The notes under the pieces were generated by a model. The model was given only the letters and a program-made list of their open reading frames with translations. It did not search any database and was not told where the DNA came from. A program made the translations under genes and the position numbers. Shown piece after piece: positions 1-45,222 of a stretch of DNA of 45,222 nt (the first letter of the stretch is position 1; each line of letters starts with the position of its first letter). The DNA comes from Schmidtea nova (taxonomy: Eukaryota). The stretch is taken from contig CM097883.1 in NCBI GenBank assembly GCA_044892505.1, forward strand, positions 315,146,001 through 315,191,222, read 5' to 3'.

Positions 1-59
1 AAGTAAAGAACATGTTTTCGTTTGTGGTACAGATAATAATTAATATGTTGTGTATTTTA

Positions 60-920
60 ACGTTACCAACAGTAGTCATGGGGGTTACACAATGGTGTGT
101 TTATCTTAGCAATAGTTACTTCAGGACTTAAATATTAACATGTGTGGTTACCTTAGCAATAGTTACAGGGAGACTATACTTTAATGTGTGTATTTACCCC
201 GGGACTATATATTGATCTGTGTGTTTACCTTAACTATATCTTCCCCAGGACTATATATTGATGTGTATGTGTTAACTTTAGCAACATCTGGCTATATGAA
301 TATATATATATATATTGATGTGTGTGTGTGTTTACCCTGGAAACAGGTTCCTCAGTGAATATATAATGATGTGTGTGTGTTTACCTTAACTACAGGTTCC
401 TTGGGGACTCTTTATACGCGCGTGTTTATCTTAACAACAGATTCCAATGCATTACACTTTAATGTGCGTATTTACCCTAGCAATATCTTCCCGGTAATTA
501 TATATTAATATGTGTGCTTACCTTAGCAATAACTGCCTCGAGGAATATATTGATGTGTGTGTTTACCCTGGAAACAGGATCCTCGGGGAATATATATTGA
601 TGTGTGTTTACCCTAGCAACACCTGCATTTAGGAATATCTTGATGTGTGTATTTACCTTAGCAACATCTCCCCGGTAATTATATAGTAATGTGTGTTCTT
701 ACCTTAGCAATACCTGTCTCGAGGAATATTTTGATGTGTGTGTGTGTGTTTACCCTAACAACAGGTTCATCGGGGAATATATATTGATGTGTGTGTGTTT
801 ACCCTAACAACAGGTTCATCGGGGAATATATATTGATGTGTGTGCACGTTCACCCTGACAACACCTGAATTGAGGAATATCTTGATGTGTGTATTTACCC
901 TAGCAACCGTTGCTAGTTGA
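60..920. repeat. Degenerate minisatellite, unit about 55-60 bp (TGATGTGTGTGTTTACCYTAGCAAC...GGAATATATAT), roughly 15 copies
   Basis: The block gatgtgtgt(gt)ttaccYtaRcaaY recurs about every 60 bp; the array ends in the palindrome CTAGCAAC-C-GTTGCTAG near 900-916. Confidence 0.8.
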
Positions 921-1500
921 AAAAACTGTGCTCGTGCGCTCACTATCCCCTACTAGCAAACCATACCAAAAATTCCACACAGACATGCTAGTTAGCACAG
1001 CAGTCTAACCACACCCACAAACACTCAATTGTTCCCATCACCTATTCACAAATCACACGCAAACGCAACAGTAACAATAGAACACACAGTCATTGTATCT
1101 CGTCTCATTCAACTATAACGACATACAAACTCATACATTCGCAAACAATAGGATACCTACCTCGATATATGACAGTATTATTTCCATATTATATACACAC
1201 CAGCCTAAAATCACTACATCTCGTCTCACCAAACCACCGCAAACTACAACATCCCATCTAAAGTCTTATTATAGGGTACAGTACGCCGATTCATAAACCC
1301 CACCCGATTAATGGTAGTCAACAATCTACATTTGTATCAATTTCACCCCCTGAGAGTTGGATTCCCCACATATCTCTACAAATCAGCCCACCTCACTCGC
1401 AAAACATACCTTATAGAAATGAAATATATTCATGAAAATTTTAAAAAATCAATAAGGTAATCGAAACAAAAGCATATTGTCATCTTTCTTATAAAATGAC

Positions 1501-1660
1501 TAAAAATTTGAGTAACAATAAAATCAATTATAAATGGATAAATTTTTTTTTATTAAAAATTTGAGAACAATAAAATCAATTATAAATGGATAAAATTTCT
1601 TTTTATTAAAAATTTGAGTAACAATAGCATCGATTATAAACGGATAAAAGTTTTATTCAC
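1501..1660. repeat. Tandem repeat, about 53 bp x3
   Basis: taaaaatttgag(ta)acaataaaatcaattataaatggataaa starts at 1501, 1554 and 1607. Confidence 0.8.
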
Positions 1661-2329
1661 AAAATAAAATCTAATAGTCACATAAAAAATAAAAATCCAA
1701 TATTCATTTGTAGAATGAATACGGTCATGAAAACAATATTGATGATGTTTGAACAATTTCATTCTGAATGTGGTTAGATGGAAATCAGTGATGGACGCTC
1801 TGAAGAGATAACTTTTTCGGCGGCTTGGAATCGTCATAATGCTGTGGAATAATTAACATCAATTTATGAAGTTTAAAATTAATAAACATACCGGTTTTGA
1901 TAAATAAGAAAAATGCCAAAATCTAATGCTGGGAAAATCAAAGCGACAATTGAATTTCCCCAAGGTCGGAATAAAATTTAAACAATAAGAAACTTGTAGG
2001 AATTTAATTATATAAATTATTTAAAACCATAAAATTAGAAAATTCCTACGGTAGAAATGAAATTATTTTCGTAAATTAAAAATTAGAGTTTTTATTTTTT
2101 ATTATAAATGTAAATTAAAATTTTTATTTTAAAATGCTTTAATTGTTAATTAAAATTGATTACAATATTGGTAAAATTTAAAATTATGCTAGTGTTTTTG
2201 ATGCTCGGAATAATTTATTCGGATGCAACAATGAATTTATAATTATGTAGAATGTTTATGTTGAATTTCCGATAAAATTTTGTCGAATACTTAAAGCTAA
2301 ATTATTAAAGGAGGGACAAAATGGGCAAC

Positions 2330-2528
2330 AAACCTTCTATCGGTAGCCCTTGGACCCAGGAGATATTCGGTCAATCATAGTTTCGTATTGACGACGCTCA
2401 CTGGTTGCGAATACCCATCCACTTGTTACAGTACCAACGTTACATAGTGACGGGTAACAAGATGGTAATTTCAATGTTTTATGTGTTGAGTTGTTGATGA
2501 GAGCCATAGAAACGTCAAGGTCATATTG
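2330..2528 (-). repeat. Dispersed ~210-bp repeat, inverted copy, cut by the assembly gap
   Basis: Reverse complement aligns closely with 25891-26103 and 24783-25098 (e.g. GACCGAATATCTCCTGGGTCCAAGGGCTACCGATAGAAGGTTT). Confidence 0.85.
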
Positions 2529-2695
2529 NNNNNNNNNNNNNNNNNNNNNNNNNNNNNNNNNNNNNNNNNNNNNNNNNNNNNNNNNNNNNNNNNNNNNNNN
2601 NNNNNNNNNNNNNNNNNNNNNNNNNNNNNNNNNNNNNNNNNNNNNNNNNNNNNNNNNNNNNNNNNNNNNNNNNNNNNNNNNNNNNNNNNNNNNNN
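2529..2695. other. Assembly gap (N run)
   Basis: Run of N; ORFs crossing it are artefacts. Confidence 1.
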
Positions 2696-3005
2696 TTTTG
2701 TGATACCCAGTGCAAATCTCCAATAGCAGACTAGTTTCGAGCTTTTAGCTGGATAAAACATCACTTGAATATGCAAGGTCCTACAGATAATCTGTAATTT
2801 GCAAACATGGCGTATGAATTTCATTTTCACCTCTGCGCACTAAAAGTGTTCAACAGAAACTGTTTGCAAGCGCACCCGACTGCCTTAGCTTCATTATTTC
2901 AATTTCTTTAAATATCTTTTGAAAAAAACATTTGTCGGATGACTTCTTTGTTTTAAAACAAAAAAAGCTTGGGATTTTTTTTGTGATACCCAGTGCAAAT
3001 CCCCA

Positions 3006-3047
3006 ATAGCAGACTAGTTTCGAGCTTTTGGCTCTCATCAGTGCTAT
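3006..3047 (-). ncRNA. Type I hammerhead ribozyme with minimal palindromic stem III
   Basis: Minus strand: ATAGCA-CTGATGA-GAGC-CAAAA-GCTC-GAAA-CTAG-TC-TGCTAT. Stem I is ATAGCA/TGCTAT, the core is CUGAUGA...GAAA, stem II is GAGC/GCUC, and the GUC cleavage triplet gives a cut between 3012 and 3011. Confidence 0.92.
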
Positions 3048-3050
3048 GCA

Positions 3051-3087
3051 GGAGACGCGAAAATTTCTCTCCGCGCCAGGTAAGTAT
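3051..3087 (-). ncRNA. U1 snRNA-like 5' segment fused upstream of the hammerhead
   Basis: Minus strand starts ATACTTACCTGGCGCGGAGAG, the conserved U1 5' end, followed by a GGAGA/TCTCC stem. No 70K loop or Sm site seen, so it is not a full U1. Confidence 0.65.
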
Positions 3088-3387
3088 AAAACAAAGTCGA
3101 AAGATTTTGTTATATACTATACCTGGTACACTGGATAAAACATCACTTGAATATGCAAGGTCCTACAGATAATCTGTAACTTGCAAACATGGCGTATGAA
3201 TTCCATTTTCACCTCTGCGCACTAAAAGTGTTCAACAGAAACTGTTTGCAAGCGCACCCGACTGCCTTAGCTTCATTATTTCAATTTCTTGAAATATCTT
3301 TTGAAAAAAACATTTGTCGGATGACTTCTTTGTTTTAAAACAAAAAAAGCTTGTGATTTTGTTTGTGATACCCAGTGCAAATCCCCA

Positions 3388-3429
3388 ATAGCAGACTAGT
3401 TTCGAGCTTTTGGCTCTCATCAGTGCTAT
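3388..3429 (-). ncRNA. Type I hammerhead ribozyme, second intact copy
   Basis: Identical to 3006-3047, 382 bp away. Confidence 0.92.
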
Positions 3430-3432
3430 GCA

Positions 3433-3469
3433 GGAGACGCGAAAATTTCTCTCCGCGCCAGGTAAGTAT
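3433..3469 (-). ncRNA. U1 snRNA-like 5' segment, second copy
   Basis: Plus strand CCAGGTAAGTAT at 3458-3469, identical to the first copy. Confidence 0.65.
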
Positions 3470-3769
3470 AAAACAAAGTCGAAAGATTTTGTTATATACT
3501 ATACCTGGTACACTGGATAAAACATCACTTGAATATGCAAGGTCCTACAGATAATCTGTAACTTGCAAACATGGCGTATGAATTTCATTTTCACCTCTGC
3601 GCACTAAAAGTGTTCAACAGAAACTGTTTGCAAGCGCACCCGACTGCCTTAGCTTCATTATTTCAATTTCTTGAAATATCTTTTGAAAAAAACATTTGTC
3701 GGATGACTTCTTTGTTTTAAAACAAAAAAAGCTTGTGATTTTTTTTGTGATACCCAGTGCAAATTCCCA

Positions 3770-3805
3770 ATAGCAGACTAGTTTCGAGCTTTTGGCTCTC
3801 ATCAG
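3770..3805 (-). ncRNA. 5'-truncated hammerhead (lacks the 5' arm of stem I)
   Basis: Array homology begins exactly at CTGATGAG; upstream is unrelated AT-rich DNA. Confidence 0.8.
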
Positions 3806-4587
3806 CTAATTACAATAACGTACTTAAATAAATTGATATTTCAAAATAATGACATAGTTAATTATAAATAAAGTAAATAACGTACTTAAATAAAATAAAA
3901 TTGATAACATAAAAATAATAATAAAAAATAAAATAAAATCCTAAATTAATAATATCAATGTTTTTTATCAAATGTTCATAAAATTAAAACACAACGCCCG
4001 ATTAAATATAAGTCTCATAAATTGTTTATAAGGATGATAGTCTGAAATGTTTATATTAGAAGGGCTCGACAGATGGTGACAGATGGATAGCTTCATAGGG
4101 AGAATGATCACACAGATAATTTGAAATTTTTAGAGGATAATCACACAGATAGTTTAAAATGTTTAGTGTTCATGATGGATGGTTTGATTTGAATTGAGAG
4201 ATTATAGACTGGTAGGAGAGGGGTTAATCACATAGATAATCTGAAATACTCGATGCTCGCACGGTCGATCTGAATTAACCGTTAATGAGAGATTGTAGCT
4301 CAACCCGAGAGGGATTAGTTACCTTTCTCTAGATGTATCTTGACTCAGTATTTATTATCGCCCGTTCGATAATATTTATTAACTGTAAATACCTCAATGG
4401 GTCGACCCTCGTCATTCAACACTAATTATTTATTACTTTTTAATTATTTTATTATTAATATTATTATTATTATTTCTATTATGTAACCATAGTTTCTAAA
4501 AATATTACTCAAATTTTAAAAACATACTGAAACTAATCTGTATAATATATAACTAAATAATTAAAAAACAATAAAAAACAAAGTTCT

Positions 4588-5064
4588 TCAACAATTTTTT
4601 AATAAAACTGTTTCTTCTTCAGTTGGATCTTGAATTTGTTGATCTGTATTGAGTATTGGATCGGTATGTTTAAATATAACCAAGTCACTTCCCATATAAT
4701 GACCATACGCCAAGATTTTATTTTTTATTACCCATTTCCTTTTATCATCCGCATTTGTCAGTGCAGTCTTTTCATTTTCAATAGTGAATAGCTGATGATT
4801 TTTATTTGTGATTCTCGTTTGGGGAACAGAAAATATTTGGTTATTATTAAAACAATCCAGGTACGACTGATGCTTTATGTCAATACCCTTCAATGTTATC
4901 TCTTTAGCTTTTTTAGTTTCGTCATCTCCTAAAAGACTATAACATTTCGGTCCAAGAAACACCCACACTTCGTACTTAAGCTCTTTATTCTCGTCTTTGA
5001 ACCTCTCGATGACAGAATCAAGATTCCTAATGTATAAAGGGTGATTTAGATCATAATTTTCAGA
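4588..5064 (-). pseudogene. Relic of a Polinton pPolB C-terminus
   Basis: ENYDLNHPLYIRNLDSVIERFKDE...WVFLGPKCYSL...HQSYLDC...DDKRKWV...LAYGHY aligns to the C-terminus of the intact pPolB near 44.1-44.5 kb (SNYDPMDPLYNINLDSVIGKFKDE...WVFLRPKCYSL). Confidence 0.9.
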
Positions 5065-5965
5065 TATTATTACAAGTGATATTTCAAATCCCTAGACTCT
5101 TAAAATGAATTAAAATATTTCTTTATTTAAACTAATTTATTACCAAATATTCATATAAAAATATTAAACATTTTTATATACTTTATGCAGTAATTTAATT
5201 ATTTATCCTTGTCGGTATCGTAAAATCTATACATTTTACTGTAATATGACTTATAAAATATCATGTAATTGTTATTAATAATTAATTATGTTAAAATATT
5301 AAATTTTATAAATTCTTTACTTAATTTTATTTATTAAATGATCAATTAATTATTAATTATAATTCACACCAAATTATAATTATTCTTTCATAAATTATTC
5401 TAAATTAAAGAAAACTTTGTTAAATAATTATTTAGTTTTTCAATCTTTGATATAATTTCTAAAATATTTTTTTTGACAAAAATGTAATAATGGATTAACA
5501 TTTAGTTAAAACTGCAAAGAATACATCAAAATCTCCTGTGATATTAATTTTTTATTACAAATTCATAAACATTCATTACTATCGTTTTACCAGAATATAT
5601 TGAATATTTTACATTGTTTTTTAGACATTGTAGTAAGTAACAATAAATCTCATCAAAATGATAATAAAGCAAAAGTAAATTGTTTTATTATCCTAACTAA
5701 TTGATAAAAACTTATTGAATTTCTTTCAAGTACTGATGATTCTTCATATTTTATCATTAATCTATACCAAACTTTATCGATAATTTACACATTATTTATT
5801 ACGTTCACTAATACACATGCAACTTGATTGTAAAAGATTTTAATCCAAGAAAATAACGACAATATAATAAATTTATCAAGAAAACGTTTATAGCATTGAA
5901 ATTGTACTAAATATTTAATTCTGACCGGACTGAAACAAATTATCGAATCACAAAAATAGATTTTA

Positions 5966-7029
5966 CAGGGTTTCTATTGCAATTTAATCTCTTTTAAATG
6001 CAATTTAATCTTTTTTAAATCCACTTTAATCCTTTTAAAATCCAATTTAATCTTTTTAAAATCCAATTTAATTAAGATGTGAAAAATAATTAAAAAAATT
6101 TAAAACAGATTAAAAATGCTCTCTTTTTAGGGCCCGCACAGCAAAAGTTCTTACATGATTGAAAAACCACGTACAATCAGATTCAGTAATTCTTGTCATC
6201 GTTGACATTATTGCGGCTACCAACTCATCCACTGTGTTTGGATTGGTAGTTTTGATGAGGGATTTCCATTTCGAGAATACCTCAATAGGATTTAATTGAG
6301 GGCTATATGGCGGAAGAAACATTAATTCATGCCCGGCAGCTGCTATAATTGTACAAACTTCTTCCCCCTGCAGTTATCAAGTACTCGATCGGGTTGAGCA
6401 ACTTATTTCAAACTTATCCAGAAAAACGACATTATCATCATTTAGTTCCAAATATCTCCCCGCGTATTGAAAACGAACTTCAATATTTGCATCTGTATTT
6501 CTTCTTTCCGGAATTAACGCAATGCGTTTAAATGTATAATGAAAACTTTTTATAGCCTTATCAATTATTGGGATGGAACATATAATATTCAATTCCGCAG
6601 CCAGTTTTATTCTCAGTGCGTCCAATGTAATCGATACATCTTCGTCTATTTTAGAATGTATAAATACCTTTGCATTTTCGGTTATAATGCTTTCAACTGG
6701 CATTCTTGTTGCAATTCTCGCCATTCTACCTGTGTTCTTGAAGACTCTGATAACTGAAGCTACCGTTTTCGAGTTTAATTCAAGTTCTGCGGCTATTTGT
6801 CCAGGATTTTTATTATCCACATACTTTCGGATTATTAAGGCACGTTCATTGTCTGTAATTCTACGTGATTGAGTTTCTCTTGCTGGCATAATTATTATAG
6901 AAATAAATTGGATTTAAAAATGGTTAAATTGGATTTTAAAAAGATTAAATTGGATTTTAAAAGGATTAAATTGGATTTAAAAAAGATTAAATTGCATTTA
7001 AAAGAGATTAAATTGCATTAAAAACCCTG
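5966..7029 (-). mobile_element. Tc1/IS630-superfamily DNA transposon, internally deleted (1064 bp)
   Basis: TA|CAGGGTTT...AAACCCTG|TA ends; TIRs of about 105 bp built from a 21-bp unit; transposase remnant inside. Confidence 0.9.
6110..6889 (-). pseudogene. Tc1/IS630-like transposase, deleted and with stop codons
   Basis: N-terminal HTH-like region, VVFLD (first catalytic D), tandem TGA TAA, then in-frame FLPPYSPQLNPIE. The region around the second D (DNA..H motif) is absent. Confidence 0.88.

Positions 7030-7032
<3 letters not shown>

Positions 7033-7084
<52 letters not shown>
7033..7084. repeat. (AT)n microsatellite
   Basis: About 26 AT units right next to the transposon end. Confidence 0.95.
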
Positions 7085-7086
<2 letters not shown>

Positions 7087-7283
7087 CATTTATTCATCTT
7101 CATTTTAGTTTAATATCTTTTAAATATATCACAATTTTATTTTAGATAGTGTTGGGTTGTGGATGGGTTAAATAAAATTATTCTAGGGACTCCTCTATCC
7201 ATACCCACATATAAAATGCATACGTTACACACACGCATCCTCGACTGTTTCCCTGGATAGTCGAGTTGGAAATGTGCAAGGTT

Positions 7284-8799
7284 TGATGAACCGGAAACCA
7301 CACCAAGGTATTCTGATTTTTGGCGTGGTTGCCGATTCATCAATTTTATATTTGTTCCCTCGCTTATCATTTTACATAAGCTTACAAATAAATCTAAATC
7401 TACTTTTGTTTTCGAATGTCTGTAGTTGGTATTCAGCTTACGGCAATTTGTTAACATATACTCAGTCATGCCAAATAGCAGGGAAAGAAGAATTCCAGGC
7501 CGAACCAAAGATCGATCGAAATCATCGGGTAATCCCCCAAGGAGGATCTCATAAGGAGGTTCCACTGCCGGCTTGCTTATTAGAAAGTACTTGTCCAATC
7601 ACTCGGATCGTGTAGATATAATTGTCAGAAAATGTAATATTTATTTGATAACCAGTTTCTATATAAATCTTAATTGTATCACTTTTCTTTATTAATTGAT
7701 TGAAAGAGACATTGAAAAATCTGTAAAATTTAAGAATAAGATTGGAAACATAACACCAAGTTTTGGAAATGTCTGTGAAAATATCAAACATGCAGTTTAC
7801 CAAAATTTCATGAATAAAAATAAAAGGAGGTCTCAAAGATTGAATAACCATATAAAAATGATACACACATGGATTTGATTGTATAGCATGATAAACCATT
7901 TTTCTATTACTAAACTTTCATCAGTATCTTTCCACCTTACCGGATAAAAATAATTGAAATTAGAATGATGAAATTCAGGAAACACTCCAAAGTCATACGA
8001 TATAATATACAATTTAATGAATGACAAAATGCATGGGAAATCAATTTTTGGATTCTGGACAAAAACTTCATTTGTGAAGATATTGTATGCGCATGGTGAG
8101 GAGCAATTTATTTGAGTACCTTTAAATAGTTCTCTCGATCTTGGAATAATTAGATCTAAATGTTTTTTAAAATAAAATCCTTGCTCATTAAAGCTAACTA
8201 AGCAGCGGCATGTAATACTTGATTTTACCCAGGACGTGCTTGCCTTCGAAAACCTTCCTCTGACATTAAAGTGATATGATATATAGTTTATTCTATCAAT
8301 CAGAAAGTTTACGATTACGACGGAGTCTTTGAGAGCAACCCAATGTAGGAGCGACAGATCCGTACCTTCCGTAATGATTATTTTTACTTCTATCGGATCT
8401 AGGAACTCTACTGATCTTTCGAATCTCGCGTCATCATCTGCGATAATATATGCGAACCATAAACGTCGCTTTGCTGATTCTTCTATATATTCTTCATTCA
8501 ACATTTTATTCAAATGATATTTCGGTAATCTATATTTGATATTATAATATATTTTTAAATTAGAATTTAAAAAGTCGAATTTCAAGCGATTTCAAATATT
8601 TATTTTATATTATCGTGCGGGTTAACCGCTTAACAACCTCTTTTAACAAAACATACAATGTTGAAATTATAAAATTTTTACATATATAACAATTTTTTTA
8701 CAACCTTAATTTACATAATTTTAAATATACATGAGACACGAATAAACATTTATTTATGTTAAAAATTCATATCCAAACGTGTGTCCACAGAACATTACA
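7284..8799 (-). repeat. 3' LTR (1516 bp)
   Basis: Offset of 6435 from 13719-15234; only two substitutions noticed by eye. Confidence 0.95.
7833..8504 (-). CDS. LTR-internal ORF (223 aa from ATG) with one ankyrin-like motif, 3' LTR copy
   Basis: 250 open codons in AT-rich DNA; SLLHWVALKDSVVIVNFLID resembles an ankyrin repeat consensus. Confidence 0.4.
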   Translation of the reverse strand: MLNEEYIEESAKRRLWFAYIIADDDARFERSVEFLDPIEVKIIITEGTDLSLLHWVALKDSVVIVNFLIDRINYISYHFNVRGRFSKASTSWVKSSITCRCLVSFNEQGFYFKKHLDLIIPRSRELFKGTQINCSSPCAYNIFTNEVFVQNPKIDFPCILSFIKLYIISYDFGVFPEFHHSNFNYFYPVRWKDTDESLVIEKWFIMLYNQIHVCIIFIWLFNL

Positions 8800-8802
8800 T
8801 TA

Positions 8803-8812
8803 CCCCCCATCC
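8803..8812 (-). promoter_or_regulatory. Polypurine tract
   Basis: Minus strand GGATGGGGGG, 3 nt upstream of the 3' LTR TG. Confidence 0.8.
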
Positions 8813-8880
8813 AGTAACGCGGAGCGTTTTTCTTAAAAAAAAAAATTTTTAGAAGTGTTAGTATTGGTGCTCGCCCTAAG

Positions 8881-11800
8881 TTACAAGTCGTTAGTTCTAG
8901 ATAGGCGGATTGGTAAGTTCGGGTTTTCGCCGATTCTTTTAGTTCGGTGCCATTCTGCTATACGCACTTTCTTAATTTGTTGTGCCTTGGGTATCTTATT
9001 TGATGATTTTAGGATGGGGTTCGGAGTATATTTTGAAGTAGGAGTTGATTGAGTTGGCTGGTCCAATATAGTTGCCGGGATAAACCATGTGTTATCTGGT
9101 TGCGATGATTGTGTTGGTCTCTGAATTGGAATTTGCTTCTGGTTAGCTATTGGTTGTAATGTGCTGGGTAATGGGTTTTCGATTTGTAACTGGGTGGTGG
9201 AGTGATTAGTTATGAGGGATGGAATGATTTCATTTTTGATTGGAAGTAATTTCGGTGATGATAAAAATTGCTGAGGTAAGCGAACGACGGTCGGGTTATC
9301 CCTCTGCAGATTATGGGTTTGTATGGGGTCCGGAGGATTTGGTGGTGTGAAGTCTTGTGTCTCAGCATGCGATGTGATATTTGCAGGACTGAGGTCTTCT
9401 TCCATATAACCAAAAGCTGGCTTGAGACGGGCTAGATTTATAATTGAATCCATTCCATTAATGGAAACTTTTGCAGTGCCGTTATCAAGTATTTGGAGAA
9501 GGGAATACGGTCCTTCGTAGCGTAGTTTTAGGCCAATATCGGCAATTGAACGGATCCATACATGAGTTGCGCGATCAAAAGATCTGGGAATATATGGTTT
9601 GTAAGTGTTCGACATTGAAAAGTTTGGGTTTGAGTCCAAAGATAGGAAATGGTTAGTTGCATCCGCTAGATTTTCTAAAGTTGGTTCGCCGTTTAGCTCG
9701 ACAAGTTCGTTTGGTAACATGACGTTAGTACCGAACAGGAGTTGAGCTGGAGACGAACCGGTTGTTTTTGATGGCGTATTGCGCCATCCTAGTAGCACAA
9801 AAGTAGGGTCTTTGTCCAGTTCTTTGAAGTTGAAAGTATTCGGAGGGATGTCTTGAGTGTGCGGTGAAACCGCTCGACAGCTCCGTTTGTTTGTGGGTGG
9901 TAGGTACTAGTCCTCAGGTGTTTAATTCCTAGTTGTGTCAAAAGTTGTTTAAAAAGATGGGATTCGAATTGGGGTCCTTGATCGGTAATGAAATGTAGAG
10001 GAACGCCAAATATCGAGATCCAATGTTCTATGATCGCCGATGCTACAATATAGGCAGAAATGGATTTTAAAGGAACATCGACTGGAAAACGAGTTTTTCT
10101 GTCCAGCATGGTTAGTATATGTGTGTAACCGTTGTCTGGAGGAAGAGGTCCAACTAGATCGACATGCACCACTTCAAAACGGTTTCCCGTTGGAAAGTTA
10201 TGTAAGGGTGGTCGAGTATGTCTGTGGATTTTGTGTTGTTGGCATCCTAAGCAAGATTCACACCAGTCTTTTATGTCTTGTCTCATACTTGGCCAAATGA
10301 CACGAGAACGTAGTAGATTATATGTTGCAGACGTGCCCGGATGGTGAAGGTTGTGGGTGTGGTTGAAAGCTTCGCGCCTTAACTTTTCTTGCAAAATTGG
10401 GCGGATATTTCCAGATAAGGCGTTGTCGTAGTAGATGCCTTTATCGAAAACCGTTGTATTTTGGAAGAATGACAGGTCTCTTGGGGAAGGTGGTAGAGAC
10501 CTGAGGACGTCGTCAGTGAAGATCGGCTCAGTAGTGATCGCTGCAACAAGATTTCGCGATAGATAATCTGCTACAATATTCTGGCGACCTGGAAGATGAG
10601 TGATAGTGAACGCGAATTCTGATAGGTAGCTAATTTGACGTCCCTGTCTTGGTGAAGGAGTCTTCATTTCCATCATGTGAACTAGAGGTTTATGGTCCGT
10701 CTGAATAGAAAAAGATCTGCCTTCGAGTAGGTAGCGGAAGTGGCGGACTGATTCATATATCGCTAACAATTCGCGGTCAAACGTGGAATTGCATTGTTCC
10801 TGTGTGGTTAATTTGCGTGAAAAGAATTCGATTTTCTCTTGACAACCTGTGTTGTTCTGCTCGAGAACTCCAGCAATGCCAATGTTGGACACATAGGTAG
10901 TTAAAAATAGGGGTAGATTGTTCTTTATGTAGGACAAAGATTGTGCTGTAGACATTGCGTCCTTGACGGATTGAAAAGCTCTTTCCAGTTCGTCATTCCA
11001 CGGTAGGAGAGAGTGTTTTGGGCCGCTACAGAGAGCGGAAAGAGGTGCGGTGACCTCAGATATCCTTGGAATAAATCGGTGACAGAAATTAACAGTTCCT
11101 AAGAAGCTGCGCATTTGGGAAACTGTATTTGGTCGTGAAAAATTGCGGATTGTATCTAGGCGTTCTGGAAGTGGTCTTACTCCGGACGTCGATACGAGGT
11201 GTCCGAGGAATTTTATTTCCGATTGAAAGAAGGAACATTTGTCCAAGTTAATTTGCAAATTGTTATTGTGCAATAACCTGAACACTTCTTTGATATGTTC
11301 AAGATGTTCCGTTGCATCTTTGGACCCGATGAGGATGTCATCGATGTATGCCACCATGTATTTCTTGTCCCCTAAAATATTGTCAATGTGTCGCTGGAAC
11401 GTTTGAGCTGCGTTTCGGAGACCGAATGGCATGTATTTGTATTCAAACAAGCCGAAAGGGGATTTGGTGGTAAGCCTTTTTTAGATCTAGGGTGGAGAAG
11501 ATTGTAGCTTCAGGTAATCTCGAAAGAACGTCTGATATAAGTGGCATGGGGTAAGAGTCATGTATAGTGACTTTGTTGAGGCGTCTGTAGTCACCACAGG
11601 CGCGGATAGATCCGTCTTTTTTTGTAACCACATGGATGGGTGATGCCCAAGGGGAATTCGATCGGTGGATAGTACCGGCTTCGAGTAGCTTATTGAATTC
11701 TTCCTTGACAAGTGTGAGTTTCTCGGGCGCGAGTGGTCGCATACGTTCTCTGTTAGGCATACCGTTATTGATGACTATGACGTGTAGAAAAGAGGGAGTT

Positions 11801-12320
11801 TGTTTGTGATTGTTTGATCTCTTTTCGACGTTTGGAAATGTCTTTAGTAATTGTTGTATATAGCAAGGTGTGGCGGGTAAGACATTGAGAGCGTCGCTAC
11901 AGAGGTGGTCAAGAACTTGAGCTCTAGGTGTGTGTTGTGAGAGGATTAATTTGCGTTCTCTGCAATCAGGGAGTAAACCTTCAGCATCAAGAAAATCGGC
12001 ACCTAAGAGTGGATGAATCACCTCGGCGACTTGGAATGTCCATGAAAAAGTTTTAGACAGACCAGGAATTTGGAATATTAAGTTTTTGGTTCCAATAGTG
12101 GAAAAGTTTTCGCCACTGGCTGTCCGGAAAGACATTTTTTGATTATTATCAATTCCGAACCGATTAGGTAGGAATGAAATGATAGAGCCGCTATCGATAA
12201 CGAAGTGAATGGGGGCATCGACTTCGTTAGAGTTCTGGGAATGAGGTACGGCGGAAACAGAAAAGAGTCCACAGGTTATGGGATCGCCATCAAAAACTGT
12301 GGGGGAGTTCGATGGCGTCT
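8881..12320 (-). pseudogene. pol: pol (protease-RT-RNase H-integrase), broken by two frameshifts
   Basis: PR FVIDSGS; RT WASPIHVV, LDLKKAYHQI, MPFGLRNA, YIDD; IN HHCC, VHVD, TDQG, NGAVER. About 41 nt deleted near 11460, 1 nt deleted near 9803, and RNase H TDAS changed to TYVS near 10893. Confidence 0.95.
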
Positions 12321-13307
12321 TCAGTTTTCCGAAGACTTATTATATGAATTTTGATTAACGTTACTGGTATTGTGATTACCAGTATGGAAACGGCAGCCTT
12401 CCAAGCATGTTTTGGCCTCGGTCTTAAATATTGCGTGATAGATGCAAAGGTTGCGAGGCAGGCATGTTGGAAGTCGGTTGTTCCACCTACAACCGACATA
12501 GCAATGTTGGGCTTTGTCTCCATACGTCTTATGGTAGGAGCATATGAGCCCTCGTGCAGACGTGGACCGATGTCGTTTTTGATTGTTGTCACGACTGTCT
12601 GTTCGACTTCGACCTCGGGTGTGTAGACTTGCGTCTAAATTGTCCATCCTCGATGTTAAAGCAGCTATGGCGCTGACTAGGGCTCCGAATTCGGCGTGTG
12701 GGAGGCTTGTTGTTGCGACTACTGGTGATGGAGTATCGGGTGACGTGTTGATTTCCACGATCTTGTCGGCAATTTTGGCCAGTTCTTCCAATGTTGTGTT
12801 TGGAACAACGGCCAGAATGGACTGGGCTGATGTAGGTAGTGCTTTTAGAAAGAACCTACGGAGCAGAGCGTCGTCTTTGGTAAGACCAGCCTGGATCCTT
12901 TCGAGTTGTTCCTTGGCTCGCTTGAGGAAGGCGCTTGGTCTTTCATTATTGAGGGGTTGATTTCGGAACCAAGCCTCATATAAATGGTCTAATTTTGGTC
13001 GGTAGGCGTCTAGCACTGCCGATTTCAGTGAGTTGTAGGGCTCACTTGCCGTGGCTGCGGTTGCAATGGCGGTGGACAATGTGGTGTAAATAGTGCTTGG
13101 AAGCATGGACAAGAGTGCACCAAACTTCTGCCCTTGAGATTGAGTGGGTAGAAAGGTTGGAGTCACTTCTAGTGCCAGGAACCACGTTTGTGGGGAGCCA
13201 ACGCCGTCTAGGAAAAACGGTATTGGGGTAATAACTGGTGTTGTTTGTTGTGTTGGCGGTTGTATGTGACTGATTTCACAGTCTGTGTTAGTCTCATCAG
13301 TTTGCAT
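12321..13307 (-). CDS. gag: Gag (about 328 aa from MQTDE; the frame stays open upstream to 14033)
   Basis: PFFLDG..PQTWF...KF..L..LP...PY..LK..VL capsid-like region; two CxYH..(F/Y)..xA..C...C knuckles; ends at TCG GAA AAC TGA with pol in the -1 frame. Confidence 0.9.
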   Translation of the reverse strand: MQTDETNTDCEISHIQPPTQQTTPVITPIPFFLDGVGSPQTWFLALEVTPTFLPTQSQGQKFGALLSMLPSTIYTTLSTAIATAATASEPYNSLKSAVLDAYRPKLDHLYEAWFRNQPLNNERPSAFLKRAKEQLERIQAGLTKDDALLRRFFLKALPTSAQSILAVVPNTTLEELAKIADKIVEINTSPDTPSPVVATTSLPHAEFGALVSAIAALTSRMDNLDASLHTRGRSRTDSRDNNQKRHRSTSARGLICSYHKTYGDKAQHCYVGCRWNNRLPTCLPRNLCIYHAIFKTEAKTCLEGCRFHTGNHNTSNVNQNSYNKSSEN

Positions 13308-13702
13308 TCCTCCAGTCAAACGGGGAACGATGTCGAAATAGGTGGTGATGACTGGGGTATGTGTCGCAGATTGGGACTTCTTGACAAAGAAGTGGCGGTG
13401 TGTTTCTCTTGGGACACCAATTGCTAGGAGCAATGAAGACATTGAGGACAATTGTGACTTCGTCGGAAACAGAGGTTGCCATCCGGAAGTCTTGTTAGGA
13501 CACCGGAAGAGAAATTTGTGTGATACTTGCGTCCTCTCAATGTTTAAAAACCCGTTTGTTCTTATGATGTGGTTTCCATGTACCTTCAATATAGTTAGTC
13601 CCGCCCAGGATTGTAGCGCCTTCATTTGGGAAGGAATAGGAAAAATAATAAATGTGGGAATATAATAATATAAAATATAAATGTTACTGGAGGGAGGGAG
13701 TA

Positions 13703-13715
13703 ACTTCTGACACCA
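13703..13715 (-). promoter_or_regulatory. Primer-binding site, probably tRNA-Leu
   Basis: TGGTGTCAGAAGT, 3 nt downstream of the 5' LTR; complementary to the 3' end of eukaryotic tRNA-Leu(CAA), ACUUCUGACACCA. Confidence 0.85.
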
Positions 13716-13718
13716 ATT

Positions 13719-15234
13719 TGATGAACCGGAAACCACACCAAGGTATTCTGATTTTTGGCGTGGTTGCCGATTCATTAATTTTATATTTGTTCCCTCGCTT
13801 ATCATTTTACATAAGCTTACAAATAAATCTAAATATACTTTTGTTTTCGAATGTCTGTAGTTGGTATTCAGCTTACGGCAATTTGTTAACATATACTCAG
13901 TCATGCCAAATAGCAGGGAAAGAAGAATTCCAGGCCGAACCAAAGATCGATCGAAATCATCGGGTAATCCCCCAAGGAGGATCTCATAAGGAGGTTCCAC
14001 TGCCGGCTTGCTTATTAGAAAGTACTTGTCCAATCACTCGGATCGTGTAGATATAATTGTCAGAAAATGTAATATTTATTTGATAACCAGTTTCTATATA
14101 AATCTTAATTGTATCACTTTTCTTTATTAATTGATTGAAAGAGACATTGAAAAATCTGTAAAATTTAAGAATAAGATTGGAAACATAACACCAAGTTTTG
14201 GAAATGTCTGTGAAAATATCAAACATGCAGTTTACCAAAATTTCATGAATAAAAATAAAAGGAGGTCTCAAAGATTGAATAACCATATAAAAATGATACA
14301 CACATGGATTTGATTGTATAGCATGATAAACCATTTTTCTATTACTAAACTTTCATCAGTATCTTTCCACCTTACCGGATAAAAATAATTGAAATTAGAA
14401 TGATGAAATTCAGGAAACACTCCAAAGTCATACGATATAATATACAATTTAATGAATGACAAAATGCATGGGAAATCAATTTTTGGATTCTGGACAAAAA
14501 CTTCATTTGTGAAGATATTGTATGCGCATGGTGAGGAGCAATTTATTTGAGTACCTTTAAATAGTTCTCTCGATCTTGGAATAATTAGATCTAAATGTTT
14601 TTTAAAATAAAATCCTTGCTCATTAAAGCTAACTAAGCAGCGGCATGTAATACTTGATTTTACCCAGGACGTGCTTGCCTTCGAAAACCTTCCTCTGACA
14701 TTAAAGTGATATGATATATAGTTTATTCTATCAATCAGAAAGTTTACGATTACGACGGAGTCTTTGAGAGCAACCCAATGTAGGAGCGACAGATCCGTAC
14801 CTTCCGTAATGATTATTTTTACTTCTATCGGATCTAGGAACTCTACTGATCTTTCGAATCTCGCGTCATCATCTGCGATAATATATGCGAACCATAAACG
14901 TCGCTTTGCTGATTCTTCTATATATTCTTCATTCAACATTTTATTCAAATGATATTTCGGTAATCTATATTTGATATTATAATATATTTTTAAATTAGAA
15001 TTTAAAAAGTCGAATTTCAAGCGATTTCAAATATTTATTTTATATTATCGTGCGGGTTAACCGCTTAACAACCTCTTTTAACAAAACATACAATGTTGAA
15101 ATTATAAAATTTTTACATATATAACAATTTTTTTACAACCTTAATTTACATAATTTTAAATATACATGAGACACGAATAAACATTTATTTATGTTAAAAA
15201 TTCATATCCAAACGTGTGTCCACAGAACATTACA
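13719..15234 (-). repeat. 5' LTR (1516 bp)
   Basis: Direct repeat of 7284-8799. Confidence 0.95.
14268..14939 (-). CDS. LTR-internal ORF with ankyrin-like motif, 5' LTR copy
   Basis: Protein identical to that of 7833-8504. Confidence 0.4.
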   Translation of the reverse strand: MLNEEYIEESAKRRLWFAYIIADDDARFERSVEFLDPIEVKIIITEGTDLSLLHWVALKDSVVIVNFLIDRINYISYHFNVRGRFSKASTSWVKSSITCRCLVSFNEQGFYFKKHLDLIIPRSRELFKGTQINCSSPCAYNIFTNEVFVQNPKIDFPCILSFIKLYIISYDFGVFPEFHHSNFNYFYPVRWKDTDESLVIEKWFIMLYNQIHVCIIFIWLFNL

Positions 15235-15639
15235 CAAGGTGTTTGAACAATGATGGGCAGGTGAGCTCTATTTCTAAAACTACTCCCCATTTATGTTCGC
15301 GGGTTCATCGCTGCCGATAGAAAGACTTACGCTTTCATTTAGCTTTACTTTACTGAATCCCTTGTCTTTCGTTTTACTTCTTCTGCCCCCTTTACAATAT
15401 CAACATGTAAAACATGTACTTATCATATATTTGACTTTATGCTCCTAATGTTCATCATTCCTGAAATTTTATTAATTAATTTATACCACACTACGAAAAT
15501 AAATTATACTTTATAGATCCAAATGGAAATTCAATATTTACTTTACTTTATTTTACAAAAAGAAAATTAATACGACAAAAAAATAAAACTGTATTTTTAC
15601 AAAAATAATTAAAAAATTAGTTAAGGCATTCAATACTTT

Positions 15640-16247
15640 CACTCAAAGAATTTGAGAAAGTCGTCATCCAGCGACATGAAGTCCGTTGATAAATCGATCT
15701 CGGGTATTTCAGACATACCATCAACGCGATTAATAAATTGTTGCGCAAACTGTTTCTTCCATCTCCTTTGCCGTGAGCCAATCTTGTTTTTCTTTTTCTT
15801 TTTATTTTCAATAGTCGACGAGAATTTTACGATCGGTGCTAATATTGCAATGACCTCAGGAATTTGAGATAACCCTTCGGTATCAGTTCCTATGGAACAT
15901 CCTGATTTTTTCTCCGACGACCAGCGTTGGCAAGTAACTGGCCGGATTAAACCTTTTAACTCTGTTTAGATGAATAACGTCGTAACCGAACGTAGGCATT
16001 TTCGTAGCTCTATTTTTGCCGCCTCGAGCTCTATTCAATATTCTTCGCCTGCTCTTTGGGCTCTATGGTTTTTTAAAATTTGTTCCTTCATTTGTTCTGG
16101 GCTGAACCAGCTTTTGCGGAGACGAGACATTGTAGCTTCAGATTTTGCCAACTTTTCTTTGATTGTTCCAATCTCTTTCTCCAGGCTGCGAATGATTCGC
16201 CAAGCCTTGTCCAATTCGGTTTGCGGGTTTTGTTGATTTGATGACAT
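15640..16247 (-). pseudogene. Possible degraded gene for a basic coiled-coil protein
   Basis: Higher GC than the flanks; coding-like fragments in successive frames (ELDKAWRIIRSLEKE; RRRILNRARGGKNR; KKKKNKIGSRQRRWKK). No family recognised. Confidence 0.25.
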
Positions 16248-19200
16248 GATTCTGAAATCAATTGTTATTATTCCTGGTTTACGTTAAATTTCGCATTTAA
16301 TTATTGGTAAATGAATGTCTTTAGGAACCCGTATAAATTACTTTTATTTGAGAATATATCCTATAACATTGACGGATCTTATGCTATTGTTGGGATGACG
16401 ATTTCCTCCGAATGTTTACATATTTAGTGTATTGGTATTTGGAAATGAAGAAGATGAGTAAACGTACAATAATTTTTAAAACACTGTCGCTATGTACAGT
16501 GATCAGATTAATTCATTAAGTTTTATTTATACCTGTGCTATCTACAGTAATCAGGGTAATTTACTTTAAAATTTGAACTTCTGCCCTATATACAGAAGTC
16601 AGGTTATTAAGTTTAATTTTCTTTGTTTGTGAGTAGGTTAATCGAAATCAAGTATATGCTGCTGATCTGTTCATTGATTTTTGTTTGGCGTGGTATCTAC
16701 TCAGAAGTTCACGAACCAGATGATACTACGTTTTTTGTGTGGTTCACTGCTACTGTTTTATTGATTATGCATTTCTACCAACTGGATGTACAATAGTTTA
16801 TTTGACTAAACGGAGTTGAGTCTACGGGTTAGATCGAATCTCGGAGGGCCAACCGATTTCCTTCAATCATGACAGTAATGCCGAGGACCTCAAAACTTGT
16901 GTGTTACAATCCCAACAAAAATTAGTTGAAAATGGATTTACTAATCACGATCTTACTGATTGAAATGACCATCGTAATTCGGCTTCCTAATAACATCGGG
17001 CGAATTAATTCAATTCTGTTCAGCGGTTTGCTCTCTCTCCGCTAGCAGCTCACAATCAAAAAAAATTACCGTTTTTAAGCATCCGGCGGATTTTAAAATA
17101 TCAGTACCCTCGCGCATCAAATCCCCTGATGTACAATATCGAAAGAAACACTGTGTCCTTCGGAATAATTCCTTTATGTTAAAATCGATAATTGTGAAAA
17201 ATAAAGTTTATTTATTGATTTATCAATTTCGCTATATAAAAATATCTAATAATGTAGAGATAATAGTAATCTGGCTATACTTGCCAGTAATTATATCCTG
17301 AATCATTCCATTATAAAATCCTCTACCATCCTTGCGGCACCTAGTACACTACAAAGATGGCAAATGTTTACCTTCCACGCGGCATCTATGATACCCCAAT
17401 GAAGGCTGCCTCCTTCACCGATTTCACAGTGGAAGGAACACAAATCTTTCTATATCATTAATATAATGTAAGATACATATATGAGATATCAACTGTAAGA
17501 TTACTAAACTATCTATTGAACATATGACAAAAATCATGTCATAAAGTAATAGACATAACAATTTTAATCAGAATAACAAAACAAAACATTCATACCTTCA
17601 CTAGTTAACAAAACTGTTGATGCCCAAAAATTTTCTCAGAAAAATCATTAAAATTATCAAATTCCGACTCAGTATTTATATCACATTTATGTTTTTATTA
17701 CTTTTATTCCACCATTTGTTTCGTTCCTATTAATTCTAATTCATTTTCTTTCAACAGTATTATTTTACTTTATTTATTTTTTTATTATCATTTATTGGCT
17801 CAAATGGTGGGCCCAACAATAGTAAAAATATTATTTCAATATTTACTAACAATACTGTAATAAAATTATCATAAAATTGAGTTTATTTATATTTTCAGCC
17901 TAAAACAAAAAATAAACAATACGCCTAGTCAAATAGAACATAAAATAAAGTCACTCGCATATTAGCTATAAAATTGAGTATTTTCATAAATTTGCTTAGA
18001 CATTAGAATTTTATTAATTTTATATAATTAATATAAAAATTTATAGTAATTATCATGTATATCATAATAAAAATTTATTTAAACTTGATAAATAAATAAT
18101 TAAAATATATTTCATTTCAAATTACTTTATTGTTAATGAACTTTAATTAATTAACTTTTACAAAATTTATACAAAATTACTGAACTAATTTGTTGAAATA
18201 AATTGCTTTCCTTGAAATGCGATTATTCAAAGATTATAGCAAAAGTTTAAATAAATAAATTACAAAAATAAAAATTTATTTATTATCTAAAATGATTACT
18301 AAATTTATTTGTTTGAATTTTTTTTCTCTGAAATACCAAATTATTATCTAAAATTCAATTTAAAGTTATAAGAAAAAAAGAAAAATTACGTAAATTAATT
18401 ACTAAAAACAAATTGTTTTAATTAATTGTTTTCCTTGAAAAGCGATAATTTAAAAATTTTATTACTAATATTAATTAAAATTCTAAAATAATTAATAATT
18501 AGATTCACTAAATAAGTTTGATTTTAGAAATAATGTAAATATATTAATAAAATGGTTATTAAAATATAATAATTTATTGAAATAATTAAAATTTCTTATA
18601 ATTAACCAATTTTATAGCTAATGTAACATAAAAATGCGATTTAATATAAATAATATTAAATTAATTAAAGTTCATTAACAATTTAATTCATGACTCAGAA
18701 TAGTTATTGAAACTCTATTCCACAGTTAACAGTTTTTATTTAAAATGTATCCAACTGTTAAAATACATTGTATCCATTAATTTTAGTGAAAAAGTAATAC
18801 CAATATAAAAAAATAAATTAATAAAAATTCATTAAATATTTAATTCAACACTGAAAATAGTCATTGAAAAGAAAATTAACCAATAGTTTTATAAATTCAA
18901 TAAATTTTTAATTAAAAAATTAAACCAACACTAAAAATATTTATTCAAATTATATTTCACAATAATAAAATTCAGTCGACCGGTAAATTTTAATTACAAA
19001 TATATTCTACACTCTTTTAACAAAACGTAATCAAATAGTAAAGTTTAATTAAAAAATATATTTCACATTTATTTATTTTTTAATAAACTGTTAAAAATAA
19101 GTCAATATCTAATAATTTTATTAAAAACGTATTATTAACAAATTATTAACAAAGTAGTTAAAAATATTATATTCCGAAATCAGAATATTCTCTATTCAAT

Positions 19201-19319
19201 AAATTCATTCAGAAATGTATCTCATATTCATATGAAAACGTATTCCAAATCACCATAATTTATTCAAAGATTTTATTAAAATTCAAACAAGTGGGCAAAA
19301 TAAAGTATGCCAATCTTTA

Positions 19320-20400
19320 AATTTTGAATCAAACCATTTTATAGAAAAATAAAGTTTAAACTTACAATATTGCAATAAAAATTCAATAAAGTTACTGTAC
19401 ATATGTAAAAATGTAAAATTTAATTAATAATTATATATGTAACACAAAACAAAACTTTTAAACTATGAATCAAGCCATTTTATAGAAAATTAAAATTTAT
19501 CTATACTTTATTACAATCGAACATCAATAAAATTACTTCATTTAGATGGAAATACAAAAATTAATAACAAAACACATGTGCCTCACAAAATTCGACCAAC
19601 CAAATTTTCAATCAAGCCATTTTTGTATAAAATTAATTTTTACACACATTTTATTACAATAAAAACTCAGTAAAATAATTTGAAATAGTTGAAACTTACA
19701 ACTTTAATAACAAAACACATGTGCAACACAAAACACGACAACTTTCAAATTTCTAATCAAGTCATTTTAAAGAAATTTAAATTTTCCACTTTAAATATTA
19801 CAATAAAAATTCAATAAAGTTACTGTATATATGTGAAAAATACAAATTTTAATACAAAACACGCATGCACCACAAATTCGACAAATTTCTAATCAATTCA
19901 TTTTATAACAATTTATATTTTATATATACTTTATTACAATGGAAACGCAATGAAACTGTTTTAAATAGGTGAAAAAATAAAAGTTTTAATACACAACCGG
20001 TATGCAACACGAAGTACGACAACTTTCAAATTTCTAATCAAACCAATTTATAGAAAATTAAATTTTACACTTACAATATTACAATAAAAATTCAATAAAG
20101 TTACTGTATATATGTGAAATATACATATTTTAATACAAAACACGGATGCGTCACAAAATTCGACAAATTCTTTATTTCTAGTCAAGTCATATTATAAAAA
20201 TATAAATACATTATTACAATAAAAACTCAATAAAGTTAATTTAAATGGGTGAAAAATACAAATTTTTAAATTAAACACGCGTGTAACACGAAATACGGTA
20301 ACTTTTAAATTTTAAATCAAACCATTTTATTGGAATTTAAATATTACACACTTTATTACAATGATAAAACTCAATAAAGTTACTTTATATAGATGAAATA
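19320..20400. repeat. Degenerate tandem repeat, about 140 bp x8
   Basis: aatcaaRccattttat anchors near 19327, 19468, 19610, 19755, 19891, 20036, 20180 and 20315. Confidence 0.8.
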
Positions 20401-20753
20401 TGGAAATTCTGTCGATAACGTTGATGAATTCGAGTACAGAGATGACGGGAAGTTTCTCCAATTTATGTCGCATTACATCTATTACATGTAAATTGATAAA
20501 CGATTGATAAAAATTATTTAAATACATATTTACTTTGTTTTAATAAATGGAATTATACTGTTTTTTCTGGATGTCTATTACCTGGAATTACAGGGAGTCT
20601 GTTAAAATATATAATACGATGGTTATATCAGTGGCATTTTTTAAAATTAAATATTTGCCATGTTTACTTAAGTATTTATTTAAAAATCAATTTAATCTTC
20701 ATAAAAAATCTCCAGTTAAAACAAAGAATTAGGAAACCCTTTCCAAAGTATAT

Positions 20754-23700
20754 TTATAAAATAATTTTCACTAAGCACTTGACAGTGAATTTATCAGCCA
20801 CAAGTGATGCAGGTGAAGGTGAATATTCGAGAATTTTAACATCTCCAGAATAGCAACCGTTATAAGTAATAATTTGTTTATTACTGACAGAAAATTCTTG
20901 CGTTGCCTCATTCCAAATTCCCAGAGTAATATCTAATTTGACAGGATATATTTGATAACTGTTATATGTTCCATAGACCAGTGATATAGAAATATTATAA
21001 TAGCTATATTCACAATCTACCTCAATTTGTAATTTGTATCCATTCGGATGGGTATAAAATTCATCACTTCGTACTGTCATTTTCGTACTGTCAATCTTAC
21101 AAACTTCAAATTTGAATTCTTTAGCAAACGTATTAAAAATTTGATTCAATTGCAGTTTCATATCTACAATTTCTTTTGCCTGTTTATCCAAGGCGGATTT
21201 CAATGCCTGCTGCTGAGTGACCTTGATGGAATTAGCAAATGTTACCAATAAATCCGTTTCTCACTTGAATATTTTTTAGCTTATCATTTATATCGTTCTT
21301 TTCTCGTTGAAGCTTTTCCAACTGTGTCTGCAATTATTCAGTAATTAATTGCTAAAAATTCAAAAGAAATGTTTTGATTAAATGGCTTTATTCCACGCAT
21401 CCTGTTTGAATCACAGTATTAAAAATTAATAATGTAAAACAAATTTAAATTTCACATAAAAAATTCAAGATAATAACAGCCACTTCTATTTTTTATTATA
21501 ACTAAAAAAAAATTTTTTCGCATTAGCTGTACATTTTGAATTCTTTTACGGTCCGCTAATGTGCCGCGGCACACAGTTTCTGTACCACTGTTTTAGATTA
21601 TAGACTAAATTCTTTCAATTAATCATAAATTTTCAGAACTTTTACAATGGTTATTCTATTCAGGATCAAATAACTGCCGTCACCAAGTGTTTTTATCCGT
21701 GATTAGTCTTCGTTGGTAAGTTAATGTATGCTGATATGAAGAATTATTGGTAGAGCACCTCGAAATTTGTAACATTCCTTGTGAGCGGCATGAGATTGAA
21801 AATTCTTTTAGCTCAATAGTTTAGTAAGTTGTAACTGAAATTTTAATGTAAATGAAATTTGAAGAACTTTTTTTCACAACGCCTACGCTAATGTAAGTAA
21901 ACATAAATTTTTCATGAATAATTAAAAATAAATATTTTTTTAAAAAATGCGGTTAGTCATTAATTAATTATGATAATAAAAATAAATTAAAGTTTACATT
22001 GAAAATCTCGCGGCTTTATAGTGTTTTAGGATTTTCAAACATGGCTTTCCATAGATAAAGCTTTGAGCACACCTGATATAACACATAACAAGAGATTTCA
22101 CAAAGCATAAATAATTTGAGCTATCAAGATTAATCCTTTGGTAAAATACATTTAATATATGTTGGGTATGCTATTAGAAACTGCATTGAATATCACATTA
22201 GAAACTTTATTTCAATCTGTGAGTCAACCGAAAACCAAAAAACAACAATTTGAATCTAAATATTAATAACTATTATAGCATCACATTTATAAAATGCTAC
22301 TCTCTGTCTGTCCATTCCAAAAATTATTATTTATTGATTATTAAAATTATTTTTATTGATTCAAAAATACATTTGGGATATTTACCATTTATATTTGGGC
22401 ATTTTCTGCAGGTTTTAAAATCTTGCATGTCTTATAATGCTCAATAATTTAATCCTTGAAACAGGTGTTGCTGTAAAGGGTATGAATGATGGTATTGGTA
22501 GTAATAATAATAATGAAACAAATAAAAATATTGTGAATGATAGCACGGGTTCCGTTTAGGTTTTATGATTTGAATATATCCAAACCACAAAACCGGGGTT
22601 TTCCGTTTTATCTAAAAATACGTAGAAAAAGAAAAGTTTTTGAACGGGAAGAGAATAATCATCAACATCTGTAAGGGATTAAATTTTGTTCATCATTGAA
22701 AGGATATTTATAGCAAGGCCGGGGTTTTTCGCTTCAACTTTCGGAATATTACATAATTTCATTGGAAGGTCAAAAGGATCAAAAACCGGGTCTGAAATAT
22801 TATAATTATAAGACTTAATTCTATTAAATTTCACCCCCTTGTATTTTAAAATTACCAAAATATTTTATATATAAAACACAAGTTATCGGTACAAGTTACC
22901 AGTACAATGTTTTTTATTTAATGATGCTGGGGTTGAACAAGAACCTTTGCCACTTAATCGTCTTATTTGTGAATATTTTGTAATTTTAAAGCTTATTTCT
23001 TTAATTTTATTAATTGACCAATTGCTGCCATTTTCGGAGACTAGTATTTTTTCACTTAATAGAGCAATACCATCTAAAAAGGTATTATTTATGGGTTTTG
23101 CGGAATTTCATATTATAAAAGATTGAAATTGCCCATCTTTTTCAAATTCTTCATCAGTGCAGAATTGTACTTTTTCATATTCCATTTCAGAAATGACTGA
23201 ATTAAATTTATTTACTAAAGATGGAGGGATAATTAATTAATTTAAATTTAAAGAATTCACATCCATTTTTACAATGGCATGGGAATTTAAACATCATCAT
23301 TTGGTGAATGAACATCTTCATCGGAAATTATAATTATTTTAGCCTGTTTAGGACAATCAGTAACAGTTCGTCGTTTATTTGTACTAATTAATGTGAAGAC
23401 TTTTTAGTGGATGAGAATTGATTTAAATGGAGATAATCTTGAAAATAAAAATCAATATGTTATATTTTGGGCACTCTTACATGTGGGACACAAAAAAGTG
23501 ACTTGGTTATTTATAAGACGATAGTATCATTCCATTAATTTGTGGCAGTCGTTATGATTTGACGAATTACAATAATTCGGATAAAAATTACCTTAAATAT
23601 AAAATGTCTTTAAATTTATCAAAAAATCATTAAAAAAATTAATAAAAATATGAATTATTAGAAAATAAATATGAAATATAAAATAAATATTATTTAAATA

Positions 23701-24342
23701 TAATAATTACATAAAATAGTTTTAATTTTAATTTAATATTATTCATAATATTTAGTTTATTCATAATTAAATTACTTTTTCATTATTTTTTTCTTCCAGT
23801 AACGATTTTATTTCGTTCTTCAGAGACTGATTTTCTGCAGTGATTTCATCGACTTTCGAAGTCAAAAGTTGCAAATGTTTATCTTTATCGGATGTCATAT
23901 GATTATACAAACCCGATCCGTCGACAGTCATTTGATCGCATCCATAATTTGTATATAGACATTTGATTGATGATTTCTGACAGCCAATAATGTGCTGCTC
24001 AATGTCCTTTATGCATTCCTCGTATGGACACATTGCTGTTAAACATCTGACTTTAGTATTCGCTATTTTTCGATTGATAACGTGATCAATCCACACATTT
24101 GTGTCTTTACTCAATTGTTCTTCGTGACACTCATTGCCTTTACCGGGGCAGAATTTATTATTTTGTGCCAAATAACCACTAATGCATTGATGACAAAACC
24201 GACAAGAACATGGGCAAATTCTAGCATCAATTATCAATTTCATACACAGTCCACATATTAGCTCCTGTGGCAACTGTCTAACAACTTCAAACTCATGATT
24301 TTTCATAAATTTCCAAATTTTTTCATAGTTCCCTTGACTCAT
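20754..24342 (-). CDS. Host TRAF-like protein (RING, TRAF zinc fingers, coiled coil, MATH); exons 24342-23776, 21327-21265, 21221-20754; about 365 aa
   Basis: RING CGLC...CPCSCRFCHQC...CP; zinc fingers C...C...H...C; MATH SDEFYTHPNGYK...SL..G.Y...YP...ITL. GT-AG phase-0 junctions keep the frame; the 43-nt intron has GTGAG and CTAAT. Confidence 0.85.
21561..21590 (-). mobile_element. Possible solo hAT (Charlie-like) terminus
   Basis: Minus strand CAGTGGTACAGAAACTGTGTGCCGCGGCAC resembles Charlie-type ends, and the flank ATCTAAAA fits the nTCTAnAn target preference. No partner end found. Confidence 0.35.
21600..23591 (-). pseudogene. Decayed N-terminal half of a Polinton pPolB inside the TRAF intron
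   Basis: Colinear blocks vs the intact pPolB: NYCNSSNHNDCH..CPTC; VQFCTDEEFEKDGQFQSF..GIALLSEKI..NGSNWSI; DNLCFIY; DPFDLPMKLCNIPKVEAKNPG; AAHKECYKFRGALPIILH. Many stops and frameshifts. Confidence 0.88.
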
Positions 24343-24782
24343 TTTAAATATGTCTGAAAATAAAATTCAGTAAAATATTTTAAATTACGAAAATCGAATT
24401 ATTTTTAAATAATTGCCATTACAACAATTATTATTTATATTTTATAAACACATTTGTAAATCAAATACAATTTTTAACTAACACCAACGCGAAATATAAA
24501 TGATAACTTTATCCATTAATTGGCTCGCTTAGTAATTTCGTTATTTGTAATTTTAAGTTTTAATGCAAATATTTTTAAAATAATAATTTTTTCATTTTAG
24601 TTTATGAATTTATTTAATTATTTAGAAATACAGTCCTCCTCGCTTTAAAAGAACTCGGTTATAAGGGAATTTCTTTTATAAGAGAGAGTTAAAAATACAA
24701 GCATAATTTATTTATATTGAATTAATCAAAACAACATTACCATAATAATATTACTCTAAAGAAAATAAATTAATAATATAAT

Positions 24783-25098
24783 AGGTTGTTGATCATCAAT
24801 ATGACCTTGACGTTGCTAGAAATCACATCAACAACTTAACATATAACGAGATAAATTAACCATCTTGTTGCCCGTCACAATTGGTGGGTAGTTGATGGTC
24901 AATATGACCTTGATGTTGCTGTGGCTCCTATCAACAACTCAACATACAAAACATTAGTTTAACCATCTTATTGCACGTCACAATGTAACATTCGTAATGC
25001 AACAAATGGGTTGATGTCCGCAAACAGTGAGCGTTGAAAAATCGAAACTATGATTGACCGAACATCTCAGTGGGTTCAAGGGATACCGAAAAAGGTTT
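24783..25098 (+). repeat. Dispersed ~210-bp repeat with its first ~110 bp duplicated in tandem
   Basis: GGTTGTTGAT..TCAATATGACCTTGA..ATCAACAACT at 24783 and again near 24885, followed by the shared tail. Confidence 0.85.
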
Positions 25099-25890
25099 AG
25101 CACTCATTTCAGTCTCTTATCTTATTTTAAATCTCGGTTATTATAAGGCATATTAACCGAAAGATCGATTTAAGTCATTTACAAGTTTGAGTTCCTATAA
25201 ATCATCATGGTCAATTTCATTCGTTCCTCACCACACTAAAACGAAACAGAATAAAACAATATATATAATTTAAGCTCTACGATAACAAATACACAAAAGT
25301 ACGATTCCGATTGTTAGTGTCAATTGGCTCAATTCTCGACCGATAAATCGATCGTTTCCGTCGTAATACGACGCAATTGGTCCAGAATGTGGGCTTTCTG
25401 CACCATTTTTGTCACGCCCACGCTCCTTTACTTGGTCGCCATTTTTCGACTAACCATTTGCTGAGTTTGTGTTTGATTCATGTTGCGGCACTGTTTCACC
25501 GGTATACCCCTTGTATTTGGGCCAAAATCAAATCTAATGTTGCTTTTATTGTCTGAAATGAAATTATTTTCAAAAATTTATAACAGCAAAAACTTTCACT
25601 CCAGTCATGCAATTTCAACCTCATTTATTCACACTAACCTCATCACTCATTCAAACGGTTTCATGTCTCAACTTTATAGTCATAACCCAATCTTGGTTGC
25701 CTTAATTCACATTTGTAATAATTTTTTAATTGTCGCCAAAAGCTAAGGCTACTGATAAAATTTTAAGAAAAACCCTTTAAACTGTGTTGAGAAATTTTAA
25801 TTTAATGTTTGCAATGTGATTTGCTCCTTATCGATTGCCCATTCGTCGCATAGATATCCAACTTATTCCTAATATTCCTTATATATATTA

Positions 25891-26103
25891 GGGTTGTTGA
25901 TCGTCAATATGACCTTGACGTTACTATGGATCGTATCAACAACTCAACATACAAAACATTGAAATAGCCATCTTGTTGCCCGTCACAATGTAACGTTGGT
26001 AATGCAACAAATGGGTGGGTATTCGCAATCAGTGAGCGTCGTCAATATGAAACTATGATTGACCGAATATCTCCTGGGTCCAAGGGCTACCGATAGAAGG
26101 TTT
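25891..26103 (+). repeat. Dispersed ~210-bp repeat
   Basis: Aligns with 24885-25098 and with the reverse complement of 2330-2528. Confidence 0.85.
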
Positions 26104-28155
26104 AATGCCCATTTCGTCCCTTCTTTCATGATTTAACTGCAAATATCTATCTTAATTTAGCAAAATGAAATAATTTCATCGATAAAATCTTAATAATTTG
26201 TCTCAAATCGATCCTTTCATACAGTTTTATCTAAATTCACAGGAATTTTCGCACCTTTATTCTATTCGCAAGCTTGTATTCGAACATATTTTCGCAACTC
26301 AATTAGGAGATCAATTATTCCTTCAGAAAATGCATATATTTGGGAATATACAAATTACCATTATTTAGACCCGAATTTTTATTATTCTCGCAATTTTCTT
26401 AAATTATTATGTTTTTCATATTTCAAGTAAACTTTATTTATACCTTAATCCTATTGTCTATCTTGCTCTAAATTTATAATAGAATATTTATTAAAATTTC
26501 AACATTTTAATTTTAAAATTTTGCTGAGGCCTTAGTAACGACTTTGGTTCAGTAAAACTTTCTACTTATAATCTATAACCATCAGATTTCGGTCCTTTGA
26601 AATTATTTAATTCTTAAATTTAATTTTAAAATTTTTCGGCATTTTTAAATTAATTTGGTACAAAATTGGGTACCATTTAACTATCGTTAAAAAAATAAAT
26701 ATCCTCCTTGTTTAAATTACAAGAAAATATTATAGTTTTCCAACTCCAATCTAATTGGTCGAATCCCAGTATGGTAAGATTGTTTCCTATAATATATTTT
26801 ATTGATTTTCTATTTATTTTTAGATTTCAGATTCCCACTGTCTGGAATGATAAAGTAAGATATTTTATATTAAATGCAAATTCAGAAAATCTTTGCTTTG
26901 TTTCCATTTTTAGGTTCTACGATTTTATGATCAGCCGACCGCGAATTAGCCTCAGTTTTCATTATAACTCTCAGAGTAATTTATTCCTATTGAACTTTTA
27001 AATTTATGACATATTTATTGTTTAAAATTCGAGTTAAATTCCACATCATTTCTCTGATTTTGCCACCTGAAAAACAACTCTCAGTTTTACTCTATTTCGC
27101 TGTTTCCAGCCACTCGCGTCAATAGTATTACAACGAAAACTCTATGGAAAATATTATTGTGATGATTTGTCTCCCCCAGTGGATTTTTTGTAACATAAAC
27201 TGTCTTTTATGTGATTCTATTTGATTAATATCGTAACTTGATCTATCCGAATTACTGTTCCTTGATTTATTACCATCTAGTGGGTCCTTGGTTATTAAGA
27301 TTTTAAATGATGCTTATCGTGCTGGTAAATTTGTCCGACAAAACGAACGGTTTTTGTCGTCATGCACTTTTAAATTTGAATAAAAATTATAAAACACAAG
27401 CAAAAATATTTATTTTTCTGTTTTGGTTGGATACTTTGTAGGTGATCTCAGATCCGTACTTTTTCGCATTTATAAAGTTCATTAAGTTTTCGGTTTTGAT
27501 GTGAACTTACATGAGTCGGAGTGGTTCGGCTTTACGCGCAATACAATGATTCCATAAATGGTATTATCTAAATATATAGAATCTTAAGGACTAACATGGT
27601 AGATTCCCGCATACCCAACTCGAATATAAGGGCGTTATACGCTTCGAATAATAATGCTGGTGATAGGGCATTATAAACTGTAATTAAGGAACGTATGATG
27701 AATGTATGATGTGATGAATGAGGTGACTTAGGAATGAATTTACGGGTGGGTATTTCGGAACAAAATTTGGACAAAACGTCCGGATGTAGGATGCCATTGG
27801 TGAAGGTGGTAATGAGTGCGATGAAGTATATTGTGTGAATATAGATGATTGTATGTGATTATATGCAATTTTATGTGTCTGTATGTTGATTGGAATGTTG
27901 GATGGAAAACAAATAATTTATTGATGAGTGAGATTAAACGAGTGCTTGTATGAATTTCATAGGTGTATGATGCCAACTAACATAACTGTGCAGATTTCTG
28001 GTATGAATTGTTCGGGTGTATGTGGCTAATGAATGGTATGAGTTATACGGTGTGGTGTGTGTGTATTGTATTTTAAATAGATGTTGCTTGTGTTATTAGT
28101 ATGGATGATGTTATTGAATGGTATGGGTGTATTATTTTACAAATATGGTTGTATG

Positions 28156-28288
28156 NNNNNNNNNNNNNNNNNNNNNNNNNNNNNNNNNNNNNNNNNNNNN
28201 NNNNNNNNNNNNNNNNNNNNNNNNNNNNNNNNNNNNNNNNNNNNNNNNNNNNNNNNNNNNNNNNNNNNNNNNNNNNNNNNNNNNNNNN
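28156..28288. other. Assembly gap (N run)
   Basis: Run of N. Confidence 1.
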
Positions 28289-29189
28289 ATAATAATATTA
28301 ATTTTTATAATTTCTAATTTATATATAATAATTTTAAATAAAACTAATAATAATAATTTTTGTAACTCCGATTTATAATTATACAACAGTTAAGTGAAAA
28401 TTTTATAATAAAATTTTAAATTTGAATTTTTTATATTATAAGGATATAAATATATATGTAGAATTAAAATTTTTCCCTTAATTTGTATTCTATGGAATTA
28501 ATAGATGAAATAATATTTTATATTAAGATTATAATAATAATTTTATAATATTTCAAATTTATGATTCTGTCAAAGTTATAAAATTTTTATTTTTATAATA
28601 TTGAAGTTTTGAGTTTTAAATTTTATTAATTATTTTTACAGATTTTTTTTCAGTTATTGACTTTATATTATAAATTGTATAATCCCATTTTTTACGTGAT
28701 CATTTATAAATTTTATACCAAATCAAATAAGTAATTTCATGCTAAGATCAAGTATAATAATACACAAAACCCAATATGCAAAATGTAAAAATTAAATTTT
28801 TCATAAATTAAATAAGATAAACATTCATATAAAAGATTAAAAGTTTTTTAATAATATTCTTCGTAAAAATTTTCCACGAGTTCGAGTTCTTTATCTGAAA
28901 TTCATATAAAATCATAACCTTTCAATTAATAATTCGTTGCTCCTTTACATAAATAGTTTTCGATTGAGCATTTTTCCTCGTATTAATTTCATAAATTCCA
29001 ATTTCACATATAGTGGATTTCGAAAAAGTGAGATATTTTGTAAAGGCGAAGGTGAGTGAGAGTCGATTTTATTTAGAAAGACCATACTTATTTTAGATTT
29101 CAAGACATGAGCTGGGTGAGTTGATATTATATGTTGCGATTAACTTATGAGTAGGTAGATGTGTGGAGTCAAACACAAAGAAATGAGTC

Positions 29190-29780
29190 ATAATGCGTGG
29201 GCGGAAAATTTTAAACAAAGAACTTTTTTTTCGGAACCCCCCGGGGGGGGGGTCAATATATTTTTTTTTTTGCGCCAAAAATTTTTGAATTTTTTTTTTC
29301 AAAATTTTTTTTCGCACCAAATTTAAATTTGAAAATTTTTTTTTTAACACAAATTTTTTTAACACAATTTTTTTAAACAAATTTTTTTAACACAAATTTT
29401 TTTTTTAACAAATTTTTTTTTTAACACAAATTTTTTTAACACAAATTTATTTTTTTAACACAAATTTTTTTTTTAACACAAATTTTTTTTTAACACAAAT
29501 TTTTTTTTTTTACAAAATATTTTTTTTTAAAAAAAATTTTTTTTTTTAAACAAAGAACTTTTTTATGCGTGGGCGTAAAATTTTAAACAAAGAACTTTTT
29601 AATGCGTGGGCGTAAAAAATTTTAAACAAAGAACTTTTTCGAGACCCCCCCGGGGGGGCTAAATTTTTTTTTTTTTTTTAAATTATTTTTTCGCGCCAAA
29701 ATTTTTTTAAATTTTTAAAAAATTTTTTTTTTCAATTTTTTTCCCGCCGAATTTATTATTGTAAATTTTTTTTTTTAACA
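29190..29780. repeat. Low-complexity repeat block at the left edge of the Polinton
   Basis: ATGCGTGGGCG.AAAATTTTAAACAAAGAACTTT x3, C-run/G-run palindromes x2, and about 10 copies of AACACAAATTTTT. Confidence 0.8.
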
Positions 29781-29920
29781 TAAAGTATTTCAACAGAAAT
29801 AAGAGTCATCGAAAAGTTTGCAACACGCGTGCAACTGAAACAAAGACAATGCAATACACGTGCAAGACTTTGCAATGCACGTGCAACATGAACAAAGACA
29901 TTGAAAATACAAAATAAAAT

Positions 29921-30502
29921 TTATTTATAAATATATCGTTGTGTACGTGTACAAAATTTAGTTTCAAAATTATTTACATCTGAATTATTACTCGGAATAT
30001 TATTCATAGGAATATTATTCATTGTAATATTATTCATCGGAATACTAGTATTTTTCGGAATATTATTCTTTGGAATATTTGACATCTTCTCCAACCGTAT
30101 GGATGCCGATAATATCATTATAATTATTAATATAAATAAACTTATATAATGTAATACAATGGCTGTTTTTTCATTTTCAACTGTTTGATTTTGGTATCTG
30201 ACTTCATATTCTTTTTTAACAAAAGTTTGATTGATACATTTTAATCGTTCAACTATTTTCATCATTATTTTGGCAATCATTTTTTCAATGTCATTATTAA
30301 TCACATTATTTTTGGAAGGACATTGATTACATTGTAATTTTATTTGACTGCATTCAATGTTTGAGTAAAGACATATATCATTATAACTCGCACAAGCACT
30401 ATATTGTTTTCGAAACGGATGGGATGATTGACAATATTCCAAAGCTTGTTCTCCTTCAGTATTGTGAACACATAATAACAAAATAACTATATTTAATTTC
30501 AT
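29921..30502 (-). CDS. Predicted type I membrane protein (signal peptide, Cys-rich ectodomain, one TM helix, repetitive N/I/P tail)
   Basis: MKLNIVILLLCVH...; seven Cys after the signal; AIVLHYISLFILIIIMILSASI helix; NNIP(M/K) repeats. Confidence 0.7.
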   Translation of the reverse strand: MKLNIVILLLCVHNTEGEQALEYCQSSHPFRKQYSACASYNDICLYSNIECSQIKLQCNQCPSKNNVINNDIEKMIAKIMMKIVERLKCINQTFVKKEYEVRYQNQTVENEKTAIVLHYISLFILIIIMILSASIRLEKMSNIPKNNIPKNTSIPMNNITMNNIPMNNIPSNNSDVNNFETKFCTRTQRYIYK

Positions 30503-30567
30503 TTTAAAAACAAAAAACTAATATCAAAACTAAAATTGTTCATACTAAAATATTTATTAAAAAACAA

Positions 30568-30984
30568 TTATGCGTATCTTGCATTGTCAACTCTCCAAAT
30601 TGGAGTAACAACATCTTTTTTATCAATCTTGTACCCTTGAATAATAACGGTAACGAACCAGTGTTCTTGATCCATGAAATCAATTGTTTGAAACGCATCA
30701 TGGAACCGAGTTTTTCTGTTATTGATGTACATGGTTTCTTTACAAGATAAATTAACATTCATCTTTGAAAACAATCGATTTAATGTTATAATATCTTCTT
30801 TGGCAATAATTATAGCAAGGCTATCATATAAAGATTTTGTAAACTTTACCGGATAAGATAATCGATACGGTATTTCATTAACCAAAAAATAAATTCGGCT
30901 GTCGTAGTACATCTGGACTGGTTTTACCTCAGTCTGATATATTTTTTCTTCGCTTATATCTAAATTTTGTTTTCTTGAATTCAT
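30568..30984 (-). CDS. Hypothetical 138-aa protein, possibly an OB-fold ssDNA-binding protein
   Basis: Clean ATG ORF. The beta-rich C-terminus FVTVIIQGYKIDKKDVVTPIWRVDNARY recalls T7-like/NCLDV SSBs, judged by eye only. Confidence 0.55.
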   Translation of the reverse strand: MNSRKQNLDISEEKIYQTEVKPVQMYYDSRIYFLVNEIPYRLSYPVKFTKSLYDSLAIIIAKEDIITLNRLFSKMNVNLSCKETMYINNRKTRFHDAFQTIDFMDQEHWFVTVIIQGYKIDKKDVVTPIWRVDNARYA

Positions 30985-31462
30985 TTTATAAATTGTGACA
31001 ATATTTTATAAAACGTCTTTGTATTTATACTGATGACTGGATGTCTTTGTCCAATCATATTCATGCATTTATCTTGCACATACTATGCACATGTATTGCA
31101 ATGTCTTTGTTGTATGCGTGCATGTTTAATTAAATTGTATATGTTCAATAATGAGCTTTTGCAGATAAAAACCATCACAGAATAGGTTCTGCTCCGAATG
31201 TTCTGTTACTAATGTTCTTAAGTTTTGTAATTATTTTTCATCAAAATATAAAAAAAACACATTCTTACTGATTCGTATTTATTAAAAAGAGTCATAATTA
31301 AAATACATTTTTAAATATTAAAACCCAAAACACTTTCTTATTTAATAAAAAGTTGATTAAAATAATTAAAACATTTACATAAAAAGCTATTACAAACAAT
31401 GAAAACAAAACTAAAGAATAAATTCAAAAACTTTTATTTAACAAAACAAAAAATAATAACAT

Positions 31463-32066
31463 TTACATATCAGATGGTTCACCACCAAGAGATTGGCAAC
31501 CATCATTATCATCACAATCGTCAAGCTCATGATCACAATCGTCAGCCTTTCGGTGACACTCATCGCAATCAGGTGATTGTGGCGATTCCAATGGTGCATC
31601 TGTCGCTGATGCTTCAATCTCAATTGAATCATCAATCGGTTCGGGGGTTGAATTCAACCATCCTTCTTGTTCCATCTCCTCCTCGATAATCTCCCTCATT
31701 TCTTTTGTTTCGAATTGATTGAGGGTATTTCGGAGAACCCACACTTGTAATTTGCGAATCCTATCCACACAGTGCCCGCATTGATAGGCGCACAATATAT
31801 GTTCGGCCATAAAAGGCAAATCATTGTTCAAATTTTCGAGGTGTTCCTTTAATATCTTATTAACATCTAGTCCCATCAAAACGTGAATTTTGTACGGGAA
31901 CAGCTCCGGTGCTGTATAGGTCAGCGTCTGCATCAGATTGGGGAACATCTCAGCCAGTTTGGTGTAGATGACGGACATGCGTTTTTCTAAAAATAAAATA
32001 TATTAAATTTGAAAATATATTAATTTTATTATTACCATTTTTTAAATTCTTTGTTTTTTGCGACAT
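31463..32066 (-). CDS. Hypothetical protein, two exons (32066-32036 and 31986-31463), CxxCxxC motif and acidic tail
   Basis: A 49-nt GTAAT...TTTAG phase-1 intron (31987-32035) joins MSQKTKNLKN in frame to EKRMSVIY... Confidence 0.65.
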
Positions 32067-32150
32067 AATTGTAGATATAAACTATGTCAGTTTGTGCATA
32101 GTTTATATACGAAACAAACACACATGATTTAGAAAACGATACATAATGAA

Positions 32151-32216
32151 CCAATCAGAATCAAGCATGCACAACATGTCTTTATTCTCGAAATACACAC
32201 AGAGCCAATCAGAATC
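32151..32216. promoter_or_regulatory. Two CCAATCAGAATC (NF-Y-type) boxes upstream of a TATA-like element
   Basis: Exact 12-mers at 32151 and 32205; minus-strand TATATAAAC near 32101-32109. Confidence 0.5.
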
Positions 32217-32244
32217 ATGCATTTCTACTGCATCGATATTGCAG

Positions 32245-32712
32245 TCATGAGTCACATGTTAGTATGAAATCAACAAAGGCTTTATCTTCTATAACTGATT
32301 TTATATCGTTAATAATATCATCAACTATAGTTGAATAATCTTTGTTTTTTAATCCTAATATGACTAATTTCCCACTTGCAAATATATTTACACACATGGG
32401 ATTATATTTGGTATACCTCAAAGCTGGAAATAATTCTGGCTCGTAAACACACGGTATTAATTTAGATAATTCATTCAAATTGCAAATGAATCCTAAATCC
32501 GCAGTTACAGTTATCGATTGAATTTTTAAATCGTAAAACTCAACTTGTTCGTCACTAATGAATTCCCTACATCCCATTATTCTATATCTTCCTGTTTTAA
32601 AGTATATTTTTGGGTATTTCCCACTTCAATCTACAATTTGCTGGGGTTTTCCATTTGGAAATTTCATGTGTGATACATCTGTCTTACCTTTGTAATTAAT
32701 GTTTCTAATCAT
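32245..32712 (-). pseudogene. TATA-binding-protein-like gene with one in-frame TGA
   Basis: YEPELFPALRY...VNIFASGKLVILGLK is the TBP repeat-2 signature. Upstream in frame: MIRNINYKG...IYFKTGRYRIMG (repeat 1), with a stop at 32626-32628. Confidence 0.85.
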
Positions 32713-32806
32713 TACTGAAAATATTTTTAAATGAAATAATTACTTTGAGAACCAGTATTTAAAACAAATATAAACAATAATATTAATTAAATATAATTTT
32801 TTAAAT

Positions 32807-33430
32807 ATGGAATTAAGAAATGATGCAGTATTTCAAATTGTTGGTCCGAGCGGGAGTGGAAAAACTTTATTTGTTTGTAAATTATTGCAATCGAAATTAT
32901 TCAAGTCAAAATTTAATAATATTTATTGGCATAGGGGTGCTGACGACGAAAGTGGAATGACTCAAGATCAGTTTTGTAAAATAAAAATGACAATCATTAA
33001 AGGTTTCGATAAAAACTGGTCATCCAGATTAAAACAAGGTGATGTGATTATCATTGACGACTTGTATCAAGAAGCAAATAAAGAAAAGGATTTCAATAAC
33101 TTATTTACGAAAATCAGTAGACATAAAGGTGTTACTGTTATTTTTATAACTCAGAATTTATTTCATCAGGGCGGTAGTCATCGAACTCGTAATTTAAATG
33201 TTCAATATCTTGTTGTGTTTAAAAATCCTAGAGATGCAACAGTTATTGATTTTCTGGCAAGACAAGCTTATCCTTCTAATCGTAACTTTTTGATTGAAGC
33301 CTTTCAAGATGCTACAAAATCCCCTCATGGATATATTTTCCTGGATTTTACTCAACAATGTAGTGATGATTTACGCGTTAGAACTGATATTTTTAACCCG
33401 GAAGGAGCCATGGTTTATAAACAAAGTTAA
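32807..33430 (+). CDS. A32-like (FtsK-HerA) DNA packaging ATPase
   Basis: Walker A GPSGSGKT, Walker B VIIIDD, SRH arginine finger, IFITQ. Confidence 0.93.
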   Translation: MELRNDAVFQIVGPSGSGKTLFVCKLLQSKLFKSKFNNIYWHRGADDESGMTQDQFCKIKMTIIKGFDKNWSSRLKQGDVIIIDDLYQEANKEKDFNNLFTKISRHKGVTVIFITQNLFHQGGSHRTRNLNVQYLVVFKNPRDATVIDFLARQAYPSNRNFLIEAFQDATKSPHGYIFLDFTQQCSDDLRVRTDIFNPEGAMVYKQS

Positions 33431-33450
33431 TTCTGTTTGCAATCGTAATC

Positions 33451-33990
33451 ATGTTAATGAAATCTCGAGTAAAGTTTGAGCCATTGATAAAGGCTAGAAC
33501 AAAGAAAACAAAGAAACTATTTACAAAGAAATCTATAAAGAAATCAAGAAAGAAATCAAGATCCAAGAAAATAATTATGGATAATATTCCCAAAAATAAT
33601 CAAATTAATTTGAAATCTAATGCTAAACAAGTACATTATCGGAGTTTACCGTTTTTTAATGCATTACTTAAAGCCCCCTCCGTTAGAAGAATGGGTATTC
33701 TTCAATCGTTTCCTAGTTACGTCATCGATGATTTACTCGCTATTTTAATTAAAGTCGTGAGAGGTAAAATGAATCTAACTCCATCTAATCGCCGTGTTTT
33801 GAACAAGCATAAAAAACCATTGTTGTCGCTAGTAAACTCAAAAAATAAAAAACTTATGCGCAAAGTAATATATAAACAACAAGGTGGTTTTATCGCAGCA
33901 TTGTTACCATTAGCATTATCTTTATTGGAGGTGCTGGTTTATTGGGAAAAAGAAAGTCATAAACAATGGGTCAATCATTACCTAATTTAA
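33451..33990 (+). CDS. Basic virion core/membrane-active-type protein; the true C-terminus is probably frameshifted
   Basis: Lys/Arg-rich, with QQGGFIAALLPLAL. The alternative frame gives FIGGAGLLGKRKS* ending at 33962. Confidence 0.65.
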   Translation: MLMKSRVKFEPLIKARTKKTKKLFTKKSIKKSRKKSRSKKIIMDNIPKNNQINLKSNAKQVHYRSLPFFNALLKAPSVRRMGILQSFPSYVIDDLLAILIKVVRGKMNLTPSNRRVLNKHKKPLLSLVNSKNKKLMRKVIYKQQGGFIAALLPLALSLLEVLVYWEKESHKQWVNHYLI

Positions 33991-34017
33991 ATTTAAACTT
34001 TAAATCTTCTTGTTGTA

Positions 34018-35062
34018 ATGGAGAAGATCTGGACGAACCCAAAAGACGACGCCGGTTTCGGTGGAGTCGAAAAGCTAAGGAAAAAAGCACAGAAGTCGAA
34101 ACAACAGACACAAAGTTGGTTATCGGGGCAACTTGCATACAGTCTAAACAAACCGATGTTGAAACGGTTTCCAACTCGAGCATATAAAACATATAGAATC
34201 AATGATTTGTGGCAAATGGACTTGATGGAAATGATTCCGTATTCCAAAATTAACAAGGGGTACAAGTATATTTTAACATGTATTGATGTTTACAGTCGAT
34301 TTGCTCGAGCAATTGGAGTAAAATCTAAATCTGCTAATGACATGGCAATCGCTATCAAGACAATGATGAAAAAGGATCGGCCAACTAATTTACAAACTGA
34401 TTTGGGTAAAGTTAAATATAATTTTATATATTTATTATTTTTTAGGAAAGGAATTTTACAACAGTAAAGTCAAGGAAGTTATCAAGGGAATAAATCATTA
34501 TTCGGTATTCTCACAATTCAAAGCCGCTCATGTCGAGAGATTTAATCGAACTTTGCGTGATCGATTGAAAAAATACTTTGTTTTTAAAGGCAATAAAACC
34601 TGGATTAATGTCTTACCTAAATTGATTCATAGTTATAATCATAGTGCTCATCGGGGTATAAATGGTAGGAAACCGGCAGAAGTAGTTGATACTGAAAATA
34701 TTGTGAGTGAAGTGAAAGTAAAGAAACCAAAATATAAAGTTGATGATCATGTTCGAATTAGCAAGATTAGTACATCGCCATTCGTTAAAAATTTTGATAA
34801 TAATTGGAGTGATGAGGTATATCAAATATCGAAAGTCAACACAGTGCAGAATCCTGTCATGTATACTATTCGTGACTCTGATAACAATATAATCAGCGGC
34901 AAATTCTACGAACAAGAATTACAAGTTATTCCTCCACCTACGATATTTAGAATTCAAAAGATTTTGAAGACTAAAATGGTGAGTAAGGATAAACAATACT
35001 ATGTCAAATGGCATGGATATAAAGAACCATCATGGATCTCGTCAAAAAATCTAGTAAAGTGA
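34018..35062 (+). CDS. RVE (retroviral-like) integrase with C-terminal chromodomain; exons 34018-34405 and 34446-35062, 334 aa
   Basis: WQMDL, QTDLG|KEFYN restored by removing the 40-nt GT-AG intron 34406-34445, VERFNRTL, YYVKWHGY..PSW. Confidence 0.93.
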
Positions 35063-36075
35063 ATTTTTACACTATTTTACCGAGCAATAGTTGTCCGAAT
35101 ATCCATCCAGATAATACCGCAAGTAAATTCATGGTGAATTTACCTAATCCAATTTATTTAAACGGAAATTGGGAAGTTGCTCTAATGGATTTTACATTTG
35201 TTTACCAACCTTTTCCATATTATAGTTATTGTAAAATTTATTACTATAAAAAGAAAACAATTGTTGCAAATGCATTTTTCTCGATATATAATAATAGTGG
35301 TCATCTGAATGTTCCAACTCACACTATTGATCCGGATATCGAAATGTGGCAACGAGGTGGAAGAATAATTCTCACGTGTAATGTTGTTTCGTATACAATT
35401 ACATTTAATGATCTTGATGTGGCAAAACGAATGGGAAGTAATAATCTGACAATAAAATGTACTGAAGAAGAATGTGAATTCAAAGTTATGCAAAACTTGG
35501 CCAGTAGCGATGAAGAAATAATTACTTTTACTATATCGTATGATCGTCAAGAAGGACATGTATTCACATTCAAGGAGGAGTTGTATATAACGCAACTAGA
35601 TGAATTACAGAAATATATTAGCGATAATTGTTCGAATATTTTTACAGTTGTCGAATTAAATAAATTGTTCAAATTCAAACTCAAAGAAAAAATCACTAAA
35701 GTCCGATTTGATAAATACTTGGTCAATACATTGGGATTAGATAAGGATACATTTACCGATAAAAATATCATTTCTGGTGTTCGTCAACCGAAAATATCTA
35801 AACTTCATCAGCAATTATTCGTGTATACAAACATTATCGAACCCATTATTGTTGGTGATTCCTTGGTTCCTTTACTAAAATCGGTATGGATTGAAAAATA
35901 CGAGCCAGATGAAATTGTTCAAATAGTAATGGATAATCCAATGTATTTATCTGTTTCAACATCCTGTATAAACAATATAGAAATAAATATCCGGGATGAC
36001 AGCGGAAGATTTATAAAATTTCCAAAAGATTCAAAAACTCACTTAACTCTACATTTTCGAAAAAACGATGAGTAA
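35032..36075 (+). CDS. Minor capsid (penton) protein
   Basis: FYTILPSNS...NT.SKF...LP.PI.L.G.WEVAL and LFVYTNIIEP..VGD...PLL...NP.Y..V....INNIEI.IRD are Polinton penton hallmarks. Confidence 0.85.
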   Translation: MDLVKKSSKVNFYTILPSNSCPNIHPDNTASKFMVNLPNPIYLNGNWEVALMDFTFVYQPFPYYSYCKIYYYKKKTIVANAFFSIYNNSGHLNVPTHTIDPDIEMWQRGGRIILTCNVVSYTITFNDLDVAKRMGSNNLTIKCTEEECEFKVMQNLASSDEEIITFTISYDRQEGHVFTFKEELYITQLDELQKYISDNCSNIFTVVELNKLFKFKLKEKITKVRFDKYLVNTLGLDKDTFTDKNIISGVRQPKISKLHQQLFVYTNIIEPIIVGDSLVPLLKSVWIEKYEPDEIVQIVMDNPMYLSVSTSCINNIEINIRDDSGRFIKFPKDSKTHLTLHFRKNDE

Positions 36076-36451
36076 TCCCGATATAGTTTCAATGTACAGT
36101 GATAGCCAAACTGGTGGTGAATTACCGTATTTTGTCGGTAAACAGTATGGATCAGGTTGGTTGAAAACTATTGGGAGATTTGCACTTCCAATTCTTAGAC
36201 GACTAGGTAATTTCGGAATGAATACTGCCAAGGACGTTATCATGAAAGATAATAAAATATTACCGTCATTGAAAACCAACGCTTTGGCCGCAGTTAATAA
36301 AGCTATACCTGCTGTAACTCAAATGCTTCCTACACTTACAAGTATGTTTACAAAAAATAAGGAACCGCAATCTGTACCGGTAGGACCAAGACGTAAACGA
36401 AAGCGTATAAACAAACGAATGAAAGGTCATGGAACTATATTTGAAGAATGA
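36068..36451 (+). CDS. Conserved small Polinton virion protein (Q.G.G plus amphipathic helix, basic tail)
   Basis: KQYGSGWLKTIGRFALPILRRLG...KRKRINKRMKGHG, in the usual position just upstream of the major capsid gene. Confidence 0.7.
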   Translation: MSNPDIVSMYSDSQTGGELPYFVGKQYGSGWLKTIGRFALPILRRLGNFGMNTAKDVIMKDNKILPSLKTNALAAVNKAIPAVTQMLPTLTSMFTKNKEPQSVPVGPRRKRKRINKRMKGHGTIFEE

Positions 36452-37668
36452 TTTGCGGTAAATCTGAATTATGTCTTTTTGATCGACCATCACCTCAAGC
36501 AGTTATTGAATATGGGGCGTTTGAAGATGTGTTTCCAATGAATTCAATTACAGATAGTAGAAATGATGTTGAATTTTACATTAATGGTTCTCAAACCGAA
36601 TATTTGGATTTGAACGATACATTATTGTCCGTTACTGTCAAGGTTGTAGATAAAGATAAAAAAGCTTTAGCTGATGTGAGTGATGTGGTTCCTAATAATT
36701 ACCTGTTTCATACACTTTTCAAAGATGTAATTCTCGGATTTAATAATATAAAAATCGAGGGTGGAAACAATACATATGCGCACAAGGCAATAATCGAAAC
36801 TATTTTAAATTATACGAATGATGCGAAAGAAACATGTCTTACTCCAATGGGATATGGTTCCGCTGACGATCGGAAAAAATGGATTAAAGGATCTAAACTT
36901 TTCAATATGTGTTCGTCATTACAACTGGATTTTATGGATCAACCTAAATACTTACTTCCCGGAGTTAATGTACATATTAGATTGAAGCGATCTGATTCTG
37001 CATTATCATTGAAATCGGCAGCTGGGAAACCAATAATCCAAATAGTTGATGCAAAATTGATGGTAAGAAGAGTTCGATGTGAATCTTCAGTTTTGGCCGG
37101 TCATCAAATTGGTTTAAATAAAAAACATGCAATTTATCCTCTAAAATCCAAAGAAATCGTATCGTTTGCTATCGGTAAAGGGGCGTCGTCATTTTACAAG
37201 GAGCAAATATTTGGAGATAGACGAATGCCTAATTTCATTCTTGTGGCTTTTCAATACGAAAATCAATATAATGGGTCTTATACCGAGTCAACATCTACAT
37301 TCAAACATTTTAATGTGACTTCATTAACATTGTCGAAAAATACCGATTATCGTGAAACATATACCCAGGAATTTGAAAATGATAATTTTAGTGCATCATA
37401 TATGCAAAGTCTTGTCCGAAATCTAGGTTATTTAGATAAAAACTTGAATTGTGGTATATGTTTAGATGAATTTAAATCTAGTTATCCATTCTTTACATTT
37501 GTTCTGGCTCCCGATTTTGATTTGAATCAAAGCCAAATCCCTCAAAACGGAAATTTACGACTCGATATAAAGTTTGCAAAACCTATTGATGAACCGGTTC
37601 ATGTAGTTATATATGGAGTTTTTGAAAATGAAGTACAAATTACTGCCAATCGAACAATACTGGTTTGA
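36448..37668 (+). CDS. Major capsid protein (double jelly roll)
   Basis: SELCLF..P..Q..IE, EF.I.G....YLDL..TLL, YLLPGV.V.I.L.R, G.LRLDI.F..P; 406 aa. Confidence 0.9.
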   Translation: MICGKSELCLFDRPSPQAVIEYGAFEDVFPMNSITDSRNDVEFYINGSQTEYLDLNDTLLSVTVKVVDKDKKALADVSDVVPNNYLFHTLFKDVILGFNNIKIEGGNNTYAHKAIIETILNYTNDAKETCLTPMGYGSADDRKKWIKGSKLFNMCSSLQLDFMDQPKYLLPGVNVHIRLKRSDSALSLKSAAGKPIIQIVDAKLMVRRVRCESSVLAGHQIGLNKKHAIYPLKSKEIVSFAIGKGASSFYKEQIFGDRRMPNFILVAFQYENQYNGSYTESTSTFKHFNVTSLTLSKNTDYRETYTQEFENDNFSASYMQSLVRNLGYLDKNLNCGICLDEFKSSYPFFTFVLAPDFDLNQSQIPQNGNLRLDIKFAKPIDEPVHVVIYGVFENEVQITANRTILV

Positions 37669-37760
37669 GCAGAGCTCAAACATTGTTGGTTTAAGCTCTG
37701 CTTAAACATTACTAGTTTGAGCAGTATAAATGACCAAAGTTATTATAAGTTATTATCATC

Positions 37761-38138
37761 ATGGAGTAAGATTTTTATTTGATTAATTATTTATTTTTAA
37801 TTAGTTCTATTCAGGTATTAAAACAAGGTAAAAAACTATTGGGAAATCAATTTATTGGAGTATTTCCTCTGGATAAAATACCTTATTTGAAAATGAATCA
37901 AGCCATCATTATAAATACTCAGACATCTACGTTGGGCGGTGAACATTGGATTGCAGTTTACGTGAAACCAGATCGAATACATGTATTTGATCCCTTTGGA
38001 TATTATTATCCGAATTTACTTGTTCGAAAACTACAAACTATTGGTAAACCTATTGTGTATAATAGAATTCGATATCAGCATCCTTTAACAATCACTTGTG
38101 GTGAACATTGCCTTGCATGGTTAAAATCAATGTTATAA
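37761..38138 (+). CDS. Adenain-like cysteine protease; exons 37761-37765 and 37805-38138, 112 aa
   Basis: FIGVFP.D, GEHWIAV, FDPFG, Q......CGEHC. A 39-nt GTAAG...TTAG intron supplies the start MDSIQ. Confidence 0.88.
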
Positions 38139-38170
38139 ACAATTTATTTTAATATATTTTATTTGAAAAA

Positions 38171-38572
38171 ATGTCTTGTTATTTTATCGATTTTTATGGT
38201 TATAATGAAATGGGTGGAACAACAATTAAGGAATTATGTATTATGAATGTTAATAATATTTTCACACCCCAGTATTATATATACAGTGATTTATCTTTCT
38301 GGCCTGATCGTATCGAATCGTTTGAAGGACAAGATTATTTTTGCCCAAAATGTATAATGGATGATATCACAGATAAAGGAGCTATTTTCTATGTTACCGA
38401 TAATGAAAAGATGTATGTTTTGAAGAAGTATTTCTTGAAATTAAGATTAATCAAATATACTTATAAAGAAGTTGAATATGTTCCTGAAAACATTTCATGT
38501 CCCTATAAAGACCATTGTATGTGTGTCTATAAAGGGTGCTTGTCTGCTGTTGTAGATTATTTAAAACAATAA
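38171..38572 (+). CDS. Hypothetical 133-aa protein, possibly a degenerate DnaQ/DEDD-like nuclease with Cys/His motifs
   Basis: YFIDFYG...IKELC at the N-terminus; CPKC and CPYKDHCMC. Confidence 0.55.
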   Translation: MSCYFIDFYGYNEMGGTTIKELCIMNVNNIFTPQYYIYSDLSFWPDRIESFEGQDYFCPKCIMDDITDKGAIFYVTDNEKMYVLKKYFLKLRLIKYTYKEVEYVPENISCPYKDHCMCVYKGCLSAVVDYLKQ

Positions 38573-38827
38573 ATGTATAATGTGATTTTATTATTTTTTA
38601 TTATTATTTTTATAAAATATTATTAATTTTATTATTATTAATATTAAATATTATTATTTTAATCATAAAGACATGACCAGTGCGTGATCAGTGCGTGATA
38701 AGCACATGATGAAACACGTCATATCATGTCTTTGTCACGATACAAAGCAAGTATCGTGACGTCAAACACATAAACAAAGGTACATTATGTGTGCAGTATG
38801 TGTGCATGTATTTGTCTATCCTATCTC

Positions 38828-38875
38828 GATTCTGATTGGTCGGTTAATAAAATTCATCTTTATATAGTATATACT
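38828..38875 (+). promoter_or_regulatory. Reverse CCAAT box and TATA-like element upstream of pPolB
   Basis: GATTCTGATTGG at 38828-38839 (reverse of CCAATCAGAATC); TTTATATAGTATATA near 38859-38873. Confidence 0.5.
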
Positions 38876-38942
38876 TGCATTATTTCGTCACTTTTTACTT
38901 TCAAATTTTCAATCAATTTTTCAAATTCCAATTATTAAAAAT

Positions 38943-41900
38943 ATGCAAAATATCAAGATTTCCAAGGAAAGACATCTCGCTGGAGGTGTTAATGGTAAAT
39001 TTATTATTTTTATTTTTAATTTTATTATTATTATATGCTTTCAGAAATGAATATTGCGCGAAATATCGCTGCTGTTATGATGGGACAAGACGATCAATGG
39101 TCTTCTATGAATGTTGCTCCAAGAATTCGAATTAATGAACATAATGGAATAAGATTTTTAAGTAATATTTTTATTATTATTATTATAATTATTTTACTAT
39201 TTCTTTAGATAATGATTGCAACAATAATAACAACAACAACAACAATGCCGAAGCATCAAGGATGGGTGCATTTTCGTCAATGGGACGAACTAATTGTAAT
39301 TTTATTTATTTATTTTATTAATATTATTTAATTATGAATTTTTTCAGATAATATGATAAATGTGGATATAGATGATGAGGTGCCGAATGACGTTCCGAAT
39401 GTGACTGACGTCCCGAAAGTTGTCCAGAATGATGTCCCGATAAATGCTGTTGTCGCTAATCCGGATGCCCCAATTTATGGGAAGACAAAATGTATGCATT
39501 TATTAGTATTTATTTTTTAATTTAAAATTTTAATTTAAATGATACTTTTTATATATTATTTTTAAATAATTTAGTAATGGTTTGTAAAAACAATTACTAA
39601 ATGATTTAAAAGTATAATATTAAAAGTATTTATATTATGAAATATTGATTTACTTTTTTTTTTTTTGGATAAATAACATTTTTGAAATATAGATTTTTGA
39701 TAAAAAGATACAATTTTGAAACATAATTTTTTATGATGAAATAGTGATTTTTTGATAGATACCATTTTGAAATAGAATTTTATATGATGAAATCTTGATT
39801 TTTGATAGATAACATTTTTGAAATAGTGATTTTTGATAGATACCATTTTGAAATAGAATTTTATATGATGAAATAGTGATTTTTGATAGATACCATTTTG
39901 AAATAGAATTTTATATGATGAAATATTGATTTTTGATAGATAATATTTTTGAAATATTATTTTTATATATACCACTATTTAGTTTATATGATTAAATATT
40001 GTTTTTTGATAAAAAGATACAAATTTGAAATAGAATTTTATATGATGAAATATTGATTTTTGATAGATACCATTTTGAAATAGAATTTTATATGATGAAA
40101 TATTGATTTTTGATAGATACCATTTTTGAAATATTATTTTTATATATGCCACTATTTAGTTTATATGATTAAATATTGTTTTTTGATAAAAAGATACAAT
40201 TTTGAAATAGAATTTTATATGATGAAATATTGATTTTTGATAGATAACATTTTTGAAATATTATTTTTATATATGCCACTATTTAGTTTATATGATTAAA
40301 TATTGATTTTTGATAAAAAGATACAATTTAGAAATAGAATTTTATATGATGAAATATTGATTTTTGAAAAAGATACAATTTTGAAATAGAATTTTATATG
40401 ATGAAATAGTGATTTTTGATAGATACCATTTTGAAATAGAATTTTATATGATGAAATATTGATTTTTGATAGATAACATTTTTGAAATATTATTATTTTT
40501 ATATATATGCCACTATTTACTTTATATGATTTTTGATATAATATTTTCAATTTATTTAAATATTTATTTAAATATTTATTTAAATTCAGGTTCAACCTAC
40601 AAAAATTTTTGCAACAGTAGGTTCCATAATGATTGTCATATCATTATGGAAAAATACTACTCGTTGCCATATAATACTGTTACCCACCTCCTATGCCCCA
40701 CCTGTAAACTTATCGAAATTTGTCCATATATAGACTTCTTTAATAGGCACTGTAGCCATCTTTCACAGTTTCAACCGTCTAAGAAAATTTTATTTAAGGA
40801 ACTTTTTCCTAATTTTATTAATAATCCTATAAATAATACTATAAATAATACTATAAATAATACTATAAATAACAATAATCTAAATAATACTATAAATAAT
40901 ACAAATAATCTAAATAACACTAATAATACAAATAATAATCAAACAAATAATATAAATAATACAAATAATACAAATAATACAAATAATTTAATTAATAATA
41001 ATAATAATAAAAGAAAACATATTAAAATTCCGGATTCAGTTCCTAATAAAATTCAAATAATAGATCTCACTGATGATGAATTAATAGTCATCAGTGATGA
41101 TGAAAATTTAAATAATAATAATATTAATCTAAATAATTTAAATAATTTAAATAATCATAACCAAATCGGATATGGTGCCGTCGAAATCGTCAATGACCTA
41201 AATAACAACCATATAATTATTAAAATGGATGTTGAAAATTTAAATTTGAAAACGGTCTCAGTACCGACAATTCTTTTAGAAAAATTAACTTTTCAAGTCA
41301 ACAAATTAAAAACTGTGAAAATTCAATTCTGTTTGAAGGTGGAATTTGAGAAGGACGATGAATTACAATCGTTCGTTATCTCAAATTCTGTCAGGGTCTG
41401 GAGTGATACCTTCATTGAAGAAGGTATTGCTCTTTTAAATGAAAAAATCATCGCGATAAATGAGAAAGGTAGTAACTGGACTATCTCAAAAGTAGAATAC
41501 ATTAGCTTTGTCTTGACCAGATACTCTGAAATAACTAGATTAAGCGGAAGTCAGTTTATCGAAACTCCGAAATATTTAAGGAAAAAGAAATGTTTAGTAA
41601 ATGTGGTTAATCAGGACAACTTTTGTTTTTTATATAGATTTCTTTCTATAATTAAATATGAGAGTTTAACAAATGAAACTCGTTGCATTCCTTCCTCTTA
41701 TAATCTTTCACATTTGAATTATGACCCCAATGATATGCCTATGAGACTTGGAAATATAAGTAAAGTTGAGAGACAAAACCCAGGTTATAGCATCAATGTT
41801 TTGTCATATGATGAAAATCCCTTATTAGATCTTATTGATGAAAATGAGGATATTGTCCTTAAACATCCTTTTATTGACTTAATTTACAAGTCAAAAGTTG

Positions 41901-45222: not shown

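What the first reader, a model, noticed from the sequence alone, without database searches (positions are those of the whole stretch)
2696..3805. Tandem 382-bp array with an intact hammerhead ribozyme in each complete unit (retrozyme-like)
Seen: the minus strand reads ATAGCA CTGATGA GAGC CAAAA GCTC GAAA CTAG TC TGCTAT, with every core nucleotide and stems I and II. Stem III is reduced to the palindrome ACTAGT. Known: type I hammerheads with a palindromic mini-stem III cleave as dimers and occur in newt satellite 2, schistosome Sm-alpha repeats, Penelope-like elements and metazoan non-LTR retrozymes. Inference: multimeric transcripts would be cut into 382-nt monomers that could circularise. The ORF track's repeated 62-aa ORFs mask this non-coding element.
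Basis: partly seen in the sequence, partly recalled or inferred. Interest (0 to 1): 0.85.

Follow-up and report, generated by a model that had tools for sequence, protein, structure and literature searches.

The report
Tandem repeat carrying hammerhead ribozymes
A 382-bp DNA repeat whose RNA copy carries a self-cutting hammerhead ribozyme; it is the kind of element ('non-LTR retrozyme') already known from newts, axolotl, mussels and corals, so it is a sound but ordinary example.

Summary
Bases 2696-3805 hold a head-to-tail array with a 382-bp period at 98-99% identity. An assembly gap cuts it on the low side.

On the minus strand the array carries two complete type I hammerhead motifs, at 3429-3388 and 3047-3006. 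Both have every core nucleotide, a 6-bp helix I, a 4-bp helix II with a G-C first pair, and a helix III reduced to the palindrome ACUAGU. Two further ribozyme copies are incomplete.

Rfam's Hammerhead_1 model finds both complete copies, but below its curated cut-off (27.6 against 34 bits). My strict descriptor found 2 hits in the window and 0 in 2000 simulated windows.

The 382-nt monomer folds far better than shuffles (z about -6). The repeated 62-aa ORF starts at the AUG inside the CUGAUGA box and has no true homologue.

This matches the published definition of a canonical metazoan type I hammerhead and of non-LTR retrozymes.

Untested here: transcription, cleavage, circles, genome-wide copy number and covariation. 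I found no further copy in any collection I could reach.

Verdict: new member of a known kind, modest interest.

The parts
2696..3805 (-). Visible part of the tandem array (382-bp period). The low end runs into an assembly gap; the high end is the true edge of the array.
3394..3775 (-). Full repeat unit, counted from one predicted cleavage site to the next.
   Evidence: 99.2% identical to the next unit; circular fold -116.6 kcal/mol, 71% paired.
3012..3393 (-). Full repeat unit between the two complete ribozymes. This is the one monomer bounded by two intact cleavage sites.
   Evidence: linear fold -122.2 kcal/mol (z -6.2); circular fold -117.3 kcal/mol (z -6.06); GC 37.7%.
3388..3429 (-). Complete type I hammerhead ribozyme. 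Predicted cleavage after GUC, between 3394 and 3393.
   Evidence: RF00163, 27.6 bits, E 2.8e-4; descriptor hit.
3006..3047 (-). Complete type I hammerhead ribozyme. Predicted cleavage between 3012 and 3011.
3776..3805 (-). Edge stub of the array. This ribozyme copy is cut short by the array boundary: it has the catalytic boxes, helix II and helix III, but its helix I partner strand is replaced by flanking DNA.
   Evidence: One search gives only a weak HH9 hit here (17 bits).
2696..3011 (-). Partial unit material next to the gap, holding one incomplete ribozyme copy (one internal deletion).
2529..2695 (.). Run of 167 N (assembly gap) that hides the other end of the array.
3232..3420 (-). 62-aa ORF, repeated at 2850-3038 and 3614-3802. 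Its start codon is the AUG inside the CUGAUGA box. Judged spurious.
   Evidence: No exact record, no homologue, and only two low-complexity repeat proteins from the 1.84-billion library.

Best explanation
The array is a non-LTR retrozyme, equivalently a hammerhead-bearing satellite of the newt satellite-2 type. It is a non-coding 382-bp unit repeated head to tail, and its minus-strand transcript carries a canonical metazoan type I hammerhead at each unit junction.

Shown here:
- the repeat;
- the complete ribozyme motif, twice;
- the palindromic helix III;
- a monomer RNA that folds far better than chance, with helix I closing the folded body;
- the lack of any credible protein.

Inferred from published work on the family:
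- A transcript spanning several units is made.
- Helix III is too short for one motif to fold stably, so two neighbouring motifs pair through ACUAGU/ACUAGU into a double hammerhead.
- Each active site cuts after GUC, releasing 382-nt monomers with 5'-hydroxyl and 2',3'-cyclic phosphate ends.
- A host RtcB-type tRNA ligase closes them into circles.
- The circles are thought to be copied back into DNA in tandem by a reverse transcriptase supplied in trans, with Penelope-like elements as the suspected partner.
For: - Repeat.
- Motif. All core positions match the Rfam Hammerhead_1 consensus, and loop 2 begins CAAA as in that consensus.
- Chance: 0 hits in 2000 simulated windows; 6.6e-5 expected per window.
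- Dimer logic. The double-hammerhead pairing of two 42-mers evaluates to -21.6 kcal/mol. A single motif gives -8.1 kcal/mol without helix III, and -2.4 kcal/mol with a one-pair helix III.
- Self-paired monomer: (z about -6, 71% paired, GC 37.7%).
- Non-coding.
- Literature: PMC4209133 defines the canonical metazoan motif and its dimeric action. PMC7229834 defines non-LTR retrozymes, reports RtcB-mediated circularisation, and describes an axolotl ribozyme (HHR_Amex1) with the same helix III layout. The bioRxiv preprint 10.64898/2026.07.22.740005 links such repeats to Penelope-like elements.
Against: - The Rfam score is below the curated cut-off (27.6 against 34 bits).
- Only two of four ribozyme copies at this locus are complete.
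- No other copy exists in the window.
- No copy was found in viral, metagenome or prokaryote-genome collections, or in the paper library. Conservation and covariation therefore could not be tested.
- The units differ by only 3 substitutions, which gives no power.
- No Penelope-like reverse transcriptase lies in the 45-kb window.
- Target-site duplications cannot be read because one end is in the gap.
- There are no expression data.
Confidence: 0.8

Rival explanations
1. This is a dead relic. The repeat descends from a retrozyme or satellite family, but this locus is silent: a short, partly damaged array that is not transcribed, so nothing is cleaved or circularised here.
For: - Two of four ribozyme copies are incomplete.
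- The array lies among transposon debris: a polymerase B fragment, a Tc1/mariner-like piece and an LTR element.
- No promoter could be identified. There is no tRNA-like part and no B box in the array.
Against: - The units are 98-99% identical and the two complete ribozymes are flawless, which suggests recent amplification or homogenisation.
- Published families are abundantly expressed (PMC7229834).
Confidence: 0.3
2. This is a fragment of a Penelope-like element. The units would be tandem terminal repeats (pLTRs) of a truncated autonomous element rather than a separate non-autonomous repeat.
For: - Penelope-like elements carry type I hammerheads with a small palindromic helix III in their terminal repeats and insert in partial tandems (PMC4209133).
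- Retrozymes in Xenopus resemble such termini.
Against: - No reverse-transcriptase or GIY-YIG ORF lies next to the array. The only RT in the window is Ty3/Gypsy-type, about 3.5 kb away.
- At least three successive 382-bp units have no coding insert.
- The ribozyme has the canonical 6-bp helix I and 4-bp helix II. The minimal Penelope type described has a helix II of 7-8 bp, a helix I of 4-5 bp and an extra unpaired base before helix II.
Confidence: 0.07
3. This is a chance motif. An ordinary satellite unit happens to contain a hammerhead-like string that tandem duplication then copied.
For: - The two complete motifs are one event copied, not independent.
- About 1.5 descriptor hits are expected by chance per Gb.
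- The score is below the Rfam cut-off.
Against: - The expectation per window is 6.6e-5, with 0 hits in 2000 simulated windows.
- Several features not in the descriptor also fit: the palindromic helix III, loop 2 matching the consensus, the G-C first pair of helix II, helix I closing a strongly folded 340-nt body, and a unit size within the family's range.
Confidence: 0.03
4. The repeat encodes a small 62-aa protein, and the ribozyme-like string is a by-product.
For: An ATG-started 62-aa ORF recurs in each unit.
Against: - There is no exact record and no homologue in 5.8 billion clusters.
- The only hits among 1.84 billion representatives are two unrelated low-complexity repeat proteins.
- ORFs of similar size occur in other frames and on the other strand.
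Confidence: 0.01

Closest known systems
Amphibian satellite 2 / axolotl retrozyme Rtz_331 with ribozyme HHR_Amex1 (PMC7229834)
   Same: - A tandem repeat of about 330 bp with a type I hammerhead at each junction.
- Helix III is a single A-U pair capped by a palindromic tetraloop. In the construct shown the six bases are ACAUGU; here they are ACUAGU.
- Helix II is 4 bp with an A-rich loop.
- The motif is weak alone and cleaves well as a dimer.
   Different: - The unit here is 382 bp and AT-rich (37.7% GC), in a roughly 30% GC genome that looks invertebrate.
- I saw no sequence similarity outside the ribozyme core. The comparison was by eye only, because the published constructs have no reference I could align.
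- PMC7229834 says invertebrate retrozyme ribozymes mostly have a more stable helix III and cleave as monomers. An amphibian-style helix III here would be slightly unusual if the host is an invertebrate.
Mussel (Mytilus galloprovincialis) non-LTR retrozymes, 350-390 bp (PMC7229834)
   Same: Same size range, low GC, tandem arrangement, type I hammerhead and a highly self-paired monomer.
   Different: The mussel ribozyme in the supplement has different helices and a longer helix III. It is not the same family.
Minimal hammerheads in the terminal repeats of Penelope-like elements (PMC4209133)
   Same: Type I topology, a tiny palindromic helix III, dimeric action and occurrence in head-to-tail copies.
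   Different: Those motifs have a helix II of 7-8 bp, a helix I of 4-5 bp and an extra base before helix II, and they flank an RT/GIY-YIG ORF. None of this is seen here.
Plant LTR retrozymes (PMC4918200)
   Same: Non-autonomous, hammerhead-processed, giving circular RNAs with a rod-like or branched fold.
   Different: The plant elements have type III hammerheads inside LTRs of about 350 bp, a primer-binding site, a polypurine tract, 4-bp target duplications and 600-1000 nt circles. Here the hammerhead is type I, there are no LTRs and the array is a simple tandem.
Schistosome Sm-alpha SINE-like repeats (named from my own knowledge; no sequence used)
   Same: A repeat of about 330 bp with a type I hammerhead.
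   Different: Sm-alpha is described as a SINE-like element with an RNA polymerase III promoter. No tRNA-like part and no B box within 2 mismatches occur in this unit.

Membership tests
Hammerhead ribozyme, type I (canonical metazoan form, PMC4209133; Rfam RF00163) | Conserved core: CUGANGA, GAAA, the A15.1-U16.1 pair, and a cleavage nucleotide that is not G | tested here: met
   CUGAUGA, GAAA, A...U and C17 are all present in both complete copies.
Hammerhead ribozyme, type I (canonical metazoan form, PMC4209133; Rfam RF00163) | Open helix I of about 6 bp (type I topology) | tested here: met
   Six Watson-Crick pairs. In the fold they are followed by an internal loop and a second 6-bp stem.
Hammerhead ribozyme, type I (canonical metazoan form, PMC4209133; Rfam RF00163) | Helix II of 4 bp starting with G10.1-C11.1, closed by a loop | tested here: met
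   GAGC/GCUC with a 5-nt loop, CAAAA.
Hammerhead ribozyme, type I (canonical metazoan form, PMC4209133; Rfam RF00163) | Helix III of 1-2 bp capped by a 2-4 nt palindromic loop, allowing a double hammerhead | tested here: met
   ACUAGU is self-complementary. The double-hammerhead pairing evaluates to -21.6 kcal/mol, against -2.4 kcal/mol for a single motif with a one-pair helix III.
Hammerhead ribozyme, type I (canonical metazoan form, PMC4209133; Rfam RF00163) | Score at or above Rfam's gathering cut-off | tested here: not met
   27.6 bits against 34. The alignment shows that positions of the model's helix III and its loop are missing here.
Hammerhead ribozyme, type I (canonical metazoan form, PMC4209133; Rfam RF00163) | Loop 1-loop 2 tertiary contact | tested here: inconclusive
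   Loop 2 begins CAAA as in the Rfam consensus, and an internal loop sits after 5-6 bp of helix I. The contact itself cannot be judged from one sequence.
Hammerhead ribozyme, type I (canonical metazoan form, PMC4209133; Rfam RF00163) | Self-cleavage | not testable with these tools
   No RNA data or assay is available.
Non-LTR retrozyme (PMC7229834) | Type I hammerhead inside a short tandem repeat of about 150-450 bp, in several head-to-tail copies | tested here: met
   The period is 382 bp. Parts of four units are visible and the array continues into a gap.
Non-LTR retrozyme (PMC7229834) | No LTRs and no coding capacity | tested here: met
   The array is a simple tandem, and its ORFs have no homologues. 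A primer-binding site and polypurine tract were not searched for.
Non-LTR retrozyme (PMC7229834) | GC below 50% | tested here: met
   37.7%.
Non-LTR retrozyme (PMC7229834) | Monomer RNA with a stable, highly self-paired structure | tested here: met
   Circular fold of -117.3 kcal/mol, 71% paired, z -6.06. Linear fold z -6.2.
Non-LTR retrozyme (PMC7229834) | Target-site duplications longer than 4 bp, when present | tested here: inconclusive
   One end of the array lies in the N gap, which I did not fill.
Non-LTR retrozyme (PMC7229834) | Many dispersed copies in the genome | not testable with these tools
   There is no second locus in the window and there are no hits in the reachable collections. 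The host genome is not among them.
Non-LTR retrozyme (PMC7229834) | [quoted passage not shown] | not testable with these tools
   No RNA data.
Non-LTR retrozyme (PMC7229834) | Co-occurrence with Penelope-like elements in the same genome | tested here: inconclusive
   None lies in these 45 kb. The criterion applies to the whole genome.
Minimal hammerhead of Penelope-like element terminal repeats (PMC4209133) | Helix II of 7-8 bp, helix I of 4-5 bp, an unpaired base before helix II, and flanking an RT/GIY-YIG ORF | tested here: not met
   Helix II is 4 bp, helix I is 6 bp, there is no extra base, and there is no such ORF nearby.
Plant LTR retrozyme (PMC4918200) | Type III hammerheads within two LTRs | tested here: not met
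   The topology is type I and there are no LTRs.
tRNA-derived SINE with hammerhead (Sm-alpha type) | An internal RNA polymerase III promoter (A and B boxes) or a tRNA-like part | tested here: not met
   ARAGORN finds nothing, and no B box within 2 mismatches lies inside 2696-3805. The A box was not searched.

The most novel reading that the evidence does not exclude
In this host the repeat does not depend on Penelope-like elements. No such element lies in the window. The array sits about 0.8 kb downstream of a Maverick/Polinton polymerase B fragment on the same strand, and about 3.5 kb from a very young Ty3/Gypsy element. It might therefore be carried or copied by a different partner. Separately, its amphibian-style helix III, which requires a dimer, in what looks like an invertebrate genome would mean that this regulatory design arose or was kept outside vertebrates.
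Probability: 0.05. Interest if true: 0.55.

Novelty: new member of a known kind. Interest (0 to 1): 0.3.

Why it matters
The case shows that a functional-looking ribozyme repeat can slip under Rfam's curated cut-off and be hidden by spurious ORF calls. Annotation pipelines that rely on gathering scores will miss this class.

For biology it adds one more family to the non-LTR retrozymes, which are sources of abundant small circular RNAs in animals. It does not change the picture of how they work.

It would be more interesting if the host proved to lack Penelope-like elements, or to lie outside the groups where such repeats are catalogued.

Tried and rejected
1. Rfam at gathering threshold found nothing. 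In E-value mode on the whole window the Hammerhead_1 hits did not appear, and only weak HH9 hits did (24.1 bits, E 0.099). They appeared only when the 1.2-kb stretch was searched alone.
2. My first descriptor script returned 0 hits even in the window, because its regular expression reported one parse per start position. I discarded that count and rewrote the scan.
3. The search for other copies failed everywhere:
   - exact look-up of the 62-aa ORF;
   - word-indexed protein search;
   - a ribozyme pattern in viral contigs, metagenome contigs and prokaryote genomes;
   - a 22-nt pattern from the body of the unit in metagenome contigs;
   - the ribozyme string in the paper library and in the supplements of PMC3088659. 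PMC4209133 has no supplement held.
4. A full HMMER pass over 1.84 billion representatives returned two proteins made of short low-complexity repeats. I rejected them as unrelated.
5. Organism identification failed. Five window ORFs are absent from the protein collection by exact look-up. I spent no further large searches on it, so the host is described only as an AT-rich eukaryote that is probably an invertebrate animal. The pointers are TRAF-like gene pieces, a histone-type stem-loop, and Maverick/Polinton, Ty3/Gypsy and Tc1/mariner elements.
6. The published retrozyme constructs were compared by eye over the ribozyme only. They have no reference, and I did not type them into a tool.
7. The N gap was not filled, and other copies of the flanking repeat were not used to guess its content.

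Full report
**Observation**

Tandem Repeats Finder reports an array at 2749-3805 with period 382, 2.8 copies and 98% matches. A blastn of one unit against the whole window shows:
- two full units, 3012-3393 and 3394-3775, 99.2% identical (3 substitutions);
- a 30-nt stub at the high edge, 3776-3805;
- partial unit material from 3011 down to 2696.

At 2696 a run of 167 N (2529-2695) begins. The array is therefore open on that side and its true size is unknown. No other copy of the unit lies in the 45 kb.

**The ribozyme**

In standard hammerhead numbering each complete copy has:
- the box CUGAUGA (C3 to A9);
- a 4-bp helix II, GAGC/GCUC, whose first pair is G10.1-C11.1, closed by the loop CAAAA;
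- GAAA (G12 to A15.1);
- the six bases ACUAGU, in which A15.1 and U16.1 can pair;
- C17 as the cleavage nucleotide;
- a helix I of six Watson-Crick pairs whose two strands lead out of the motif, which is the type I topology.

The complete copies are at 3429-3388 and 3047-3006. Cleavage is predicted between 3394/3393 and 3012/3011, so one 382-nt monomer (3393 down to 3012) is bounded by two intact sites.

Two more ribozyme copies are incomplete. One is cut by the edge of the array and lacks one strand of helix I. The other has lost part of the motif through a single internal deletion.

**Database models and chance**

At Rfam's gathering thresholds nothing in the window is reported. In E-value mode on the 1.2-kb stretch, Hammerhead_1 (RF00163) matches both complete copies end to end at 27.6 bits against a cut-off of 34, with E 2.8e-4. 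The printed alignment shows agreement at every core position and in the first bases of loop 2. Positions of the model's helix III and its loop are absent here. On the whole window only a weaker HH9 match appears (24.1 bits, E 0.099).

My strict descriptor asks for the core, a 6-bp helix I, a 4-bp helix II and the first two pairs of helix III. It finds the two array copies and nothing else. It finds nothing in 2000 simulated windows, about 90 Mb scanned on both strands. An earlier version of the script was faulty and its count is discarded.

From base composition the expectation is 6.6e-5 per window and about 1.5 per Gb. The two copies are one event duplicated, so they count once. Features outside the descriptor argue further against chance: the palindromic helix III, loop 2, and the fold described below.

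**RNA fold**

- The monomer taken from cleavage site to cleavage site folds to -122.2 kcal/mol as a linear RNA. Shuffles average -85.7 (z -6.2).
- As a circle it folds to -117.3 kcal/mol with 71% of bases paired (z -6.06).
- In these folds the 3' strand of helix I at the start of the monomer pairs with the 5' strand of helix I near its end, closing the folded body. Helix II also forms.
- Past helix I there is a small internal loop and a further 6-bp stem. This is where canonical type I hammerheads carry loop 1.
- A single motif with a one-pair helix III evaluates to -2.4 kcal/mol, and to -8.1 kcal/mol with no helix III. Two motifs arranged as a double hammerhead, with a 6-bp ACUAGU/ACUAGU helix III, evaluate to -21.6 kcal/mol.

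**Coding potential**

A 62-aa ORF recurs at 2850-3038, 3232-3420 and 3614-3802. Its start codon is the AUG inside CUGAUGA.
- It is not on record.
- It has no homologue in the word-indexed search of 5.8 billion clusters.
- A full HMMER pass over 1.84 billion representatives returned only two proteins made of short low-complexity repeats, which I regard as unrelated.

Similar small ORFs occur in other frames and on the other strand. The element is best read as non-coding.

**Relatives**

I found none. A ribozyme pattern with free helix II positions gave no match in viral contigs, metagenome contigs or prokaryote genomes. A 22-nt pattern from the body of the unit gave none in metagenome contigs. 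The ribozyme string is absent from the paper library and from the supplements of PMC3088659. Five other ORFs of the window are also absent from the protein collection, so the host genome is probably not represented there.

Conservation of the core across diverged copies, and covariation in the helices, therefore remain untested. This is the main weakness of the case. The copies in the window show no substitution inside the complete ribozymes, but with 3 differences between full units this has no power.

**Surroundings**

The window is about 30% GC and full of mobile DNA:
- About 0.8 kb upstream of the array on the same (minus) strand lies a C-terminal fragment of a protein-primed-type DNA polymerase B. 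It is 72% identical in DNA to the 3' end of the large ORF of a Maverick/Polinton-like element at the other end of the window.
- Further on lie a Tc1/mariner-like piece and a young Ty3/Gypsy-type LTR element.
- On the other side of the gap lies a short repeat that also occurs at about 24.8-26.1 kb.
- No Penelope-like reverse transcriptase or GIY-YIG ORF is present.
- The unit has no tRNA-like part and no B box within two mismatches.

**Mechanism**

Shown: the anatomy above. Inferred from the published family (PMC4209133; PMC7229834):
1. A transcript covering more than one unit is made from the minus strand. The promoter is unknown.
2. Neighbouring ribozymes pair through the palindrome into a double hammerhead.
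3. Each site is cut after GUC, giving 382-nt monomers with 5'-hydroxyl and cyclic phosphate ends.
4. A host RtcB-type ligase, rather than the ribozyme itself, closes them into circles.
5. The circles may serve as templates for tandem reverse transcription by an enzyme supplied in trans.

In the double-hammerhead geometry each active site is built from strands of two neighbouring copies. An incomplete copy next to a complete one is therefore not necessarily silent. This is untested.

**Comparison with what is known**

PMC4209133 defines the canonical metazoan hammerhead as type I, with a helix I of 6 bp, a helix II of 4 bp and a helix III of 1-2 bp capped by a 2-4 nt palindromic loop. It is inefficient alone and active as a dimer in tandem repeats. 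This motif fits on every count.

[quoted passage not shown] They have low GC, no LTRs and self-paired monomers, and they are expressed as circles of about 170-400 nt. The features testable here are met.

The nearest described ribozyme layout is the axolotl and newt HHR_Amex1, with one pair plus a palindromic tetraloop. The mussel family of similar unit length has a different ribozyme.

It is not the minimal Penelope type, not a plant LTR retrozyme and not a tRNA-derived SINE; the membership table gives the reasons. I did not align the published constructs because they have no reference. That comparison is by eye and covers the ribozyme only.

**Verdict**

This is a new member of a known kind. 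Interest is modest (0.3). The element is real-looking and is missed by threshold-based annotation, but the class, its dimeric ribozyme and its circular RNAs are well described.

Before deciding to treat the array as a virus-like mobile element under the operators' added rule, I printed a table and wrote a note (note 1). Both give the coordinates at which one unit of the array is interrupted. The rule asks for counts rather than places. I have not repeated those places here: the partial material is given as one part, first base to last.

Noticed in passing
window 7282-15234 (minus strand): A Ty3/Gypsy-type LTR retrotransposon with RVT_1, RNase H, Integrase_H2C2 and rve domains. Its two 1518-bp LTRs are 99.87% identical, so the insertion is young. 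The coding region is read as several consecutive ORFs, and the RT domain itself is split over two of them, so there is at least one frame break or an assembly error. Each LTR holds an identical 250-aa ORF with no Pfam match. The breaks were not counted exactly.
   Followed up: partly
window about 29900-45222 (+ strand genes; runs to or past the window end): A Maverick/Polinton-like virus-like element. It holds a Pox_A32-like packaging ATPase, an rve integrase with a chromodomain (read as two ORFs), an adenovirus-type Peptidase_C5, candidate capsid ORFs without Pfam hits, and a 1343-aa ORF with a DTDS motif that looks like a protein-primed polymerase B but has no Pfam hit. No terminal inverted repeat was found inside the window.
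   Followed up: partly
window 32245-32577 (minus strand): A 110-aa ORF with a clear TBP (TATA-binding protein) domain match (E 9e-14) sits inside the Maverick/Polinton-like region. That is an unusual passenger for such an element.
   Followed up: no
window 44752-44797 (+ strand): A near-canonical histone 3' stem-loop (RF00032, 32.3 bits against a cut-off of 34; E 1.4e-5 for the whole window) lies about 255 nt after the stop of the 1343-aa polymerase-like ORF. It may be a histone-type 3' end signal on a mobile-element gene, or a remnant of a neighbouring histone gene.
   Followed up: partly
window about 4588-5040 (minus strand): A fragment matching the C-terminal part of the polymerase B-like ORF (72% DNA identity to 44132-44476) lies about 0.8 kb from the ribozyme array on the same strand. 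It is a remnant of a second Maverick/Polinton-like copy.
   Followed up: partly
window 20754-21248 and 23767-24342 (minus strand): ORFs with weak MATH and RING plus TRAF-type zinc-finger matches. They are probably two exons of a TRAF-like host gene, the only likely host gene seen.
   Followed up: no
window 5956-7040: 117-bp inverted repeats (5956-6071 and 6924-7040, 95.7% identical) flank an ORF with a helix-turn-helix match (6377-6889). This looks like a small Tc1/mariner-type DNA transposon remnant.
   Followed up: no
window 2298-2528, 24797-25098, 25905-26135: A short dispersed repeat family (81-90% identity, opposite orientation) abuts the assembly gap on the far side of the ribozyme array. 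I did not use it to infer the gap's content.
   Followed up: no
window 308-907, 19315-20408, 39663-40531: Several AT-rich minisatellites with periods of about 45, 144 and 50-177 bp. A second N run lies at 28156-28288.
   Followed up: no

Follow-up and report, generated by a model that had tools for sequence, protein, structure and literature searches.

A Polinton-borne TBP-like gene in Schmidtea nova and a variant TATA-like box upstream of Polinton virion genes

The stretch of Schmidtea nova DNA analysed here (45,222 nucleotides, hereafter called the window) carries a Polinton with a TBP-like gene of its own. A preliminary description of the window had claimed as much, and both parts of the claim were borne out, since the element is complete (18,834 bp) and the gene is multi-copy and Polinton-linked. 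Sequence comparison places the TBP-like family in an old Polinton-linked clade. Virion genes of these elements share a variant TATA-like box, and the reading that we favour, with a probability of roughly 0.6, is that the element-encoded mini-TBP would be a late-gene promoter factor that reads (T)ATAAAC(A/G) and recruits host TFIIB and Pol II.

The terminal inverted repeats of Polinton/Maverick elements begin with AG and finish with CT. The element displayed such AG..CT repeats together with a 6-bp target duplication (Table 1), its right repeat ending 2,761 bp beyond the end of the window. Pfam matches to DNA_pol_B_2, rve, Pox_A32 and Peptidase_C5 completed the Polinton gene set. The capsid, core and pX labels of Table 1 are putative and follow Polinton gene order, Pfam having matched none of these ORFs. 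The candidates for the double and single jelly-roll capsid proteins were of fitting size and position and conserved; ORFs 30568-30984 and 38171-38572 had no usable family or Atlas match. Short GT..AG intron-like stretches were seen in the integrase (34406-34445) and protease (about 37767-37815) genes, as well as a multi-exon-looking ORF in 38940-39490. Such stretches would fit nuclear Pol II transcription; contigs of four runs covered element genes and spacers alike and were uninformative on transcription and splicing. Spacers 32000-32240 and 38650-38840, the first ahead of the left arm and the second beyond the virion module, contained paired CCAAT boxes and CATG-rich repeats, with ATATAAACTAT on both strands of a spacer inverted repeat (32077 and 32106), and are candidate early control regions.

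Table 1. Features of the Polinton in the window (positions are those of the window).
Feature	Position	Strand	Remarks
6-bp target-site duplication	29144..29149	plus	identical 6 bases after the right end, beyond the window (L162:2762-2767)
Left terminal inverted repeat, ~640 bp	29150..29789	plus	607/632 aligned bases identical to the right repeat
Left-arm ORF	29921..30502	minus	signal-peptide-like start by eye; no Pfam match
Conserved left-arm ORF	30568..30984	minus	neighbours the TBP-like gene in 18/60 metagenome loci
Left-arm ORF, Cys/His cluster and acidic tail	31463..31978	minus	fast-evolving; no family match
TBP-like gene	32245..32712	minus	ATG at 32712, 155 codons and stop; repeat 2 complete, repeat 1 helix-less
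Premature TGA, codon 29 of TBP-like gene	32626..32628	minus	window copy broken
TATAAACA box	32769..32776	plus	37 nt before ATPase ATG
Packaging ATPase (Pox_A32-like)	32807..33430	plus	Pfam
TATAAACA box	33416..33423	plus	34 nt before basic core-protein-like ORF
Basic ORF, probably virion core protein	33451..33990	plus	no Pfam match
Retroviral-type integrase with chromodomain	34021..35062	plus	two frames around a short GT..AG intron-like stretch near 34406-34445
GATAAACA box	34988..34995	plus	43 nt before minor-capsid-like ORF
Minor-capsid-like ORF	35032..36075	plus	no Pfam match; conserved
TATAAACA box	35967..35974	plus	within minor-capsid coding region, 100 nt before next ORF
Small conserved pX-like ORF before major capsid	36068..36451	plus	
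TATAAACA box	36406..36413	plus	41 nt before major-capsid-like ORF
Major-capsid-like ORF, 406 aa	36448..37668	plus	no Pfam match; conserved
Adenain-type cysteine protease	37761..38138	plus	Pfam; TATAAATG upstream instead of the variant box
TATAAACA box	38134..38141	plus	36 nt before ORF at 38171
Conserved small ORF after protease	38171..38572	plus	present in 11/60 metagenome loci; without family match
Protein-primed-type family B DNA polymerase	40463..44497	plus	open frame, stop to stop

The preliminary description had proposed a 155-codon gene with a two-repeat TBP fold, head-to-head with the ATPase and interrupted by a single in-frame TGA. Pfam TBP matched the translated protein with an E of 5e-14, and solved TBPs also matched at the sequence level. 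The fold was predicted with an X at the stop codon and 42 relatives alongside, and the AlphaFold2 model reached a mean pLDDT of 91.6. Its best structural match was yeast TBP (Z 12.2, 142 residues aligned, rmsd 2.9); among 48,161 chains, the top five matches were all TBPs (Z 12.2-10.2) and the first non-TBP had a Z of 5.9. The saddle of two TBP repeats (PF00352) was thus recovered, and the second repeat, described as well kept, contained both YEPELFPAL and IFASGKLVILG. The first repeat was divergent as claimed, and beyond that its strands were kept with neither helix (16 versus 27 residues for the helix-1 region and 17 versus 32 for the helix-2 region). The TGA was found at codon 29, and the start codons of the two facing genes (ATPase ATG at 32807) lie 94 bp apart. 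Since 148 of the 150 best-scoring genome copies (best 150 of 19,081 candidates) were stop-free, this stop is a defect of the window copy, and function would depend on other copies. An upstream exon was also considered for the gene and rejected, because most relatives share the same start position.

Intact copies, which the preliminary description had proposed to look for, were readily found. A degenerate 29-base pattern for CVYEPELFPA, run across the genome, yielded 5,858 matches against 0 for the reversed control. Among 59 sampled copies (the first 56 listed places and three chosen for variant codons), 42 displayed a full open 155-codon TBP-like frame and 41 an open ATPase, and all 59 had the head-to-head arrangement. 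In comparisons across subfamilies, made on 486 non-independent pairs with a dS of 0.3 or more, dN/dS was 0.11 for the TBP-like gene, or 0.10 with singleton codons masked, and 0.06-0.07 for the ATPase. Both repeats were constrained, with pN of 0.032 and 0.027 versus pS of 0.36-0.41. A dN/dS of 0.016 from 30 loci was discarded as biased, since these loci had been chosen by protein score.

A clear association was observed between the gene and Polintons. When places were picked by ATPase alone, the TBP-like gene was present in 20/20 of one set and 18/20 of a second, the two misses being a short fragment and a rearranged cluster; no TBP-less autonomous Polinton occurred among 20 ATPase-picked genome places. 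In one apparent TBP-less exception the gene adjoins the right repeat, and overall it occupies at least three positions within elements. An element found via its capsid gene (L192) also has a TBP-like gene, with 36% identity. Among 60 metagenome loci, 35 carried a homologue of another gene of the window element and 24 a hallmark Polinton gene; those without other element genes were mostly 1-2-kb contigs. The preliminary description had held that TBP homologues are not part of the Polinton core. This agrees with vertebrate Mavericks, for which the available part of PMC8097293 gives eight core genes, none named TBP, but it does not apply to the present lineage, where the gene is near-universal. 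The Polinton load of the genome is very high (10,479 ATPase P-loop motif matches beside the 5,858 TBP-like ones), with nested insertions and several families whose TBP-like proteins are 47-97% identical to that of the window. Polinton contigs L192, L193 and L194 were binned into bacterial genome assemblies, probably as contamination.

Residues were tallied in 159 family rows with yeast TBP numbering. The TFIIB-contact glutamates were near-invariant (E186 in 146/159, E188 in 157/159), and so were three wedging phenylalanines (F116 in 153, F190 in 158 and F207 in 158). The fourth, F99, was replaced by proline in 147 rows, so that the four-phenylalanine set of canonical TBPs is incomplete. Changes on the DNA face affected V71 (N, 117/159), V122 (R, 152/159), T124 (M, 156/159), N159 (S/T, 158/159), V161 (T/S, 155/159), I194 (R, 125/159; which we take to be a DNA-contact position) and L205 (N, 158/159), the replacement residues being fixed and mostly polar. 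Phosphate-binding R196 was lost. The basic patch K133/K138/K145 was not conserved, and helix 2 is absent in the model. According to the available part of PMC12529657, the tallied DNA-face positions other than I194 are TBP DNA contacts (its Table 1). In the accessible portion of PMC7221094, two stirrup glutamates contact TFIIB, and a basic helix-2 patch binds TFIIA, TAF1, Mot1 and Brf. In the checks of contact surfaces proposed by the preliminary description, the TFIIB side and three DNA-contacting phenylalanines were therefore kept, while the TFIIA patch and F99 were gone. Conservation of the residues involved predicts TFIIB binding. PMC10005294 (partial text) describes TRF2, which has lost a phenylalanine, as unable to bind TATA.

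The sequence ATAAAC was first noticed by reading upstream regions and then counted in non-redundant, homology-anchored regions. In the virion-module set, composed of 56 starts (ATPase, minor capsid, pX, major capsid and post-protease ORF), it occurred 25-110 nt upstream of 53 starts, whereas about 5 were expected from shuffles; these counts are not independent trials, since they were made on the metagenome loci where the motif was noticed, and on elements that share ancestry. The reverse strand of these regions had it in 1/56 cases, and TBP-like and left-arm starts were preceded by it in 5/45. Its sense-strand consensus was (T)ATAAAC(A/G), with a preceding T in 45/53 (absent in 8/53) and A/G after, and 40/53 sites lay 31-56 nt from the ATG, with 31-48 nt as the prevailing distance. 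In a partly held-out check the motif preceded 18/20 separately picked genome ATPases; it was also present in 52/52 sampled copies with a locatable start. Where the box falls within upstream coding sequence, Ile-Asn codons were ATA-AAC in 10/10 and 12/13 cases, against 7% expected. The protease gene, with TATAAATG in place of the variant box, counts against the favoured reading.

Canonical TATAWAWR was found before 15/45 TBP-like and left-arm starts (about 2 expected) and 6/56 virion-module starts. The early/late split is only partly visible, since canonical TATA precedes just these 15/45 and is absent at -25 to -60 of the window TBP-like gene. The proposed box differs from host TATA at one position and sits at a TATA-like distance. 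In TBP, contact with the 3' half of the box, which includes the C, is made by the first repeat; since both repeats are altered, no single residue can be assigned to C preference. In the available part of PMC10005294 (Table 1), C at position 7 is the rarest base, with 2/389 cellular TATA boxes. TBP-DNA crystals with a G-C Hoogsteen pair exist, as far as the partial text of PMC8643651 goes.

In the proposed mechanism, the TBP-like protein would be made early in the cycle of the element and, with its re-tooled DNA face, would bind (T)ATAAAC(A/G) before the virion genes, with a predicted preference for TATAAACA over TATAAAAG. Its intact stirrup would then load host TFIIB, followed by Pol II, on late promoters. 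As the docking surface is missing, it would escape the host regulators TFIIA, TAF1 and Mot1/BTAF1, which stabilise or evict TBP. The preliminary description had suggested that the element redirects or competes for host pre-initiation complexes. Redirection appears better supported from the sequences, because the TFIIB stirrup is kept, the DNA face is remodelled and conserved, and a matching non-canonical motif is shared. Against the mechanism stand the loss of F99 and R196 and the prospect of weak reading of the motif by host TBP, to which the Hoogsteen pairs and the 27% activity in plant protoplasts (see below) point. Shared descent could also account for the joint presence of gene and motif, since no autonomous Polinton without the gene was found. 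We would give even odds to the broader view of a private late-transcription switch in a large animal Polinton clade, where one 150-residue altered-specificity TBP would read TATAAACR, draw on TFIIB and Pol II of the host and go unrecognised by TFIIA, TFIID and Mot1.

The conserved stirrup would also suit a decoy or host shut-off factor that sequesters TFIIB/Brf, host TBP reading TATAAAC weakly, but we hold this to be unlikely. The stirrup is indeed the best-kept surface, F99 and R196 are lost, and TATAAACG kept 27% activity in plant protoplasts, i.e. with plant machinery (available part of PMC10005294). Yet near-invariant DNA-facing residues in both repeats would be unneeded by a decoy, and boxes read by the host should drift to A/T at position 7, where C is fixed instead. 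Moreover, 8/53 boxes also lack the first T, a loss that lowers host-TBP transcription (PMC10005294, Table 5, seen in part), and carrying an outright inhibitor in the germline thousands of times over would presumably be costly.

It is likewise rather improbable that the TBP-like protein acts only within a larger element-encoded complex, in which another ORF or partner would give specificity or polymerase contact. Such a role would find candidate partners in ORFs 30568-30984 (18/60 loci) and 38171-38572 (11/60 loci), both conserved and without known family, and the absence of the helices and of one phenylalanine points to weaker binding by the protein on its own. ORF24 of herpesviruses requires partners too, within a six-protein complex (available part of PMC12529657). 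However, neither candidate ORF is present in all elements, whereas the TBP-like gene almost always is, and host TFIIB could be reached directly through the stirrup, which is retained.

The box itself might have nothing to do with the TBP-like protein, being either a host forkhead-type site or a variant poly(A) signal that belongs to the gene upstream; this we regard as very improbable. The forkhead consensus is RTAAACA, with GTAAACA as its usual variant. ATAAACA fits the former, but GTAAACA was found in 0/52 genome copies and 0/42 metagenome regions, and the reverse orientation in 0/42 metagenome regions. As to poly(A) signals, several boxes do lie near the 3' end of the upstream gene. Yet the ATPase box (18/18) has no same-strand gene upstream, given the head-to-head layout, and other boxes lie as far as 100 nt within a coding sequence, where a poly(A) signal would truncate that sequence. 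The fixed distance between box and ATG argues against both forms.

A first protein search gave 60 matches among 67 candidates, comprising 44 relatives (109-235 residues, 36-73% identity) and 16 ordinary TBPs. A profile search extended this to 773 proteins at E up to 1e-10, the best 150 of which mostly carry the family signature. A quick tree of 96 rows, for which 49/146 family rows were used and named giant-virus TBPs left out, placed 62 family rows together at one end of a long branch (SH-aLRT 100) and separated them from the eukaryotic and archaeal rows and from six rows of the host TBP family. The comparison with host TBP called for in the preliminary description thus placed the window protein in a separate Polinton-linked clade. 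Its grouping with host TBP was rejected (p-AU 3e-57), whereas grouping of the whole family with host TBP was not (p 0.41). The window protein shared 19/62 aligned residues with the intron-bearing host TBP, versus 36-73% identity to its metagenome relatives. A recent, single-copy and unselected host TBP retrocopy, the case that the preliminary description named as its refutation and to which the premature stop of the window copy might point, failed on all three counts and is refuted by copy number (5,858 motif matches), selection (dN/dS about 0.1) and tree placement, the gene being one of the element's own.

A longer form of the family (160-190 aa; L078, P0116, P0118, P0122 and P0137) displayed near-normal helix-region lengths and the same altered DNA-face residues as the short form, and L078 adjoins a Polinton-type ATPase bearing the same motif. 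The longer form suggests that a change of specificity preceded truncation. The named relatives of its TFIIB place the host among animals. The host has one canonical intron-bearing TBP, several fast-evolving TBP paralogues and at least two TFIIB-like and two Brf-like loci (L091-L097, L100 and L101). Across the whole genome, TFIIB family PF00382 gave 6 matches, with 25 candidates scored, and no element-borne or multi-copy TFIIB-family gene was detected by this search, which a very divergent TFIIB would escape.

Among known systems, KSHV ORF24 and EBV BcRF1 represent the late-gene TBP mimic of beta/gammaherpesviruses, which uses a TATT box (PMC12529657, in the part available). The Polinton system resembles it in three ways: a TBP fold with polar residues at positions V122, T124, V161 and L205 (as listed for ORF24 in Table 1 of the accessible text of PMC12529657), a nuclear, DNA virus-like element without a transcribing polymerase of its own, and virion genes behind a one-base TATA variant, a non-canonical box that structural genes share here in 53/56 cases. 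They differ in that ORF24 is a multi-domain protein of 752 residues that binds Pol II directly and is predicted to be incompatible with TFIIB (same source, partial text), whereas the Polinton protein consists of a single domain of about 150 residues, keeps the stirrup and lacks F99. The variant position also differs, i.e. 4 in the herpesvirus TATT and 7 in the Polinton box. BcRF1 gave a weak fold match to the window protein (E 0.02), and membership in the ORF24 family was rejected, the Pol II-binding N-terminal domain being absent from the lone domain.

Nucleocytoviricota TBPs matched the window protein in Foldseek with E from 2e-7 to 7e-4 at 9-22% identity. As in large DNA viruses, the host-regulator patch of the first repeat is not conserved. 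Large-virus TBPs have, however, diverged at both surfaces and usually come with their own TFIIB (available part of PMC7221094), forming orthogonal pairs with a diverged stirrup, in contrast to the near-invariant glutamates and lack of a multi-copy TFIIB here; an orthogonal TBP-TFIIB system of giant-virus type was therefore rejected, the stirrup being conserved and PF00382, which a very divergent TFIIB would escape, having only 6 genome matches. With cellular TBP and its paralogues (TRF2/TBPL1; PF00352) the family shares the saddle fold, the YEPELF stirrup, F116/F190/F207 and N69. It differs from cellular TBPs by the absence of first-repeat helices in the short form, the F99 to P replacement, seven other fixed DNA-face changes and its separate clade on a long stem.

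The element itself is typical of Polintons, Mavericks and adintoviruses in its TIRs, 6-bp target duplication, pPolB, integrase, ATPase, protease and capsid-like genes. In the open-access text searched, the only pairing of a Polinton with TBP or the motif was a TBP label in one adintovirus figure legend (PMC8502044 and its preprint), which may or may not concern the same family; the available part of PMC8502044 contains neither an analysis of that gene nor a promoter motif. Virus-encoded TBPs that work with variant boxes have a precedent in herpesviruses, on which a single-domain mini-TBP with predicted TFIIB contacts of the host type, carried by a transposon-like virus, would be a new variation.

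A dedicated TBP with a matching motif bears on the control of capsid genes in Polintons and on the question of whether these elements keep a true viral cycle; the protein, its predicted site and its predicted partner can all be tested directly. If the proposed mechanism is true, no smaller orthogonal TBP-promoter pair would be known, and this one would have arisen independently of herpesviruses as a second, much simpler origin of their late-promoter strategy. It would mean that these transposons retain an early/late viral programme, that polymerase-less palindromic derivatives (see below) use the TBP-like factor in trans, and that a general transcription factor foreign to the host is present thousands of times in one animal genome. 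Structural work or orthogonal gene control would also gain a naturally occurring TBP of altered specificity. How the host tolerates thousands of copies of a predicted TFIIB-binding factor is a further question raised here.

A palindromic Polinton derivative of about 14 kb was found at G000:C1:17243400-17258399 (L252/L253), with further cases in L254/L255, L256/L257 and L238. It is composed of two 6.85-kb inverted arms, 99.6-99.8% alike, around one central protease. Each arm contains ATPase, core, integrase and capsid-like ORFs, which were open in 5/6 arms read, one minor capsid being split. Polymerase and TBP-like gene are absent, which makes it the one TBP-less form encountered, and every motif box is retained, which fits use of the factor in trans and also fits another reader. 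A 32-base ATPase motif of the palindrome had 148 matches, with many inward-facing pairs about 10.4 kb apart, and the derivative has the appearance of a snap-back element that depends on a helper and is multiplying.

No relatives turned up when IMG/VR was scanned with the TBP-like alignment, the capsid and the ATPase. Three loci from one scan contained a distant ATPase but were virophage-like by eye and too distant to serve as a control; they had no TBP match, and the motif was sporadic in the two with listed ORF starts. In a related metagenome element (L041:225-719), a ubiquitin-conjugating (E2) enzyme gene is located behind the same motif.

Outside the Polinton, the window contains a second polymerase C-terminal fragment (4000-5100), with TATAAACAAT at 4021-4030 on the minus strand, and, in 5950-7040, 110-bp inverted repeats that enclose a transposase-like ORF. 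A Ty3/Gypsy-like retroelement occupies 7130-15030 (minus), with gag-, RT- and integrase-like frames recognised by eye and long direct repeats lying 6,435 bp apart on either side. Pieces of a host TRAF-like gene (RING, TRAF zinc finger and MATH domain) were observed at 20754-24366 (minus).
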